Notes under the pieces: generated by a model
Databases searched by the model: none
What the model was told of the DNA's origin: nothing
The model's input: only the letters and a program-made list of their open reading frames with translations
Shown here: positions 1 through 64,000 of the stretch, one piece after another
How positions within the stretch are numbered: the first letter of the stretch is position 1
Layout of the letters: each line of letters starts with the position of its first letter
From: Candidatus Bathyarchaeota archaeon
Lineage (GTDB): Archaea > Thermoproteota > Bathyarchaeia > 40CM-2-53-6 > RBG-13-38-9
NCBI GenBank assembly: GCA_963807605.1
Contig: CAWECG010000003.1
Location: 320,001-384,000 of the forward strand
Direction of reading: 5' to 3'
DNA: 64,000 nucleotides
Made by a program: the position numbers and the translations under genes

Positions 1-657
1 TGGAATCAGACATGGAACATTTCTCCCTGATATTGCGGACTCGAGAAAACAGGGAGCGGCCTGAATAGCTGGAAAGAATACTATGCCTATGTTTGAGCTC
101 TCCTTGAAACCGAAGACCGCCTTCGCTGTCGAGTACGTGACGTGCTTTGCAACCTCGACCCCGATCTTGTAAAGGGTCTGAGCGTTCTTCACGTCGGAGA
201 TGAGGCATGTCTTTTTGGGGTCAAAGCCTGCGGCCAAGACATCAAGGGCATTGTCATAAGTAAGCCGGAGTGTATCCTCAAGAGTGAGGTTCTGATTGAC
301 TAGAAACTTCTCATCATCTGTCAATTGGAAGTAGAGTCTTGCGTCGAAAGTTTCTTGGAGATACTTTGTGAACAGCCAAGGTATCACATGCCCTAAGTGA
401 ACATCTCCTGAGGGCCCTCTTCCCGTATAGAGTATGAACTTCTCGCCAGCATCGTGCCTGTCAAGCAGCCAGTCTAGGTCTCTGTGGGAGAAGAACACGC
501 TTCGCCTGAGCTGCATGTGAAGCTCACCAGAGTATTTCTTCAGTCTGTTGAGTAGGGAGTCTGTCAGGGGATGTGTTCCAAATTGCTCCATCAATTTTGA
601 ATAATCGATTTCTCCAGCAACTTCCCAGGGTGTTACAATCATCTCTTCATTTGTCAA
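1..657 (-). CDS. trpS: Tryptophanyl-tRNA synthetase, N-terminal part (runs off window start)
   Basis: Manual translation of the minus strand from TTG at 657: MTNEEMIVTPWEVAGEIDYSKL..FG....FFSHRDLD...YTGRGPSGDVHLGH. This is the archaeal/eukaryal TrpRS signature with a HIGH-like HLGH. Confidence 0.93.
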   Translation of the reverse strand, partial: MTNEEMIVTPWEVAGEIDYSKLMEQFGTHPLTDSLLNRLKKYSGELHMQLRRSVFFSHRDLDWLLDRHDAGEKFILYTGRGPSGDVHLGHVIPWLFTKYLQETFDARLYFQLTDDEKFLVNQNLTLEDTLRLTYDNALDVLAAGFDPKKTCLISDVKNAQTLYKIGVEVAKHVTYSTAKAVFGFKESSNIGIVFFPAIQAAPCFLESAISGRNVPCLIP

Positions 658-848
658 GTTCTTCACGAGCCTTTGACATATGTTGAAGATTCGCCTCAAT
701 GTGATCTACTGGTAATTCCAAGATAATGTTTCGTTCGTCCATCTCAAGGGAGCTGAAGTATGTTAGATGTTCACAAACTTTAAGACTGCGAATACTCTCT
801 CACTTCATAAAATCTTTGTCTTACATTAAAAGACAGGTGTTTTTGCAA

Positions 849-1973
849 TTGGCCAAGCCTCAACTTAAAGTCTGGGGGGCACTCTACAAAGAGGTTGTTA
901 CCACGAATCTCTGCATGTTCTGCGGAACATGCATCGCATCATGTCCAGTAAACGTTCTAATCCCAACAGACGACGAGAAGCCTACAATAAAGGGAATGTG
1001 CGTTCTATGCGGCCTGTGTTATCACGGTTGTCCGAGAGTTGAGTTGCCAATAGACGATATAGAAGAACGTTTCTATGGTCGCACGAGAAATGAGCAGGAA
1101 CAATACACGGGAGTCCTCCGCGGAGCCTACTCTGTGAGGTCAACCGACCCAAAGGTACAGATGATAGCTCAAGATAGTGGAGCTACAACAAGCATACTCG
1201 CGCACGCTCTCTCTCAGGGTTTTGTAGACTACACAGTTACCACGGGGATTCGTGGCAACGAGTCTTGGAGGCCCGAGCCTTATGTCTCGAATAATCTCGA
1301 TGAACTATCGAGGACTGCAAAGTCAAAGTATACAGCAGGACACGTAATGAGTGGGTTAGCAGATAGTGCTGCTGGCTATCCGCGAGCCAAAGTGGGCCTT
1401 GTAGGTCTGCCATGCCAGATTGAAGGTCTCAGACGACTGACAACGTCTCCTCTTGGACACAGGAAGCTTGGAGAACTGGTCAAACTTGCCATAGGTTTAT
1501 TCTGCTTTGATAGCTTCAAGTTTAACCAGCTCTTTCTGGACTTTGTCCAGACAAAGAATCAGATATCACTGCAACAGATCGAGAAGGTGGATATCAAGAA
1601 TAATAGATTCATTCTCTCCGCTGGAGAGAAGATCCTGATGGATCTACCGGTCAAAGAATTGAATCCATTTATGCTTCCGGCGTGTCTTAAATGCCAAGAT
1701 TTCTGCGCCGAACTGTCAGACATATCAATAGGGGCTGTCGGATCGCCCAAGGGTTGGACCACTGCTCTTATCCGTTCGGAGTTCGGAGAGGAAGTCTTCA
1801 AGACCGCCGTCGAGAAGGGCGTCATCGAATCTAAACCGCTGAGCGAGGTAAAACCTGGCATCTCGCTCGTGGCAAAGCTGTCTGAGAAGAAGAAGGAGCG
1901 CCAAGCCCCCTACATCAGGCGACGCTCAGCCTTCGATTCAACATTCAGAGAAGATGGAGTAATAAAAGCGTAA
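849..1973 (+). CDS. Coenzyme F420 hydrogenase/dehydrogenase beta-subunit (FrhB/FdhB family) with N-terminal 2x[4Fe-4S] ferredoxin
   Basis: CxxCxxCxxxCP and CxxCxxCxxxCP ferredoxin motifs, AQDSGATT, SKY, GLPCQ, IGLFC, C..C.DF.AELSDISIG.VGSP.GW. The start is more likely TTG 849 than the ORF-track 726. Confidence 0.85.
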   Translation: MAKPQLKVWGALYKEVVTTNLCMFCGTCIASCPVNVLIPTDDEKPTIKGMCVLCGLCYHGCPRVELPIDDIEERFYGRTRNEQEQYTGVLRGAYSVRSTDPKVQMIAQDSGATTSILAHALSQGFVDYTVTTGIRGNESWRPEPYVSNNLDELSRTAKSKYTAGHVMSGLADSAAGYPRAKVGLVGLPCQIEGLRRLTTSPLGHRKLGELVKLAIGLFCFDSFKFNQLFLDFVQTKNQISLQQIEKVDIKNNRFILSAGEKILMDLPVKELNPFMLPACLKCQDFCAELSDISIGAVGSPKGWTTALIRSEFGEEVFKTAVEKGVIESKPLSEVKPGISLVAKLSEKKKERQAPYIRRRSAFDSTFREDGVIKA

Positions 1974-2147
1974 TCAAGGTCTCATACGCTGCGGTAAACA
2001 AGTGCAACGCTAGGCCGATTTTAGGGACCTATTTAGATAGTAGAACCAACTCTTCATGACGAGCTCAGATGCTCTGAGGATCCTACGCACATCTATCCGA
2101 AAAACAAGCCTCCAAAACAAAAGGACTATTGGAGGGGTAACTAAGAA

Positions 2148-3029
2148 ATGGAAGACCGCCCTTTGGGAAAACGCAAGCCTGACTGGTTGAAGGTGCAAAT
2201 CGGAAGCTCGGACGAATACTATGAGACTGCAAAGACTCTGAGAGATCTGAACCTTCATACCGTCTGTGAGGAGGCGCACTGTCCGAATTCAACAGACTGT
2301 TGGGGAAGAAGGAACGCAACATTCATGATTCTGGGCGACATATGCACGCGCTCCTGCCGTTTCTGCGCCGTCAAGAATGCAAGAATAGGCAAACCAGTCG
2401 ATTACGAAGAACCTGAACGGCTTGGCACAGCCGTCAGGAGACTGAGAATAAAGTACGCAGTCATAACTTCTGTCGACAGAGACGACCTGCCTGATGGTGG
2501 TGCCGAACACTTCGCGAAGTGCGTAAGATCAATCAAGAGTCTTTCACCTGGATCTAAAGTCGAAGCCCTGATACCGGATTTTCACGGTGACCTTGAATCT
2601 CTGAGAAAGCTTGCAGACGCTCAACCTGATGTTATCGGACATAACATTGAAACAGTTAGAAGATTACAGGGCCAGCTCAGAGACCCACGTGCAAGCTACG
2701 AGACCTCGCTTAACGTTCTTCAGAATATCAAGAGACTGAAGAGCAACATCTATACAAAGTCGTCCTTGATGGTCGGCATTGGCGAGTCTAAAGAAGATAT
2801 CTTGGGGGCTCTCAACGATCTGGCGGCTAGAGCAGTCGACATAGTGACGATTGGCCAGTATCTCCAGCCGAGTAGAAAACATCATCCAGTTGTAGAATAC
2901 GTCACGCCTGAGATCTTTGAGCACTACAAGATCGAGGCTCAGAGGCTTGGCTTCAAACATGTGTTCTCAGGACCCCTAGTTAGGAGTTCGTATCATGCTG
3001 AAGAATCGTTTTGCGAACGAACAGGCTAG
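2148..3029 (+). CDS. lipA: Lipoyl synthase
   Basis: RKPDWLK, CEEAHCPN..DCW (CX4CX5C), CTRSCRFC, HNIETV, TIGQYLQPS, GPLVRSSYHA. Confidence 0.96.
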   Translation: MEDRPLGKRKPDWLKVQIGSSDEYYETAKTLRDLNLHTVCEEAHCPNSTDCWGRRNATFMILGDICTRSCRFCAVKNARIGKPVDYEEPERLGTAVRRLRIKYAVITSVDRDDLPDGGAEHFAKCVRSIKSLSPGSKVEALIPDFHGDLESLRKLADAQPDVIGHNIETVRRLQGQLRDPRASYETSLNVLQNIKRLKSNIYTKSSLMVGIGESKEDILGALNDLAARAVDIVTIGQYLQPSRKHHPVVEYVTPEIFEHYKIEAQRLGFKHVFSGPLVRSSYHAEESFCERTG

Positions 3030-3276
3030 TTCAATATCCTCCTTTAGAGTACGGGATTTCAGACAGTCCACATCAGTGTCTTCGTCCATCGACCATTCTT
3101 TCCAGTTGAGTTCCTAGCTAAATGGCCCAAAGGCTGTTTGGGCAGAGCACCCGTTCTAAGGGTCGAGGGTAAGGTTCATAAGCAGGTTTGTTACCTAGGG
3201 TAACAACAGGTCCTGATCCAACTCCACCACATAACGCATTATCAGAAGTAAAAGAAACGGAGACCGAAGTTAGCAT

Positions 3277-3768
3277 ATGCATTCATTAACTGGATACATC
3301 AAGAGACTTGATCAGAGCAGAGACTTCAGCGACATCTTTGCCTTGGTTAAGAAGGCTGTCAAAGAGACAATCAATGAAGCTCGCGTAGGATTGATGCTGG
3401 TGCTAGCGGACCTCCCACCACAGGTTGGAGCATTCCATGAGATCGGATCTAACTCGATTGTGCTGAATCGCAAGCTACTTAATGCTGTTATAAAGTCCTG
3501 CAAATCATTTCGGGAAATCAATGCATACATATTTTCAATACTCCTACATGAGTACTTACACTCTCTTGGACACTTGCACGAACATGAAGTTAGAGAACTA
3601 TCTTTCCAAATCTCCAAGAAAATACTAGGCGAGAATCATCCAGCAACTGAATTCATTACTAAGGGCTTCTCGGAGAAGAAGATAAACAGACTCCCCGACA
3701 AAGGACCCCCCGATCTCCCCCAAATAATTCCCGACCTAGAAAAGACAGCCCAATCGTACGTACAGTAG
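3277..3768 (+). CDS. Uncharacterised HExxH (zincin-like) protein, paralog 1
   Basis: LLHEYLHSLG motif; clearly homologous to 3843..4310 and 22881..23417. Confidence 0.7.
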   Translation: MHSLTGYIKRLDQSRDFSDIFALVKKAVKETINEARVGLMLVLADLPPQVGAFHEIGSNSIVLNRKLLNAVIKSCKSFREINAYIFSILLHEYLHSLGHLHEHEVRELSFQISKKILGENHPATEFITKGFSEKKINRLPDKGPPDLPQIIPDLEKTAQSYVQ

Positions 3769-3842
3769 AGAACCATCAACAAGGCGACCAAAGCATACTC
3801 ACACACTTCCCGCTTGTATTTTATAGTAGCAAGCCAGATCCT

Positions 3843-4310
3843 ATGCCAGACGTTAGTGGCATCAGATATAATAAGTCAAATACATACTGTACCCAACTTC
3901 AAGAATCTAACGACTTCGAAGAGATCTTTGAAGTGGTGAAACGTTCCGTCAAAGATTTCTTGAACATGGAGAGGACGGGACTAGAACTGTATCTCAGAGA
4001 ACTGCCGCTTGAAGTCGGAGCCTTTCACAAGATTGGAACAAACATAATAGTGATGAACAGGGCTTTAATCGATCGCGTTATCGACGCTCAAGTGAGCTTT
4101 GCGGAGATGAGATCATTCATCTATAACATTCTACTTCACGAGTATCTTCACTCTCTTGGAATCTACGATGAGCTTAAGACAAGAAGATTGACCTACAAGA
4201 TTTCAAAGATAAGCCTGGGAGGGAAACACCCCGCAACTATTCTCGCAAGGAAAGGACCATGGGCCATTCTAGACTGCGAACTGACTTCCAGGGACAGGCC
4301 GTGGAATTAG
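3843..4310 (+). CDS. Uncharacterised HExxH (zincin-like) protein, paralog 2
   Basis: VGAFH.IG.N.IVMN and LLHEYLHSLG shared with the neighbouring gene. Confidence 0.7.
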   Translation: MPDVSGIRYNKSNTYCTQLQESNDFEEIFEVVKRSVKDFLNMERTGLELYLRELPLEVGAFHKIGTNIIVMNRALIDRVIDAQVSFAEMRSFIYNILLHEYLHSLGIYDELKTRRLTYKISKISLGGKHPATILARKGPWAILDCELTSRDRPWN

Positions 4311-4481
4311 ATCTCTCTTTGGTTGAGATGTCAAGACAATTGAGACAGGTGAATAAAGCCCCAACGATGTCGGGAAGACACAGTCTAGTTCTCGTCTAGT
4401 TTCCTAGATTTAGCTATTCAGGTAACTGTACCATAAAGAATATTTCAAGTCCCAACCAGCACTTGGATTTGAGGTGCAGCA

Positions 4482-4904
4482 ATGAAAAGAAATGTTCTAA
4501 CATGTACAGTCTTGGTGCTTACGGTCTACTTGGCAATACTTCTGCCAACAGCCGCGTTAGCCTACACACCTTCACCGGGCTACAGTGGAACACCAATCAA
4601 TTATGGAGGATGGCTCCTAGGAGAAGTCGATATGAACATACGTAACATCGTAGAGAAAGTCCCGTGGGCGCAGATAACCGTTACTGGCACAGATAGTACC
4701 GGAAAAGCCGTTACTGATGTGGTACATTCGAATGGATTCGGCACTTACCGAGTCTACCTGTCCCCTGGGACCTATACTGTCACTGTCAGCTACTTGCAGT
4801 ACAGCCAGACCTACAACGTCAAAATAAATGTGGACCAAATCTATTACCTCTTGAACATCTACATTGAAAGGCCTGACGCGGGATTCAAAAACTATCTATC
4901 TTGA
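4482..4904 (+). CDS. Secreted beta-sandwich (carboxypeptidase-regulatory-like) domain protein
   Basis: N-terminal signal peptide; SNGFGTYRVYLSPGTYTVTVSY pattern. Confidence 0.65.
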   Translation: MKRNVLTCTVLVLTVYLAILLPTAALAYTPSPGYSGTPINYGGWLLGEVDMNIRNIVEKVPWAQITVTGTDSTGKAVTDVVHSNGFGTYRVYLSPGTYTVTVSYLQYSQTYNVKINVDQIYYLLNIYIERPDAGFKNYLS

Positions 4905-4948
4905 ACATCTACATTGAAAGGCCTGACGCGGACTTCAAAGACTGTCTA
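4849..4948 (+). repeat. 50-bp tandem duplication across the 3' end of 4482..4904
   Basis: TTGAACATCTACATTGAAAGGCCTGACGCGG at 4851 and 4901, followed by diverged tails. Confidence 0.9.
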
Positions 4949-5192
4949 CAGTAAAAATCGCGTCCCCCTCCCTTTTTTTGGCTGTTCGCTACGAAATTTG
5001 TTCTCTAGGTTACTTCATTGATACTCGGGCCATCCCCAGAGACCCAAGATGCTATCATTCCATGACCATCAATTCATTTTTCATATGTCGTAAACTGCAG
5101 AACAGCCATATCCAGTGTTACTGCCCAGCGTTCACTCACACACGATCTAGCCAAGCTTTGCTGGGGATTTCGAACGGATTTGGATCGAAAAA

Positions 5193-5711
5193 CTATCCCT
5201 TAAAAGGGATAGATGTGGCGACGCCCTCACTGCAACTGACAACAATGTTGAATTCAACACCGTATTCCTGCGTCGTAGGGAGATTCAACTTCTTTGTTAT
5301 ATTTATCGACTCCTGAGTTTTCAGGATGTCAATAACTTGAATTGAAAGCTTGCCCTTCGCGGATAGCAAATCAACTGCAACTGAATGCGCGTCTGCCGTA
5401 CCTGTATTCTTGATAGTTAAGGTTAACGTATTATTTACAATCGTAGGAGTTGAGACCTCGAAGTTAGGTCTGCTAGACGAGCTAGACGACCTCAGAAATA
5501 ACGCTGTTACCACGACAACTATGGCGATAACCGCTATCACAATAAGCCTTACTCGTTTCTGCTTGCGAGGCTTCTTCGCACCAGGTATTCTCCGCTCAAG
5601 TTCATGGCGCAGGGTTCCATAATCTTGAGGACTCATAATGCCCTTCGAGTAGGCAGCATCGAGACGGCGGATTAGGTGGGAAATTCGTTCTCTCTCATTA
5701 ACGTTGGACAA
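5193..5711 (-). CDS. Single-pass membrane protein (short N-terminal helical domain, TM helix, CARDB/Ig-like domain)
   Basis: TM segment LIVIAVIAIVVVVTALFL; TLTIKNTGTADA Ig-like motif. Confidence 0.6.
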   Translation of the reverse strand: MSNVNERERISHLIRRLDAAYSKGIMSPQDYGTLRHELERRIPGAKKPRKQKRVRLIVIAVIAIVVVVTALFLRSSSSSSRPNFEVSTPTIVNNTLTLTIKNTGTADAHSVAVDLLSAKGKLSIQVIDILKTQESINITKKLNLPTTQEYGVEFNIVVSCSEGVATSIPFKG

Positions 5712-5837
5712 CCTGCTCTGCTCCCGCCTTAGAATAACGATCTGGAAACTAATACGGTTTGCGAATAGGCTAGTCTTTGGTCGCTGGACATCTGAAGACG
5801 AGTTCGAGGTTCTGTGTTTTATTCAATCATTATGGTT

Positions 5838-5936
5838 TGGTGGGGTCGGTGGGATTTGAACCCACGACCTCGCGGGTTCTTGAAGCCTCGGGGCTACCCA
5901 AGCCGCGTAGCGTAGACCAGACTAGCCCACGACCCC
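5838..5936 (-). tRNA. tRNA-Pro(UGG) with 20-nt canonical 37/38 intron, encoded CCA
   Basis: Acceptor GGGGTCG/CGACCCC-ACCA; anticodon stem CGCGG/CCGCG; T arm GTGGG-TTCAAAT-CCCAC. BHB-like motif: CTTG/CAAG helix with GG|T and AA|C bulges. Confidence 0.92.
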
Positions 5937-6472
5937 CACGTAGGTTAATAACGTATTTTTCTGATTTCTAACCCGCTTCTCTTACGTTTGAGTTTCTACT
6001 GAAGAAAAGTCTTCCGGTTTCATCGCAGTCTTCGGGAGATAAGATCGTGAGTTTCATCACGCGCGAACTGTTTCCTTTTCTGCTGGTGTCTTGTGTAGCG
6101 AGCGCTAGGAAACAAAGAGACTAACTCCTCCACCCTTTTTATCTTCTTAAGCTTCTTTTCATACCGGGGAGTCTGCAGTCTCTTCATTCCGGCAACGACA
6201 GTCGTCAAGTCTTTTGTTCCCAATCAGTGCAAGGTTACGGCCGCACTCTCAAAGGCATTTTCACTGTTCTCTATGCCACTTATGTTCTAAGATGTTTCCA
6301 TCGACACATGGTGGAGGGATTCTAGTTGAATCCTCATTCGTCACACAAGCTGGTAGGAATAAAAATCGTGAACACTGAGATACGGTATTGCGATTACTGT
6401 AGCCTCTCCGCAACTCATCGTGAGATGAGCAGCCATGCAGACGCGACCTAACTTGCTCGAAAGGGGCGCCTG

Positions 6473-7204
6473 TTAGGGGAGCGCCCGTATCCACTCCGCC
6501 GCTTCCTGCGTCTTTTGTGGGGAGACCCAGCGAGGGGTACTTCGTTGAATTGCATTGAGTTTCGTGAAGGAACCAAGATGAGTCTTCGCCTCATCAGACA
6601 AGACGTATACCTTATGTCCTCCATTATCGAGACCTACTTTACTTATTGGTTGGGCGGATTCTAGGAGCCTGCTTCTTGAATTGCCCTTAACCAAGATCAG
6701 GCTTTTCTCGCCTCTTCCATATTTCACATGGTAATTATTGCCGAAGAACGTGTGTAGATCATTGTCGGAGAAATCGGTAAACTCTCCTGCAGTTTTGACA
6801 TCAAAATATCCAATAATGTACAAACCGCGTTTCTTGTCATCCTTGAAATCATATGGCTCCAGTCCAGCATAGAACACGAGCAAATCACCGGTGTGGAGCT
6901 TCCTCAGACTCCGTTTTGATTTGGCAGGATCTCCATATGTGAAGGTGTCAAACTCAGGATCATGATGAACGACGGTTTTGACGGTATCCGCTTGACGAAG
7001 TCGCGGGAAGAATTTCCAGAGTGGCCTTTTAGTCTTCTTACCCTTGATCTCACCGTACGTCTTACCTGGTTTGCCACGACCTTCGGGGATGGGAATATAT
7101 TCGAAGGTGCTGTCAGAGAAAAGCGGACCTAGCATTCCACCCGATCCCGTATCAATTCCCACACGTAGCAAGCAGACCTGCATTGGCTCGCTGCTGGAGG
7201 TCAT
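6473..7204 (-). CDS. Nucleotide-modification-associated domain 3 (Nmad3)-like protein
   Basis: LRVGIDTGSGG..GPLF.D..FEYIPIPE, H.DPEF..FTYGD, L..GDLLVFYAGL, Y.IGYF.V. Confidence 0.65.
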   Translation of the reverse strand: MTSSSEPMQVCLLRVGIDTGSGGMLGPLFSDSTFEYIPIPEGRGKPGKTYGEIKGKKTKRPLWKFFPRLRQADTVKTVVHHDPEFDTFTYGDPAKSKRSLRKLHTGDLLVFYAGLEPYDFKDDKKRGLYIIGYFDVKTAGEFTDFSDNDLHTFFGNNYHVKYGRGEKSLILVKGNSRSRLLESAQPISKVGLDNGGHKVYVLSDEAKTHLGSFTKLNAIQRSTPRWVSPQKTQEAAEWIRALP

Positions 7205-7405
7205 TCATCATCAACGCAAGCGAGCTATCCGTCCAGCCCTAACCATGGCATGCTCCCAAGCTGGATCAACTGGGTGATTGCCATGTTTGTCTAACCCTCC
7301 AGCTATCGGTAGCATAATCCCGTCGACACGAAACAATTAATCATTTCAGCTGTCGGTGATTATGTGCGCGCGGTTTCTAGTTCGAAAAAGAATGGGGTTT
7401 GCGAG

Positions 7406-7433
7406 AAAACTAGTTCAGTGATGAACTAGTTTT
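7406..7433. terminator. 12-bp perfect hairpin, possible terminator
   Basis: AAAACTAGTTCA-GTGA-TGAACTAGTTTT overlapping the stop codon of the small Cys-rich gene. Confidence 0.4.
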
Positions 7434-7598
7434 ACTTTCTCTTTTTCTTGGCCGCTGTCTTCCTACTCGTTTTTCTGCCAGTTTTTCTCATTGGCGTGTT
7501 GCAACATACTAGGTCGCATTCAGTGCACCACATACGCTGTCTACGCTGCATACGACGCCACATAAATCACATTTGTACAGGTCGCCTTTAACCACCAA
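7415..7598 (-). pseudogene. Small Cys-rich desulforedoxin-like protein with a basic tail, interrupted by a 1-nt frameshift near 7526
   Basis: Manual translation: MVVKGDLYKCDLCGVVCSVDSVCG|(C)TECDLVCCNTPMRKTGRKTSRKTAAKKKRKVKLVHH*. The two halves are in different frames. Confidence 0.6.
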
Positions 7599-7787
7599 GT
7601 TCTCATACTCCACTTGATAATACGACACCACACAGAATATATATTTCTCTTGATGCGTGCATTAGATGAAGTTAACAACCCTAGCCTCTGCTCATAATTT
7701 CCTCAATTCATAAGATGACTGTTGCGCATAGCAATCTGAGAAACCCGTTGATGGAGTCGTGAAATCTCGGCAAAGGACAAGACGTTT

Positions 7788-8324
7788 GTGACTGTACAGA
7801 ACGTTGTCGCCACGGCAAATCTAAAACAACATCTAGATCTCGACACTATTGCACGATTATTCCCTGGAGTTCAGTATCGACCGCGAGAGTTTCCAGGACT
7901 CGTTTTCCGGTTGAAGAACCCTAAGACCGCGACACTCATCTTCAGCACTGGAAAGATGGTCTGCACCGGATCCAAGTCAGAACGGCAGGCAAAAAGAGCA
8001 GTGGCAAATATTGCGGCTGAACTCAAGAGAAATGGAATTGTAATCGTCGGAAGAATCGACATTCAGGTGCAGAACATAGTAGCTTCAGGTGGACTAGGCG
8101 GCTCCATCGACCTAGATAAGACAATCTATTCATTGAAGAAGACGATCTATGAGCCTGAGCAGTTTCCAGGACTCATCTATCGTATGGACGAGCCTAAAGT
8201 GGTTATGCTCCTCTTCGCAAGTGGAAACTTTGTCTGCACTGGAGCGAAGAAGGAAGAAGATGTTCGCCGTGCCGTAACCAAACTTCAGGAGACGCTTGAA
8301 GAGAAAGAGCTCATCAGCTATTAG
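7788..8324 (+). CDS. tbp: TATA-box binding protein
   Basis: Two TBP repeats: NVVAT...Y.P.EFPGLVFRL..PK...LIFSTGKMVCTG and NIVAS...YEPEQFPGLIYR...LLFASGNFVCTG. Confidence 0.96.
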   Translation: MTVQNVVATANLKQHLDLDTIARLFPGVQYRPREFPGLVFRLKNPKTATLIFSTGKMVCTGSKSERQAKRAVANIAAELKRNGIVIVGRIDIQVQNIVASGGLGGSIDLDKTIYSLKKTIYEPEQFPGLIYRMDEPKVVMLLFASGNFVCTGAKKEEDVRRAVTKLQETLEEKELISY

Positions 8325-8667
8325 ACAGATGAGATGATGCGCTATTCAAACGCGACATCAATAATATTGCTTTTATGCAGGCGTCAAAAGAGTAGAGAAG
8401 ATCAGTCCCTTGAGGAAGGCGTACTCGAGGACAGTGAAGTCGTAGAAACTTAGGTGTCTTTCAGGAACTCGTCTAGAGACTTATTCTGACTTAACACGAG
8501 CCACAGCTTCACTTTTTCGACACCATATTTATTCCAGACTGACATTTTAGACCCGAGAAATCAGAGATCTAAGATAGATATCAAGGATAGAGGAAAGTGA
8601 ACGAAATCCCCTATCGGGGGATGGGGAGAAACCGTGCGAGTAACCGCGTACCAAGAGAAACTTAGAA

Positions 8668-9678
8668 ATGTGGGAAAAGGGAGATGTGACAACTATGCAG
8701 TGTACTCTGCCATCCTTTGATGAGATGCTTACGAAGTTCTCTGCAAGACTGGTGAGGTCAAGAACAGAGGTTTTGCAGGTCAATGTCACCAATACCTGTA
8801 ACCAAGAATGTAACCACTGCTATGTCGATGCTGGACCTTACAGAACAGACACAATGGATTTGAATACTCTGAGTGCTTGCCTGGAGTTCCTCAGATTGTC
8901 AAAGGTTGAAAGAGTAGAGATTACCGGAGGGGCTCCGGAACTGTATCCTAACTTCGAGGAATTGATCAAGTCCATTTCCAGGATAAAGAAAAAGATAGTT
9001 GTGAGATCCAATCTGACAGTACTTCTTGAACCAGGCAAAGAGCATCTGCCAGACTTCTACAGGAGGTACAAAGTAGAGCTCTACTGCTCACTACCATGCT
9101 ACACCAAAGAGAACGTCGACAGACAAAGGGGAGAGGGAACATTCTGGAAAAGTATCCGCGCTCTACACCTCCTCAATGATGCTGGTTACGGGAAAGACCA
9201 ATCATTAGTTCTCAATCTAGTTTATAATCCAGGTGGGGCCTTCCTCCCGCCACCTACGCAGGAGTTAGAAGAGGATTACAGAGAAGTACTTCGCAAAGAG
9301 CATGGAATATTCCTTGATCATGTTATAACCCTGACTAATATGCCGATAAATCGTTTCGACAGATGGCTGAGAACCGAGGGACTGTACGAACAATACATGA
9401 CTCTCCTCTACGAGAGCTTCAACCCGGCAACTCTACAGGGCCTCATGTGCAAATACTACTTGAACGTGGGATGGGACGGAAGGCTCTACGACTGTGACTT
9501 TAACCAAATGCTCAGCTTTAATATCCGTGACCCACAGACAGGAAAACTGTTGACCATAGACTCAGTCGATGATAGAAGTCTGGAAGGCATGAAGATACGC
9601 ACTGGCACACACTGCTATGGTTGCACTGCTGGGAGGGGCAGTAGCTGCAAAGGCGAGATAGTAAATAAAGGAACCTAA
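8668..9678 (+). CDS. arsS: Radical SAM/Cys-rich protein, ArsS (arsenosugar biosynthesis, DUF3641) family
   Basis: CNQECNHC, ITGGAPEL, SLPCY, LVYNPGGAFLPP, NMPINRF, YDCDFNQM, HCYGCTAG.GSSC. Confidence 0.8.
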   Translation: MWEKGDVTTMQCTLPSFDEMLTKFSARLVRSRTEVLQVNVTNTCNQECNHCYVDAGPYRTDTMDLNTLSACLEFLRLSKVERVEITGGAPELYPNFEELIKSISRIKKKIVVRSNLTVLLEPGKEHLPDFYRRYKVELYCSLPCYTKENVDRQRGEGTFWKSIRALHLLNDAGYGKDQSLVLNLVYNPGGAFLPPPTQELEEDYREVLRKEHGIFLDHVITLTNMPINRFDRWLRTEGLYEQYMTLLYESFNPATLQGLMCKYYLNVGWDGRLYDCDFNQMLSFNIRDPQTGKLLTIDSVDDRSLEGMKIRTGTHCYGCTAGRGSSCKGEIVNKGT

Positions 9679-9800
9679 TCGAGTCAGTTCAGGCAGTTGT
9701 CATTATTCTCACATCGCTGCCAAGAATGGTGTACAAATGCGTTTTGGAGCTGCACATGAACATAGGATTAATAGCGCGCGCTATTGGTTTTTAATGGTTT

Positions 9801-10190
9801 TTATTCTTCTCTGATCATATGGGGGCAGACGTACGGACTACAGTTTCTCCTCTTTGTCCTGCAGAATCCACCTTTGCTGTGCTTGCATATTTGCTTGAGC
9901 TTGGTGAAGGTGAGGGTGACAAGGCTTGTGTGAGGTTCTTTGAGAGTGGGATCGACTTGTCGCCTGAGTTTTGGGGTCAAAGTGTAACTGTATTTCGGTC
10001 TACCACGTCTATTTTCAACCTTTTCTGTTCTTAGAATTAAGCCTTCATTTATCAAGCGTTGCAGGTGACGCTTCAACGTATTATGGGAGAGCCCACTTTT
10101 GGCAAGGATCTCTTTGAAAGTCTTTGCTGAGCCGTCTTTCAGTGGGTCTAGGATAAGCCGATCTAAGGAATCCATACCATCAAGATACAA
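9801..10190 (-). CDS. Winged HTH transcriptional regulator with C-terminal Cys cluster
   Basis: GLSHNTLKRHLQRL...RGRPKYSY; C-terminal C...GGFC....C....CP. Confidence 0.7.
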   Translation of the reverse strand: MYLDGMDSLDRLILDPLKDGSAKTFKEILAKSGLSHNTLKRHLQRLINEGLILRTEKVENRRGRPKYSYTLTPKLRRQVDPTLKEPHTSLVTLTFTKLKQICKHSKGGFCRTKRRNCSPYVCPHMIREE

Positions 10191-10288
10191 AAAGACGAAT
10201 ATTAAAAGCCATTTTTAGCCATTTTTGCAAGAAGCTCGCGCACACGAGGTAGACATATAAGGACGGATTTCCCTTTGCGATAGTGTAG

Positions 10289-11680
10289 GTGTTCAATTTG
10301 AGTGATGAAAAACCTAGCGAAGAAAAGAAGGTTGAAGAGAAGACGACTGAAGAGAAGAAGAATATTACTAGACGTGCCTATCTGAAATACGCTGGCGGCA
10401 TTGTTGCTGTGGGTGTGATAGCTGCTGCTGGATACGGAGCTTACCAGTTTTACGGAAAGCCTGCGACCCCAACTGGCACTACTCCAACTCCAACTATGAC
10501 AAGCACTGGCGGCCAGAAACTGACAGTGAAAGTTGGTGGAACCAAGCCTCTAACCGGCGTTGTGTCTCTATTCGGTATAGATGAAGATCGTGGGTTGACA
10601 ATCTGGGCGAATAAGTGGGTCAACGACAAAGGTGGGATAAAGGCTGGAGACGGAAACACGTACATGGTCGATTTGGATATCTACAATGATGAGTCAAAGC
10701 CTGAGAATGTCAGCAGATTCTATGAGAAACTGATCAGCGAGGATAAAGTCGACTTCCTGGTGGGCCCTGTTTGGGGGCCTCTTGGCCAAGCAACGGTTGC
10801 TACAGTGGAGAAGTATCATAAACTGGAGATATGGGGAGAGTCTACCTTTGACCCGTCACTGTGGAAAGACTGGAAATATTGCATGATGGTGCAGACTAAC
10901 GGAAGCGAGTATCTGAACAGTCTAAACGACATGATCATCAGCAAGATCCTCCCCCAAGATCCTACTGCAAGTAACATAGCGATAGTTTACACCGACGACG
11001 CGTTTGGAAACGTAGCTGGAACATATGGTCTTGCGTATGCGAAGAAGCAATCTCAGCTTAACATAGTCTTCAATGAGAAGGTGTCTTTTGACTCAACAGA
11101 TTTTACTCCGGTACTCACAAGGGTCAAAGCGGCTAACCCAACGATTCTATTATTCGAAGCCGGCGTTAAAGCACCGCTTGTTGCAAAGGGTGTTCGGGAG
11201 ATCGGGCTTGATCTGAAAATGCTGTACTGTGGCACAGGAGCAGTCTACCCGTCATTCTACAGCGGACTAGGCCCCAAGTATGGTGAAGACCAGGTCTCTA
11301 TAACTCAGTGGGTTGTAGGAGAGGATTACCCGGTCACTTATGGGCCGACGGAGGACTGGTTCGTTTCACAATACGAGGCTCTCTCCAGCGGCACAGCGCC
11401 CGGCTACACGTCGGGGACGGGTTTCACGCAGGGCCTTATCCTGCAAGCCGCGATGGAGAAGTGTAGTAACCCGCTGGACTCGGACGCGATGAGGCAGGCT
11501 GTCAGTGCTGTGAAATTCACCGATTTCTTCGGTGACATTGCATTCGACCCGGTGACAGGCTGGCAGACAGGCCACAAGATGTCAATCCTCCAGTGGCAGG
11601 ACGGCAACCCAGTCTGCGTCTACCCGGTTGAAAGGTCGCCGCTGAGATATCCAATGGCAAAATGGTCTACAATTAAGTAG
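10289..11680 (+). CDS. Branched-chain amino acid-type ABC transporter substrate-binding protein, Tat-like signal
   Basis: TRRAYLK + hydrophobic helix; PLTG..S.FG, N..GGI, YEKLI..DKVDFLVGP, DFTPVL, FFGDIAFD. Confidence 0.85.
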   Translation: MFNLSDEKPSEEKKVEEKTTEEKKNITRRAYLKYAGGIVAVGVIAAAGYGAYQFYGKPATPTGTTPTPTMTSTGGQKLTVKVGGTKPLTGVVSLFGIDEDRGLTIWANKWVNDKGGIKAGDGNTYMVDLDIYNDESKPENVSRFYEKLISEDKVDFLVGPVWGPLGQATVATVEKYHKLEIWGESTFDPSLWKDWKYCMMVQTNGSEYLNSLNDMIISKILPQDPTASNIAIVYTDDAFGNVAGTYGLAYAKKQSQLNIVFNEKVSFDSTDFTPVLTRVKAANPTILLFEAGVKAPLVAKGVREIGLDLKMLYCGTGAVYPSFYSGLGPKYGEDQVSITQWVVGEDYPVTYGPTEDWFVSQYEALSSGTAPGYTSGTGFTQGLILQAAMEKCSNPLDSDAMRQAVSAVKFTDFFGDIAFDPVTGWQTGHKMSILQWQDGNPVCVYPVERSPLRYPMAKWSTIK

Positions 11681-11994
11681 GCCACACTTCCCCTTTTTCT
11701 TTTTTGTTAGACGTATTGACACAGCATTGGCAATTTTCGCGTAAAATTGAAACCGTACGCCATACTGCTACCGATATGTTCTGCGAGTGCAGCGAGCAGT
11801 TTTTTTTGGGTGGTGGTGGCCATAGTTGGTGAGGGCACCTGAATTTGAACCGTTAGGTATTGATTTGTGAGTGTATCCTTAGGTGAGAGCATCTTGATTG
11901 TATTAGTCGCAGCCAGCCCTACAGAGGGAAAGGATCTCGTGTTAAATGTTGATTGCATCTATCAAAAACTGATGGAATAGGTGGCGCTTCTCAT

Positions 11995-12780
11995 ATGAGG
12001 ATCCAGTTTCTTGGTTCAGGAACTATAATTCCAACAGCCAAAAGGTCTTACGCTTCAATAATTGTGGATGTGGCTTCGGAGAAGATCCTCATGGATATCG
12101 GTCCAGCCACTCTGTACAAACTCTACAAATCTGGTTCGAAATTGGATGAGATAAATCAGTTGTTGCTGACCCACTTCCATATTGACCATGCTGCCGACTA
12201 CCTTCCACTGATACATTCCAAAGCCTTCAATCCTGAAACCGGGGAGATGGAGCCGAAAGGAACACTCACAATTTATGGACCAAAGGGTCTAATGACTTTC
12301 ACAAGGGATCTCCTTGAGAAGGTCGAGCCTTGGAACCGAGTCTCTGAAGCCATTAGTCGCAGCAGATACCTGGTTCTCTATGAAGTTAGCGCAGGCACCT
12401 TCAAGAAAGGCCCCAATTGGGCCGGAGGTGCGACCTCGGTCCAACACGCAGGCGGAGTAGCATACAGAGTAGAGAGTGAAGGCCGGTCAATCACCTACTC
12501 AGGCGATACCGTACCAGATAAGAACCTGATCGAGTTGGCAAAGCGAACAGACCTACTCATATACGAATGCTCCTTCCCAAGCAAGGATCTCCTCGTTGGT
12601 CTGCACACAACGGCTTCGGAGCTCGGGCTGATAGCCGCTGATGCGGAATGCAAAAGACTCGTGTTAACGCATCTCTATCCAGTGTGCGAAGGAAGAATAG
12701 ACGAGATGGTCAGAAGAATCTCAGAAGATTATGATGGCGAGATTATCGTCGCGGAAGACTACATGCAACTATCAGTGTAG
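11995..12780 (+). CDS. MBL-fold metallo-hydrolase (RNase Z/BN-like)
   Basis: FLGSG, DIGP, THFHIDH, YSGDT, ECSF, H, LTHLYP. Start taken at MRIQFLG. Confidence 0.8.
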   Translation: MRIQFLGSGTIIPTAKRSYASIIVDVASEKILMDIGPATLYKLYKSGSKLDEINQLLLTHFHIDHAADYLPLIHSKAFNPETGEMEPKGTLTIYGPKGLMTFTRDLLEKVEPWNRVSEAISRSRYLVLYEVSAGTFKKGPNWAGGATSVQHAGGVAYRVESEGRSITYSGDTVPDKNLIELAKRTDLLIYECSFPSKDLLVGLHTTASELGLIAADAECKRLVLTHLYPVCEGRIDEMVRRISEDYDGEIIVAEDYMQLSV

Positions 12781-12907
12781 GTCTCCGATTTCAAGACTGT
12801 CTGTGACTGATAAATATCTATGTGTTAACAGCTCAAGTGCGCGTATGCACCGAAAGTGCGTTGATCGGATTGCGGGATCCGGCGTGTACTTCTTTGTGAG
12901 CGTTGTT

Positions 12908-13960
12908 CTAGGCCCGCTCTCTTTTTGGAGGTTGGTAGATGCAATATGGCTCCTCACCTAGTACGTCACCGCTGGTTGCATATGCTCGCGCCCTGCACCC
13001 TCCACAGACCTCTTGGTAGAGGCAGCCTCCACATTTCCCCTTCAAGAGTTTCCTGTCTCTCAGTTGAAGGAATAGAGGGGATGAATTGTAGATTTCGGAG
13101 AAGGTTTTTTGCCTGATGTTGCCTGCCGAGACAGGTAGATAACCGCATCCGTAGACGTCGCCGATATGGGAGACAAAGCAGAAGCCGTCTCCTGTCATGC
13201 ATCCTCGGCCGATTCCGGTTCCATGCCTGCCCAAACTGGATGTTGCAGGGCGGTCTTGCGCCCCTTTGGTTTGGAGCAGGATACGATTGTACTGGGGTGC
13301 GCATGTCAATCTTATTGGGATCTTGGATCGGCGAGACAGATCATAAGCAAACCTAAGTACATTTTCATATTCTGTTGGAGAAACTTCCATCTCACTTGTT
13401 GCTCTTCCTGTTGGAACTAGCATGAAGATGTCCCAACATTCAGCGCCAAGATCCACCGCGAGATTATGCAGGTTATCCAAGTCGTGGAGATTGTACTTGG
13501 TGATTGTTGTAAGGATCCTGAAGAGCAATCCAGCGCTTTTTATGGACTCCACAGTCTGCATAGCCATTTTGAAAGCGCCCTCGATACCCCTGAAATTATC
13601 ATGCACAACCGGCTTCGAACCGTCTATGCTTAGCGAGACACGCCTGACGCCTGTTGAATAGATGTTCGAAGCCGTTTCTGGGGCTACATCACCATTCAGA
13701 GCTATCGCCACGTGAAACTCTCTATCCACCGCGTATCGGGCTATTTTGAAGATATCATCTCTGAGCAACGGATCCCCCCCTGTGATTATGAAGACTGGCT
13801 TTGCTATCTGCGCGATCTCGTCTATCAATTCCTTGGCTTCTTGAGTACTCAATTGTCTTGGATCAGGATGAAGTTGCGCAATAGCCCTGCAGTGCTTACA
13901 GGCAAACTTACATGCCCTCGTGGACTCCCATGCCACTAAGCGTAGTCTATCGCCGCTCAA
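12908..13960 (-). CDS. Radical SAM/SPASM protein, AhbD/AhbC (alternative heme biosynthesis)-like
   Basis: LVAWESTRACKFACKHCRA, TGGDPLLR, FMLVPTGRA, TCAPQY, GC..G.GFCFVSH.GDV..CGY, KCGGC....VCGGCRARA. Confidence 0.8.
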   Translation of the reverse strand: MSGDRLRLVAWESTRACKFACKHCRAIAQLHPDPRQLSTQEAKELIDEIAQIAKPVFIITGGDPLLRDDIFKIARYAVDREFHVAIALNGDVAPETASNIYSTGVRRVSLSIDGSKPVVHDNFRGIEGAFKMAMQTVESIKSAGLLFRILTTITKYNLHDLDNLHNLAVDLGAECWDIFMLVPTGRATSEMEVSPTEYENVLRFAYDLSRRSKIPIRLTCAPQYNRILLQTKGAQDRPATSSLGRHGTGIGRGCMTGDGFCFVSHIGDVYGCGYLPVSAGNIRQKTFSEIYNSSPLFLQLRDRKLLKGKCGGCLYQEVCGGCRARAYATSGDVLGEEPYCIYQPPKRERA

Positions 13961-14052
13961 CTTGTCTTCCTCATAAGTCGGGTTTGTAGATAATGAGTCT
14001 CAGCGCCCTTAGCGTTGGATCATGGCAGGCGATATCTGTTTCGTCTTTATCC

Positions 14053-14577
14053 TCATCCACTTTTGTCAGTGCACACGACCCCCAGTCGTTCAGCCAATTC
14101 CTTAAGCTCTGATTCTGATATCCAATCGACCCTCATATACTCGTAGATCTCTAGGTCAGAGAGCCCTATCCTTCTCGCTTCAGCAACAGCATTTGAAAAA
14201 GCCTCCAGCTCTGTGGGCCTCCTAACGTAGCTGTACTTTTGGTCGTAAAGGCCGTAACCTTGCTTGAATTGTTTGATGTGAGTCAACTCATGCACTAGAT
14301 CTAGATAGATGAATTCCTTTCTTCCTCTCCTCAAATAATCCGGGCGGATCAATAGTCTGCCGTCAACATCTCTGACTCTCATATACCATACATCGGTTGT
14401 CGTTAGCTCAAGATCCAACTCTCGGAGTTCATCGATTTCTCGTTGATCCTTGAAGAGTCTCCGAATAGCAGGTGAATCCTCAAATCCTGAAAAGATCTCC
14501 TTGAACTTATATCTGCCCGGCGTTGTGTTTCTTGATATCTTGAATCTCTTAATCGCAAAATCTTCCTCAGCGCTCAC
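14053..14577 (-). CDS. Hypothetical protein with HExxH..Q metallopeptidase-like motif
   Basis: LVHELTHIKQ ... Y..RPTELEA. Confidence 0.6.
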   Translation of the reverse strand: MSAEEDFAIKRFKISRNTTPGRYKFKEIFSGFEDSPAIRRLFKDQREIDELRELDLELTTTDVWYMRVRDVDGRLLIRPDYLRRGRKEFIYLDLVHELTHIKQFKQGYGLYDQKYSYVRRPTELEAFSNAVAEARRIGLSDLEIYEYMRVDWISESELKELAERLGVVCTDKSG

Positions 14578-14813
14578 CTTCCAACACCATCAGCGTTACT
14601 TCCGACACCGATCCAATTGATCTACCACAGGATCAGCAGAGACAGATCTGAATCAATATACAGATTCCACTCGACATATGCCCGCAGCCAGAATATTTAG
14701 TTACCTCAGGTGCTACAACAAGGTTCTTATGCCCAGAATGAAGAGAGGCAATCGTCAGAGTCTGACAGAAAAAATGTTTTCAGCAATAACATCACGAGAC
14801 GAAAGATAGTCAA

Positions 14814-15830
14814 ATGAAACGTATCATACTTCTGATAATATTCTTACAGATTCTTGAAGTTACTCCAGCCGTAAATGTCTCACTGGGCATGGCACCCTCA
14901 ACAGAACCTAAAGTCTCACTCGGCACACTCACTGTTCCTGAGAAAGTCCTGCCCAGCCAGAAGTTTGAGGTCAACATCTCAGTAACATACTCCTGTAAGG
15001 AAAGGACAATGAGCAACATCGGAATCTACGACTTCAGCTCTGAAATGATCAGCGAGCCCAGAGTGTTTTTCCTCGAAGGGAACGGTTCCAAGTCCTTTCT
15101 ATTCAACTTCCAAGCTGCCCCCACGGAGAGTGAGCTGAAGTACGAGGCTCTATTGAGATATTGGTACCAGGGGGGATGGATTTATGAAAACAAGTCGCTC
15201 CAACAACCCTTCTCCGTAAATGTTACTGATGAGATACGAATGAGCATAATTCTACCCGAGCCTGATTCGAAAATCAAGATAGATGAAATGGAAAACCACA
15301 CAGATAGTTACGGAGTCTTCACAAGTACTGTGAAGCCGGGAAGGCATCTGATCAACGTTCCCAGAGAGATAAACTTGACAAAAGATTCGAGGTTGATTTT
15401 TCTGCGTTGGAGCGACGGCTCAACAAGCAACCCTACAGTGGCTGAAATTCAAGGGGATACAAATCTAACTGCCCAATACGAGACTGAATACTACCTGACT
15501 GTCAGGTCAGATTTTGGAGAGACTCAAGGCGAAGGTTGGTATCCTTCAGGATCAACTGCAACCTTCTCAGTTCCAAGGTCAGTACGAAATTCCATTCTGA
15601 ATCCTTTTGAAGAAAACGTCTTCGAGAAATGGAGCGGAGACTCAGATGCTCTGACACCTACCGCCCAGATCACGATGACTTCTCCAAGAAATGTTGTAGC
15701 TCAGTGGCAAGTATGTCAGACGTCTAACATTGTCATTTCAATCATCCCAATTGCGTTGATCGTCATGATCATCGACACTGGAATACTTGCATACATCGTT
15801 CTTAGAAGGAGGCGTTCAGGGCGTGGTTAG
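14814..15830 (+). CDS. Membrane-anchored surface protein with Ig-like and bacterial-repeat-like domains
   Basis: Signal peptide, YYLTVRSDFG..QGEGWY..GSTATF, F..WSGD, C-terminal TM followed by RRRR. Confidence 0.7.
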   Translation: MKRIILLIIFLQILEVTPAVNVSLGMAPSTEPKVSLGTLTVPEKVLPSQKFEVNISVTYSCKERTMSNIGIYDFSSEMISEPRVFFLEGNGSKSFLFNFQAAPTESELKYEALLRYWYQGGWIYENKSLQQPFSVNVTDEIRMSIILPEPDSKIKIDEMENHTDSYGVFTSTVKPGRHLINVPREINLTKDSRLIFLRWSDGSTSNPTVAEIQGDTNLTAQYETEYYLTVRSDFGETQGEGWYPSGSTATFSVPRSVRNSILNPFEENVFEKWSGDSDALTPTAQITMTSPRNVVAQWQVCQTSNIVISIIPIALIVMIIDTGILAYIVLRRRRSGRG

Positions 15831-17625
15831 GTTGGAAGTAGTGTTAACCCTCACGATCATAATGATCTTGTTGCCTTTCAACGCTGCAACGGCTGAGACT
15901 CCTCACAGAGAGGCTTCCATTGAAAAGATAGTTGGTTACAGTTGGTATTATTGGCCTAAGCCCGAGTCCGATTCTTGCATTTTGTGGCTGGGGGGCGGTC
16001 AAACTCTGCCCAGCTATGTTACGGTAAACCCGTACAGATTAGAGTCCTTGAATACCATGCGTTTCATAGACGATCTGTCGAGACGATATGGTATGCTGGC
16101 CCTAAGTGAAGGGGAGATTACGTATGGAACTGATAGCAAGCTTGTGTCTAAAATATGCGCGTGGATCCGAGACGCTGGCTACAAGTTTGCATTTGTCGTA
16201 GGGTACTCAACTGGAGGCAACGCACTCGCATATGAACTTACAATCCCTGAGCAGAATGAGGTCGGCCCAGACGGTGCTATAGTAATTAGCTCGATGTTAA
16301 ATTGGGAACAGATGTTCGAGCAGCACACAACATCAAGTGGTATCGAACTCTACATGAGCGCTCACAACGCTGGAAACGTCCGAAGCAGCATACTTCTGAT
16401 GTACGGTGATGTAGCATGGTTCTGGCACCAGGGAGAAGAGTACTATAGAAACCTTCCCAATGAAGGATGGACTGGGAAACACTGGTTTCTCAAAGACTGG
16501 AGACTCCTGAAGGGTGTCGAACATGAAGTCTTTACCCTAGAGACCGACGGATCTTATGATACAAAACCTCTTGCTATAGCGATAGATTTCATGGAAAGAG
16601 TCAGAGCCTCTAGTTTGAAGAGTATGGAAGGTCTTGTACCTGAAGCACTCCTGCCAGCATCCACGAATAAAACCGGCATGAACAATATTCAGACTTCTTA
16701 TCCCGCGAATGTCCGCGCATACGAACCCTTCCAGATCAACGTGACAATCTCAAATATCGAAGCGGGAGGATTGGGAAAAGTTGCACTCTACGACGAAGAC
16801 ATGCAGTCGTTTGTGACCGTAGCGGAGGGAAATTCCGACAATGCGACACAGTACTCTCTTCCAGTAGTCTGTGTCATGAATCAATCTGTGAGGTGGCTAG
16901 TAGCCGTAGCAATAACAGGCCGGGACGATCCTGGGCGAATTCTTGGAGTCTCAGCGCCCATGCAGATAAGCGTTGAAGACAGACCATTACTCAAGGTTCA
17001 AACTGGGGTAGCATCACTGAGCTTCAAAATTGATGGAGAAGCCTACAACACAGACAATGACGGCATTCTGGAAGTATTTCTAGAAAGAGGAAACCATACG
17101 ATCGAACTTCCCCAAACAGTTCAAATCTCCCAGAATGAAAGGTTGCTCTTCATATCTACGTTAGGTGGTATAGGAAATAACACAATCGAACTGTCTCTGG
17201 ACAAAGATTTCTCAATCGATGCCAGATACAAGACTCAGTACCTCCTAACGGTTGACTCTGAATACGGAACCCCCCAAGGCGGCGGATGGTATGATGCAAA
17301 TAGTACCGCAATTGTAGCTGTGAATACTAGTCTCCAAAAGCCGTCTGATGCAGAGGAGAATCTTGTGTTTAATGGTTGGAGTGACGAGGCGAACAGTAGA
17401 AACCTGCTTCACCGGGTCTATATGGACTCACCCAAAATGATTACAGCGAATTGGACTCATCGTTCTTTGATGCAGGTAGTCGACTCAGCACCAGTCTGGC
17501 CATTCGAGGTTGCGTCAGTTGTTCTGTCGATCGCAACTGTGATTATCTATCTTTTTAGTTTACATGGGTTGAAGATATTTTCGCGCGCGATAGCAAGACT
17601 ATCCAAGATGCACAGGTCAATTTGA
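15787..17625 (+). CDS. Secreted alpha/beta hydrolase domain fused to a surface repeat domain and C-terminal TM
   Basis: GYSTGG nucleophile elbow, G.EHE; YLLTVDSEYGTPQGGGWY repeat shared with the upstream gene. True start probably ~15823. Confidence 0.65.
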   Translation: MHTSFLEGGVQGVVRLEVVLTLTIIMILLPFNAATAETPHREASIEKIVGYSWYYWPKPESDSCILWLGGGQTLPSYVTVNPYRLESLNTMRFIDDLSRRYGMLALSEGEITYGTDSKLVSKICAWIRDAGYKFAFVVGYSTGGNALAYELTIPEQNEVGPDGAIVISSMLNWEQMFEQHTTSSGIELYMSAHNAGNVRSSILLMYGDVAWFWHQGEEYYRNLPNEGWTGKHWFLKDWRLLKGVEHEVFTLETDGSYDTKPLAIAIDFMERVRASSLKSMEGLVPEALLPASTNKTGMNNIQTSYPANVRAYEPFQINVTISNIEAGGLGKVALYDEDMQSFVTVAEGNSDNATQYSLPVVCVMNQSVRWLVAVAITGRDDPGRILGVSAPMQISVEDRPLLKVQTGVASLSFKIDGEAYNTDNDGILEVFLERGNHTIELPQTVQISQNERLLFISTLGGIGNNTIELSLDKDFSIDARYKTQYLLTVDSEYGTPQGGGWYDANSTAIVAVNTSLQKPSDAEENLVFNGWSDEANSRNLLHRVYMDSPKMITANWTHRSLMQVVDSAPVWPFEVASVVLSIATVIIYLFSLHGLKIFSRAIARLSKMHRSI

Positions 17626-17741
17626 CAGTGTGAAGATTATTGTAGGCTTCCTTACTCATCTGGAGTAGCCTTTTGAACGGCAAGTTCATAATTCCCAAGC
17701 TTTAAACAGTCGCTAGGCGGAAGGAGTTTTGGCGAGACATC

Positions 17742-18293
17742 TTGGATTCAACAATCATTTCACCATTAGATTTCATCAAATCTTACAAAGACTCAGGAGT
17801 CTCAGTCCTGGTATGGAAGCCCCCTGGGAACTCAGGAACTCTTCATTCGGAAGGACTTGCCAGCAAGCTTGTTGAGAGGGGTTTCAAAGCAGAGACGCTG
17901 GCAATGCCTGAGCCGCCCCCTGGATATCCTGCTCCTTCTTACTATCCTGAGTTCACTCTGACTATTCTCGATCCGTCGATTGTCGATGCGGTTCTGGGCA
18001 TAGCTTCAGATCGCTTACAGGAGACTTTTCAAGGGGTAAGTAAGGTGACTGTAAAGATAGATGTAGTTCTAAACCAACGGTTCGTTTCTGTCGAAGCAAA
18101 TGGCGCTGCATCCGACGTTGCGAAGACCATTAAAGGTATACCGAAAATAGAGAAATTGGCGTCGTCAAACCTTGTTGCAATCGTAACACAAAACGAGTTG
18201 GACAAAACCACGGCGTCGGAATTCTGTTCGAAGTGTGGAGCGACGATCCCTGCACAATCAGAGTTCTGCTACAAGTGTGGGCAAAGACAATGA
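17742..18293 (+). CDS. Hypothetical protein with C-terminal double zinc-ribbon
   Basis: FCSKCGA......FCYKCGQ. Confidence 0.65.
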   Translation: MDSTIISPLDFIKSYKDSGVSVLVWKPPGNSGTLHSEGLASKLVERGFKAETLAMPEPPPGYPAPSYYPEFTLTILDPSIVDAVLGIASDRLQETFQGVSKVTVKIDVVLNQRFVSVEANGAASDVAKTIKGIPKIEKLASSNLVAIVTQNELDKTTASEFCSKCGATIPAQSEFCYKCGQRQ

Positions 18294-18395
18294 CTGTAAC
18301 CCGCCTCTATCAGGCCTCCAAACAATTTGAATAAAGTTTAGAAGCCGAGAGACCGTTCTCGTCACTAAAGAAATTAATTCTGGAAAAGCCGCCTT

Positions 18396-19478
18396 GTGTT
18401 TGAACGATATTTCAGAGTGATCATAATGTATTTCCTGAATGCATTTGCATTGTTTCTTGGGGGCTTGATCCCTCTACTCGCAGCTTCGAAGAAGGTACGT
18501 CTCAATCGTGGCCTTTTCCTATTGGGGTGGCTAAGTTGGGCGTGCGCAATTTCTCCCAAGATAGTCTTGACATGGGGTCTTTGGAACTTTTTCCCTTTCC
18601 TGTCCAAGCCTGACACAACCCCATACGTTCTGACGCTGCTATCCCTAGAATTGCTGGAGATTCTATCAGCTTACCTATTTCTCACGAGACACCCTCGTCT
18701 GGAGAAATTGAACCTTAATGGGCGTTTCACCTTTGCGCTAGGTTTCGGGGCTGGCGAAGCTTTCACCCTTGCAATTTCGGCATTGCTTCTTGTTGATATC
18801 TCTCCATCCTTGTCAACCATGATGGTGATGCTCGAAAGACTCTCTCTTGTAGTGACCCAGTTTGGATGGGTATCGCTGCTCGCATTCTATGTAGCAACCG
18901 ATAAAACAGTCAACTTGGCTTTGGCAGTTTTCTTCAAAATCTTTTCATCATTTATGGCTCTAACCTTGCCAATATTCTTGTTCTTGTACAGCATCTCCTT
19001 TGAGATCTCGTTAACTATCTTTGAGGGAATCTTGGCAACATTTGCTCTAATCATCTTGGTGAGTGTCTTGATTTTGCGAAAGCGGGTAGAAGACGCGGGT
19101 TCTGGGGCCACATCATTTGATTCGAGTTTCACTCTTGCGGGCATAGTTTCTTTCTGCGGTCTGGCTTTCTCAGTCGACATGTCAATTCCTCTTATTCACC
19201 TGACCCAGCCGCTGGCATTAATGACACGATATCTGATCTTCATAGTTGCAACGATGGTACTGCTTGAACTTTTTTGCTGGGCAGCCGGAAGAGCTGAATT
19301 ATCAGAAATCGCTCTAGGAGCATTCATTGGATTGTTGCTAGAGTACCTGTTCAGGCTCAACGCTGTCGGTGAATCCTTTCTCCGAGGATTGACTGTTCAG
19401 GCCATCCTTTTTTCCCCAACCTCGGCCTTCCTTGCGATATTGTCTGGGATTGCTCTTTGGAGATACGCAAGACAGTAG
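18396..19478 (+). CDS. Multi-pass membrane protein, possibly YhfC/PrsW-like intramembrane protease fold
   Basis: About 11 hydrophobic segments; GFGAGEA and ER motifs, but the catalytic set looks incomplete. Confidence 0.5.
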   Translation: MFERYFRVIIMYFLNAFALFLGGLIPLLAASKKVRLNRGLFLLGWLSWACAISPKIVLTWGLWNFFPFLSKPDTTPYVLTLLSLELLEILSAYLFLTRHPRLEKLNLNGRFTFALGFGAGEAFTLAISALLLVDISPSLSTMMVMLERLSLVVTQFGWVSLLAFYVATDKTVNLALAVFFKIFSSFMALTLPIFLFLYSISFEISLTIFEGILATFALIILVSVLILRKRVEDAGSGATSFDSSFTLAGIVSFCGLAFSVDMSIPLIHLTQPLALMTRYLIFIVATMVLLELFCWAAGRAELSEIALGAFIGLLLEYLFRLNAVGESFLRGLTVQAILFSPTSAFLAILSGIALWRYARQ

Positions 19479-19740
19479 ACCTCTACATAATTGACTGCGG
19501 CTATGCACCTTCAAATTCGATTGGACTTGCTTAACGTTCGCATGGATGAGGCTTGCTCTAAGTCAGGTTTAGCTAACTCGTAAGAACACGGTGTCACGAT
19601 TAACTGAAGTGAAGAAAGAGAACGGCTCCAGAAAAGGTCTCTCAAGCGACCCCGGATGCCGTCGTTTATTTGGCAGTCGACCCGATTTAGGATATCGTCT
19701 CCTGAGCATTAGCACTTTCAGAATCGATTTCTGATTAATT

Positions 19741-20700
19741 CTAGTCTAACCTTTTGCCCCATTTCCTCAAGACTCTGTTGATGAGCCCTAAGATGCCTTC
19801 GGGGATGAATAGTATAAGCGCTATCAAAGCAATGCCAAAGGCAATTTGAGCATAGAAGGGAAATTTGATCAGCAAAGCATCTTCTAACACATAGTATATT
19901 ACTGAACCGATTAGGGGTCCAAGTATAGTTCCAATACCGCCGAGCACCAAGCTCGCCAACATGTCAAGAACGCGACTAATTAGGAAGTAGTCAGGAAATG
20001 TATAAGCATACACTAATGTTATAACGCCGCCAGCCAGACCTGCGAAAAATGCCCCCAAAGCATACGACATGATTTTGTATCTTCGTGTGTTAACCCCCAT
20101 AGCCTCCGCGACATCCTCATCAGCCTTTATCGCTCTGAGACCATAACCCAGCCGAGACCTGTAAACGAAGTGAGTAGTCAGAAGAACAGCGAAGAAAGTT
20201 GCCAACAACATAGCAAATAGACTCTTGATGTCAAAGCTCGGAATATAACCCAAAATAGCTATGCCTCTACTTTCGCCTAATTGTTTAATATTGATTATGG
20301 TGACCCTTACAGCTTCATTTACCCCTAGCGTCGCAATCGCGAAGTAATCGCCTCTTAGTTTTAACACGGGGAATCCTATTAGCATGGCAATGCCACTTGC
20401 AAACACCCCTGCCGCAATCACGTAGACGAAGGTGGGCAATGGAGTAGCAACGAGATTAAAAGCCAATACCGCAACCACGTAGGCACCTATGCCGTAATAG
20501 ATCACGTGGCCAAAATTAATGTACCCCGAAAACCCAGTGAAGATATTCAAGCTATAGGTCAAAATCAACAATTCAATCATTGAATATAGATAAGCGGTTG
20601 TAGCATCTCCACCCACGAAACCTATGATGCCAACTACAACAGCAAAGGCGAGGCATATGGTTATACTGTTCATTCCAAAGGGATTCTTAGAGGGCATCAT
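19741..20700 (-). CDS. livM: Branched-chain amino acid ABC permease LivM
   Basis: G..GYINFGH..YYGIGAY, LRGDYFAIATLG, G..LRAI..DE.VAEAMGVN, GG.GT..GP. Confidence 0.9.
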   Translation of the reverse strand: MMPSKNPFGMNSITICLAFAVVVGIIGFVGGDATTAYLYSMIELLILTYSLNIFTGFSGYINFGHVIYYGIGAYVVAVLAFNLVATPLPTFVYVIAAGVFASGIAMLIGFPVLKLRGDYFAIATLGVNEAVRVTIINIKQLGESRGIAILGYIPSFDIKSLFAMLLATFFAVLLTTHFVYRSRLGYGLRAIKADEDVAEAMGVNTRRYKIMSYALGAFFAGLAGGVITLVYAYTFPDYFLISRVLDMLASLVLGGIGTILGPLIGSVIYYVLEDALLIKFPFYAQIAFGIALIALILFIPEGILGLINRVLRKWGKRLD

Positions 20701-21572
20701 TGTTCCCGCCTCTTTCCGAACAGACCTTGAGGTCTAAGGAAGAAGGTCAGTACCAGTATTATGTAGGATACCGCAGGGGACATTCCTTGAGTCCAGTAGC
20801 TCCCCGTAAAGCTGGTTGCCAAACCAATTAGAAGGCCCGCAACTAGGCAGCCGACCGGGTCGCCCACCGTTCCTAGGATAACGATTGTGAAGGAGTAAAG
20901 CGTAAAGGACATGCCACCGTACGGGTCGAACGGGTATACGAGCGTGATAAGCCCTCCTGCGAACACTGTAAGAGTAATGCCAATCGCGAATCCTGCGGCG
21001 TAGATCCTATCAACATTGATCCCGACGAGACTGGCAGCTCTCCAATCTGACACCGTAGCCCGGACACTCCTCCCAAAATATGTGTACTTCAAAATCACCA
21101 GCACCAAGATTGTTGCGGCAACTGAAACAATTGCTGGAAGCAATTTGTTTCCCGGAACTATTACCGTACCCACCGCGAAGTTCGGATAGAAGACCGGTAT
21201 GGATCTGGTAAGTGGTTCCCAAGCAACCAACATGGAGTTTGATAATACGCTTGATAACCCAAAAAGTACCAGTAATGATCTCAAGCTTACTTTTCTCACA
21301 ACATGTCGAATAAGAATATAGTAGGCTGCCAAACCTAGAGCTGCCCCTATCAAGGCGGCAACTGGAAACCCAAAGATCGGATCAAGAGAAAACATTGCAT
21401 TCAGCCAAAAGACGACGTAACATCCAAGTATCAACATGTCCCCGCTTGCTATGTTGAATATCTTCATTATGCCAAATATCAACGTCATACCGACCGATGC
21501 TAATGCCATGATCAGTCCTACAAGAAGACCCGTAACAACAGTCTGCGCAAAAAGCTCCATCACCATGCTCAT
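20697..21572 (-). CDS. livH: Branched-chain amino acid ABC permease LivH
   Basis: ALASVGMTLIFG.M..FN.A.G, T.FGR.VRA......A.LVGIN, RPQGLFG. Confidence 0.9.
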   Translation of the reverse strand: MSMVMELFAQTVVTGLLVGLIMALASVGMTLIFGIMKIFNIASGDMLILGCYVVFWLNAMFSLDPIFGFPVAALIGAALGLAAYYILIRHVVRKVSLRSLLVLFGLSSVLSNSMLVAWEPLTRSIPVFYPNFAVGTVIVPGNKLLPAIVSVAATILVLVILKYTYFGRSVRATVSDWRAASLVGINVDRIYAAGFAIGITLTVFAGGLITLVYPFDPYGGMSFTLYSFTIVILGTVGDPVGCLVAGLLIGLATSFTGSYWTQGMSPAVSYIILVLTFFLRPQGLFGKRREQ

Positions 21573-21630
21573 TCATCCCATGAAAAGCGAGTGCTATTCC
21601 ATACAAGAGAAGAAAGAAAAGATTTGCGGT

Positions 21631-21840
21631 CTAAAGAGTGGACCATTTTGCAATTGGATATCTCAGCGGGGCTTTGGCAACTTTGTCTGGGTAGGCGTAG
21701 ACTGGTTTGCCATCCTGCCATTGGAGCGCTGACATCTTGTGGCCTGTCTGCCAGACGAGGGCGCCACCGGCGTATTTCAGATACTTTCGTCCAGTAACCT
21801 TGTTATAATCGCTCTTCTTCTCATCACTCAAGTCGAGCAC
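21631..21840 (-). pseudogene. Internally deleted remnant of the SBP gene family of 10289..11680
   Basis: The N-terminus (LSDEKK..RKYLKYAGG) is fused directly to the C-terminus (WQTGHKMS.LQWQDG.PV..YP....PLRYP.AKWST). DNA is near-identical to 11560-11630. Confidence 0.85.
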
Positions 21841-22021
21841 CCAGAACTGCCAGTAAAGAATGTCCATATTTATGCGTTTCTAAGGGTGCTAGGATTGTTC
21901 GTGCCATAAGGCGTATTCCCGGCGTCGTCTGTAATATGGTTGATGAGAAGTCTCTTCGATGATATTTCGAAAGAGGTTGAGAAAGCACCATGATAGATGG
22001 TTGCTCGCACCTAGCCGGCTG

Positions 22022-22429
22022 CTATTGACTGTTTTTCTCGTCGAACTCCTTCCTTAACTCTTTGTCAAGCTGTTCCTTCAGAGAGAAATACTTTTTGAAC
22101 CTACTATTCCATTTCGAGAGAAAGGTATATTCTCTAATTCCGACTGCAAGCCAGAGTGAAGCCACAATTAGGATAATGCCAAAATAGATGAGTGATATGG
22201 CTCCCAGTATAGGATCCACCCTGAAGATGATGAAAACCAATCTTCTGTGAAGCAGAAGAGACAGTGTGAAGAAGAGAGATATCGGTGCTGCGAGAATCGA
22301 TGTCAAGACAAGAATGTTAAACCAAGTCCTCTCCGCATTTATATGAAGAATCAACGCATCGATCATCTCCAAGAGCCCCCCCTCCTCTTGACCGCCTTCT
22401 TGTTCGTTCTGAGTCATTTTCTCAGCCAA
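22022..22429 (-). CDS. Two-TM hypothetical membrane protein
   Basis: Two hydrophobic segments, charged C-terminus; co-oriented with its neighbours. Confidence 0.6.
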   Translation of the reverse strand: MAEKMTQNEQEGGQEEGGLLEMIDALILHINAERTWFNILVLTSILAAPISLFFTLSLLLHRRLVFIIFRVDPILGAISLIYFGIILIVASLWLAVGIREYTFLSKWNSRFKKYFSLKEQLDKELRKEFDEKNSQ

Positions 22430-22473
22430 TTCAAACTCGACCCATCACTAATAAATTGATTCCGTAACTTTGT

Positions 22474-22800
22474 TCATATACCCTTCTTTATTCTCGGAAA
22501 CATCGCCTCGTAAGGTTCGAGTATTCTCTTGCAGAAGGCCAAGCCGGCTTCTGTCGCTCTGTAAATGGTCACTCTCCTACGTCCGTGTAGCGCCTCACTC
22601 TTAGTTATGAGGCCTTTCGCCTCCATATCGTCTAGTATGGGCTTGTGTTTTCGCAGGTTGAGCCCACAGTAACTAAGAAGCGCAGTCTGATTCAGAGATC
22701 CGTATTGAATCAGTTTCAATATTATGTCTTTACGGATGTATACTCTGTCGCGGTATTCGCTAGTTGTCGACAATGTTCTCACCGGCGACCATCGTGACAC
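22474..22800 (-). CDS. Archaeal winged-HTH protein
   Basis: YRDR.YI..DI.L.L.....LNQTALLSYCGLN....K.IL..ME.KGLI...Y..TE.G. Confidence 0.75.
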   Translation of the reverse strand: MSRWSPVRTLSTTSEYRDRVYIRKDIILKLIQYGSLNQTALLSYCGLNLRKHKPILDDMEAKGLITKSEALHGRRRVTIYRATEAGLAFCKRILEPYEAMFPRIKKGI

Positions 22801-22880
22801 CTAAAGGACTTTCGGGCATCCGTGTCTTTTCCCGAAGCGATATGTCCTCAAGCTTGGATCTCCAGCGATTGCAGATCGAG

Positions 22881-23417
22881 TCAGATGATATATCTCTGGT
22901 TTTCCCTCTCAAGATCCTTTACTATTTCAACAACCCTCTTGGGCGCCTCAATCTCATCCAACGGCAAACCCTTAAGGATAGACCATGGACCTAATCTGGC
23001 CAGATGAGAAGCTACGTGATTCTCTCCGAAAGATTCGTTAGATATCTTGTACACCAACGGTCTCACGCTATACTCCTCAACGTACCCTAGCGAATGAAGA
23101 TACTCATGCAGAAGGATTGTGTATATGAAGGCATTAATTACATTTCTCGACTTTGCTGTTGACTCTACGATTTGGAGGAGAGCCCCCTTCACGATTATTG
23201 CATTTGAACCCAGCGGATGATAAGCTCCCAATTGTAGCGGGAGATCATCAAGGTAAACCATAAGTCCAACCCTATATCTGTCCAGCGATCTCTTCACAGT
23301 GTCTTTGACGATTTCGTATACGTCGCTGAGACTCTTTGCCTCAGCCAGGCGGACCCTGAACTCTTTCACTGAGGATTCTTTTGCGTCAGATCCTCCCAAT
23401 TCGCTATGAGTATTCAA
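22881..23417 (-). CDS. Uncharacterised HExxH protein, paralog 3
   Basis: LGAYHPLGSNAI, ILLHEYLHSLG, G.NH.A...A..GPW. Confidence 0.7.
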   Translation of the reverse strand: MNTHSELGGSDAKESSVKEFRVRLAEAKSLSDVYEIVKDTVKRSLDRYRVGLMVYLDDLPLQLGAYHPLGSNAIIVKGALLQIVESTAKSRNVINAFIYTILLHEYLHSLGYVEEYSVRPLVYKISNESFGENHVASHLARLGPWSILKGLPLDEIEAPKRVVEIVKDLERENQRYII

Positions 23418-23673
23418 CCGGAGTAACCGCCAGTCTCTCAGTGCATGCTGTTTAGATCTTCATGGAGAAGACAAAATAGCTTTAGCCTCTGTCCAACAGG
23501 CATTCCTACTAACAGGAACATGTTCTGTTTTGCGCTTGGGGCTTTCGCTAAGGAGACGGCTCTTCTGGAACTTACTCCTGCCAGCACGTAAGTGCGCGTT
23601 TTTGAGTTAGACGATGCCCGAGCCTTTTGTGAATTCTCCAAACTGGAGTCTGTCTCCGAGTGATTTTCTGGTT

Positions 23674-24399
23674 CTATGGCAGAAGTCTATAGTAGACCCG
23701 TCTGTTGTTCCTACCTTTGTTTTCGGCTTTTAGAAACTCTATTTGGCCAACCTCTCTTAGGCTCCGGACGTGGGTTCCAGCGTCAGCCTGTTTATCGACA
23801 CCCTCTATCTCCACGATCCTTAACTCGGATACTTGCGGTGGCAAGGCTTCAGCCATCTTGATTACGCCTGGAATCTTGAGTGCTTCCTCGCGTGGAAGAG
23901 TGTAGGTTTTTACTGGCACATCCTTCTTGAAGAGTTGATTGGCCTTATCGATACATTCCATGAAGAGATCTCTATCAAAAATCTCCAAGTTGAAGTCAAA
24001 TCTAGACTTTTCCATGGTCAACTCGTTTCCAGTGACCAGTGCGTTTGTCTTATTGCAGAGAACTGCTATTAGAACATGGGCAGCCGTGTGGCTTCGCATC
24101 ATGCGGTATCTTCTGTTCCAATCAATCTGGCAGTGTAGTGTATCCCTAATTCTTAGTCCTTCTCGATCGACCTCATGAGAAATCTCGCCGAAGGACTTTC
24201 CGACATTCATGACATTGAAGACTTCACCTTTTCTTGTCATGTCTCCTACATCATTGAGTTGACCTCCGCCTTTAGGGTAGAATACTGTTTGGTCCAGAAC
24301 TACGTACTTGGAGTCGCTGATCTTGGTGATTGTTGCATCGCATTCTTTCAGGTACGCGTCATCCATGTAAAGCAGCTTGCTCATCGTGTGTAACCTCAA
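23674..24399 (-). CDS. alaX: Alanyl-tRNA editing protein AlaX (AlaX-M type)
   Basis: LY..D.Y, LDQTVFYP.GGGQ..D, DW.RRY.MMR.HTA.H, QADAGTHV, NKG..NRR. Confidence 0.9.
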   Translation of the reverse strand: MRLHTMSKLLYMDDAYLKECDATITKISDSKYVVLDQTVFYPKGGGQLNDVGDMTRKGEVFNVMNVGKSFGEISHEVDREGLRIRDTLHCQIDWNRRYRMMRSHTAAHVLIAVLCNKTNALVTGNELTMEKSRFDFNLEIFDRDLFMECIDKANQLFKKDVPVKTYTLPREEALKIPGVIKMAEALPPQVSELRIVEIEGVDKQADAGTHVRSLREVGQIEFLKAENKGRNNRRVYYRLLP

Positions 24400-24465
24400 G
24401 AGAACCTGTTGGATCTGTATTTTAAGTCAAGCTGTCAAACATCAGAAGTGCTTGAAGGTGAGTTA

Positions 24466-24566
24466 TGGAGCCCCGGCTGGGCTTCGATCCCAGGACTTAC
24501 GGCTTACGAAGCCGTCGCTCTGCCAGGCTGAGCTTTCCCGCCTGTACTATCTTCAGGAACCGGGGC
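24466..24566 (-). tRNA. tRNA-Thr(CGU) with a 24-nt intron (24535..24558) between positions 8 and 9, encoded CCA
   Basis: Removing the insert gives GCCCCGG TA GCTC AGCCTGGCA GAGC G ACGGC TTCGTAA GCCGT AAGTC CTGGG ATCGAAG CCCAG CCGGGGC TCCA. The junctions form a perfect BHB. Confidence 0.88.
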
Positions 24567-24672
24567 GGAAAAACCGGGGCACGACGATCTTGATTGGTGA
24601 TACTCATAAGGATTTTTAGGTGCGTTCGATTGGGATCCATTCAGTATTCCATGAACGTGGACGAAGATCCCC

Positions 24673-25665
24673 ATGTCAAGCAAACAAGGATTGGGCGAGA
24701 GAAGAATCATTGAGGTTATAGTTGATCTGCAAGACAAGATGCGCAATAACCCTCTGCCGTTCGGTGACGATGTCTCGGCTGTGCGAATAGGTGGAGGAAA
24801 ACTGGCCGTCTTAAAATGCGACATGCTAGTAGGGCTCACAGACGTTCCCAAGGGTATGAGCCTCCGGCAGGCCTCAAGGAAAGCTGTTGTCTCTAGCGTA
24901 AGCGACTTCGCCGCCAAAGGAGTTCAACCTCAGGCTCTGCTGGCCTCGCTGGGATTGCCCAGAAGATTTGGCTATGAAGATGTCAAAGAGATCGGTTTGG
25001 GACTCAACTCCGGCGCAAGAGAGTATAATACGTACGTCCTAGGCGGGGACACTAACGAATCTACAGATCTCACCGTAGATGTTTCCGCTTTCGGCATTTG
25101 CAGAGAGAAGGAACTTGTCCGTCGTGACACGGCAAAGCCAGGAGACGTGGTCGCAGTGACAGGCGACTTCGGACTGACTGCGCTGGGTCTGAGAGTGACT
25201 AAGGACCACTTGGAAGTTCCTCAGAAACTAAAGGAGGCAGCAGCTCACTCGATATACATGCCTAAGGCGAGACTGATTGAGGGTCTGGCACTTGCCGGGA
25301 ATCACCTCGTTTCCGCATCCATTGACTCGAGCGACGGCCTAGCTTGGAGTCTGTATGAACTTGCTAGATCAAGTAAAGTTGGATTCGAGATCGAGAACCT
25401 ACCGATTGATAGAAAAGTCGAAGAATTCGCTCTCAGAAATAACCTAAGTCCTTCGGATCTTGCTCTGTACGGTGGGGAAGAATACGAGTTGGTCGTAACC
25501 ATTAAACCCACAATGCTCGGAAAAGCCAAGAGGAAAGTCTCCGGACTAAAACCTATAGGGAGGGTCACGACGGAGCACGGTAAGATCAATCTGAAATCGG
25601 GCGGTGAGATCCATGAGATCGCGCCTAGAGGCTACGAGCACCTGGTGCACGGAGGATCTTCCTAG
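24673..25665 (+). CDS. thiL: Thiamine-monophosphate kinase
   Basis: GER.II, GDD, DMLV, SD.AAKG..P, GGDT, R..AKPGD.V.VTG..G, IDSSDGL, GGEEYEL, GYEH. Confidence 0.93.
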   Translation: MSSKQGLGERRIIEVIVDLQDKMRNNPLPFGDDVSAVRIGGGKLAVLKCDMLVGLTDVPKGMSLRQASRKAVVSSVSDFAAKGVQPQALLASLGLPRRFGYEDVKEIGLGLNSGAREYNTYVLGGDTNESTDLTVDVSAFGICREKELVRRDTAKPGDVVAVTGDFGLTALGLRVTKDHLEVPQKLKEAAAHSIYMPKARLIEGLALAGNHLVSASIDSSDGLAWSLYELARSSKVGFEIENLPIDRKVEEFALRNNLSPSDLALYGGEEYELVVTIKPTMLGKAKRKVSGLKPIGRVTTEHGKINLKSGGEIHEIAPRGYEHLVHGGSS

Positions 25666-25998
25666 AGCTTTTTCTTAACTGGGTCTTGAGAGCAGACTGT
25701 ATATTAAGGGCTGATTCCAATGTCTGGCATGCTTGTCAGGCCTCACATGAGGTGGGCATGTGCAACCTCTAATCACATATCTAGTGATCGTTGCATTGAA
25801 GAATGCTGATACTGTCTGTAGACTAGAAACTCGTTGATGTTTTAGGGGAGGCTTCGACCGTGCTCGACATATCTCGTCGGCTAACAGGCGGGCGCGCACT
25901 GATTGGTGGAACCAATCTCGACTTGCGTTCACGTTTGTCGAGTACGTACTCTCAGACGAAAGCACGTAGGTCATCTGGAAAATGGGGGTTCACAACAA

Positions 25999-26814
25999 TT
26001 GAAGCTTGATCTGGGTCTCTTGTCTGACAGTATACTTATGCTGTTCTTAGGCGTAGTCTGCCTAGTCTTCGTACTGTTCATCTCACTCCCGTTGGTAGCT
26101 GTCTTCCTGAATCTCGACCTTAACAAGGTATTAGTGCAATTGAAGAACCCGGAGATCGTAAGTGCCCTAACAATCGGTTTGGTAACATCCTTCCTGGCCA
26201 CTCTGGCTTCTTTTGTCTTTGGAGTTCCGACAGCCTATCTGCTGGCGACTAGAAAGTTCCCTGGAAGGACACTAATCGATACTATACTTGATGTTCCAAT
26301 AGTCCTGCCGCCAGCAGTCGCCGGTGTAGCGCTCCTGCTGGTTTTTGCTCCAAGAGGCCTCCTCGGGCCTATGCTACGGAAATCCGGGATAATCCTGCCA
26401 GGGAGCACAGTCGCCGTTATTATAGCGCAGGTATTTGTCGCATCCCCGTTTCTGTTGAGATCCGCAAAGACAGCATTTGAGAGCATCGACCGAACGCTTA
26501 TCGATAGCGCTAAAATGTTGAACCCTTCAAGGTTCAGAGTCTTCGTGACTGTCACTTTGCCTCTGGCTACACATGGTCTCCTGGCTGGAACGATAATGAC
26601 CTGGGCCAGGTCTATGGGTGAGTTTGGTGCAACCCTGATGTTTGCGGGAAACCTGCCTGGTGTAACCCAGACTATGCCTCTGGCAATCTACATGCTGCTT
26701 GCTGAGGATCCTCTGGCATCGAATGTGTTATCCGCGATTCTGGTGGCAGTCTCATTCTCTGTCCTCGCCGTCTTCAAACTTCTGGGACGGAAAAGGTACG
26801 GTGCAAGACTGTAA
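25999..26814 (+). CDS. modB: Molybdate/tungstate ABC transporter permease (orphan)
   Basis: P.VLPPAVAG.ALL, AQVFVASPF, WARSMGEFGAT.MFAGN.PG.TQTMPLAIY. Start probably TTG 25999. Confidence 0.85.
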   Translation: MKLDLGLLSDSILMLFLGVVCLVFVLFISLPLVAVFLNLDLNKVLVQLKNPEIVSALTIGLVTSFLATLASFVFGVPTAYLLATRKFPGRTLIDTILDVPIVLPPAVAGVALLLVFAPRGLLGPMLRKSGIILPGSTVAVIIAQVFVASPFLLRSAKTAFESIDRTLIDSAKMLNPSRFRVFVTVTLPLATHGLLAGTIMTWARSMGEFGATLMFAGNLPGVTQTMPLAIYMLLAEDPLASNVLSAILVAVSFSVLAVFKLLGRKRYGARL

Positions 26815-26980
26815 TCAAACTCAAGAATGCCAAGAAACAATTGGCAGGCAGTACTGAGAGGAATAACATCAAATGTGCGAAAGCATGAACTTCTAACAGC
26901 AGCGGGCCCCGTCCTATTCGAACCCGTATAGGTATGAACCGGCGTGAATTCTATAGGCGATTCTAAAAGCGAGAACGCTG

Positions 26981-27001
26981 CGAATCCCGCCCGGTCCACC
27001 A
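26981..27001 (+). mobile_element. Isolated tRNA-Ala-like 3' fragment (att-site scar)
   Basis: CGAATCCCGCCCGGTCCACCA: T-loop end, acceptor 3' strand with U70 (G3:U70 Ala identity element) and ACCA. No 5' half upstream. Confidence 0.6.
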
Positions 27002-27028
27002 CAAAAATTATCCGAACCCTTTTCTTCT

Positions 27029-27049
27029 TGGCGGGCCCGGTGGAACTCG
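27029..27049 (-). mobile_element. Isolated tRNA-Arg/Lys-like 3' fragment (att-site scar)
   Basis: Reverse complement CGAGTTCCACCGGGCCCGCCA; no 5' half. Confidence 0.55.
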
Positions 27050-27228
27050 CCTAGAAGATTAAGCGAATCTCTTCACATGCATAACTTTAGGCTGTCGGGA
27101 AATTCCAGATTTGTGTGTGGTTTTCAATTGGCTAAGTTTTCCTGTGGGTGCTAATGACTTAAGAGTTTAGGACCTAATTGCCTAAGTCTTTTTGAATTGC
27201 TAAAGGCTTATATCGTTACAAGCCGCGC

Positions 27229-27402
27229 TTGTCGAAGAAATCGAAGCCACACTTGCCAGGGATTCTGAAACACAACATACCGAGGCTCATAGAAGAGATC
27301 GGCAGAACATATGGGAAAGAAGGCTCCAAGGCGGCAGAAGAGTTGGGGAAGGCTGTCCAATCATCGATAAGACAGGTTGAGAGCCTGAAGAGAAGGAAAT
27401 AG
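27229..27402 (+). CDS. Small basic hypothetical protein (57 aa, below ORF-track cutoff)
   Basis: TTG..TAG: MSKKSKPHLPGILKHNIPRLIEEIGRTYGKEGSKAAEELGKAVQSSIRQVESLKRRK; TTATAT box upstream. Confidence 0.4.
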   Translation: MSKKSKPHLPGILKHNIPRLIEEIGRTYGKEGSKAAEELGKAVQSSIRQVESLKRRK

Positions 27403-27564
27403 GCTCCCACGAAACCTTAACTAAAAGACCAAAAAGTCACAAGCTAATCCCACACTATGAAATGCACGGAATACTACGTGGAGATCTAGCGTGCCTGCGC
27501 GCATACTCTTGCCGCAGATGAATGCGTGATAACGTGTCTTATTGAATGGACGCGGGTTCTTAGC

Positions 27565-28710
27565 TCATTGCTTTCTCTTGGTCTTCAAGCCTCTTCGCAA
27601 GAATCTCTTCTTCGATCTTGATTTCTCTGTCAGGAGGCGTTTGAGTCTGCTGGCCAGCTCATCATAGACGTTAGGTAACTCCCACCCCGCATGACTGTAT
27701 GTTACTTTGCCTCCGGGAGTTGTTATCGCAACGTCGACCTCGTACCTTCGCCTCTCCTTTCCTTTGACAGACTCGGAGGTCTTTATGATAGAGCGTGCCT
27801 CCTCGATCTCTGGGAAGACTTTTCTGAGGTTGTTTACGACATTTACAAACTTGGTTTTGGCAACCTCGGATTCGAAGGGGTCTTCTGGCAACCCGATTAT
27901 GTAGACTGGAATCTCCGCCTTGATCTCGGGCTCCGCGATCAACTTGATGTAGTCTCTTGGGGTGACTATCCCTTCAATCTCATCCAAGACAGTGATGAGA
28001 GCATAGGTCTTCTCCGCCCGCAGCATATCCCTCAACACTTCAGAGGCCTCTTTTTCAGCCTGACATTGCAATGGCTCCGTCTCCATCAGAGATTTGACTT
28101 GGAACCCGAGATTCCTTTGACCATCCAGTCCTAAGGTCTCACTTCCAATCCTCTCTCTGGGAACTAGATGGAAGACTATCTGACTTGACGTGATGATGCC
28201 TGAGACTTTCCTATCAGACGTCGCCGGCAGATGGTCGATCTTCTTATCAACCATCAGATTCTTGGCTTTTGCAACGGTATCTTCCTGAGATATCGTCATC
28301 AGACTACCTGAGGTCAAGGATTTTACTTGGAAATTCAGGAATCCCTTCTCCGACAATATCTCAAGGATCCTCTTCGCTGTCACCGCACCTGTGACTTCGC
28401 CATCTTCCACCACTGGCAGTGCTCTGAGTCGGAAGTCGGTCATGATCCTTGCAGCCCGGCCCAGACTGGTTGTCGGTGAAAGTCTAGTAGGATGTTCCAT
28501 CAGCGTAGCAGTCTTCGTGCTTGTCAGCTGGGGCACCTTCAGGATATCCCTCATAGTGACCATTCCAATCCTGCCGTTTTCGACAATGAAGATCTCATAC
28601 GCATTAAGCTCCTCCAGTACGCCGACAATCTTGGATATCGTATATGTCGGTGGAACGATCACAGCTGGGGTTTGGATTTCCTTAACTTCGATTCCCTTCA
28701 TAGCTTCCAT
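27565..28710 (-). CDS. Four-CBS-domain protein with C-terminal HPF/RaiA-like domain (candidate ribosome hibernation factor)
   Basis: CBS repeats (GMVTMRDIL, LPVVEDG.VTGAVT, DHLP....VSGIIT, GIVTPRD); C-terminal RYEVDVAITTPGG......GWEL..VYDEL..RLKR. Confidence 0.7.
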   Translation of the reverse strand: MEAMKGIEVKEIQTPAVIVPPTYTISKIVGVLEELNAYEIFIVENGRIGMVTMRDILKVPQLTSTKTATLMEHPTRLSPTTSLGRAARIMTDFRLRALPVVEDGEVTGAVTAKRILEILSEKGFLNFQVKSLTSGSLMTISQEDTVAKAKNLMVDKKIDHLPATSDRKVSGIITSSQIVFHLVPRERIGSETLGLDGQRNLGFQVKSLMETEPLQCQAEKEASEVLRDMLRAEKTYALITVLDEIEGIVTPRDYIKLIAEPEIKAEIPVYIIGLPEDPFESEVAKTKFVNVVNNLRKVFPEIEEARSIIKTSESVKGKERRRYEVDVAITTPGGKVTYSHAGWELPNVYDELASRLKRLLTEKSRSKKRFLRRGLKTKRKQ

Positions 28711-28822
28711 GCCACAGCCGCTCCCATGGTTGATTCGGCAGAGAGAGTTAGAAGCCTGTTCTTAAATGTTGACATAGAATCGCCGCTTGGCAGCATGTAG
28801 ATTCTAACAGGCTTTCTCCATA

Positions 28823-30199
28823 TCAAGTCTTGTTGAACTTGTTCAATTGAGCGTGAATTCTTCTAATTGTCTCCGGAACATCCTGTTCATTGAGTACAAG
28901 GATTATCTGAGAGGTATGAGGTGCGAAAACGCCCCTCTTTATGTTTATGTCAGGAATGGCACCGATCGATATCGATGCTACTCCCGGTGAGTTTCTCATC
29001 TTGTCCCCGATGAGAGCGACTATTCCTAAACCATACTCCACGTTCATTTCTTTATCGAATGATTTGAGCTGCTCTTCGTGCCTCCTCACGAAGTTCGCGT
29101 CTAGAATCAAGAAGTCTCGTATGACTTGGCCGGTCTCCAGGACTTCGGCCCCAAGATCGAGAAAACCCTCGTAACCCTCCCATAATCTGAGGCAGTCTTC
29201 AAATGACCTGCTTCTATTGTTATTCATGGTGACGATAGCGCAGTCCCTCAGGCCGGTTATGCACTTGACAGTGTATGACGTCGGATCCTCAGCTTGGATT
29301 GTGGTTCCAAGGCTCAAATCTTTTAGTGGCGCGACCTTCATTTGCAGCCTCTGGGACATGGCCAGCCTTACAGCGGCGTTCTGAATTATTGTCATTCCGG
29401 AGATTGTAGCCTTGGATGCTTCATTGTAGGTCATTACTGGAATGTTCTGTAGTGTCTGATCATTGACTATTGCAGGATCCGCGCTCTGAACAGGCGTGTC
29501 CTTGAGAAGAACCGTTTCAAGGTCGTAATACTCCTTCAGGAGGCAGGAGAGAAATACTGCTGTCTGATCTGAACCACCTCTTCCCAACAGTGTTTCCAAG
29601 CCGTCATGCGTGATGCCTAGGAAGCCTGCGACTGAGACGGCGTTTCCCTCCTCCAAATATTGGAGAAGTCGTGACAGCCTTCTGCGGCTCCGCTCAAAAT
29701 CCAAGGCGGCATTTTCAAAGTCGTCGTCGGTTAATAGTGGCCAATCTGCCTTCCTTAGATAGCATGACTTAACGCCGTGAGATCTCAACACATAGCTCAT
29801 AAGAATCGAAGTCGGCAGTTCGCCTCCACTGGTGAGAACCTTGGCTCGCGCTGAACCGTCGAACCGTTTATCCACCTTGAGCAGTGTATCCTCAACATCA
29901 CGTCTACAATCTTGGAGAGCACTTCGAAATTCCTTGAGGAGAGCTTCTTCAACATAACGAGAAGATAGCTCTAAGAATGGAGTGAATACGGAGTCTAAGT
30001 CATAGACTCTACCTGCAGCCTTTGCTTCACCAATAGCCTGGAGCGTGTCGGTGACACCTTTTGGCGCCGAGAACACCGCGAGGGGTCCCACATCTTTGGT
30101 CGCTTTCATCTTCGAGAGGCACTTTACTATAGCTGGGATGTTCGTTCCAGAGAAATCTATCAGGCTGCCTCCGAATTTCGCAACGGCCAAGCTCTTCAA
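28823..30199 (-). CDS. lysC: Aspartate kinase
   Basis: VAKFGGS, VFSA..GVTD.L, GE, GFLG......TLLGRGGSD.TA, ADP, C-terminal ACT (IVALIGD.MRNSPGVA). Confidence 0.85.
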   Translation of the reverse strand: MKSLAVAKFGGSLIDFSGTNIPAIVKCLSKMKATKDVGPLAVFSAPKGVTDTLQAIGEAKAAGRVYDLDSVFTPFLELSSRYVEEALLKEFRSALQDCRRDVEDTLLKVDKRFDGSARAKVLTSGGELPTSILMSYVLRSHGVKSCYLRKADWPLLTDDDFENAALDFERSRRRLSRLLQYLEEGNAVSVAGFLGITHDGLETLLGRGGSDQTAVFLSCLLKEYYDLETVLLKDTPVQSADPAIVNDQTLQNIPVMTYNEASKATISGMTIIQNAAVRLAMSQRLQMKVAPLKDLSLGTTIQAEDPTSYTVKCITGLRDCAIVTMNNNRSRSFEDCLRLWEGYEGFLDLGAEVLETGQVIRDFLILDANFVRRHEEQLKSFDKEMNVEYGLGIVALIGDKMRNSPGVASISIGAIPDINIKRGVFAPHTSQIILVLNEQDVPETIRRIHAQLNKFNKT

Positions 30200-30203
30200 T
30201 ATT

Positions 30204-30671
30204 TCACCTCAAGTGATTATTCGATCCTTCAGGTGAATCTAAGCAAGTATCATTCTGTTGTACCTTGAGTTCCTCAGCCCTAAATTCAATTCCGTCCCAC
30301 TGAAATGATCTGACTTCATCATCCATATTTGAGTAAATGAGGTGGGAAGACGAGGGGTGGTTAGCTTTGTGCTTGTCTGTTTCCGAGGGCTGGGCACGCC
30401 AGTGTGGATGACTATGATAGTATCCGAGAACCTCAAGGGATAGTTCATCAGCCTTCGTGAAGATGTCAAGTTGGTCTTGTGGGTTAATCTGATATGTGGT
30501 TTCGGATTCGAGTAGGTTCCTTGTAGGAAAAATCATTAGTACTCTCTTGGAGTCATTTTTTTTCGTTCCTAGAAGTATGCCGCAGGCTTCGATCGGAAAC
30601 ACCAGTCGGGAATGCTCAATGATTTTGTTCAAGTCTGATCTCTTGATTATGACGGTCATTTTGATTGCCAT
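30204..30671 (-). CDS. JAMM/MPN+ metalloprotease (M67 family)
   Basis: P.EACGILLG, YHSHP...A.PS.TD. Confidence 0.9.
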   Translation of the reverse strand: MAIKMTVIIKRSDLNKIIEHSRLVFPIEACGILLGTKKNDSKRVLMIFPTRNLLESETTYQINPQDQLDIFTKADELSLEVLGYYHSHPHWRAQPSETDKHKANHPSSSHLIYSNMDDEVRSFQWDGIEFRAEELKVQQNDTCLDSPEGSNNHLR

Positions 30672-30685
30672 CTGCTATGAAATTC

Positions 30686-31084
30686 TCATGTTTCTGGAGA
30701 GGTTTCTTTTGTGAGCCATTGGAGGTATTCTCTTGAACCTCCAATTATTGGTAGTGCGACTATCTCTGGAATTTGGTAAGGATGGTTCTGTTTGACATCT
30801 TGCGTGATCTTCTTCAGAAGTCGTCTGCTAGACTTAATCAAAAGGAGTTTCTCGGACGTCTCTTCGACCTTCCCTTTCCATCGATAGACGCTCCTGACGC
30901 CTGTTATGATGTTGACGCATGCAGCCAATCTCTTTCTGATAATCGATGAGACTATTCTCTTTGCAGTCTTCGCGTCTGGACATGTGACAATAATCATTAT
31001 CAACAAATCTTCATGATTTCTTGTCTTGAACATTTTACCACCTGAAGGCAGTAATTGTCGTTCATGAGGCGCGCGCGTTGGCAC
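30686..31084 (-). CDS. cutA: Divalent-cation tolerance protein CutA
   Basis: LAACVNI...V.SVY.WKG, E.LLLIK, HPY..PEI, Y..WL. The real start is likely later than 31084. Confidence 0.9.
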   Translation of the reverse strand: MPTRAPHERQLLPSGGKMFKTRNHEDLLIMIIVTCPDAKTAKRIVSSIIRKRLAACVNIITGVRSVYRWKGKVEETSEKLLLIKSSRRLLKKITQDVKQNHPYQIPEIVALPIIGGSREYLQWLTKETSPET

Positions 31085-31130
31085 CGCCTCAAATAACGGG
31101 CTAGATATGTCATACTCAACTTTCGTTTAG

Positions 31131-31598
31131 TTACTTCTTCAATCTGACCTCTAGTACTCCATTATTGTAGGCCGTGTTGAAGCTGACCGCCCTAGCTGGT
31201 AACTTGATCACTTCATTGAACTCGAGTCCACCCTTAACCTCAAGCAGATCTTCATGAAGTAGAACCCTTATCTTCTCTTTGGGGCCAGGGACTTTGCCAA
31301 CTACCAAGATCTGGTTCCGGTCCTCTATAATGTCGGGGCTCCACCCTCTCGCCTCGAATGGTCTGATTCTCATCTCTTTCTTGAGGGTTCTTCTCGTCTC
31401 CAAAATCCAATAAACAGCAAGAACGGCGGCGAGACCTCCGAGTACGACTCCCAAGAGTCCTCTTTGGAGGCGTACAAGCATGGCCAGTATTACGGCGACC
31501 ACTACCACGCCTACCAAAACAGTCATTATGTCCGTTGTATCTGCGAGCTGTGGTCCGCGACGTTTCTTATAGAGAGTCATCGACAACTCCTCCAGCAC
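31131..31598 (-). CDS. Membrane protein with C-terminal Hsp20-like domain
   Basis: Two TM helices; I.LP......YNNGVLEVRL alpha-crystallin C-terminal motif. Confidence 0.65.
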   Translation of the reverse strand: MLEELSMTLYKKRRGPQLADTTDIMTVLVGVVVVAVILAMLVRLQRGLLGVVLGGLAAVLAVYWILETRRTLKKEMRIRPFEARGWSPDIIEDRNQILVVGKVPGPKEKIRVLLHEDLLEVKGGLEFNEVIKLPARAVSFNTAYNNGVLEVRLKK

Positions 31599-34433
31599 TT
31601 AACTTTCAAGATTCACTGTTATGTAATGGAGCTCGACTACACCATCGATGTTTATGAGTACACCGAAGTTTAAATTTGATTCTTCCTGCCACATAAGAAT
31701 TCTGTCTGTCTTATCCTTCCAAGTTGATATGAAATTCTCCAGCAGTTGCTTTGTATTGTTCCACTGGCTGCTGGTAGTATAGTTCACTACTCCCTCATTG
31801 TATGATACTTGAGGGTTCAAAGCCGTAGGGGTTACGAGGTTTACTCTGGCTTGCTTGAACATATTTACAACAGTCATTCTTCTCTGTTCCAAGCTCTCTG
31901 TAGCTTGTGGAGGAGCTTTCTCTATCTTCGATACTTCAGTAAGATATTTTCTGTAAGCTTCCTCGGCGGTGTTACCGAGCCCGACGTAGTACTCGCCTGT
32001 GAAGACCGCTCCTACGCAGGCAACAACGCCAAGCTCGGTCACAACCCCCCCTGCTCCTGCCGTATAGACTGGGATGAAGTACACTTCATCGTCTCCTATT
32101 CTGTAAAGGATATTGTCGCCTATTCTGGGCTGTCTGAGTAGGGTCTCTAAGGATGCGAACTCAGCGTTCTTCTCTAAGGCCTCGATCGCGCCTGTGGGCC
32201 CGAGAAGCTTAATCTTTGATTCATTGGTGGGCTGGTAATAGAAAATGGTCTCTCCCAGCTGTGGGTAATCATTACGAACTACCATGTATCCGGCGAGGTT
32301 TCTTCCAAGCGCTCCCCGCAACTCGAGAGATATCAGCCCCATGAACTCCGGTTTTTCAAATCCTGGTGGCTGAGTCATCATATAGTAGGTCTTTAGGCCT
32401 GACGGAACTTCGAAAAATTCATTAGCGACTATATATGATGACGGGTCGGTTACGTGGTAGTAATTGTACATGGAGACCCGCCAGTCGAAAAGTTCCTCTG
32501 GATACCTGAGCTGCTTGTAAAGCCATTGTGGAACCTCCTCAGTAACATAGTCGGCATATAGCATCTTGAAGAGTTGGCTGAAATAGTCTTGGCCTAAAAC
32601 GATGATCTTGAAGTCCCCATTGTATATGTCCACTAGCAGGTAGCCGACGTGTCTCATGAGGGGATCGTTATTGCTCCAGGGGACCTTGCTTGTGTCGAGT
32701 TTGACGATTAAAGGTATGAGATAGTACGTGTTCTGTCCATCGGTTACTGGATAACTATCTACATGTGTGTCATTGAAGTAATACTCGAAGTAGGGGAAAA
32801 GGTTGCTCACTCTATCGTAGACGTCTCGGTAGCGGAGTAGACGAATGGTCTCGTCGCGGTGCGCTAGAAAGAAGTTGAACTCGAAGATCCAGCTGAGTGG
32901 GGGATTAAGATCAACTCCTCCTCGACCATTGTAGAAGAATCCGTCCAGTTCGTCACTTCTTTCGCGGTCTTTAGGATACGCAGCCCATGTCGTCGAGAGC
33001 AGCCCGCCCTCTCCATAATAGATGCTTCTTTGCTTGAAGAAATCACCTGCATCCATAATCCTTCCATCATGTGCATTCAACATGAGTAGGCCGTTCGGCG
33101 CGTGCGTGTAGACGAAATGTTCAGCGTACCACGTATCCTGCGGTCTGACAGTTGCTGGAAGTATCGGTTTCATAGTCGAGGCCCAGTAGAGCGTAGAATT
33201 GAATCTTAAGATGTCTGAGTCCTCGTAGTCGAGGTAGGGAATTAGTCCTATCTCAGGCTTGAGTTTGGCCAAGGCGCCATCCCTGTCCCAGAGGCGGATC
33301 CGTCCAATCAAATCACTATTCGCGTCTACATGTTTAGGAATCTCTTCGGGTGAAACCGGATTCAAACTGAAGTTGAAGGGTATCTCTTTGACTTTATCTA
33401 ATTCAGCGAGGTAGCGATTGACCGCAATCTGCTGGGCAACGTAAGGTCCGAGCCGCTCAATTTTGCGCGTATCTGCGATGCTAGTGTTTATCGTCATCAG
33501 TGAACCTGTTGCAAGAGCTATCAGGAATATGCTGAGAACTCTGATGTAGGCTCTCTTGCGAGTTAGGGTTGAGAATCCCTTCGAATAGCGCCAATCCAGG
33601 TAGAAGAAAAACCCAAAAAGCACTCCTCCAGCACCGAGACCCAATATTAGGTAGCGAGTGTTGTAATCTACGGATGGTGAAAAGAAACTGTTAAACATCG
33701 ACCAGAAGAGTGCAAGTGACAGCAGCCCTTCAAGCGATGCAACTCGCCAGCTTATTCCCAAGGCCGTGGCTCCGGAAGCCTCGTCTACGGTTGGAGTAAG
33801 TATCCTTCCAAGTTGGGTTACACCAATAAGAAGGATTAGGCGAAGTCCTATTGCGCTCAGCAGTGGACCTATGAAAAGCGTCAGTGCAGGAATCATGGGT
33901 AGGACATTGGCTTGGGCAAACGAGCCGTCTAGAGGGATATCAGCGAAGGGAAGACTGAAGACTCTCGAGACATGATTTAGACCTATGTCCCAGCCCTGCG
34001 ACATTGCGTAAATGGACATGCCGAAGACATAGTTTCGGAAGACCATTATGCCAAGAAGAAATTTGGTAGCTTGCCACATCACGAACTTCATAGGCGACAA
34101 TTTGAAGGATTTGAAGTCGATTCGAGTCTGGGAAATCCCACCGTATCCTCTTAACATGGTTATGACTAACTGGATGAACCACCCTGTCAGAGAGCGTCTA
34201 TTGAGGAAATCAAACCTGACAAATGCTACGGTGGCAAGAATGGCGCCACCTACGATCTCGAAATAAACAGGCCTGATGAAGAGTTCACCGAACTCCTCCA
34301 CGTTCAGCCAGAACCAGATAAGCTGGCCAGCAACCGACCAAATGACGAAGATCGTGAATAGAATGACTATGGCAAGTACAATTCTTCTTGCCGGAAGTGC
34401 CGATTCTTGGTGCTCAACTTTGAAAGGTCCCAT
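31599..34433 (-). CDS. UPF0182 family membrane protein
   Basis: ~940 aa, N-terminal multi-TM, IRLWD, H.VYTH..G, IYYGE, QLRYPEELF, NLAGY.VVRND...GE, Y..PVY. Confidence 0.8.
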   Translation of the reverse strand: MGPFKVEHQESALPARRIVLAIVILFTIFVIWSVAGQLIWFWLNVEEFGELFIRPVYFEIVGGAILATVAFVRFDFLNRRSLTGWFIQLVITMLRGYGGISQTRIDFKSFKLSPMKFVMWQATKFLLGIMVFRNYVFGMSIYAMSQGWDIGLNHVSRVFSLPFADIPLDGSFAQANVLPMIPALTLFIGPLLSAIGLRLILLIGVTQLGRILTPTVDEASGATALGISWRVASLEGLLSLALFWSMFNSFFSPSVDYNTRYLILGLGAGGVLFGFFFYLDWRYSKGFSTLTRKRAYIRVLSIFLIALATGSLMTINTSIADTRKIERLGPYVAQQIAVNRYLAELDKVKEIPFNFSLNPVSPEEIPKHVDANSDLIGRIRLWDRDGALAKLKPEIGLIPYLDYEDSDILRFNSTLYWASTMKPILPATVRPQDTWYAEHFVYTHAPNGLLMLNAHDGRIMDAGDFFKQRSIYYGEGGLLSTTWAAYPKDRERSDELDGFFYNGRGGVDLNPPLSWIFEFNFFLAHRDETIRLLRYRDVYDRVSNLFPYFEYYFNDTHVDSYPVTDGQNTYYLIPLIVKLDTSKVPWSNNDPLMRHVGYLLVDIYNGDFKIIVLGQDYFSQLFKMLYADYVTEEVPQWLYKQLRYPEELFDWRVSMYNYYHVTDPSSYIVANEFFEVPSGLKTYYMMTQPPGFEKPEFMGLISLELRGALGRNLAGYMVVRNDYPQLGETIFYYQPTNESKIKLLGPTGAIEALEKNAEFASLETLLRQPRIGDNILYRIGDDEVYFIPVYTAGAGGVVTELGVVACVGAVFTGEYYVGLGNTAEEAYRKYLTEVSKIEKAPPQATESLEQRRMTVVNMFKQARVNLVTPTALNPQVSYNEGVVNYTTSSQWNNTKQLLENFISTWKDKTDRILMWQEESNLNFGVLINIDGVVELHYITVNLES

Positions 34434-34581
34434 TCTGGCGAATCTCGCATAGATAGCAACTCTACTCTTTAAAGCTTAGGGGTTAGTCTCGTGACCTTAC
34501 CAGAATTGACGAAGTCCGGGTCCTTCTGCTGACATTAGCGTTATCTTGAAGAACATCCTCAAATAATCACCATGAATGTCC

Positions 34582-34686
34582 GCGGGGATCGCCGAGCTAG
34601 GTCAAAGGCGTAGAAGCGGAAACTACGTAGGCTTCAGGAGCCTATCCCGTAGGGGTTCGTGGGTTCGAATCCCACTCCCCGCACCA
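34582..34686 (+). tRNA. tRNA-Leu(CAG) with 17-nt intron (34614..34630) at position 29/30, encoded CCA
   Basis: Acceptor GCGGGGA/TCCCCGC, long variable arm, anticodon arm TAGGC-TTCAGGA-GCCTA after splicing. BHB: AAG/CTT, GCGT/ACGT, AG/CT with AG|A and AG|G bulges. Confidence 0.92.
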
Positions 34687-34862
34687 ATACGCGCCTGCGT
34701 GTTGACGCAAGCCCGCGCGTGTCTCGGCAAGATTAGCTCGGAATTTCACGGCAGTCCTACAAAGAAATCGCGGTGACGCCGCTGAAGCTGCACGACAATT
34801 GTACAATTTAAGATTCAAGTACGTCTCAAAGAGGAAGTTCCGTGAGCGATTCTTGGAGAAGG

Positions 34863-35087
34863 CTAATACAATCTATCTTTTACTTTACTATCGAGTTCTA
34901 AAGTGGCCTTCTCGTGATGGGTCGTGCCAGGAAGTTTGATTGTGTTGTCCGGTTCGGGCTGGATATGTCTGATACTTCGAAGGGCGCTTGTAAAATGTGC
35001 TTTTCTACAGACATCGCAGTATCTTAAGCCTCTGCTCGTCTTTCTTCCGCAATCAACACATTTCTCAGATAGGTCCAGCACCAGCAA
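34863..35087 (-). CDS. Small Zn-finger hypothetical protein
   Basis: CVDCG......YCDVC; GGTGAG-like SD upstream. Confidence 0.45.
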   Translation of the reverse strand: MLVLDLSEKCVDCGRKTSRGLRYCDVCRKAHFTSALRSIRHIQPEPDNTIKLPGTTHHEKATLELDSKVKDRLY

Positions 35088-35363
35088 CTCACCAACGATT
35101 TACGATACGGGAACCAGAATAACGACTGAGAGCAAAACTATCCCACAAAGCCGTTGTCCCTTCAAGACATTATGTCATGAAGTTAGTTAAGAGCTATAAT
35201 ATAAAACCATTTGTCACCTTGGCGTTTCGAACTCGGTTACAGTAGAACCCTCCGGTAGTTCTCTTGACGGCAAAATTAACTGACCGTCTGGTTTTTATGC
35301 TCGCATTTCGATTTGCAGATTTACAGACTGATGAAAATCGACCTCTCTTGGTAAGACCTTGAT

Positions 35364-36158
35364 CTAAACCTTCTTGATCTCTCTGAGCACTTCGCAGATC
35401 TTGTCGACTAACGATTCGAGGACTACTTGTCCGATCTTAGGGCTGGCTTTTGTGGGGTCACCTATTACACCAGAATTTGAGACGTCGTCTATCAACCATG
35501 AAGACTGCACACCCCTACTTCCACCAAGTTTAAGGTAGTGATATCCACTCTTTTCAGTGAATCTTGATGGTATCTCTTTGGAGGCATTCTGGGCATGAAC
35601 AAGCTCTGGCCTCAACGACATCATGAATGAAGTCTCGAGTGCGCATGCGTGAAAGACATCCATCTCCTGCAGCTCTTTGAATCTTGACAGTGGCTCCGCG
35701 AGTAACTCTTCGGAATATAGATAAATTGAGAAGATGAATGATCCAGTTTCCTCTCTTATCTCTCTCAGCATCATATTGAGGAGATCTGTGTTGCCGCCGT
35801 GGCCATTGATAAACACTATCTTCGTAAAACCATGGCGTGCCAGGTCTTTGCAGAGCCCCATCAGAAGATCCTCAAGAACTCTTGGTTTGATCGAAATAGT
35901 TCCAGGTCTTGTCGCATGTTCCACGGATTTTCCGAATGGGATCAACGGTCCAACAAGCACGAAAAATTCGGGTCTGATACGTTCGGCAACCATTTTGGTT
36001 ACTTCGCAAGCAATTATCGAGTCTGTTGCTAGTGGTAGGTGTCTTCCGTGTTGTTCAAAAGAGCCAATCGGGATCAGAACCATTTCCGCCCGAGTAAGAA
36101 CTTTGTTGACGTCTTCACTAGTTAAATCGCCGAGATAGATGCTGGACATAACTATCAA
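35364..36158 (-). CDS. Creatininase/creatinine amidohydrolase family protein
   Basis: PIGSFEQHG.HLPL.TD, G.S.EH...PGTI, NGHGGN, HA..LETS, SGVIGDP. Confidence 0.9.
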   Translation of the reverse strand: MIVMSSIYLGDLTSEDVNKVLTRAEMVLIPIGSFEQHGRHLPLATDSIIACEVTKMVAERIRPEFFVLVGPLIPFGKSVEHATRPGTISIKPRVLEDLLMGLCKDLARHGFTKIVFINGHGGNTDLLNMMLREIREETGSFIFSIYLYSEELLAEPLSRFKELQEMDVFHACALETSFMMSLRPELVHAQNASKEIPSRFTEKSGYHYLKLGGSRGVQSSWLIDDVSNSGVIGDPTKASPKIGQVVLESLVDKICEVLREIKKV

Positions 36159-36469
36159 CTAGCGTACTTCATGAAGACTAAATGAATTGGTTTGAACAGT
36201 CTCGTTGAAGCGAATCCGGTCTAGCATATTCTGCTCACGTCATTGGTTCTAGCATTAGTGCCCAATTAATAGCGCGTTTAATCAAAGCCTTCCATCGCTA
36301 ATAAACGCTGATTGAGAATAAGAAGAATCTTGCATAATTGATTTTACTTGATATGCCGTAAGACGCGGGCGTTCAGAACAATCCATAACTAACCACCAGC
36401 GCTCCAGCGTTGGGATTCCGTGACTTAAGGCATAAGGCTGTTCAGTTACGCAGTTCAACCGAGATGATA

Positions 36470-36558
36470 TGGCGGGCCCGCCGGGACTCGATGCGTTATT
36501 GAGTCTGAAAGTGGGCTCAAAATTCGTGGAGGTTCGGACCTTGAAGGGTTTGAACCTG
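36470..36558 (-). mobile_element. Family-B element end, copy 1: conserved arm plus tRNA-Arg/Lys 3' fragment (attR-like)
   Basis: The minus strand ends CGAGTCCCGGCGGGCCCGCCA; the adjacent ~68 bp is homologous to copies at 38200, 44330 and 49744. Confidence 0.7.
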
Positions 36559-36664
36559 ATTTATAAAGGCCTTGGCTGAGCGTGGGTGAATTACTTTAGT
36601 GTTCAGGCTGTTTTCTTTCATAGAGGTTTTTATATAAGGCCGCTTTGCATAGGGTCAGCTTGCC

Positions 36665-37567
36665 ATGAGTTTCTCTAAGGCTGAGGTCTCTCGGACGATA
36701 GTTCCACAGAGGGCCAGCATTCTTCTATTCATGCTTAATCACCTCGGGGAAATAGTTACTGAGCTTAAACTGCAGAAGCTGGTGTTTCAGGTTCAGAACG
36801 AGGCGAAGATTCCTGAAGGTTATCGCTATCTCAAGCATTACTATGGACCGTACTCGCAGGAGTTGAGTATGGATAGTGTGACATTGATGAACGAGGGGCT
36901 TATTGAGAGGCAGGCAGTGATTGGTCGCAACTACCCGTATTGGGTTTTCAGGGTTACCGAGAAAGGTAAAGAGTACTTTGCTGAATCGGTGCTGCCGGCT
37001 ATGGCGCCCAAGAGTATTGAGAGGATGCGTAAGGTATTGGACAAGTACTCAGGATATAATCATTACGAGTTGGCTAAGATCGTTTATCATGAGTGGAAGA
37101 TAAAGGAATTCGGGAACCTAGACTTAGAGATTAGAGAATTGGAAAGAGATCTTCAAGCGGTTACCAGTTTTTGGGAGACGATGTACTTTCCTGCGTGTCC
37201 AGCTATAACTTACTTTCTTGCATTCTTGGAATACTCGCAAGAGGCCCTCACAAAGGTTGCATCAACCAAAGATACTGTGATCAAGTCAGTCTTGGCAAGA
37301 GCCTGCCGGGAGTTGACTGATAACCTGGCAAGCGTTGCTCAGGTCTGCTCTAAGAAAGACGTATGTCCGATGGAGGCTGAGAGGGGTCTTTGTAAGACTC
37401 CAGATCCTTCTATTTACGAGATTTTCAATTTCATTGAAGATTTCTGTGAACGACAAAACATTCTGCCAAAAATGTCACAGAGAGAGCTGACAGAGCTGAT
37501 GACGGAGGATGAATACAAACGCCTCCAGAACACATTCAGGACTTTGACCGCCTCGTCTTCTTTCTAG
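36665..37567 (+). CDS. DUF4065/SocA (Panacea)-like antitoxin domain protein
   Basis: LKLQKLVF.......Y....YGPYS.EL pattern; overlaps the downstream PIN gene. Confidence 0.65.
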   Translation: MSFSKAEVSRTIVPQRASILLFMLNHLGEIVTELKLQKLVFQVQNEAKIPEGYRYLKHYYGPYSQELSMDSVTLMNEGLIERQAVIGRNYPYWVFRVTEKGKEYFAESVLPAMAPKSIERMRKVLDKYSGYNHYELAKIVYHEWKIKEFGNLDLEIRELERDLQAVTSFWETMYFPACPAITYFLAFLEYSQEALTKVASTKDTVIKSVLARACRELTDNLASVAQVCSKKDVCPMEAERGLCKTPDPSIYEIFNFIEDFCERQNILPKMSQRELTELMTEDEYKRLQNTFRTLTASSSF

Positions 37568-38181
37568 AGACCTCAACCTGTATAGACTATGCATTGAGAG
37601 TCGACTCAAATATCCTTTCAGTCTACAACCAATCCGTGACAGATTTCATAGGGTTCTTGAGGGCGAGCCGTATTAGAATGGTCACTTCCACCACTGTAAA
37701 GGACGAAGCGACGAGACAATTCCCCTCTGCCAGCAATCGACTGGTAGATATGGCTCACCCTCAGAGACTAAAACAAGTCAGAGCGGTAGCGTTAACAAAG
37801 TGTACAAACAGACTTCGAGAACTGTGGTCACGTGTTGATGTCTTGACGTTGCATGGCAATTTATCACTCGCAAAGAAATTCTATCAAAAACTGTCGGATG
37901 ACCCTCTTACTAGGACGCGCCTAGAGAAGGTCAGAAAGTTCAAGAAGCGCAGCAGTTTCGCGCCCGAGGAGTCCGACCTTGAGATTATGTCCGAAGCCAT
38001 CAGTCTCAAAAGAAGCGATAACGAAGTTTACTTTGTAACGAAGGACGAGCACTTTTGCGAGTTCCCGGAAGAGATTCATGAAGAGTTTGGGCTACGAGTA
38101 TTGCCTGTACAAGAACTCATTAAATTCAAAGAGCAGTTAGAGGAGCTAAGGAAATCCCTAGATCAAGAAAGAAGCGCTTGA
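37513..38181 (+). CDS. PIN-domain ribonuclease (putative toxin); start uncertain
   Basis: In-frame upstream extension VFFLETSTCIDYA, then T..TVKDE, PEESDLEI..EA, VYFVTKDEHF. Confidence 0.65.
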   Translation: MQTPPEHIQDFDRLVFFLETSTCIDYALRVDSNILSVYNQSVTDFIGFLRASRIRMVTSTTVKDEATRQFPSASNRLVDMAHPQRLKQVRAVALTKCTNRLRELWSRVDVLTLHGNLSLAKKFYQKLSDDPLTRTRLEKVRKFKKRSSFAPEESDLEIMSEAISLKRSDNEVYFVTKDEHFCEFPEEIHEEFGLRVLPVQELIKFKEQLEELRKSLDQERSA

Positions 38182-38199
38182 ACGAAGCAAGATTTTCTT

Positions 38200-38261
38200 C
38201 CGTTGCTGTGGCAGAAGTTGGACTCAAATCGTGGGGTCCAGACTTTGTAAGTTCGAACCTG
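38200..38261. repeat. Family-B repeat, copy 2 (tRNA fragment eroded)
   Basis: CGTTGCTGTGGCAGAAGTTGGACTCAAATCGTGGGGTCCAGACTTTGTAAGTTCGAACCTG aligns with 36494-36558. Confidence 0.65.
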
Positions 38262-38868
38262 TGGTCTTCTGGGAGGCGATTTTTCTCTGTGGACTGGTCT
38301 TGATGGGAGGTAGTTGAGCCAGCTGGCTCATCATCCTTCCGTGCGCCCTTCCGAATCCTGGATACTGCGAATCCCACTCCATGGATTTCCTCTGGTAGGG
38401 TTCAAGCTTCACTGCGTAAGGCTTGCCGACGATTCTGTGCTTGTAATTGCCCAGGGTCTGCCTGTTTCTCACATAGATTTGGTTCATAATATGATTTCAG
38501 ATTTGTCAGCGCTGTTCAAGTCATTTTTGGGGGTTCGTTTCCGGTGAGTTTGGGCGTGAATCTTGATTCTGGTGATTGCTCCCTATGTCTTATCTTTCGA
38601 AAATGCTAACTGTAACTTGGAGGGTTTGGCATGTTCCGCAATCAGGACGAGCTTATCGATTATTTCGCGCCGCCTTAGTCCTGAATTCCTCCTCTGGCGT
38701 TATCACCTTCGTCGCAGTACTATTCTCAGAGAACTTGAAATCTGGAGGAACCCTAAGACCCTCCAATAGCGCCCGCTGCTTCTTAATCTCGGGAGGAAGA
38801 ATCTTAATTACCGGCTCCTCCTTATTCTCCTCTTGAACAGCCCTAATCACGTACACTTGAAAACTGGT

Positions 38869-39957
38869 TTAGCGTCTCTTGCTTTTCCTTTGCTCCCATC
38901 CAATCGTTTCGTAGACTATTTCTTTCTGTCCTGGTTTGAAGGAGATACACAGCGGAACACATCCGTCGCGATACAACAGCCGTTGCTTGGGGCAAGGACG
39001 TGTCTCCGAACCTGCAAAGTAGCTGTCCCTTAGCTCATTCGTGGGCGTGCCATTCCACATTATGCTCATCGCACGGCTGTCAAACCATCCGACGCAATAG
39101 GGCGTACCAATTGTGAGCGCGCACACCCTAAGTATTCCGTTGGGATGGACCAGAATTCTCTCTCCTAGCAATTCGGGGCAATATCCATAGTAATCTGGAT
39201 TCTGATGGAACTCCTCTGAGGTTACCGAGCGTTGCGGAATTCTGACTACGATTCTGAGCTTCCCACTTCTAGCAATGTTCGATATGATGGAGTAGATTGA
39301 TGCCCATTCGTCGGCCGATATGTACGAGTCGGAGACCCATGTGTCTCGTGCGACTCCCATTTCCATGATTGGGTGGAAATTTGCGAAAGCGACCCCGATG
39401 TCTTCGAGAAATCCCACAAGCTGTTCGACGTGAGCCGCGTTCCATTTGTTTACAGTCGAAGTCACCTGCACATTATAGTTCAAATCCAGCGCAAGCCGCA
39501 TGTTTGCAACTATTTGCTCAAGGCTGCCTCCAGCTCGGACTTTGTCGTTGACCTCCTTCTTCGGGCTATCAATGCTGAACGTGATTTCATCCAAGAGCCT
39601 AAAGTCATCATCGCGCAACAGAGCACCATCAAACATTCCATTGGTGTCTAGCCTCACGTATTCGTATCCGACCCCTCTCTTTGCATATCTCACTACATCA
39701 AGAAGCGCTTGCCTGTCATAGAGAGTTGGCTCTCCACCCATGACAGTCAGCTTGATTGCACCAAGTTCCCTGAAGTCCGAAATCAGGTCCTTCGCTATAT
39801 CACTCGGAACTTCCTTATCCGACAAATGAAAGTTCAGGTCAGGTTTGTACAGGCAATACTCGCATCGCATGTTGCATTCGTCTGTGATGTACAGGAAGAC
39901 CTGTTTCAGACGGCCCTCGAAATATCGGCGAAAATCGGGGTCAATCCTGAAATACAT
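38869..39957 (-). CDS. Radical SAM protein with C-terminal auxiliary-cluster (twitch-like) domain
   Basis: YITDECNMRCEYC, MGGEPTL, DTNG, SID; CP......VHPNG.LRVC. Confidence 0.85.
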   Translation of the reverse strand: MYFRIDPDFRRYFEGRLKQVFLYITDECNMRCEYCLYKPDLNFHLSDKEVPSDIAKDLISDFRELGAIKLTVMGGEPTLYDRQALLDVVRYAKRGVGYEYVRLDTNGMFDGALLRDDDFRLLDEITFSIDSPKKEVNDKVRAGGSLEQIVANMRLALDLNYNVQVTSTVNKWNAAHVEQLVGFLEDIGVAFANFHPIMEMGVARDTWVSDSYISADEWASIYSIISNIARSGKLRIVVRIPQRSVTSEEFHQNPDYYGYCPELLGERILVHPNGILRVCALTIGTPYCVGWFDSRAMSIMWNGTPTNELRDSYFAGSETRPCPKQRLLYRDGCVPLCISFKPGQKEIVYETIGWEQRKSKRR

Positions 39958-40098
39958 TCAATTCATCCTTAACCTAATCTCTGCCTTCACCTTGAGCTCT
40001 GATGTCATCCCGGCAAGTAGCCAGTCTGATTCTCGGATTTGAACTGCCATTTGCTCGCTGAGGGAGAGCATCTGGCTTGATATCACGTGGGACGACAT
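39958..40098 (-). CDS. 46-aa peptide filling the gap between the MazG-like gene and the radical SAM gene
   Basis: ATG 3 nt after the upstream stop; TGA abuts the next ATG: MSSHVISSQMLSLSEQMAVQIRESDWLLAGMTSELKVKAEIRLRMN. Confidence 0.5.
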   Translation of the reverse strand: MSSHVISSQMLSLSEQMAVQIRESDWLLAGMTSELKVKAEIRLRMN

Positions 40099-40101
40099 CA
40101 G

Positions 40102-40419
40102 TTAGGTGACCTCGACCCATCCACGCTCTTTGTACTCCGCCGTTCTCTCCCGGTAGCGCTCGATCGCGAATCTTCTTACTTCTTCTTCGTCCACACCAAG
40201 TTCAAGGCACAAGATTGAAAGCTGCATGAAAAGATCCGCCAAACTGATCTTCAAGTTCGCCCTGTGTGCCCGAGCCTCTGAGGGAATCCTGTGGATCCCT
40301 ATGATGTCGGCGTGCACTTCACCTAGGTGATGTGTAATTAACGAAAGCCTGAAAAACACGTGCGCCTTCGGCTCCTTTACCTCCTCCACAACCTTTCTTA
40401 TTTCCTCTGCACTGACCAA
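40102..40419 (-). CDS. All-alpha NTP pyrophosphatase (MazG-like) fold protein
   Basis: LGEV...I ... LADL...L..L...LGVD.EE helical pattern; several acidic residues are atypical. Confidence 0.5.
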   Translation of the reverse strand: MVSAEEIRKVVEEVKEPKAHVFFRLSLITHHLGEVHADIIGIHRIPSEARAHRANLKISLADLFMQLSILCLELGVDEEEVRRFAIERYRERTAEYKERGWVEVT

Positions 40420-40447
40420 AAGCTCACCTCCATGAAGCCATTCAAGA

Positions 40448-40987
40448 CTATTTAGTGGTGGGCTGCTGTTTTCTTCCTCCTAGCCTTCGTTCGATCAACG
40501 ACACGATCAGCAGGGCTGCGGTAACCCATATGAATTGGACCTGGAACATATCAGTAGACAGCACTATGAGAGCTGCTCCGACTGTCAATCCAAAGACCGC
40601 AACGAAGTAAGTCAGTGTGAAAAGTTCTGATAACCATGAGGAGAGCCAGCAAAGGAACTTGACCTTCGTTGGAAGCGTTGTAGTTCTAGGATCGTAACCT
40701 CCAAACCCTGACAAGTATAGTGGAAGAGCCGTCACAGCAGCATTGATTCCGTTGACGACTCCAGTAAGGACAATGTCGCCCCCGCCAATGGCACTGCCAA
40801 TCAGTCCAATGATCATCCCGACGATTGCGCCCCTCCACCATCCCAAAAGCACTCCTGCCAAGGGAGCAATCATAATCCCAGGTGAGAGTTCTATCATACC
40901 CGGAACTACTATGATAGCGAGGCCCCTAAGGACCACGCCAATTGCCGCCAGTGTGGCGGCGAGCGCTACAGTCTCAGAGCGTTTCAA
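40448..40987 (-). CDS. ECF transporter S-component-like membrane protein
   Basis: N-terminal A.LAA..V.L and LAGVLLG...GAIVG.I.G motifs, ~6 TM. Confidence 0.6.
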   Translation of the reverse strand: MKRSETVALAATLAAIGVVLRGLAIIVVPGMIELSPGIMIAPLAGVLLGWWRGAIVGMIIGLIGSAIGGGDIVLTGVVNGINAAVTALPLYLSGFGGYDPRTTTLPTKVKFLCWLSSWLSELFTLTYFVAVFGLTVGAALIVLSTDMFQVQFIWVTAALLIVSLIERRLGGRKQQPTTK

Positions 40988-40991
40988 CAGC

Positions 40992-42089
40992 TCATCTCAT
41001 CTGTGCTGCCACTATAGAGCATGAAGGATCTGGAATTGTCAAGTCGCCGTAGTCATACCAACGCTCAGCCCGGCACTCGCCTCCTCTGCACGTGACGAAT
41101 TTGGCGCACTCGTTGCAAGGAAAGGGAGGGTTGTCGCTAACGTATCGGCACAACTGAAAGACTGGCGCCTTGGTCCAGATTTCCTTCAGCTCCTGCTCCC
41201 TGACGTTTCCGGCCCTCAAGAAATAATCGGCTAGGGGGGCGCAAGGGTACACGTCTCCAACCGGGTTTACATAGAGCTTCACCCTGCCGGCGGGGCAATG
41301 TTCGACGCTTCCACAGATGGGCTTTTTCAGATTCTCAGTGAGAAGTTCTGGGAACGCTCTTGTCGCGGCCCAGCCCGCCGGAAGTACAACCATTCCCTCT
41401 CTTTTAGCGGCCTTCCTCATAGCCACCGCGAATTCCGATCTCTGTTCGGGTGTGAGCCGCAGCTGCCGGAAGTTGTCTCGGCCTCTTCCCGCAGGAGATA
41501 TTCTGAACACGCTTATGGCTGGCTCTGCGTTAGGAGTGGATTCAGAGCCAGGATCGATGCCAATCTTCTTGGCGAGCTCGACAAGATTGGGTAAGTCTTT
41601 GTAGTTGTGCTGCATTACGACCGTGTTGAATCCCGTGTTGACACCTTCGTCCAGCAAGACCGATATGCCACGCATTGTCGCTTCCCATGAAGTCGGAATC
41701 CCGGTTACTGCTTCATGGATCTCTGGCTTACTGGCGTACATGGAGACCCAGACCTTGCGCACATTCGCTTCTTTGAGTTCTATCGCCGTTTCGCGAGTAA
41801 TGAAAGATGCATTCGTCACTACGTAGCAAGTCATCCCCAGCGTTGCGGTGCAGTGTAGTGCCAATTCCAAAAGAGCTTCCTTCCGCATCAGGGGTTCGCC
41901 GCCCGACAGAACGACCGCCTTCACTCCCAATTCATGGCCTGCATCTAGCACCTTGGCCTTGAATTCAGAAGTTGTCAATTCGTCGTTTCGTTTTTCGCCA
42001 CCGCGCGCTGAGCAGTGGACACAAGCGTGATTGCATTCCGCGGTTATTTCGATCAACATGTCTTCCGGCGTTGGCACTGGCCTAAACAT
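40992..42089 (-). CDS. Radical SAM/SPASM domain protein
   Basis: EITAECNHACVHC, SGGEPL, CPAG...LYVNP.GDVYPC, GNV, C.EC.....CRGGEC. Confidence 0.9.
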   Translation of the reverse strand: MFRPVPTPEDMLIEITAECNHACVHCSARGGEKRNDELTTSEFKAKVLDAGHELGVKAVVLSGGEPLMRKEALLELALHCTATLGMTCYVVTNASFITRETAIELKEANVRKVWVSMYASKPEIHEAVTGIPTSWEATMRGISVLLDEGVNTGFNTVVMQHNYKDLPNLVELAKKIGIDPGSESTPNAEPAISVFRISPAGRGRDNFRQLRLTPEQRSEFAVAMRKAAKREGMVVLPAGWAATRAFPELLTENLKKPICGSVEHCPAGRVKLYVNPVGDVYPCAPLADYFLRAGNVREQELKEIWTKAPVFQLCRYVSDNPPFPCNECAKFVTCRGGECRAERWYDYGDLTIPDPSCSIVAAQMR

Positions 42090-42185
42090 GATGTCCTACC
42101 CCAAACCCTCATATGATGTTTCCAGTTCTATGCGATATGAAGTTAATGTATATAGAATACACAGAGGCGTATGCATCGGACTTTC

Positions 42186-43127
42186 CTAGAACTGGTCCAC
42201 AACTTGCTCGGCGAACAGTTCCATTCCTTCCAGTTCACTGCGGGGTCCGAAATTGACGATAAGATGGTCGATCCCGGCATCTTGAAAGTCTTGCACATGT
42301 CTTCTGACTTGGTCCGGCGTACCGGCGATTAGGCCCTCCCTCCACCTGCCATCAGGCACGGCCGCTTGCTGCTCTCGGATAGCTTCACGAAGGTGTCTAT
42401 CATCCTTGACAATGATTACATGACTGAGTTTTGTTTTCAGGATTTCATCATAGTTTCTGCCAATAGTCTTACAGCATGTGCGCAGGAGGGACAGCTTTCG
42501 TCTCACCGTGTCTGGCGAGCCGAAAAGGTTGCACGCGTTCGCATGCTGCGCCACAATTTGCAGTGTTCGCTTCTCTCCCCCGCCTGCTATCAAAATCGGT
42601 GGATAGGGCACCTGGATTGGCTTCGGATTGCAGTACGCACCGCGAATTCTGTAGTATTTGCCATCGAAGTTCGTGACTTCCTGGGTCCACATCTTCTTGA
42701 GAATCTGCACTGCCTCTTCTACTCTATCCAGTCTTTCCCGAGCTCGCGGAAAGGGAATGCCGTATGCTAGCGTCTCTTCCTTATTCCATCCCGCCCCTAC
42801 CCCCATGATGGTCCTGCCTTTGGCGAGCACGTCCAATGTGGCACCCATTTTTGCTAGTAAGGAAGGATGTCTGTAGATGACCGCCGTAACCAACGTTCCT
42901 AGTTTCAATTTGGAGCTGAGACCCGCAGCATAACTGAGCGCCACCCAGCTTTCGAGCATAGGCTCACTTGGTTGCCCGAAATTTCTAATCTGATGCAGAT
43001 GGTCCATTAGCCAGAATGAGTCGAAATCAAGGCGCTCGGCCTCCGACACCAATCGTCCCAGGAAATCAGGCATGTCTTTTTTCTGGCGAACCTGAGTGAA
43101 ATCCGTGTGTTGTATGCCGAACTTCAG
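42186..43127 (-). CDS. LLM-class F420-dependent oxidoreductase (probable CTG start)
   Basis: FDSFWLMDH, LESW, LGTLVT...YRHP.LLAKM.ATLD, G.GAGW..EE, P.P.Q.P.PPILIAGGGEKRTL. In-frame LKFGIQH upstream of the ORF-track ATG. Confidence 0.88.
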   Translation of the reverse strand: MKFGIQHTDFTQVRQKKDMPDFLGRLVSEAERLDFDSFWLMDHLHQIRNFGQPSEPMLESWVALSYAAGLSSKLKLGTLVTAVIYRHPSLLAKMGATLDVLAKGRTIMGVGAGWNKEETLAYGIPFPRARERLDRVEEAVQILKKMWTQEVTNFDGKYYRIRGAYCNPKPIQVPYPPILIAGGGEKRTLQIVAQHANACNLFGSPDTVRRKLSLLRTCCKTIGRNYDEILKTKLSHVIIVKDDRHLREAIREQQAAVPDGRWREGLIAGTPDQVRRHVQDFQDAGIDHLIVNFGPRSELEGMELFAEQVVDQF

Positions 43128-43193
43128 GGGCGAGTCACCATGCCACCAGGATAGACGAAATATGCTTCCTGAATCGCTTCAGCGCAGATCCCG

Positions 43194-44009
43194 TTAGTCC
43201 GCCGGCCGAGTTATTTCCACAACCATTGCAGAATGATCACTGAGCTTCTCCAATCTCGGCTCATGAATGTAAAAGCAGCGTTGAAGGGACGGCACCGCAC
43301 TTCTCGTCGCAAAGATGTGGTCGAAACGATAACCGCTGCCGCTGTGTCCGAACCATGAATACTCTTTCTCTCCCTGATGAAAATGTCGAAATACATCGAC
43401 AAACCCGTGTTTGCAGAGGGCCGTGTAGAAACATTCCCAAGGTTTGTACTCCGAGTATTCAGGCACATGATTGGGTTCGAGCACGTTCAAATCACCGACA
43501 ATAAATCGGTTCTCAGTCTTCTTCAAATCGTCCCTGCAGACTAGCTTCTCAAAGTCGTCGAGAAACCTTTTCTTTTGTTCATTTCTCCATACCGGCGCGT
43601 AAACTCCTGTTACGAGAACGCCCTTACCTATGCTACAGACCACTGAACAAGTTCTGTACGGTAGGTATTCTGTTGAAACATTCAGTCTTTCTCTCAGGAA
43701 ACCTCTGACGGCAACAATCACTCCATAGTCCTGTGGGTCCGGATCGGGGAAGCTGACGGCATAACCAAGGCCTTCGAGCCTGTCTCTGATGTAGATACAA
43801 CCTTCGGAAAGCCTAGCTTCTGTCAGGACGACTATGTCATAGCTTTGACTCGTCATCCAGTCTACTTGCTTCGGTGCTCTTAGAAGGGATGGGTTTCTGA
43901 TGTTCCAGTTGAGGAATTTGACCACATTGGATTGCTGAGTTTCTCTCTGTTTCGGAGATGTGAGTTCGTCGAGGAATCCCTGCCTTCCCTTCCCAGACAT
44001 TTTCTTCAT
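43194..44009 (-). CDS. Exonuclease III / EEP-family nuclease
   Basis: NWNI, LTE, YGV, VYAP, GDLN, VD.FR.......YSW, RFDHIF, LSDH. Confidence 0.88.
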   Translation of the reverse strand: MKKMSGKGRQGFLDELTSPKQRETQQSNVVKFLNWNIRNPSLLRAPKQVDWMTSQSYDIVVLTEARLSEGCIYIRDRLEGLGYAVSFPDPDPQDYGVIVAVRGFLRERLNVSTEYLPYRTCSVVCSIGKGVLVTGVYAPVWRNEQKKRFLDDFEKLVCRDDLKKTENRFIVGDLNVLEPNHVPEYSEYKPWECFYTALCKHGFVDVFRHFHQGEKEYSWFGHSGSGYRFDHIFATRSAVPSLQRCFYIHEPRLEKLSDHSAMVVEITRPAD

Positions 44010-44081
44010 ATTGATAGGTTAGCTCTCAGTAGCCATTAAGCTGATTGATTATAGGCATTTGTTTTGGCTGATTTCCAGAAC

Positions 44082-44321
44082 TCAGATCTTGTTGTACAGT
44101 CGTTTCTTCAACTCGCAAATCATTTCATCGCCATACTTCTCGACAACCTTCACTGCGTCGTGGTCGGTTTCTATTTTTTCCTCGGGAAACAAATCTGCCA
44201 GCTTGTCCAAGGCTTCGTCGTCGAAAACTATGTTGCGGTAGTGCTTCGGGTTGTCATAGTCGCATTCTTTCTTTGCTTGCTGGACAAGCAGCAACGCCGG
44301 AAGATAGTCCTCCTTTTTCAC
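44082..44321 (-). CDS. Hypothetical protein (possibly a fragment)
   Basis: Plausible 79-aa helical ORF starting immediately beside a family-B repeat. Confidence 0.4.
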   Translation of the reverse strand: MKKEDYLPALLLVQQAKKECDYDNPKHYRNIVFDDEALDKLADLFPEEKIETDHDAVKVVEKYGDEMICELKKRLYNKI

Positions 44322-44329
44322 GTACAGGT

Positions 44330-44405
44330 CGGACTCGGAGCGTTTTCGGTGCTGGATTTGGTCTCAAAATTCGCGGAGGTTCATGCCTCCATAAATTTGA
44401 ACTTG
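44330..44405. repeat. Family-B repeat, copy 3
   Basis: GGACTCGGAGCGTTTTCGGTGCTGGATTTGGTCTCAAAATTCGCGGAGGTTCATGCCTCCATAAATTTGAACTTG aligns with 36484-36558. Confidence 0.7.
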
Positions 44406-44972
44406 TTAGAAGAGCTGAATCTAATTGTGTTAGCCCGCCCGTATGCACTTAGAAAATTAAGTGAATCCTGCCAAAAATATGCAACTTTTATTGCACAGAT
44501 CTGAGTGACAGCGAGGCTGTCAGAGGAGGGTCTGGGCTCTGTGTGACTATTAACGGCATGCTTGCATGGAGACTCGATCAGATGAGGCGTTACTACCAGA
44601 TTACGCTCGCGTACTCGATTTACAAACGGCGTTGTTTGGGTAGCAGCCAAGGCGATTGACAATAGCACTCGCGCGCGAAGGATTCAGAGGGCGTCAAGAG
44701 ATGTCCGAACTGCTACGGCAGAAAGTGGAGGGATCGAAGTGACGCTGTGGTTGGCAATCAGAAAAGAGTATCTTGACGCCATTCTGAAATGGCTTGCCCA
44801 TTTCGAAGAAATGTCTTGTTGTTGATTTTTAGATAGGTGTAGGTTTCAGGATTGTAGTAGTCTTTGAGCGAATCCAAGTTTCGTATGGCGTGGGTATCAG
44901 AGTGGCAGTTTAGTTTGCTTTGTCTCTCTGCCTTTTAAGTAGATTTGAACCAAAATATATCGTAGTGTCTAG

Positions 44973-46148
44973 ATGCGAATACTGCAGACAGCAGACAACC
45001 ATGTCGGTGAGACAGCATACTCACGAATAGACCCAGAGACAAATCTCAACGCAAGAAGTCTCGATTTTCTGAATTCTTTCAAGCACTTGGCTGACCTGGC
45101 TATCAAAGAAAGAGTTGATGTTTTTCTCATAGTGGGCGATTTCTTCACCAAGGTAAACCCACACTCAAAGTATATACTAGAGGCTATTCGCAAGCTCAAG
45201 CAAGTTACTCGCGCTGGGAGCAACACGATTATCGTGAGCGGCAATCACGAGACTCCTCGGATGGCGACTACCCTTAATCCGCTGACCTTGCTCGGAGAGG
45301 TCGAGGGCGTGCATGTCGCGCTTGAGCCAACGACTATACAAGTGAATGATTACGATTTTGTATGCGTTCCAGCGCCACCCAATTTTGATGAAATACGTAA
45401 CCTCTTCCAGCTACTACTCTCAATAGCACTGCAGAACTCGAAATCAAAAAAAAGGATATTGGCAGCGCACATCCCTATTGGTCAAGCAATCACAAGCTCC
45501 GAAGTGACGTTAGAAACATTTGTCGGCGAAAACGTAGAGATGAGCCAGATTCCCCAAGAATTCGAATATGTTGCGCTCGGTCACATGCACAAGTTCCAGC
45601 AGATTAACCACGATAAAATGCCTGTGTGCTATTCAGGATCATCAGAGAGATGCGAATTCAACGAGGAACATGACGACAAATATGCTCTGCTTGTGGAGCT
45701 TCAGGACGGAGTGAACGTTTCGCCAATCAAGCTGAATGTACGGAGAATGATTACGCTTGTTGACCAAGACTGCTCAGGACTCTCGGCGTCTAAGATAGCA
45801 AAACTTGTCCTGAACGAAATCGACAAACGTGGAGGCACAATCGCTGACGCCTTGGTGAGAGTGAAACTTGAGAACATCGACATTGATGAAAGCAGACTAA
45901 TCAACTGGGATGAGGTAAAGGCTCGTCTGAACAAGGAGAAGGTCTTCGACTACAAGTTTCAGCCTAGAACGACTGTATCCTTGCCTGAGTCTTCTGAACT
46001 GGCTGGCGGATATATTCTTCCCCCTTCCAAGGAATTGGAGCTCTACGTCAAAGGAAAGAGACCATATCGGGGCAAAACGAGGCTTCTCCTGAAACTGGGA
46101 TACGAGATAATCAACCAAGCCAAGGAGATGATGAGAGTTGAAGCTTAA
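44973..46148 (+). CDS. mre11: Mre11/SbcD-family nuclease
   Basis: TADNHVG, GDFF, GNHE, AH, YVALGHMH, YSGS.ER..F.E. Confidence 0.88.
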   Translation: MRILQTADNHVGETAYSRIDPETNLNARSLDFLNSFKHLADLAIKERVDVFLIVGDFFTKVNPHSKYILEAIRKLKQVTRAGSNTIIVSGNHETPRMATTLNPLTLLGEVEGVHVALEPTTIQVNDYDFVCVPAPPNFDEIRNLFQLLLSIALQNSKSKKRILAAHIPIGQAITSSEVTLETFVGENVEMSQIPQEFEYVALGHMHKFQQINHDKMPVCYSGSSERCEFNEEHDDKYALLVELQDGVNVSPIKLNVRRMITLVDQDCSGLSASKIAKLVLNEIDKRGGTIADALVRVKLENIDIDESRLINWDEVKARLNKEKVFDYKFQPRTTVSLPESSELAGGYILPPSKELELYVKGKRPYRGKTRLLLKLGYEIINQAKEMMRVEA

Positions 46149-48651
46149 GAGAGTGACCATGAGGGGATTTATGAGGTTCAAAGACAGCTTCGACATCAAG
46201 TTCCCACAAAACCAAGTTACGCTTATTGCTGGCGAGAACGGCGCAGGCAAGACATCAATTCTCGACGGGATTTGTGTCTGCCTTTACGGAAAGACTTTCA
46301 GGACCTCAGGAAAAACTACCTCGGGATATCTGAGAATCAACGATCTTGTCAATCACGAATCCCCTAATGCCACGATTAGGGTGGAATTCGAAAATCACGG
46401 CCACAATTACGTGGTAACCAGAGAGATCACGAAGCATGGTTCAGAAGGCGAACTATTTGAGGACGGAGAATCGAAAGCGCGAGGCCAGCGTGTCTATGAT
46501 TATGTTAAGAACAGGGCAATCGGCCTAGACTGGGAAGGCTTCAGAAAATCAACAATCATACTTCAAGGTGAAATGAATTCGCTTACGCAGCTTGAACCAA
46601 GCAAGAGAAAAGAAGCGTTTGTCACCCTGTTTGGTCTTGACAAGTATTTTGACTATCATAAGCTGGCACAAGAGAAGGCCAAAGGCAAGCAGTCAGATAT
46701 CGATAAGATAAAGGAAGCAAACAAGATACTCTCGTCAGACGTTCAGAAAATACCTGGAGTCAAGCAAGATATCAAGCGTATAACGCGATTGGTTGATTCC
46801 TTAGAAAGGAAGAAATTGCGACTCGATAAGACGGTTGGGCAGAGAAAACAAGAGAAGGACGCTTTAGAAGGAGACTATAATCGTTATGCCGTAGAGAAGG
46901 AAAAACTCAATGGAATAATCGGCCTGCTCAAAGAAGCGAGGAAGACTGTAAGAACGAATAATCAGGAACTTGGCAGGCTGCTACGGCTGCAAAAGAAATT
47001 CCCAAAACTAGAGGTATCTTACCAAGACTTTTCTTCGCTGGAAAGCAAGATCTCCAGTTTGAGGCCAGTCAAGTCAGAGTACGACGGATATGGTTCCGAA
47101 GTCACAGGACATAGAACCTCTCTAAAAGAAACAAAGGGAAAGCTCTCAGAGAATCTCCGTGACATTAGGCAGACTAAACAGGAGATATCTAGTCTTAGGA
47201 GACAGATTCCATCGCGGAGAAGACTGTCATCGGCAGAAGAGTCCGTGGAGAAAAGCCAGAGCCGCAAGAGTCAGCTGGAAAAGGACGAGGCTGGGTTGAA
47301 AGCCGAAATCAAACGAATCAATGAGTCCATCCAATCTTTGGAAAGTGATATGAGGCGTGTCAAAGGCAAGGCAAAGTGCCCCGTTTGCTTGCAGAAAATC
47401 ACAGAGCCGGAACAGGTGATGGGGCACTATCTGGGTGAAATTCGCACACTGGGGTCAGAGAAGCGGCAAAAAGAAAAGAGGCTCAAATCCGTAGGGGCCG
47501 ATCTGCAGGCTGTTTCGGACAAGCTCAACAAAGTTAGGCTGACCCTGACGGGGTTGAAAGAGAGGGCGGCCAAGAAAGGTGAGCTGAGCAGGGAACTAAG
47601 GAGGCTATCCACTCTCAGCGAAAAGAAGAAACAATTGAGAACCGAAATAAGCAAGGTCAAAAAGAGAATCGAAGAACTACTTCAACTGCAAGGAAAACTC
47701 AGTCTTGATCCTGACGAATATGACGACTTAGAAAAAAAGATGATGGCATTCCGTAGGAACAAGATCGCTGAAAAGTTTTCGAAGGCCAAGACCGAATTGG
47801 ACAGACTGACGAGTGTGAAAGAAAATCTGGAAAAGTCGAAAAATCGTCTTTCCAGCAGCCTAGCCGACAGAGACAATGTCATTGGAGAAATAAGAAAGTT
47901 CGGCAACATAGCGTTGCGGTACAGCACGGCTAAAACTCGCTTCGAAAAGGCACAGGATGCATTCAACAGAAATAACAGTACGCTCGCATCCAAGTCCCAA
48001 AACAAGAAACAGTTCGAGGACCAGCTGAAGGAGCTGAAAGAGAAAGAGAGAATTCTGAAGGATAACGAAAGAGCCATTCGGATTTCCCGCGAAGAGATTA
48101 CAGTTTTTGAGGAGTTGCGAGATGTATTCAAGAACATACCGGAGAACATCATGCGTAGACTCAGACCGTTCATTGAAAAGGAGGGGACGGACATCATAAA
48201 CGATCTTTCAAACAACGAGTTAACTGCTCTCAATATCGAAGAAGAAACGTTGAACGTAGCAGCTACTACGAACGGAGTGATCAGGCCCATTCATTATTTC
48301 TCAGGAGGACAGAAGACCAGAATCAATATGGCTCTTAGAGTTGCGATTTCTCGGATACTGAGCAAGTTGCCTCAAACTGAGGAACACACATTTGCTGTTA
48401 TGCGGACTTTGTTCGTCGATGAAGGAGATTTCGGCGATTTGGACGAGGCTGGCGTTCGTGAGGCAATTGCTGTTGTAAGAAACCTGACGAAGGAGTTTGA
48501 TTGTGTCATCTTGATTAGTCACGTTGACACTATCAGGGAAATATTCCATGGATACACCATTGAGGTTATTAAGACAGATATGGCCGAAAGCACCATCAAG
48601 ACATTCGGAGGCAGGGTCAGAGAATTGGACGCGCCGGAAATAGCCCTATAG
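46138..48651 (+). CDS. rad50: Rad50/SbcC-family SMC ATPase
   Basis: Walker A GENGAGKTS, Q-loop QGE, coiled coils, CPVC zinc hook, FSGGQ signature, Walker B FVDE, ISH. Confidence 0.9.
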   Translation: MKLKRVTMRGFMRFKDSFDIKFPQNQVTLIAGENGAGKTSILDGICVCLYGKTFRTSGKTTSGYLRINDLVNHESPNATIRVEFENHGHNYVVTREITKHGSEGELFEDGESKARGQRVYDYVKNRAIGLDWEGFRKSTIILQGEMNSLTQLEPSKRKEAFVTLFGLDKYFDYHKLAQEKAKGKQSDIDKIKEANKILSSDVQKIPGVKQDIKRITRLVDSLERKKLRLDKTVGQRKQEKDALEGDYNRYAVEKEKLNGIIGLLKEARKTVRTNNQELGRLLRLQKKFPKLEVSYQDFSSLESKISSLRPVKSEYDGYGSEVTGHRTSLKETKGKLSENLRDIRQTKQEISSLRRQIPSRRRLSSAEESVEKSQSRKSQLEKDEAGLKAEIKRINESIQSLESDMRRVKGKAKCPVCLQKITEPEQVMGHYLGEIRTLGSEKRQKEKRLKSVGADLQAVSDKLNKVRLTLTGLKERAAKKGELSRELRRLSTLSEKKKQLRTEISKVKKRIEELLQLQGKLSLDPDEYDDLEKKMMAFRRNKIAEKFSKAKTELDRLTSVKENLEKSKNRLSSSLADRDNVIGEIRKFGNIALRYSTAKTRFEKAQDAFNRNNSTLASKSQNKKQFEDQLKELKEKERILKDNERAIRISREEITVFEELRDVFKNIPENIMRRLRPFIEKEGTDIINDLSNNELTALNIEEETLNVAATTNGVIRPIHYFSGGQKTRINMALRVAISRILSKLPQTEEHTFAVMRTLFVDEGDFGDLDEAGVREAIAVVRNLTKEFDCVILISHVDTIREIFHGYTIEVIKTDMAESTIKTFGGRVRELDAPEIAL

Positions 48652-48873
48652 GCTGGCCCGCTATTGCTGCGAAAGATAGGGGTGCCGAGGTGTTTCCTTT
48701 TTTCTCAAACTTAAGTCCCTTTGGAAAGAACTCTAGTCCATGGGCAAGAAGAAGGAAGAAGCTCCAGAGACGCCTGTCCTGACCGATACGCACGCGCACG
48801 TGAACCCAAAGGCGGACACTTAATCATATGAACATGAAGGACCATAGTTCTAATTGAGAAAAAGGCCCTGCAT

Positions 48874-49647
48874 ATGTTAACGGAAGGGGAATCAATGTCC
48901 AAGAGGGAATCATATTTCATACGGTCTGAGGGGCCTGACCAAGACAGCGTGAAGAAAGCCTTCTCGTGGCTGCTGCAGAGAGGAAAGCCCCTGGGGTATA
49001 TTGCCCTGAATGTTTACGGTAACCTCGAAGTGGTAATCAAAGACATCGTTGGCGATTTCGGCATCAAATCTCTAAAGCAATATGGCAAGCTCAATGTTTC
49101 AGGTAGCGAGATTCTGCTGGTGACCGAGCGCAAGATGATCTACAACGCAGGAAACGCACCGCTGGTTGCATTCTACCCGGCCAAGAAATTCCTGGACGAG
49201 CTCGACTCAATACCAAACATCTCGGCCATGCTTGTGGTTCCGTGGACTTTATCAGAAGTTGAACCATGGATTCGCGCATGGAACGCAAGCGAACTCGGAG
49301 CCCCTCCAGCGAAACGTATTGAGCCTTTGGTTCGGAACAAGGTTGTCGAGCGGGCTTTGAGAAGTCTCACCTCCTGTGTGAATCTTTCAACTGGCATATC
49401 GCACTCTCGTGATCGCAGTGCCGCTGTCCAGATGTTCGAGATTCTGAGAGATGCCAGAGAGTCATTCGAACCAGAAGAAGTGAAGGCTTGGCTTGTCGGC
49501 GAAGGTGGATGGAAGGCTACAGATGCTGATGAGGTTGCAGAAGTCGCCAGAAAGATTCTGGCAGGCCGAAAACTGAGGACAGGAATGCCCGCATGGGCTG
49601 ACAACATTCTTGACATCTGGAAGAAAGAAGTGGCGGAGAGCTCTTAG
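48874..49647 (+). CDS. Hypothetical protein, C-terminal DUF1889(YoaC)-like domain
   Basis: AL..L...VN.STG....D.S.A...F..L.....E.V.AW....GW pattern recalled from DUF1889. Confidence 0.5.
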   Translation: MLTEGESMSKRESYFIRSEGPDQDSVKKAFSWLLQRGKPLGYIALNVYGNLEVVIKDIVGDFGIKSLKQYGKLNVSGSEILLVTERKMIYNAGNAPLVAFYPAKKFLDELDSIPNISAMLVVPWTLSEVEPWIRAWNASELGAPPAKRIEPLVRNKVVERALRSLTSCVNLSTGISHSRDRSAAVQMFEILRDARESFEPEEVKAWLVGEGGWKATDADEVAEVARKILAGRKLRTGMPAWADNILDIWKKEVAESS

Positions 49648-49743
49648 ACCAGGCGCACTTTGATTCTTGATGCTAGCTTGCTCATCAAGAAATGGTGCAG
49701 AAATCCGAGCTAGAAGCGTTGTGGTGTTAACCGGGAGTGTTAT

Positions 49744-49824
49744 GGGCCCGCCCGGAACTGGACCGTTCTTGTAGCTGGTTTTAGAGTCAAATTCACGCGG
49801 GTTTGGCCCTTGCAGGTTCAAACT
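49744..49824. repeat. Family-B repeat, copy 4, with degenerate tRNA 3' fragment
   Basis: GGGCCCGCCCGGAACTGGACCGTT...GTCAAATTCACGCGGGTTTGGCCCTTGCAGGTTCAAACT aligns with copy 1. Confidence 0.65.
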
Positions 49825-49864
49825 ATTCTAGAGATACCAAAGCGCTTATGGTTTACAGGCTCAA

Positions 49865-49899
49865 CGGGATGCGGTCCCGCGATAACGCAAGGGTTCAAC
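49865..49899. repeat. Family-A repeat, copy 1
   Basis: CGGGATGCGGTCCCGCGATAACGCAAGGGTTCAAC. Confidence 0.85.
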
Positions 49900-50172
49900 A
49901 TTTCTATAGGTGCCCCTCACGAGTCAGAACTCGTGATTCTGAAGTCTCCATGTAGGTACCCAACGCGATCTCGTGTCATTCGGTAGCTATAGGACTATTT
50001 AATGGGAGCCGGTATGGAGCGTGCCCCTTCCTTAGTCTCTGCTCCTAGTCATCCTTCCCCAAGGTTTTGCTGGCACTTCAGCCATACTCAGCCGAGATAA
50101 GAAGGCATATCCGCAAGTTGTCTGAAGTCTTTATGTTATTGATGGTAATATTCCTCCTGGTGCATTATTCCT

Positions 50173-53100
50173 TTGACCGAGGCTCTTAGAGAAACACTAA
50201 CCTGGTTGTTTCTTTGTGCACCCATCATTCAAGAGCTTGGAAGTTCTGTCCTCAAAGACTTAGGAATAGCGCTGTCGGCTGATCAACTACCACACGTAGT
50301 CGAGAAGATAGCTGACCACGTCCGACCTCGAACACCATCAACGATTTTCAAAAGCGCTTTCAAGAAATCGGTAAAGCAACTGAGGAAAAAATGGAAAACA
50401 GAAACTATCAAAGATCTGGACAGAATGACCGAGAACATATGGAAGAATGTACGAGACTTAGTCAACAGTATGACTATCGATGAAATCATTGGTGACAAGC
50501 CGAAAATTATTCTACGACGAGCAATTGAGATCGCAGACGTCAAATTGGATGATGCTGAGTATGAAGAGCTTTTTCTTACTCTGAAACGTGGCCTTTCCGA
50601 CGAAATCGTCTCGCATGAGGATTCATTTCGAGAAATCGTTCTCCAGTCACTACAGGTAATGAATGAAAATCTGAGTCTCACAAGGCAGTTTACAGGGCAA
50701 GGAAGGTTACGAGTGTATCGTTCCCTCGAATCCCTCAAGTTAGGCTTCGATGCTTTGCTCGGTGGACGGATCGAGGTTATAGAAAGGGATGACGCTAGAA
50801 AGCTGGCTGAGGAATTAGCGAAGAAGAAGCTAAAGGTAGTTGTGGAAGGACCACCATTTATTGGAAAGTCATGCGTCGCCTATTTAGTGGCGAAACATTG
50901 GATAGCAAAAGGAAAATCCGTCGCGATGATTCGAGGAGAGATGCTACCGGCAGACATTAAGATTCTTCAAGAAAATCAAGATCTTCTCTTGATTATTGAT
51001 TCCTCTAACTTAGGTCTATCCTGGAGCGATGTGCCCAGTCAAATAGAAATCGCTAACAGAGCTCTAGTGGTGAGAAGGTTTGGAGATCCTCGAGGTATTA
51101 ATGTAAATGATGTCAGAGACTATCTGGATAGTTTCGAGTACACGGCAAATATTTCCGAGAAACTCGGTGTATCCAAGATAAGACTTAGGCTCGGGCAAGA
51201 GCTTCGTATGGATCTCGTGATTGCGTCACTCTCAAAAGAGTTCGCAATAGTGATTAGTGACGAATTAAGTGAAGACTTTTCGAGAATCTGTAAAGGGCCG
51301 GGTTTTGAGCCTATACCCGGATTAGCCAGGCTTCTTTTCATCTTCTTGAAGAAATTAATCGATCAAGGCTCGGTTAGATCCCCTGTCTTGGCTACTGATG
51401 TAGAATACGCAATGATAACTCTCAGCAAGCTATCCAAGTATGAAGCAATGATAAAGCAGTTACTTTCCTGGCTAGGTGATGACATAGTCGACTTTTTGGT
51501 GACTCTCAAGTTTCTGCAACCATACTTAGGCTATTCCAATGTCTTCCTAAAAGAAACGGTAGAATCCACACATCACGCGTATCACAAGAAACCACTTGAA
51601 GAACGGATCCTAAGGGATTTGAAAAGGTTAAGCATTCTCATGGACGTCGGCGACGCCCCCTTCTACTTACTTTGGCATGGTTTTTTGGCGGATGTTGTGG
51701 AGCTGCAAACTTCCCATGCCAAACTTATACTCACAATCAAAGACTTGACCTCCGATTTGGAAAAAATCCTCTCTACAACCCCCACTAACAACCTCCTCAG
51801 ACTAGATACGGGAAGAATCGAGTGGGATGTTGATCCAAAAGAAGCGATACGAAACCTGAAGAGATGTATGACTGTTTTCGAAATTAGATTCGTAGCAGGA
51901 GAATTTCTTGCGGTCAAAATCCTAGATTCTTTAGATCTGGATGATCTCGAAAGGTCTGGAGAGTCGATGCAAAAATACTTTGAACTGCTCGGCGACGATG
52001 AGTATGGAAATGAGATCAAAATCAATGTTTTGAGTACGCTTCCACTGTTGGTCGGCTCAACGAATCTGATAGAGTATCTTGCCCGCGTGAATAAAATCGC
52101 CCTTCACACCATTCAAAAAATGCCAGAGCCCCAAGATGGACTTCATAATTTCTATTCAATGTGTATCGCAAAGATCATTGAATCATCAACCTTAAATGAT
52201 GCAGTTAAAGAGAACTACATCGGCCATGTTGACAACATGGCAATCCAAGCTTTCGAGGGGATTCCAAACCCCGAATCAGGGTTCATGAACTACTTTTCAA
52301 TGCGGATCTCGAAGACAGCAAGCCCGAAAAGTATCAGTTTAGAAAATAAGAAACGCTGGATAAGCTACCTCAACAATAAAGCATTAGAGGTTATCCACAG
52401 AAGATCTAACCCTGACAATATGCTGTGGAACTACTATTCACTGGCTATCTCGCATATAGCTACATCGAAGTTCATCGAGGAACAGGACAAGGATCTGTGG
52501 GTGGCCTATGTAGACAATATGGCAACCCAAGTTTTCAGTAGCTTGCGGAATCCTTTGGAACACTTTTCTAACTACTATTCAATGTGTATCGCAAAGATAA
52601 TTGAACTTACAACCATAGCAAATGAAGATAAGGAGAAATTGACAATTCATTTAGACAGGAAAATCTTCCAGAAAGTCCAAGAGAGACCTAATCCCGAAGA
52701 TATGGTATCAGACTATTATGCTGGGTGCATTATCCATGTAATCGAATCTCAATTGCTCCAGAATGAAGAGAAGGAACAATGGATAAATTGGATCGAGATG
52801 ATGGCTAATAGGACATTCGAGAAAATGACGAATCGGGAAATACTATTCGCCGTCTTCTATTCAATGTCCATCGTAAAGACTGCAGGCTCCCCATTGGTTA
52901 AGGATAAAGACAAGGAAGATTGGGCAGTTAGAATCTTAATTAGGGCAGAAGAAACGGGACACTTTTCAGATATGATGATACTCAAAACACTGACCGAACT
53001 TGCGCTGCACAGGATATCTCTTGACAGTCTTTGGCAGATGATGATAGCGAGAACATTAAGAAAGGAAGAGCTACGATTCTCTCTTGAACTAATGATACAA

Positions 53101-53175
53101 CAATTTGGAGATTATGCAGGTCTCGACACTAGTGAACCCCTAAGAATTGTGAGACAAATGTTCGGTCCTATGTAG
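50173..53175 (+). CDS. P-loop (STAND-like) ATPase with about six 47-aa C-terminal helical repeats
   Basis: Walker A GPPFIGKS, Walker B LLIID; repeats of consensus N[YF][YF]SMxIxKIxxS...KExWxxxxDN.A......NP. Confidence 0.65.
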   Translation: MTEALRETLTWLFLCAPIIQELGSSVLKDLGIALSADQLPHVVEKIADHVRPRTPSTIFKSAFKKSVKQLRKKWKTETIKDLDRMTENIWKNVRDLVNSMTIDEIIGDKPKIILRRAIEIADVKLDDAEYEELFLTLKRGLSDEIVSHEDSFREIVLQSLQVMNENLSLTRQFTGQGRLRVYRSLESLKLGFDALLGGRIEVIERDDARKLAEELAKKKLKVVVEGPPFIGKSCVAYLVAKHWIAKGKSVAMIRGEMLPADIKILQENQDLLLIIDSSNLGLSWSDVPSQIEIANRALVVRRFGDPRGINVNDVRDYLDSFEYTANISEKLGVSKIRLRLGQELRMDLVIASLSKEFAIVISDELSEDFSRICKGPGFEPIPGLARLLFIFLKKLIDQGSVRSPVLATDVEYAMITLSKLSKYEAMIKQLLSWLGDDIVDFLVTLKFLQPYLGYSNVFLKETVESTHHAYHKKPLEERILRDLKRLSILMDVGDAPFYLLWHGFLADVVELQTSHAKLILTIKDLTSDLEKILSTTPTNNLLRLDTGRIEWDVDPKEAIRNLKRCMTVFEIRFVAGEFLAVKILDSLDLDDLERSGESMQKYFELLGDDEYGNEIKINVLSTLPLLVGSTNLIEYLARVNKIALHTIQKMPEPQDGLHNFYSMCIAKIIESSTLNDAVKENYIGHVDNMAIQAFEGIPNPESGFMNYFSMRISKTASPKSISLENKKRWISYLNNKALEVIHRRSNPDNMLWNYYSLAISHIATSKFIEEQDKDLWVAYVDNMATQVFSSLRNPLEHFSNYYSMCIAKIIELTTIANEDKEKLTIHLDRKIFQKVQERPNPEDMVSDYYAGCIIHVIESQLLQNEEKEQWINWIEMMANRTFEKMTNREILFAVFYSMSIVKTAGSPLVKDKDKEDWAVRILIRAEETGHFSDMMILKTLTELALHRISLDSLWQMMIARTLRKEELRFSLELMIQQFGDYAGLDTSEPLRIVRQMFGPM

Positions 53176-53212
53176 ATGTGGTCAGAGAGTTCAGTCACCC
53201 AGTATGACAGAC

Positions 53213-53283
53213 CGACGGGATACTAACCCGCGATAACACATGGGTTAACTTCTTGATCTGAAGTCATCGGAGCAACGCGCGCG
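53213..53283. repeat. Family-A repeat, copy 2 (long form)
   Basis: CGACGGGATACTAACCCGCGATAACACATGGGTTAAC plus TTCTTGATCTGAAGTCATCGGAGCAACGCGCGCG. Confidence 0.9.
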
Positions 53284-53410
53284 ATTCTGTGAGAATTCAT
53301 TAGGATTTTTGAAAGTAGCTTACTCTGTGTCCTTACTGTTGGGTCGATAGCAGCACGCGTGCTCAAAGCGATCGTGATTATGTTTAGACCTGAGATTTCT
53401 TTCTTTATTG

Positions 53411-56400
53411 TCAGTGTAGTATTTGAGCAACTTTAGTTACTTGTTCTGGGTAGAACTTTACAAGCAAGCTACATACAACATCAGCAGCTTCAAGATATTG
53501 CGCACATGGCATAAGAAGTAGTTTGAACTTTTCTCTATTACCTGTTTCGGCAACTGCTTCGGCCACTCTAACCAGATGCGTGGCACGGTCGGTCAAGATA
53601 TTCCCGGTCGTAAGTAATGCCTCCTCTACCAACCCCCTCGTTGCTTGAGCTCTGGCAATTTCTGCAAGAGCCGGAACTCGGAACATTTCATCATCCATAT
53701 GTTTTGCAGCGTTGATCGCCTGTTCGAATTCACCTTTCCTTACGTAGGCTTCTACGATGGGTTCAAAGGAAGATTGCCCAAAGATATGTTCTTGTTTGGC
53801 AATAATGATCGCTTGTTCATACGGACCAATTTCAGCTTGCGCTCTAATGATATCTTTAAAAATCAAAAGACGTTCTAAGTCGCCAGTTCTTTTTGCGTTG
53901 GTGATTGCCTCTTCAAGTAGTCTATTTGCTGCTTCTTTTTGACCTGATTTAGCCTGAGCTACAGCAATATCTACGAGAGCTGAAAGGCGTGATAGCACCC
54001 CATCCATACTTTCTGTAATAGCTGTTGCTTCTCCAAGAAACCTATGCGCGTCATCCTTTCGATTCAGTTCAGCTTGAGCACATGCAATATCTGCAAGAGC
54101 TTCAGCGTGTGACCAGGCGGCACTTATCTGTTTTGCAATGGTGATTGCTTCCTCAAGTAGTCTATTTGCTGCTTCTTTTTGACCTGATTTAGCCTGAGCT
54201 ACTGCAATGTCCGTAAGTGTTAATACTCGTGATGTTGCGTCGTCTATTTGATTCGCCGTATCTACCGCTCGTGCAAACTCATTCATCCGATTCAGGGCCA
54301 CTACGATATTCTTCAAAGTGAAAGTCCGGATCCATTCGTCGCCTATATGTTTCTCGATACTAGCAACTTCCTCAATAGACTCGCGGGCTGCTTCTTTCTG
54401 ACCTGCTTTGGCTTGGGCGGCAGCAATAGATGCGAGGGACGCCGCTCTTTGCGGCTCATTCTCAATAATAGCCGTGGTACTACTCGCTTGCGATAACTCG
54501 TCCGTTTCTGCTTGAGCTATTGCAATGATTGTGAGAGCAGAATCGCGCGACGATGCATCATCTATATTCTTGGCAATTGAGCTTGCTTTCTCAAGAAGCC
54601 GGTGCGCTCCATCTTTTTGATCCAATCTAGCTTGAGCTACGGCAACGAAAGACAAGGCAACTACTCGTGATCGCATATCATCTATTCTTTCTGTAATGGT
54701 GATTGCTTCCTCAAGTAGTCTATTTGCTGCTTCTTTTTGACCTGATTTAGCCTGAGCTACTGCAATGGTTGCAAGAGCCCAACCACGTTCCCCATCATTT
54801 TTTATTTGTTTTGCGGTAGCAATAACTTCTTCAAGAAGCTCACGGGTTCCCACTTTATGATCCAATTCTGCCAAGGAGTTTGAAATGGCATCGATAGCTG
54901 AAGCACGTCCCTTGTCACCATTTATTCGTTCCAAGGTCATAATCACCTGCTCAAACTTACCCACTTTTATTTGAGCTGTTGCGATTTTTTTGAGCGCTGA
55001 GACTCGCCACGGTGCACGGTCTATCATTTCTTCAATCTTAATGGCTTCTTTGAGGAGTCTATCTACCATCTCTTTCTGGTGCTTCCTGGTTTCAGATCCG
55101 GCGATTCGTGCAAGATATGAAACGGTTTCCCATCTGTCAGCTGCCTGTCTTGTGGTGGCGATCGCCTGCTCAATCTCACCTCTGTCTGCCTGAGCCCTTG
55201 CGATGGATTCAAGAATTGCCCTTCGGGCGAAAATCCGTCCCTCTGCTCTATTCTCCTGTTTGGCAATAGTGATCGCCTGGGGAAACTCACCTTTCTTTAC
55301 TAGAACTTCTACGATATCTCCAAGTGCGGAAGACTTTTCCAATTGAGCATCTATCTGTTTTGCAGTTACGATAGCTTGCTCAATCTCACCTCTTTCAGCC
55401 TGGGCTTGGGCCATGAACAAAAGGGTGAGATCCTGCTGGGACCCCATCTCTTTAGCGAAGGCGATCGCTTGTTCAGACTCACCTATCTCTGCTTGAGCCC
55501 ACGCCAAATTTTGAAAAATCAAGTTTCCAGAATGCACATCGTCTATCTGTTTGGCGGTAGCGATAGCTTCTTGGAGGATCTTATGAGCTTCTTCCTTCTG
55601 GCCCGTTCTTGCTTGAGCTTTCGCGATTTCGGCAAAAGCAAAAACTTGAGAATCTTTATCATCTATCTGTTTTGCGTTAGCTATGGCTTCTTCGAGCACT
55701 TTATGCGCTTCTTCGTTCTGGCCTGATCCTGTTTGAGCTTTCGCGATTTCGGCAAGAGCTCTAACTCGTATTACCCCTTTTTCTATTCTACTTGCTGTAG
55801 TAGTTGCTTGCTTAAACTCGCCTCTTCTTATTTGGTCTTCTACGATGGACTCAAAAGCAGAAGATCTTTCCTGCACATCATCTATCTGTGCTGCGGTGAC
55901 CATTGCTTGTTCAAACTCATCCCTTTCCAATTGGATCTTTACGATCGATTCGAGGATTGAGGCCTGAATTGAAACTCGTTTCTGTTCGTCGTTTATCTCT
56001 CTTGCATAGGTAATCGCTTGTTCGAACTCATCCCTTCTTAGTTGAGCCAGTATGACAGATTGAAGAGCGGAAGATCGTTCTACACTATCTATTTGTTTTG
56101 CAGTGGTTATTGCCTGCTTAAACTCGCCCATTTCTGCTTGAGTGTCTACGATGCTTGAAAGAGCGGATGATCGTTTCCACTTATCGTGTATCTGTTTCGC
56201 GGTGCCAATAGCTTCTTCAAGAAGCTCACGGGCTTCCTCTTTGCGGCCTAATGCTGCTAGGGCTTTTGCAATGTCAGCGATAGCTGAAGCACGTTTCGTT
56301 AGGTCTTCTATTTGTTTTGCAGTGGTTATTGCCTGCTTAAACTCGCCCATTCTAAACTGAGCTTCTGCTATGCCTGTGAGTGCAAAAGCACGGTGCCATT

Positions 56401-59400
56401 CATTATCAATCTGTTTTGCCAGAGTGATCGCATGCCCGACGTCGCCTTTTTTCATGAGCATTCTTGCAATTGAAGCAAAAACTGAGGGCAAGCTTGAAGC
56501 CCACACCATTTGGTTGTCTATTTGACTCACGGCGGCAATTGCTTGGTCAAACTTACCTTCTCTTGCTTCAGTCTCTGCAATACCTGCGAGAGCCCAACCA
56601 CGCCTCCAATCATCTTCTATTTGTTTTGCAGTGGTTATTGCCTGCTTAAACTCGCCCATTTCTGCTTGAGTGTCTACGATGCTTGAAAGAGCGGATGATC
56701 GTTTCCACTTATCGTGTATCTGTTTCGCGGTGCCAATAGCTTCTTCAAGAAGCTCACGGGCTTCCTCTTTGCGGCCTAATGCTGCTAGGGCTTTTGCAAT
56801 GTCAGCGATAGCTGAAGCACGCGATCTCTTATCATCAATCTGCTTTGCATTAGCCAAAGCCTTTAGAAGGAAGCTGCCAGCAACCTCACCCTCGCCCAAT
56901 TCTACCATGGCTTCAGTTACATCTGCAAGAGTCATGGTGCCTTCCGCTGTGTCAAGTAATTGCCTTACAGCGGCGATAGCTTCTTCAAGAAGCTCACGGG
57001 CTTCCTCTTTGCGGCCTAATGCTGCTAGGGCTTTTGCAATGTCAGCGATAGCTGAAGCACGCGATCTCTTATCATCTATCTGTTTTGCATTAGCTATGGC
57101 TTCTTCGAGCACTTTATGCGCTTCTTCCTTCTGGCCTGATCCTGTTTGAGCTTTCGCGATCTTTACTAGAGTTGAAACTCGTGGCTCTTTGCTATCGATT
57201 CGTCCAGCAGTAGCGATAGCTCGCTCAAACTCCATCTTCTCGATGTAAGCTTTTGTGACGGATTCAAATGCCAGTTCACGGGCTGGTTCGTCATCTGCCT
57301 GATCTATGGTGGCTATAGCCTCCTCAAGCTTACCCTCTTTTATATGAGCTACTACAATGCTGTGAAGAGCTGAAGCTTGCCAAGATTCTTCATGCGCTAT
57401 CCTTGCCAACTTTACAGCTTTGCCAAAGAGTGCGGGAGTTGACAGATACTTTGTGTTGGTACTTGACTGCAAATCGCCTAGTAGGCTCTTGACGAGTTCA
57501 GAAATAACATCGGACTGAATATCATGCAGCTTAAGTAACAGGCAGAAAGCACATAAACCCTGCCACCCTGATAGGCTCGTAAGTTCTTTAAGACTTAGAC
57601 GCTCAAGCGTTTGGATCGCTTGATTGTTAAGCCTTTTTTCTTTCAGCGCCCAAGCTAACAGCAAATACCATAGGCTGCAGTATTCAATTTCTAACAAGTC
57701 GGCCAACTGCCAAGCTCGCTGCAGGTTTCCCATCCTTAGAGCTTGCAAGGGAGTCTCCTCAGTAGTTCCAAGCTTCTGTCTGGCATGTAGTATTGAGAAT
57801 TCCACCATACTCGCTGCGTCATCACTTCTAATAGCGGCAACGAGCGCCATCTGAATAGTTCGTAAGGTGACAGTCGGTTCGTCAATCAGAGTCTCTTTTT
57901 GCGCTGATGCAAAGGCATTATCTCTTGCAAGTTTGTAAAGAGCATCGATTTGATTCTCTTCCAGCAAATGCTCTGCATAATGTCTCATTGCATAGCTGCT
58001 TTTGCTCTCTCTCCAGTTGGCACAGTATTCTAGTAGTTTCTGACGATAGCTTTGTGCGTCTCTTTCACTGAAGGCATAACGTCGGTATCCCTCAGCAATC
58101 GCAGAATGAGAATAAAAGTAGAAATTTAGGTTATTCTCTCTTTCTATGGTTAGCCACCTTCTCACTTCCCATGGCAGGCTAACAAAATCCCGTTTGCGAA
58201 GCCCTGTTAGCTCCATAAGATCACTTTCAGAAAGTCGGCTCTTCGCAAATGCTAGTATGCATAAAGCTTCATCCCACTCCTGCCGTACCTTGCCAGCATT
58301 GGCAATTTGAGCCACGAAGTCTTCGAATTTGGACGGCAGCTTGTCGATTATTTCTCTCCAATGTTGTTCATTTGTCTGCTTGAGTTCTTCTGTCAGATGT
58401 CGGAGATAGATGGCTAATCCACCTGTGATTTTCAATAGTTGGCTGACAAATGCAGCATCTTCTGCTTTTGTCTTGAGTCTCTCGTTTCCAGATATCAGCA
58501 GAAGTTCTTTTACTGCAGCAGCGCCCAGCTCAGGTAGAAGGAAGTTCTTCATGGATTGCAGGCCTAGCTGGTCACACAATTTCCGTGTTGTAGCCTCACC
58601 TTCTGTGGCACGTGCTGTGAATATCACTACTGAATTTTCGCCCAATGTCTCAGGAAACAGGCCTTTTCGGAAGGCAAACTCACCGGGGTGTTGCGCATCG
58701 CGCGCTTCGTCTAGCCCATCGACAATAATGACTAATCTTGAAGGATGAGGGTTCGAAAGCACACTGGTGATTATTGCACGCAGTTTCAGCGGTTCGCTTT
58801 CCCATATCTCACCAGTCATGTTATGAACACGTAAAAGCTGTTCACTCAAACATGCAAGAAAGCCGTTGAAATCTTCCGTGCCCCACTTGGAACTAAGAAA
58901 GTGGTAGCACATCTTCAAATCATTTTTTTGTGATGCCAGGGAATTCAGCCAGTGCGCCATAAGGGAAGACTTGCCACCACCAGCAGGAGACGTGGTCAAA
59001 AGGTAACCAGTACCTGAAAGCACGAATTGATTCAGCCTAAAAATTGAATCCTCCCGACCGACAAACGGTGTCCTTTCGGTCAATTCACGCAGTACGCGCT
59101 CATCATGCTGTCGTCGCCTATACTCTACAGTCTCCCCCTCTTGTATAAACCGCCCACTAGTCAGTTCTTTCAGATCTTCGATCGTATGTGCTATCCTGTT
59201 AAGTGCCTCTGATCGCTCATGACTGATCTCCTCCATGCGGCTAATCCCTTCATGGACCAACGACAGCAATTGGACAACTGACTGAGCAAGTTGCGCAAGA
59301 AGACTAGGCACAGTCGCCAGAGTATTCAGCCTAAGCTTCAATTCATCAAACTCCTGTCGCTGTTCTTCAGTAAGGTCGGTCAAACGTATTTTCAACTTGT

Positions 59401-60085
59401 CAAGCAATTCCACGGTTTGGAGTAAGAATGAGCGTTGAAAATCGATCCAAGCTCGGCTATATTGCGGATTTTTGATGATTTCAGCCAGTGACGTCTCTAG
59501 GTTTTGCAGGAGGTTGTCCTTTAGGAAGTTGCGCAAGCCTTGGGGCATGGTCTGTACGCCACCCCAGGTGAGCAGCATCTGTTCAGTTAAGCGCCACTGC
59601 GACTCTTCTGCGTCTTCTCCATTTGCCATTGTCAGAATTTCATTGAGCTTCAAATCTCCCAAAAAGAACTCGTCGAGTGTCTGCTCATCGTGTTTAGCTT
59701 GCTTCAACTTGTTAAGCCATACGTCAAAGAGGCGCTCCTCCATATCGGTGAGCCGCTTGCTTCGAACCAAGCGCTTTTTGACTCCTTGCTTGGCTCGAAA
59801 TTCTTTTCGCTTGTTTCTGATTGCCATTGATAGAGCTGCTGCCATGGCTCGTTGAATATCATGATTTGGGGGTACCGAAATCTCCTTGGCAAGATCTTCA
59901 ACAAGATCGGCAGAGATTCCGCTGAAGATGCCGGCACCTGCTTGGGCATAGCCTTCTATTATCATGCTCAGTGCTCCACCAGCCAAATTGCCCAAGATGC
60001 TGCCGATGGGACCGACAGCTGCAGCGCAACTCACTGAAGCGATCAATCTGAGCGCATTTCGAAAGGAGTAATGCACAGATCTCAC
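53411..60085 (-). CDS. NACHT/STAND NTPase with ~1300-aa TPR-like solenoid (NLR/Avs-like architecture)
   Basis: FVGRE, Walker A SPAGGGKS, CYHF, Walker B IIVDGLDE, GLAIY (GxP-like), many 33/40-aa 'A.QIDD...R..AL..IA..QA..G....A' repeats. Confidence 0.85.
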   Translation of the reverse strand: MRSVHYSFRNALRLIASVSCAAAVGPIGSILGNLAGGALSMIIEGYAQAGAGIFSGISADLVEDLAKEISVPPNHDIQRAMAAALSMAIRNKRKEFRAKQGVKKRLVRSKRLTDMEERLFDVWLNKLKQAKHDEQTLDEFFLGDLKLNEILTMANGEDAEESQWRLTEQMLLTWGGVQTMPQGLRNFLKDNLLQNLETSLAEIIKNPQYSRAWIDFQRSFLLQTVELLDKLKIRLTDLTEEQRQEFDELKLRLNTLATVPSLLAQLAQSVVQLLSLVHEGISRMEEISHERSEALNRIAHTIEDLKELTSGRFIQEGETVEYRRRQHDERVLRELTERTPFVGREDSIFRLNQFVLSGTGYLLTTSPAGGGKSSLMAHWLNSLASQKNDLKMCYHFLSSKWGTEDFNGFLACLSEQLLRVHNMTGEIWESEPLKLRAIITSVLSNPHPSRLVIIVDGLDEARDAQHPGEFAFRKGLFPETLGENSVVIFTARATEGEATTRKLCDQLGLQSMKNFLLPELGAAAVKELLLISGNERLKTKAEDAAFVSQLLKITGGLAIYLRHLTEELKQTNEQHWREIIDKLPSKFEDFVAQIANAGKVRQEWDEALCILAFAKSRLSESDLMELTGLRKRDFVSLPWEVRRWLTIERENNLNFYFYSHSAIAEGYRRYAFSERDAQSYRQKLLEYCANWRESKSSYAMRHYAEHLLEENQIDALYKLARDNAFASAQKETLIDEPTVTLRTIQMALVAAIRSDDAASMVEFSILHARQKLGTTEETPLQALRMGNLQRAWQLADLLEIEYCSLWYLLLAWALKEKRLNNQAIQTLERLSLKELTSLSGWQGLCAFCLLLKLHDIQSDVISELVKSLLGDLQSSTNTKYLSTPALFGKAVKLARIAHEESWQASALHSIVVAHIKEGKLEEAIATIDQADDEPARELAFESVTKAYIEKMEFERAIATAGRIDSKEPRVSTLVKIAKAQTGSGQKEEAHKVLEEAIANAKQIDDKRSRASAIADIAKALAALGRKEEARELLEEAIAAVRQLLDTAEGTMTLADVTEAMVELGEGEVAGSFLLKALANAKQIDDKRSRASAIADIAKALAALGRKEEARELLEEAIGTAKQIHDKWKRSSALSSIVDTQAEMGEFKQAITTAKQIEDDWRRGWALAGIAETEAREGKFDQAIAAVSQIDNQMVWASSLPSVFASIARMLMKKGDVGHAITLAKQIDNEWHRAFALTGIAEAQFRMGEFKQAITTAKQIEDLTKRASAIADIAKALAALGRKEEARELLEEAIGTAKQIHDKWKRSSALSSIVDTQAEMGEFKQAITTAKQIDSVERSSALQSVILAQLRRDEFEQAITYAREINDEQKRVSIQASILESIVKIQLERDEFEQAMVTAAQIDDVQERSSAFESIVEDQIRRGEFKQATTTASRIEKGVIRVRALAEIAKAQTGSGQNEEAHKVLEEAIANAKQIDDKDSQVFAFAEIAKAQARTGQKEEAHKILQEAIATAKQIDDVHSGNLIFQNLAWAQAEIGESEQAIAFAKEMGSQQDLTLLFMAQAQAERGEIEQAIVTAKQIDAQLEKSSALGDIVEVLVKKGEFPQAITIAKQENRAEGRIFARRAILESIARAQADRGEIEQAIATTRQAADRWETVSYLARIAGSETRKHQKEMVDRLLKEAIKIEEMIDRAPWRVSALKKIATAQIKVGKFEQVIMTLERINGDKGRASAIDAISNSLAELDHKVGTRELLEEVIATAKQIKNDGERGWALATIAVAQAKSGQKEAANRLLEEAITITERIDDMRSRVVALSFVAVAQARLDQKDGAHRLLEKASSIAKNIDDASSRDSALTIIAIAQAETDELSQASSTTAIIENEPQRAASLASIAAAQAKAGQKEAARESIEEVASIEKHIGDEWIRTFTLKNIVVALNRMNEFARAVDTANQIDDATSRVLTLTDIAVAQAKSGQKEAANRLLEEAITIAKQISAAWSHAEALADIACAQAELNRKDDAHRFLGEATAITESMDGVLSRLSALVDIAVAQAKSGQKEAANRLLEEAITNAKRTGDLERLLIFKDIIRAQAEIGPYEQAIIIAKQEHIFGQSSFEPIVEAYVRKGEFEQAINAAKHMDDEMFRVPALAEIARAQATRGLVEEALLTTGNILTDRATHLVRVAEAVAETGNREKFKLLLMPCAQYLEAADVVCSLLVKFYPEQVTKVAQILH
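56088..56821. repeat. Intragenic exact duplication: 56088-56293 repeated at 56616-56821 (offset 528)
   Basis: Identical DNA and peptide (RASAIADIAKALAALGRKEEARELLEEAIGTAKQIHDKWKRSSALSSIVDTQAEMGEFKQAITTAKQI); a further ~100-bp copy at offset 240. Confidence 0.85.
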
Positions 60086-60250
60086 CTTCTATCCAGAAAC
60101 TGCCCTTATAGCTGCACTGCGATATTTCGCAGTTCTAGAATAAAACTCATGACTCTTTTCATGACATATAAAACAATGGCTCTCACTATCCGTGCTAGAG
60201 CCCGCCAGACGGCATAGGCGAAAATGGCACACCTTCTGATATGGAGAACT

Positions 60251-60289
60251 CGACGGGATACTAGCCCGCGATAACGCAAGGGTTCAACT
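60251..60289. repeat. Family-A repeat, copy 3
   Basis: CGACGGGATACTAGCCCGCGATAACGCAAGGGTTCAACT. Confidence 0.9.
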
Positions 60290-60303
60290 ACCAGAGTGTC
60301 CAT

Positions 60304-61020
60304 TCACTTGGAGCTTCCAGATAAACCTCGGTTAAGGTCGCTTCGTTGTCTCATTTCTTGGAACAATCTAGTCCTTTTGAGATCAGATATATGTGGGATG
60401 ATGGCATCAACGTAATTTTGACTGTTTTCAACAATACATCGTAGTCTCTCTTCGACTAGAATAGATCTCATGTTAAGAATTGCACCGCCAAGTATGTCAG
60501 TTCTTATCTTGTCGCCAACAACGACCGCATTTTGCGGCGTGATTTTGAGCTTGTCTAAAGCCAGTTTGAAGATTCTTGGGTCTGGTTTCAAATATCCTAC
60601 GTCACACGAAAAAATAATTACTTCAAATCGTTCCCGGAGTTCTAATAAGTCCAATATATAGTGGCTGGTGGGCGGGGTATTTGAAATTAGGGCTAATTTC
60701 ATTCCTTCGCCGCGCAAATCGTCGAGGATTTCCGATGCCCCAGGCTCAAGCTTAGCATGTTGGACGCTATTCATCCAAGCTGTTTGAACTTTGTGGCTGA
60801 GAGCCGCATCCCCCATTGGATTTACAACTCGATCGAAACGTTTTAGGAAATCTTGCATATTCTGTCTCGGGAATTTGTCGCAGAGTCTGTATATCACAGA
60901 CCTTACTTGTTCTGTACTAGCATACTCAAGAAGTTCAGCCAGACAGCGCTCCTCGTCAAATTCGTCCGGAATTGACATCAAAGTATTCCCAAGATCGAAT
61001 ATCCAAGCGGAGATTCCCAT
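60304..61020 (-). CDS. HAD-superfamily hydrolase
   Basis: FDLGNTL, ISNT, KPDPRIF, VGD...TDI.G. Confidence 0.9.
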   Translation of the reverse strand: MGISAWIFDLGNTLMSIPDEFDEERCLAELLEYASTEQVRSVIYRLCDKFPRQNMQDFLKRFDRVVNPMGDAALSHKVQTAWMNSVQHAKLEPGASEILDDLRGEGMKLALISNTPPTSHYILDLLELRERFEVIIFSCDVGYLKPDPRIFKLALDKLKITPQNAVVVGDKIRTDILGGAILNMRSILVEERLRCIVENSQNYVDAIIPHISDLKRTRLFQEMRQRSDLNRGLSGSSK

Positions 61021-61021
61021 A

Positions 61022-62185
61022 TCACCATCTTCCTGCTAGATTGGTCTTGAAAATAAACCTCATCACTCGCATTGTTGCACGTTCGATAAGTTGACGAGCG
61101 TTTGTTATCGATTCTTCAAGTGAAATGGGGCCCTCAGAAATACATTCCACTGCGTCAATTCCATTATAGAAGATGTCCTCATGATCAAGAGCTATCGAGC
61201 CGACGATGGCTATCACGGGCAAGTCATATTTCTTTGCCTTAAGTGCAACTCCGCAAGCAATCTTGCCAGTCGCAGTCCGGTCATCGATTCGACCTTCTCC
61301 TGTTAGGACAAGGTCTGTTTGAGACAGATAACGGTCTAGATGAACATATTGGTCTACTACATCTATGCTGTAGAGGAGACGTGCACCAAAAAAAGCATAT
61401 AGTGACGCTGCAAGTCCTCCCGCACCTCCCGCCCCCGGGATAAAAGACAGATCAATCCCGCGTTCCTTGAAGACCAAATCAACGAAATGGTCCACTCCTC
61501 CAGATAAGAGGGACACTTGTTTTGGAGTGGCTCCTTTCTGAGGAGCATAGACTCGGCTGGTTCCCTCGGGTCCACATAGGATGCTAGTTAGGTTACATGC
61601 CACAGTGATCTCTACGTCAGAAAGCTTCTTGGCAGCATCAGCATAATCAATTCGCATTACATTGTTCAGATCAGATCCTGTCGGGAAGCTCAACGGCCTT
61701 GCACTTCTATTAGAATAGAATTTGACACCAAGTGCAGTCGCGCACCCAATGCCGCAGTCATTTGTAGCGCTATCTCCACATCCAACAATAATTCTTCTTG
61801 CACCGCCTTCGATTGCTTTGCTAATTAGCTGTCCAACCCCAAAGGTAGATGTCAGAAGTGGATCACGTTTGTTCCTCGGGACGAGAGATAATCCAGCAGC
61901 AGTTGCGCTCTCGACTATTGCTGATTCTCCATCTCCCAAAAATCCAAAATAGGAGTCTATCTCTTCTCCGAGCGGATCCTTTACTTTAACATTTTCTAGG
62001 CGTCCTCCTGTAACCTCTGTCAGGAGTCTCGCTATGCCAGAGCCTCCGTCAGAAAGTGGTCGGACAGTTACAGAGGCAGTAGGAACGATCTCCTCCACGC
62101 CGGTCTTCATTGCCTTGGCGACTTCGAAGGAACTGAGGCATTCTTTGTAGGGTCCAGGTGCAACAAGAATGTTAGAAAGATCCAT
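61022..62185 (-). CDS. glxK: Glycerate kinase, class I (GlxK/GarK family)
   Basis: APG.YKECLS, PLSDGG.G, ESA.AAGL, ST.GVGQLI, G.SATND.G.G, LCGPEG..RVYAPQKGA, GAGGAGG, TGEGRID..T..GK. Confidence 0.88.
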   Translation of the reverse strand: MDLSNILVAPGPYKECLSSFEVAKAMKTGVEEIVPTASVTVRPLSDGGSGIARLLTEVTGGRLENVKVKDPLGEEIDSYFGFLGDGESAIVESATAAGLSLVPRNKRDPLLTSTFGVGQLISKAIEGGARRIIVGCGDSATNDCGIGCATALGVKFYSNRSARPLSFPTGSDLNNVMRIDYADAAKKLSDVEITVACNLTSILCGPEGTSRVYAPQKGATPKQVSLLSGGVDHFVDLVFKERGIDLSFIPGAGGAGGLAASLYAFFGARLLYSIDVVDQYVHLDRYLSQTDLVLTGEGRIDDRTATGKIACGVALKAKKYDLPVIAIVGSIALDHEDIFYNGIDAVECISEGPISLEESITNARQLIERATMRVMRFIFKTNLAGRW

Positions 62186-62187
62186 AT

Positions 62188-62952
62188 CTACTGTCGATCC
62201 ATGTGTTTGACAACAAACTTCTCTGCGTCATCAAAGTCAGACGGGACATTGATGTTACACACAGGAATATCGACAATCCGAGAATAGACTGTAATACCCG
62301 AAAGAACCATTGCCTTGAGTATCAAGATCCATCCAGTTTGAAATGGCTTCAAATTATCTGGCACACTGTCCTTTGTTATGGGTTTAGGCAATATCTTCCT
62401 TATTTTTGCAAGGGATCGTTTTGTCAAAATTAGTAATACACGTTCAAAACTAGTTTGTGTGTCTTTCTTGTTGATATCGTTTAGGCAATTGTCCTTAACA
62501 ATGAACTCCCATTTCTTGTGGCCAGGTTTTGGGAGCTCAACAAACAGGGCTGTATCATGCTTCTCGTTCTTAGAGAAGTCGCTCAGGACTTCCCTGACAG
62601 CTCTTTTTGGCACAAGAACATCTGAGCTCATTCCAAGGAATGCTTCCGCAGAGTCCTCTTCTGCCACTTCAAAGACTGATTCTGCCATCGTCCTATTTGG
62701 CAAGTTGCGGAATTCGACATTATCTCTTTCGAAGAAGGCACGTATGAGCTCGCCTTTGTAGTCAATTGCGATTATTGGTCTCAACATTCCGGTGCCCAAT
62801 AACGAGTTAAGTGCGTACCAAAGGATTGGCCTTCCGCTCACTGGTAACAGTGGTTTAGGAAGGTCGTAGGTTCTCGGTCTAAGCCGGGTGCCAAGACCAC
62901 CCGCCAAAACAATAGGGCGTATCTTGTTCCCAGTATGCTTGCCTACTGTCAT
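62188..62952 (-). CDS. Nucleotidyltransferase (NTP_transferase family)
   Basis: VLAGGLGTRLRP.T..LPKPLLPV.GRP, SSD, C-terminal NIN.P.D. Confidence 0.85.
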   Translation of the reverse strand: MTVGKHTGNKIRPIVLAGGLGTRLRPRTYDLPKPLLPVSGRPILWYALNSLLGTGMLRPIIAIDYKGELIRAFFERDNVEFRNLPNRTMAESVFEVAEEDSAEAFLGMSSDVLVPKRAVREVLSDFSKNEKHDTALFVELPKPGHKKWEFIVKDNCLNDINKKDTQTSFERVLLILTKRSLAKIRKILPKPITKDSVPDNLKPFQTGWILILKAMVLSGITVYSRIVDIPVCNINVPSDFDDAEKFVVKHMDRQ

Positions 62953-63626
62953 AGTTCCATTTCTTCACCAAAACCTAAGACACAAGCCTTGATTCCGTAT
63001 CTGTTTGCCTTCTCTGCAAATTCCTTTGGATCAACTCGATCTTTGTCTTTGGGTGAATCGTAGTGTAGCGGAATTACTAACAATGGTTTTAGCTCGCTAG
63101 CAAATACGAGCGCATCGTCAATCCCCATCACCACTCCACGGTCAGATATGGGCACAAAAAGATATTTCGTCCGAGTTTCCTCAGGAAGCAGCGATGGGTC
63201 CATGAATCGAGTGTCGCTTGTATAGTAAATACTGGTCCCATCTGCCGATATGACCAAACCAAAATTGGCTATATTCTCGCCCCTTACTACGTGGTCGGTC
63301 TTTGTCGCTGTAAGGGTGAATCCTGCCTCCACAATCTTAGTTCCTTCCACTATCACTTTTGAGTCTATTCCTTCATTATGCAAAATCTTGTCGATTTCCG
63401 AATTTGTGAGGATTACAGGCTTACTCCTGGACAAGATTGACTTTAACAACTCGAGGTCGAAATGATCAGCATGCTTGTGGGTAATTGCAATTACATCTGC
63501 AATTGGGAAATCTTTTGAAGTCACCCTACCTGGATCTAAGTTATACTTGCCTGGATCAATCAAGAGTCGTCTGCCCGTTTGCGCAGTGAGCAGAACGGTG
63601 CTTTGTGCAAGCCGCCTAAGTTTCAA
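62949..63626 (-). CDS. MBL-fold metal-dependent hydrolase (UPF0173/UlaG-like)
   Basis: LIDPG, THKHADH, H, YYTSDT, P....VM....A......P..VIPLHY. Confidence 0.85.
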   Translation of the reverse strand: MKLRRLAQSTVLLTAQTGRRLLIDPGKYNLDPGRVTSKDFPIADVIAITHKHADHFDLELLKSILSRSKPVILTNSEIDKILHNEGIDSKVIVEGTKIVEAGFTLTATKTDHVVRGENIANFGLVISADGTSIYYTSDTRFMDPSLLPEETRTKYLFVPISDRGVVMGIDDALVFASELKPLLVIPLHYDSPKDKDRVDPKEFAEKANRYGIKACVLGFGEEMEL

Positions 63627-63811
63627 GTATTGACCCCCTTTCCATCATGCCTGTTATTAATCTGTGCACTGAAGTTCATATAACTTTAGCATAGCTCTTC
63701 GTCTCGACCTCTCGTCTTTTCATCCTGTATTGTACATAAGCTCAAAGAGATTGAGTCAGAAAAGCCAAATTAGTAGAGAAGCTGTTCGAGTTCTTCACAT
63801 GTCATGTTTCA

Positions 63812-63881
63812 GGGGGGTACTAACCCGCGATAACGCATGGGTTTAACTTCTGAATCTGAAGTCATCGGAGCAACGCGCGCG
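63812..63881. repeat. Family-A repeat, copy 4 (long form)
   Basis: GGGGGGTACTAACCCGCGATAACGCATGGGTTTAAC plus TTCTGAATCTGAAGTCATCGGAGCAACGCGCGCG. Confidence 0.9.
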
Positions 63882-64000
63882 TAACTTCTTCCTTAACGAT
63901 CCCACATCACTTCTTTTCGTTCAGATAAACCTCTTTTCATCATTATCTTAATATCAATAGGAAAAGAAACACTACGATTGAGAAAATTGATTTCGCCTAA

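Follow-up and report, generated by a model that had tools for sequence, protein, structure and literature searches.

Background

Reviews of archaeal tRNAs list many non-canonical intron sites, with 3/4 as the extreme case, and position 8/9 is absent from the example positions named in the accessible text of one of them (PMC4090602). Introns in the acceptor-stem region are mentioned in general terms in the accessible part of one paper on archaeal tRNA introns; an Asgard census (10.64898/2026.10.13.758758), in its accessible text, places insertions in the acceptor or at junctions among a small number of 'other' cases and does not use the word leader; and among 40 rows of the Atabeyarchaeia-1 intron table no intron starts at position 9. 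The literature searched (SPLITSdb, GtRNAdb and key subscription papers lay outside it) yielded no description of a published 8/9 intron, nor, with key subscription papers again outside its range, of a surrogate acceptor strand or decoy leader.

The tRNA-Thr(CGU) gene reported here resembles the non-canonical bulge-helix-bulge (BHB) introns of TACK and Asgard archaea (Thermoproteales; PMC4090602, PMC12397907) in its short intron, its canonical hBHBh' motif and its predicted cut after the second bulge base, as well as in the EndA genes, apparently of two-subunit type, of an intron-rich genome. It differs from those introns, as far as the accessible texts describe them, in that its motif uses the entire 5' strand of the acceptor stem and is accompanied by a conserved leader copy of that strand. 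Split tRNAs of Nanoarchaeum and Caldivirga also build an EndA substrate by pairing a non-exonic leader with a different stretch of the precursor, but there the leader lies inside the BHB and works in trans between two transcripts, whereas the Thr(CGU) leader would work in cis, outside the BHB, by pairing with an exon. Permuted tRNAs (Cyanidioschyzon merolae, Thermofilum pendens; PMC3218864) offer a parallel for splicing before end maturation and for a promoter displaced from the apparent 5' end; unlike them, Thr(CGU) has a normal exon order and needs no circular tRNA intermediate. Caldiarchaeum subterraneum likewise has a tRNA-Thr 5' end repeated directly upstream, its tRNA-Thr(GGU) 5' fragment (PMC3293823), where the repeat flanks an inserted region with a recombinase; the Thr(CGU) repeat, in contrast, is 7 nt long, lies 14 nt away and is tied to an acceptor-invading intron. 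The feature is genuine and conserved, and it combines a familiar type of intron, at what appears to be an unlisted position, with an apparently undescribed cis leader element.

The tRNA-Thr(CGU) locus

The window is a 64,000-nucleotide stretch of a Candidatus Bathyarchaeota genome (assembly GCA_963807605.1, contig CAWECG010000003.1, positions 320,001 to 384,000), and coordinates given without a contig refer to it (Table 1). A first-pass annotation of its letters had proposed a tRNA-Thr(CGU) gene with a 24-nt insert at position 8/9 that forms a full BHB, and a second perfect copy of the acceptor 5' strand 14 nt upstream. Both were recovered at the coordinates in Table 1. The Rfam tRNA model matches only from model position 9 to 63, with its first base exactly at 24534, and ARAGORN misses the gene in the window; given the in-silico spliced 77-mer, ARAGORN recognises a tRNA-Thr(cgt) whose 7-bp acceptor stem is perfect, and the junction left by intron removal is that of intact orthologs and paralogs. 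A relaxed ARAGORN run with introns gave many implausible long-intron calls and was left out of the results.

Table 1. Features of the tRNA-Thr(CGU) locus in window coordinates
Feature	Position	Strand	Basis or remark
Purine-rich BRE-like stretch	24611..24619	(-)	upstream of TATA-like box; A-rich run also in orthologs; putative role from archaeal promoter consensus
TATA-like box CTTATGAGT	24602..24610	(-)	conserved in f1 orthologs
Leader copy of acceptor 5' strand (putative decoy), GCCCCGG	24574..24580	(-)	7 columns near-invariant in 40 Thr genes, flanks variable
Spacer	24567..24573	(-)	sequence; 3' part joins alternative helix
Exon 1 = tRNA positions 1-8 (acceptor 5' strand + U8)	24559..24566	(-)	outer helix, central helix and 5' bulge of BHB
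24-nt BHB intron at position 8/9	24535..24558	(-)	Rfam boundary, folding, 82-gene comparison
Exon 2 = tRNA positions 9-76	24466..24534	(-)	sequence, Rfam, folding
Anticodon CGU (exon 2)	24508-24506	(-)	
Acceptor 3' strand (exon 2)	24476-24470	(-)	
U73 (exon 2)	24469	(-)	
Encoded CCA (exon 2)	24468-24466	(-)	

The motif is a canonical hBHBh', in which a 4-bp central helix is bordered by 3-nt bulges and both the outer and the inner helix have two or more Watson-Crick pairs. Its outer helix is G1-C11 and C2-G10 (2 bp), its central helix pairs C3 to G6 with 24540-24537 (4/4 Watson-Crick), its inner helix pairs 24557-24554 with 24544-24541 (4 bp), and its bulges read G7-U8/U and A-A/A9, the slash marking the cut. 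The first-pass statement that the BHB uses nucleotides 1-7 was correct for those nucleotides and too narrow in extent, as the motif occupies 1-8 and 9-11. Judged by its sequence and by comparison with relatives, the insert is very probably a real BHB intron at 8/9.

Identity between the leader copy and exon 1 runs for 9 nt, to 24572. The GCCCCGG 7-mer occurs 111 times in the genome, counting both strands; by chance, 6e-4 further copies would be expected inside a distance of 35 nt, and the Thr(CGU) locus is the genome's sole such pair. The box that had been placed about 29 nt before the copy was measured at that distance: the first T of the TTATGAGT box, at 24609, lies 29 nt before it, and CTTATGAG is conserved in f1 orthologs at 29-30 nt from the copy. 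In a crude TATA scan, which also picked up spurious hits at 23, the nearest TATA-like box of intron genes lies mostly 29-32 nt before the copy and at least 38 nt before the true G1, and the distance from box to G1 in intact genes has its mode at 34 nt. By the usual archaeal TATA spacing, transcription would start at 24580 or 0-3 nt before it, which places the copy in the predicted transcript.

Two further tRNA features of the window were recorded. In the T arm of Thr(CGU) (24494-24478, minus strand) the loop reads A54-U-C-G-A-A-G60, which is unusual for a tRNA; it is conserved in f1 orthologs and similar in the Thr(UGU) paralog. A tRNA-Pro gene at 5841-5936 (minus strand) has an anticodon-loop intron of ~20 nt, and ARAGORN assigns it the anticodon ggg without intron search and tgg with it.

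Genome context

The Thr(CGU) gene has thiL (divergent) on one side and alaXM on the other, and the closest named homologs of AlaXM are from Bathyarchaeia. The genome is 94% complete and intron-rich, and in this 94% no second Thr(CGU) gene, intact or otherwise, was found; an intact one elsewhere had been named at the outset as an observation that would count against the intron. The Thr(GGU) and Thr(UGU) paralogs of the same genome share this acceptor stem, but their 8/9 junction is uninterrupted and no copy lies upstream of them. The host encodes two EndA-family proteins (PF01974 matches in 188-aa frames), an RtcB ligase (PF01139) and an archaeal RNase P RNA; going by the number and size of the PF01974 proteins alone, its EndA would be of the (alpha-beta)2 type.

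The early-intron genes identified in this genome are four, Thr and Asn with introns at 8/9 and Lys and Tyr with introns at 9/10; all have a leader complementary to the tRNA 3' end, and among the remaining tRNA genes listed Gln(CUG) alone has a wobble near-copy upstream. The tRNA-Asn(GUU) gene at C4:65595 (-) has an 8/9 BHB intron plus further introns, and its leader GCCGCCG, 17 nt upstream, pairs into N73-C75. In tRNA-Lys(CUU) (L388, C3:610580 (+)) the 9/10 intron is 25 nt long and the leader complements 67-76 including CCA, as is also the case at most of 30 9/10 loci in relatives. A multi-intron Tyr-like tRNA beginning with C1 (C2:53324-53548 (+)) has a 9/10 intron and a leader that is a 10-nt complement of the 3' end.

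The intron and the leader copy among relatives

In families f1 and f6 the Thr(CGU) orthologs are interrupted at this site too, by an insert of other length and sequence, with the same exon 1 and central-helix partner, and in families f2, f5 and f7 the junction is uninterrupted. An intron at 8/9 also occurs in the Thr(GGU) genes of six other families and, class-wide, in Asn(GUU) genes. Across the 82 distinct 8/9-intron genes compared, intron length ranges from 15 to 46 nt and the inner helix varies in sequence with pairing kept through several pair types, two of its pairs being imposed by the filter that selected the genes. A metagenome search with a pattern made of the final six intron bases followed by the tRNA body, and hence blind to exon 1 and leader, returned 43 distinct loci; exon 1 and the inner helix stand in register in 39/39 of sufficient length, and all 39 full-length orthologs have a leader copy (37 exact, 1 with one G·U, 1 matching at six of seven). 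The mature tRNA-Thr body is near-invariant between families.

Two relatives depart from the common form. The Asn 8/9 insert of L256 (G043:C1) is 46 nt, about twice the usual length, and possibly holds a nested intron. In L011 (G011:C72:4257-4335 region), a Thr(CGU) gene, the inner 5' exon is GCCCCGCG, with no G7-U8, and the leader copy is intact; this may be a mutant, an assembly error or another splice route, and L010 and L011 can form a long hairpin between spacer and intron.

The proposal that the copy accompanies the intron in orthologs was borne out. We compared the 82 Thr and Asn intron genes with 69 intact genes having the same acceptor sequences, looking for a copy within 35 nt. Among the intron genes the copy is exact (7/7) in 64, has one G·U in 5, matches six of seven in 4 and is partial in 9 (score 5-5.5), so that all 82 score at least 5; among the intact genes it is exact in none, has one G·U in 3 and matches six of seven in 6. 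These counts must be tempered by the relatedness of the genes, which makes them overstate independence: they stand for about five isotype/position combinations rather than 82 events, and the Fisher P of 2e-26, which ignores relatedness, is not relied on. Intron and copy also follow each other in a crossed pattern, for in this genome Thr(CGU) has both and Thr(GGU) neither, while in family f5 Thr(CGU) is intact without a copy and Thr(GGU) has the intron with a wobble copy. In longer lists of intact genes, judged by eye, full upstream copies are isolated (G021:C23 and G113:C1 only).

The intact 8/9 genes with a full or wobble upstream copy are G113:C1:224698-224752, G021:C23:3880-3939, L202, L210, L213 and, in this genome, C4:321502; they could be relics of intron loss or due to chance.

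Identity or pairing of the leader

The reading we prefer, and consider probable, is that the leader copy serves as a cis decoy strand, pairing with the 3' acceptor strand and so freeing nucleotides 1-8 for EndA; the start site, splicing, hand-over and RNase P removal that go with it are its conjectural parts. This was the core of the first-pass proposal, and it passed the comparisons of co-occurrence and of covariation. As that proposal had anticipated, the copy follows the acceptor stem of its own host gene across isotypes: in Asn 8/9 genes, including that of this genome, the leader is GCCGCCG, their own acceptor sequence. Most internal changes at C positions of the copy turn C into T opposite G; partial copies have lost their 3' end. 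Lys genes with a 9/10 intron often have TGGCGGG as their leader, a complement of 70-76 including CCA rather than a copy of the gene's 5' end, and 30/30 leaders at Lys 9/10 loci pair with the tRNA 3' end (-14 to -22 kcal/mol). Because the Lys leaders complement the discriminator and CCA, it would be pairing, and not duplication, on which selection acts; these sequence comparisons indicate that the maintained trait is pairing with the tRNA 3' end.

In L064 (G084:C52), a Thr(GGU) 8/9 gene, just 3 nt separate the copy from exon 1, fewer than in any other 8/9 gene, and in the Lys-type 9/10 genes L372-L377 a 6-nt copy directly abuts G1. The spacers of L008-L011, L063 and L065 start like U8 and the D-stem (T/A-GCTC); such a leader may mimic the 5' strand of the D-stem, and the resemblance hints at an origin from a longer 5'-end copy.

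The same pairing might serve mainly to protect or quality-control the 3' end, either by masking 66-76 from tRNase Z, the CCA enzyme, synthetase and exonucleases or by giving the unspliced precursor a tRNA-like top half, with the freeing of the BHB secondary. It is in keeping with this that the pairing often reaches N73-CCA (the base preceding the copy pairs with N73 in 43/73 genes, versus 15/73 for the true -1 base), that the Lys, Tyr and Asn leaders of this genome extend into CCA, and that our folding model does not put the BHB in the ground state even when the decoy is present. Yet exact copies go with acceptor-invading introns and are lacking from those genes with intact junctions that were sampled, although D-arm or anticodon introns are frequent among them and would create an equal need of protection, and in Thr(CGU) itself the decoy pairing ends at 72. 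As the main function, protection is unlikely; the role is compatible with that of a decoy, and both can hold.

Alternatively, the copy could be a functionless relic of intron insertion, left by a duplication of the 5' end or as an attachment-site repeat. It does sit at about the promoter distance that G1 has in intact genes, several f1 spacers (L008-L011) begin in the way expected of a longer duplicate, there is a documented case of a Thr 5' end repeated by a mobile element (PMC3293823), and rare intact genes retain a copy. But a relic would not explain why just 7 columns are conserved in the Thr genes (40 in the group labelled Thr(CGU), 41 in the folding set, three of them, L066-L068, being Thr(GGU)) while the columns to either side drift, as does the length of the spacer (3-20 nt across families), or why changes in the copy preserve pairing; a duplicated 5' end could not yield the CCA complement of the Lys leaders, and a 7-nt gap is too small for an element. 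An attachment-site repeat of an integrated element was rejected, the repeats being 7 nt apart with thiL and alaXM as neighbours. We consider the relic reading improbable; it may account for origin and not for maintenance. The copy may have originated as a duplicated 5' end that is now kept by selection for 3'-end pairing, an origin made plausible by its position where G1 normally sits and by the spacers that resemble U8 and the D-stem.

Folding of the precursor

The expectation that the all-GC acceptor stem would out-compete the BHB agrees with the model: without the leader the true acceptor stem forms, P(BHB) is 6e-6 and the BHB costs 7.4 kcal/mol. With the leader, the copy pairs with 24476-24470 (positions 66-72) in the minimum-energy fold of the precursor and P(BHB) at 37 C climbs to 0.004, a gain of about 600-fold that is lost when the copy is scrambled; at 65 C it reaches 0.04. 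Folding with and without the leader, as had been suggested, was extended to all 82 genes and gave a lower BHB cost with the leader in 80/82 (median 3.7 versus 8.1 kcal/mol), and the leader beats a decoy mutant in 79/82. The specificity of this effect must be qualified, since shuffled GC-rich leaders also help the BHB: the wild type is better in only 65/82, and for Thr(CGU) it costs 3.4 kcal/mol against 2.8 for the shuffled leader. In the spliced precursor, a secondary-structure model without tertiary contacts makes the decoy fold ~2 kcal/mol more stable than the true cloverleaf, so hand-over to the true strand would need tertiary contacts or irreversible trimming.

Even with the decoy, the BHB lies 3 kcal/mol above an alternative helix between 24572-24564 (the 3' part of the spacer plus G1-C3) and 24542-24534, which is present in the minimum-energy fold. 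P(BHB) of Thr(CGU) with the leader is low because this helix competes; replacing the spacer by A7 raises it from 0.004 to 0.86. The first-pass annotation had offered such a helix as a switch, which we took to mean a regulated or timing device keeping the intron uncleavable until a signal arrives or the 3' strand is made. That the helix can form and beats the BHB in the model was confirmed; the switch role found no support. Its stability exceeds that of shuffles in f1-type genes, where 12 spacer/tail pairs average -12.7 kcal/mol, against -9.6 when the spacers are shuffled and -11.7 when the tails are swapped, but 18 other (f6-type) combinations do no better than shuffled ones (-8.0 versus -8.7). 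Covariation is scant, no ligand or partner is evident, and a C/U-rich spacer ancestry together with the palindromic AGCU explains the helix. A switch is thus very improbable, and from these models we treat the helix as a family feature or by-product.

That the upstream copy is the true exon 1, through a 38-nt intron or a second splice removing the spacer and second copy, or that the gene is a pseudogene, is scarcely credible: the T after the copy in Thr(CGU) makes a long intron formally possible, and L011 has a damaged inner copy with an intact upstream one, but orthologs have A, C or T after the copy, so that U8 would usually be lost, the long reading costs at least 14 kcal/mol, a splice within positions 1-7 requires a self-complementary tetramer that is absent from the sequence, wobble and shortened copies are unfit as identity elements, and the near-invariant mature body speaks against a pseudogene. 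The long intron and the second splice were both rejected on these grounds. Also rejected were C8-to-U editing of the upstream copy (in most cases that base is A), a thiL promoter element (it is the host tRNA, not the neighbouring gene, with which the copy varies), a split tRNA (the exons are contiguous, and exon 1 and the intron make up the BHB) and a permuted tRNA (the 5' half precedes the 3' half).

Proposed pathway and implications

Under the decoy reading, transcription would start at or just before the leader copy, as promoter spacing suggests. The BHB needs tRNA nucleotides 1-8, which by their sequence would otherwise be locked in the 7-bp all-GC acceptor stem. Comparative and folding evidence suggests that the leader copy pairs with 66-72 and leaves the true 5' strand free for the BHB; if the timing is as we suppose, the same pairing would keep the RNase P cut at the true +1 from preceding splicing. 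EndA would then cut both bulges and RtcB ligate U8 to A9, the genes for both being present. The true strand would replace the copy by branch migration, presumably aided by tertiary contacts (U8-A14 and the D/T loops). Irreversible removal of the 14-nt leader by RNase P would complete the hand-over, which the secondary-structure model does not drive.

In Methanopyrus, end-trimming comes before splicing (PMC3695527). The same order here would trap an unspliced leaderless precursor with its BHB 7 kcal/mol uphill, which supplies a rationale for the decoy. We lean, by a narrow balance, towards a general rule for Bathyarchaeia in which acceptor-invading introns (8/9, 9/10) persist only with a leader surrogate strand, a cis chaperone obligatory for splicing, in reversal of the Methanopyrus order.

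If true, this would explain how an intron can be placed where splice motif and acceptor stem exclude each other, and would account for standard finders missing or shortening such genes, as in the ARAGORN miss and the partial Rfam match described above. It would predict a splice-before-trim order and that gaining an intron close to the 5' end has a two-part requirement, and the tRNA 5' leader would be a selected functional folding element, not a disposable spacer.

Follow-up and report, generated by a model that had tools for sequence, protein, structure and literature searches.

Repeats resembling the 3′ half of tRNA-Lys(CUU) lie at the joints of gene modules in Bathyarchaeia islands

The att sites of archaeal integrases of the SSV and pNOB8 types are exact copies of the downstream half of a tRNA gene and restore the tRNA. 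On Acinetobacter plasmids, pdif modules are moved by the host XerC/XerD enzymes; the pdif sites are 28-bp Xer sites that alternate in orientation. Tandem re-use of one tRNA att site by tyrosine-recombinase elements is known in archaea, where crenarchaeal att sites measure 29–69 bp (PMC6563490). Accretion and cis-mobilizable elements (CIMEs) at the 3′ end of tRNA genes have been reviewed (PMC5704250), and integrons and CALINs are reported also in Archaea (PMC9668308). The repeat described here is best placed among the tRNA-targeted att sites and is not a free-standing new kind of site. The region that carries it is one of the known general type of gene-capture islands, unusual in its resemblance to integrons.

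The window, i.e. the whole 64,000-nt stretch of Bathyarchaeia DNA analysed, contains four copies of the motif, all on the + strand, which bracket three gene modules. An 11-nt core is found without mismatch at 49876, 53227, 60265 and 63824, always on the + strand (0.53 matches with one mismatch or fewer are expected by chance). A repeat finder joins the copies into a single 40-nt family, D10, at 49860, 53211, 60249 and 63808, with 70–88% identity to the reference copy, and a covariance model (R1) gives them 56–67 bits with E-values of 1e-14 to 1e-17. An earlier note on this DNA had placed four co-oriented copies here, all intergenic and one at each module junction, at given distances from gene ends; the exact core, the repeat family and the open reading frame positions all agree with this. 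The conserved block reaches about 13 nt further 5′ than the note saw, and the whole motif is approximately 50 nt.

Site copy 1 (model span 49850..49905, core from about 49866, +; 64.2 bits, E-value about 1e-16; exact core) is directly preceded by a family-B repeat at 49744–49824, and its acceptor-like 5′ part is diverged. Module 1 (50173..53175, +), taken from the open reading frame list, encodes a 1000-aa protein with internal repeats (D13, D15, D16), for which a Pfam search matched no family. Site copy 2 (53201..53256, +; 57.5 bits) is followed by an extension shared with copy 4 (53242..53283, +), which ends in a (GC)n palindrome at 53276–53283, 20 nt from the model end. Module 2 (53411..60085, −) encodes a 2224-aa NACHT-TPR (STAND) protein with Pfam matches to NACHT, NPHP3_N and many TPR families and with the TPR repeats D1–D9. 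Site copy 3 (60239..60294, +; 66.8 bits, E-value about 1e-17) keeps, as read from the alignment, 9 of the 13 bases of the tRNA end in its acceptor-like part, including the CCA complement. Module 3 (60304..63626, −) is a four-gene operon, judged by Pfam matches and tight gene spacing, of a HAD hydrolase (60304–61020, −), a glycerate kinase (61022–62185, −), a nucleotidyltransferase (62188–62952, −) and an MBL-fold hydrolase (62949–63626, −). Site copy 4 (63798..63853, +; 56.3 bits) has a 5′ part unrelated to the tRNA end; its core and a further 34 nt are common to copy 2, and a (GC)n palindrome follows at 63874–63881. The extra homology between copies 2 and 4, also described in the note, is real: 53242–53283 and 63840–63881 are 93% identical over 42 nt (D18). 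The window modules are 3–7 kb long, two of them with AT-rich promoter-like regions of their own upstream as read from the sequence, and a Pfam search of the three found no integrase gene.

Over 45 positions of the motif consensus, 36 of 42 aligned bases are identical to tRNA-Lys(CUU), with one 3-nt gap. This gene is the best match among the 22 tRNA genes of the genome. Judged by the alignment, the motif is a diverged reverse-strand copy of this gene's 3′ half. Read on the opposite strand, a copy of the motif extends from the tRNA's anticodon side as far as its CCA end. It keeps the anticodon-stem side, the T-stem and the acceptor strand with the CCA end. The variable loop is exchanged for a highly conserved box, GATAWCG, and the T-loop is mostly variable, with two fixed bases at the end adjoining the acceptor-side T-stem strand. 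The 13-nt acceptor part shows two mismatches or fewer in 26 of 102 copies and is decayed in the window copies. Conservation is higher in the non-tRNA core than in the part identical to the tRNA.

Two overlapping dyads, one of which the note had read as a bulged hairpin, are both present in the sequence, but their inverted arms are only 4–5 bp and single-strand folding is weak (−5 to −6 kcal/mol; z = −0.1 to −2.2 against shuffled sequences). Covariation is slight, with a slight excess in two short helices, and the folding energy does not support a bulged-hairpin or attC-like mechanism. The 5 nt between the short arms are variable, differing among copies and from the tRNA. Strong conservation at would-be loop positions, the slight covariation and the frequent abutment of copies on stop codons might suggest a functional RNA or regulatory DNA, such as a tRNA-like small RNA, an RNA processing signal, a terminator or an operator. 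This is barely credible: besides the weak folding, the 5′ acceptor strand for a tRNA-like minihelix is missing, and Rfam 15 gives no match at the motif at gathering or permissive thresholds, while the real tRNA gene is detected by RF00005. Also, neighbouring genes lie in either orientation at no fixed distance, and the copies are concentrated in variable islands and where synteny breaks off, not at conserved genes.

Within the order, 46 of 105 genomes carry the motif, and it is present on more than 120 metagenome contigs as well. A search of 185,579 species genomes gave 21 matches, 15 of them in Bathyarchaeia, and the family is essentially absent outside this class of uncultured archaea. About 95% of copies are intergenic (an open reading frame of at least 120 aa overlaps the core in only 6 of 121 full copies). 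Spacing between copies is 82–4209 nt on metagenome contigs and 0.9–7 kb in genomes. The cargo near motifs (PIN/MazE, AbiE, STAND NTPases, assorted enzymes) is typical island content. Within each of the 18 multi-copy metagenome contigs and within every genomic cluster the copies point the same way, and no inverted copy appears on any contig. Ends of an IS, MITE or casposon were rejected on the latter ground and on the distance of the Cas1 genes of the window's own genome (C3:803 kb and 1057 kb) from the array.

Strict co-orientation would also fit ends handled as single strands (HUH/Y1 or rolling-circle), i.e. IS200/IS605-, REP- or IS91-like non-autonomous elements with the transposase elsewhere, whose left and right hairpin ends the imperfect palindromes would be. 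The small helices tolerate G-T pairs on the + strand only, motif doublets lie 82–84 nt apart on some contigs, and the own genome has four Y1 transposases (PF01797). Such ends are nonetheless very unlikely, since the hairpins are no stabler than shuffled sequence, the arrays have N+1 sites for N modules and not 2N, and tRNA homology with anchoring at a tRNA 3′ end fits integrase att sites better. Y1 transposases were not found in four array-bearing genomes (G008, G034, G027, G038), and IS200/IS605 or REP-type ends were rejected for lack of co-occurrence of the Y1 transposase with the motif.

In three relatives (G008, G012, G034) the arrays lie directly downstream of tRNA-Lys(CUU), on the opposite strand. 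With its 24-nt intron taken out, the anchor gene is identified as tRNA-Lys(CTT); it retains its own canonical 3′ half, and no inverted motif partner was found beside it. Eight genes upstream of the anchor tRNA are syntenic with the own genome of the window, whereas the DNA downstream differs, and within one genus synteny ends at the CCA end of tRNA-Lys(CUU). In at least seven other MAGs, a contig break falls within about 1 kb of the 3′ end of this tRNA. The compact non-attC site proposed in the note therefore gives way to a tRNA-derived one, as the motif is a diverged tRNA half and relatives' arrays are anchored there.

Breakpoints between related contigs fall on the motif. Of the internal homology endpoints, 27% lie inside the 2.9% of sequence around motifs, about 9 times the expectation. 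Homology between G012 and G008 (92.5%) begins at the column of the motif's CCA end; the two have the tRNA-proximal cassette in common and differ in the distal cassettes. A 1.64-kb AbiE-type toxin-antitoxin cassette recurs at about 92% identity on four contigs (L128, L176, L177, L189) and partly on L134, with five unrelated right-hand neighbours, each starting after the motif core. L189 and L159 have a left context in common and carry different cassettes. What the note had predicted of a recombination site, namely clustered copies at gene-content breakpoints and cargo that varies between relatives with genes in either orientation, is thus borne out in many genomes. Neither a scatter of copies at promoters, nor an inverted partner or target duplication, nor a cargo order common to relatives and independent of the sites was found. 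The behaviour of the motif is that of a joint between modules acquired independently of one another, and this part of the note's proposal stands without its hairpin.

The tRNA homology, the anchoring, the co-orientation, the breakpoints at the site and the one cassette with different neighbours point to an att-type recombination site that descends from the 3′ half of tRNA-Lys(CUU) and marks the joints of a tandem accretion island. We hold this to be the probable explanation, with some reserve. A module with one site would recombine either at the 3′ end of tRNA-Lys(CUU) or at a copy of the site that the chromosome already carries, and would then be flanked by co-oriented copies; repeated rounds would stack the modules. 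The enzyme would most likely be a tyrosine integrase, brought in by an incoming element or provided from another source, since most modules have no such gene. We infer that the joints were made by site-specific recombination, and likewise the identity of the enzyme and the strand-crossing point. Several observations fit the att-site reading less well. Arrays in G027:C15 and G038:C32 are not directly downstream of tRNA-Lys(CUU), nor is the window array beside it, and in other genomes the downstream DNA available at most tRNA-Lys loci lacks the motif. The common proximal and differing distal cassettes of G008 and G012 are the opposite of the pattern given by insertion at the tRNA only. The differing 5-nt spacer would hinder classical two-strand exchange across it.

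The rest of the 2.65-Mb own genome holds only two more copies, both divergent, at C3:190295–190350 (−) and C4:12522–12577 (+). Four of the six copies in this genome have a (GC)n palindrome within 21 nt, as do 2.5% of background positions. With this, the homology of copies 2 and 4 that ends at the palindrome and the decayed acceptor-like parts, the motif might be a passenger, i.e. an inactive pseudo-tRNA remnant spread by duplication, homologous recombination or end-joining at (GC)n palindromes, so that at least the window array would be a by-product of rearrangement. This is unlikely. Among 56 copies in relatives there is none with such a palindrome nearby, and strict co-orientation with breakpoint enrichment at the motif recurs in many genomes. 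In addition, the core is 90–100% invariant at about 20 positions among 102 distinct copies from many genera, which implies selection. For the window array itself, which is 227 kb from tRNA-Lys(CUU), the distance, the decay and the (GC)n joints that cut off copies 2 and 4 34 nt past the core suggest that it was probably moved here and partly remodelled and that it may be inactive.

No recombinase class tested tracks the motif. The note had expected a linked tyrosine recombinase beyond the window, and one is present 8.5 kb past copy 4 (L005:7896–9149), but its integrase family targets other tRNAs, it is in the wrong orientation here, and this 417-aa family shows no association with the motif (both are found in 15 genomes, where 13.6 would be expected). 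The integrase family on contig L124 is found in 8 of 105 genomes and does not track the motif either. Four array-bearing genomes lack an orthologue of the own 324-aa recombinase, and resolvase and Cas1 show no co-occurrence. In G034 (5 copies) and G027 (8 copies) no intact tyrosine recombinase gene was found, which also counts against the att-site reading. Only 5 of about 835 open reading frames near about 150 motif copies are integrase-like. Tyrosine integrases abut copies on L124 (at 51 nt), on L142 (at 88 nt) and on G002:C26, which favours the att-site reading; the few that adjoin copies belong to different families.

The scarcity of integrases would suit a dedicated, separately evolved integron-like capture of non-autonomous cassettes, each owning one tRNA-Lys-mimic site of 35–50 bp. 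A single trans-acting recombinase, not encoded beside the arrays, would insert, excise and reshuffle cassettes singly, with the 3′ end of tRNA-Lys(CUU) as the primary landing site and resident copies as further ones. The close spacing of small cassettes, their tidy one-function content (e.g. toxin-antitoxin pairs), the integrase-less cassette with different neighbours on both sides and the better conservation of the non-tRNA core all argue for this. However, no candidate enzyme was found in array-bearing genomes, the few adjoining integrases come from different families, and serial decay of autonomous elements with shuffling could yield the same picture. Such a capture system is a tentative possibility, well short of even chances. 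If it is true, Bathyarchaeia of this order own an integron-like gene capture of separate origin.

Compared with pdif modules, the arrays share small recombinase-less modules, often with toxin-antitoxin or resistance genes, short bounding sites and, as proposed here, rearrangement by an enzyme encoded elsewhere. The motif sites differ in that they are co-oriented and stem from a tRNA, and a search of array-bearing genomes for a conserved Xer-type enzyme found none. Xer/dif modules (28–30-bp site, 11-bp arms, 6–8-bp spacer) were rejected on the 4–5-bp arms and the missing orthologue of the 324-aa recombinase in the four genomes.

As in integrons and CALINs, small cassettes lie between co-oriented sites, often with toxin-antitoxin cargo; a neighbouring integrase is missing from most arrays, and cassette order varies between genomes. 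Unlike attC sites (55–140 nt, folded R/L boxes), the motif is about 50 nt with about 20 near-invariant positions, conserved in sequence and not in structure, folds like shuffled sequence and shows no R''/L''/L'/R' layout; only 4 bp of R-box-like pairing can be drawn from the alignment, and attC was rejected. The arrays are anchored at a tRNA gene and not at attI beside intI, and an intI/attI array head was rejected, as known array heads are the tRNA gene and have no adjacent tyrosine recombinase. Promoterless cassettes in one orientation were likewise rejected: genes face the site both ways, with promoter-like regions of their own and sometimes several to a cassette, and the window modules are 3–7 kb.

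The site resembles SSV- and pNOB8-type att sites in spanning the anticodon side to the CCA end, about 47 nt on the tRNA 3′ side, but its variable loop and T-loop depart from the tRNA, and its length of about 50 nt is within the crenarchaeal range. The likeness to tRNA accretion and CIMEs is that tRNA 3′-derived direct repeats separate units, arrays in three relatives start at a tRNA gene, most units have no integration genes, and the cargo is accessory (toxin-antitoxin, defence, metabolism). An integrase inside the element beside the att site, as is usual for tRNA att sites, is almost never present near the motif and is found in none of the window modules. The units are often only 1–3 kb with a single function, and arrays also occur away from the tRNA, as in the window. 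The repeated unit is no plain copy of the tRNA end either: it is a conserved mimic of that end, and conservation is highest at the positions that do not come from the tRNA.

The 11-nt core of the motif has four exact matches in the window, on the + strand at 49876, 53227, 60265 and 63824, against a chance expectation of 0.53 matches with one mismatch allowed. The repeat finder output gives the same four places as a single 40-nt family, with a 42-nt stretch common to copies 2 and 4 (93%). All four copies are intergenic. Left of copy 1 are an Mre11/Rad50-like pair and a DUF1889 protein. Copies 1 and 2 enclose the gene for a 1000-aa repeat protein that belongs to no Pfam family, copies 2 and 3 that for a 2224-aa NACHT-TPR protein, encoded on the opposite (minus) strand, and copies 3 and 4 an operon of four genes (MBL-fold hydrolase, nucleotidyltransferase, glycerate kinase and HAD hydrolase). 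The cargo of the window is two STAND-type NTPases and a four-gene operon. The pattern search, repeat finder and gene calls confirm the observation in the earlier note of four co-oriented intergenic copies, one per junction. In the complete genome (2.65 Mb, 5 contigs, the window being C3:320001-384000), pattern and fuzzy searches add only two divergent copies to these four, at C3:190295-190350 on the - strand and C4:12522-12577 on the + strand, both intergenic.

Within the order, the motif pattern extends to further genera and families, and a reversed control pattern gave no matches anywhere searched. A covariance-model scan of related genomes, which the earlier note had proposed, found clustered copies in many of them; the model R1, built from 17 copies, has matches in 46 of the 105 genomes of the order. 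A degenerate core pattern matched more than 120 metagenome contigs. Among 185,579 prokaryotes, taken as one genome per species, there are 21 pattern matches, 15 in Bathyarchaeia and six as singletons in unrelated taxa. A search of IMG/VR viral contigs gave no match. The copies of every genomic cluster lie, without exception, on a single strand per contig, and the largest clusters are in G034 (contig C9, up to five copies), G038 (C32) and G008 (C17), the last two with four copies each. Multi-copy metagenome contigs are likewise all co-oriented (18/18), with copies spaced 82–4209 nt apart. Doublets 82–84 nt apart are seen in three metagenome loci (L136:444-581, L145:3083-3196 and L162:1757-1867), and may be empty cassettes or the abutting ends of two units. 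Only six of 121 full-length copies have their core overlapped by an open reading frame of at least 120 aa, and flanking genes either start or stop toward the site, on either side. With flanking genes so variably oriented, the site cannot be an operator, a promoter element or a gene-tied terminator. In G038 (loci L053, L066 and L067) the motif sits within a longer repeat of ~110 nt, where the core is followed by a second T-arm-like box and then a conserved tail. This shows that the site has undergone a lineage-specific extension.

Unbiased clustering of neighbour open reading frames gave the decisive lead to the identity of the motif. The arrays of G008 and G034, genomes of different families, end at the same eight-gene syntenic block, and block and array are separated by a tRNA gene that contains an intron and lies on the opposite strand to the motif. 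Without its 24-nt intron (position 30/31), this anchor tRNA is called by ARAGORN as tRNA-Lys(CTT), its CCA being encoded in the gene. Read as its reverse complement, the motif consensus is identical to the tRNA 3′ half at 36 of 42 aligned positions, with one 3-nt gap, and tRNA-Lys(CUU) is the best match of the consensus among the 22 tRNA genes of the genome. Identity covers the end of the anticodon loop and the 3′ anticodon stem, both T-stem strands, two T-loop bases, the acceptor strand, the discriminator and the CCA. The tRNA variable loop is represented in the motif by a longer conserved box, GATAWCG, and the T-loop centre varies among motif copies. The fit is to the opposite strand only, and as a 3′ half only; the + strand read as anticodon arm, variable arm and T-arm gave no fit. 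The motif is homologous to the 3′ half of tRNA-Lys(CUU), and the earlier suggestion of a categorically new kind of site is not supported.

The motif is a distinct sequence class, as R1 gives real tRNA only 15–25 bits and motif copies 30–73 bits. ARAGORN calls no tRNA at the motif, and Rfam shows nothing there at gathering and permissive thresholds. Among 102 distinct full copies the core positions are 90–100% invariant. The 13-nt acceptor-like part is bimodal: 26 of the 102 have two or fewer mismatches from the tRNA end and most of the others appear random. The tRNA-Lys(CUU) of the order carries its 24-nt intron at a non-canonical position, 30/31 (L049:7101-7201 among the fetched loci; G000:C3:610560-610700 in the window's own genome, G000), and in G000 and G008 there is a second intron near position 9. 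The tRNAs of the own genome are mostly missed by standard searches, ARAGORN finding 9 and Rfam 19.

The two dyads described in the earlier note are present in the sequence. One of them matches the T-arm of the tRNA; in the other, the 3′ strand of the T-stem is paired with that of the anticodon stem. Folded as single strands, the window copies reach −5 to −6 kcal/mol, with z = −0.1 to −2.2 relative to shuffled sequences. The two alternative helices were counted on 17, and later on 81, distinct sequences; covariation in the 81 is slight (19 double changes, with 8.4 expected), and G-T pairs occur on the + strand only. With folding no better than that of shuffled sequence and slight covariation, these data speak neither for nor against a folded, attC-like substrate; the bulged-hairpin mechanism that had been proposed is not supported.

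In three genomes (G008, G012 and G034) motif copies directly follow the tRNA-Lys(CUU) 3′ end in the expected orientation. The eight genes 5′ of the tRNA are syntenic with C3:605-610 kb of the own genome, and the 3′ side differs in all three genomes compared. Within genus g12, homology between G027 and G034 ends within 1–2 bases of the CCA end. As an empty-site comparison this pair shows synteny that stops at the tRNA and unrelated downstream DNA in both genomes, with no clean empty site. At least seven further MAGs have a contig end within ~1 kb of the tRNA 3′ end, as a variable, repeat-bearing hot spot would produce in short-read assemblies. The association of arrays with tRNA-Lys is not universal. 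Many tRNA-Lys loci have no motif within the downstream DNA at hand, and the arrays of G027 (C15) and G038 (C32) have no tRNA nearby. The own tRNA-Lys(CUU), at C3:610605-610700 (introns described over 610560-610700), has no motif alongside and is 227 kb from the window array.

Comparison of loci places the borders of homology at the motif. In an all-against-all comparison of the fetched loci, in which the internal ends of homology blocks of at least 300 nt were counted, 27% of these ends lie in the 2.9% of sequence that surrounds motif copies, concentrated at both motif edges. In the congeneric pair G012 and G008, homology (92.5%) starts at the CCA-end column of the motif and spans a PIN/MazE cassette and the tRNA; left of this column the genomes are unrelated. 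A 1.64-kb cassette, consisting of an AbiEi-type antitoxin gene and a 304-aa partner without a Pfam match, is common to four metagenome contigs at ~92% identity and in part to a fifth. Its left contexts differ, and past the downstream motif core all five contigs are unrelated. The metagenome loci L189 and L159 have the same context left of the motif and different cassettes to the right, and the L159 cassette is found again in L167. Such a combinatorial pattern would be expected if modules join and exchange at the site. No position in the 50 nt can be assigned to the crossover, as alignments pass through the conserved core from both sides. Comparative evidence, namely breakpoints at the motif and cassettes with varied neighbours, supports the recombination-site reading of the earlier note in its general form, but not its hairpin mechanism.

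The modules are small, tidy units. Their cargo includes several AbiEii/AbiEi pairs, a UPF0175 pair, PIN together with a MazE-type antitoxin, and PIN_2 with a partner. Glycoside hydrolases, a methyltransferase, a phosphotriesterase, an FMN reductase and a PKD-domain protein are also among it. One G034 module is made up of gene fragments.

The window array itself appears altered. The acceptor-like part is decayed but recognizable in copies 1–3 and is gone from copy 4. Copies 2 and 4 share the core and 34 nt, with homology ending in both at a (GC)n palindrome (53276-53283 and 63874-63881). Similar palindromes are at G000:C3:190277-190284 and G000:C4:12506-12514, so that one is found 8–21 nt from four of the six own-genome copies, compared with 2.5% of positions by chance; none is near any of 56 copies in relatives. 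The window array is probably a relocated, partly remodelled piece of a motif-bounded array, and is possibly no longer active.

The array lies inside a larger composite region and is abutted at copy 1 by repeats of a second family, B. Family-B repeats at 36470-36575 and 49744-49824 terminate, on the minus strand, in the 3′ end of a tRNA acceptor. B1, the outermost family-B copy, repeats the last 17 nt of tRNA-Lys(UUU) (C3:421413-421529), and a 29-nt inverted copy of the family-B arm directly follows this tRNA (locus C3:421379-421529). The arrangement suggests a composite island of ~65 kb with inverted ends and a target duplication, which would enclose the window array. The last 19 kb of the window, from the Mre11-like gene onward, have no DNA match in G001 (same genus), G002, G003 or G008, which is weakly consistent with accessory DNA. 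The Mre11/Rad50-like pair (44973-48651) is situated between family-B repeats and also has no DNA-level match in these four genomes; it may be island cargo rather than a housekeeping copy. The B1–B2 unit (36473-38191) is 88% identical to positions 4640-6364 of the oriented metagenome contig L171, where it likewise begins at a B-type site and is ~790 nt from a motif-A copy. Thus in other organisms the two site types, A and B, travel together. Both families also have in common a 9–10-nt box, ATAACGCAT, beside the tRNA-like end (49880-49890; 36490-36500 on the minus strand), facing opposite ways with respect to that end. The box may bind a protein in both families, or the likeness may be a coincidence.

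The enzyme is the weak point of the recombination reading. Of the tyrosine recombinases surveyed in five array-bearing genomes and in the own genome, none tracks the motif. The earlier note had looked to a tyrosine recombinase beyond position 64000, and one is present, a 417-aa integrase with a C-terminal zinc ribbon 8.5 kb past copy 4; however, its orientation is wrong for the window array, and its family and the motif co-occur only at the chance level (15 genomes in common, 13.6 expected). Homologues of this integrase follow various tRNA genes at a distance of ~100 nt and point the same way as the tRNA. Unlike eight homologues, the own integrase has no tRNA 3′ end ~100 nt upstream, and a search for a tRNA-end-like left junction near it found nothing. 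It is part of a defence-type island beyond the window (L005:1560-9149, i.e. G000:C3:385560-393149) that also carries a ThsB-like TIR protein, zinc-ribbon proteins and a Metallophos and HATPase_c_3 pair.

Around ~150 motif copies, only five of ~835 open reading frames are integrase-like. Those of the metagenome loci L124 and L142 each lie against the CCA end of a copy, with the same convergent arrangement in both, and that of G002:C26 is at the far end of a 4.9-kb unit. Integrase genes next to copies have the coordinates L124:3348-4412, L142:7038-8486 and L059:75-1319. These motif-adjacent integrases are of different families, the L124 family being present in 8 of the 105 genomes. The strongest tyrosine recombinase of the own genome, a 324-aa protein of Xer-like size (L235:1378-2352, i.e. 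G000:C3:769377-770351), has no orthologue in the array holders G008, G034, G027 and G002; these lineages may have no conserved Xer-type enzyme, or one that the 324-aa query misses. No resolvase, Cas1 or Y1 transposase is near the motif or tracks it, and unbiased clustering of 391 and 444 motif-near open reading frames gave no recurrent partner protein. In G034 (five copies) and G027 (eight copies) no intact tyrosine recombinase gene was found. Mobile elements are often lost from MAGs at binning.

The motif is probably an att-type site of tRNA-Lys(CUU) origin at which modules are stacked by site-specific recombination. The stronger reading, a dedicated system mobilizing integrase-less cassettes in trans, is less likely. 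Bathyarchaeia are abundant sediment archaea without a genetic system, and to our knowledge gene acquisition in them is poorly understood. Here one ~50-nt site family marks module borders in nearly half of the sampled genomes of the order. It provides a sequence handle on accessory genes (toxin-antitoxin, STAND/NACHT defence and enzymes), helps to delimit islands in fragmented MAGs and helps to explain assembly breaks downstream of tRNA-Lys. If modules are mobilized in trans, this would be an archaeal gene-cassette system independent of IntI/attC, and the defined site would be a starting point for an enzyme search and for integration tools. If instead the modules only represent scars that decayed elements have left, the arrays would be ordinary in kind, yet with an unusual att site, one with its strongest constraint on non-tRNA positions.

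Reported archaeal integrons have canonical attC sites and IntI (PMC9668308), whereas the motif arrays lack the defining integron features that were tested. In archaea, tyrosine-recombinase elements re-use a tRNA att site in tandem, and crenarchaeal att sites are 29–69 bp (PMC6563490). For bacteria there are good descriptions of decay to CIMEs, flanked by att sites but without an integrase, and of the accretion that follows (PMC5704250). The motif arrays follow the same logic as this tandem re-use and accretion. However, what is repeated here is not a copy of the tRNA end but a conserved mimic of it, constraint on this mimic is strongest at the non-tRNA positions, and the units it bounds are very small and almost never carry an integrase. 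With such small, integrase-poor units and a mimic site, the motif arrays resemble integron or CALIN arrays.
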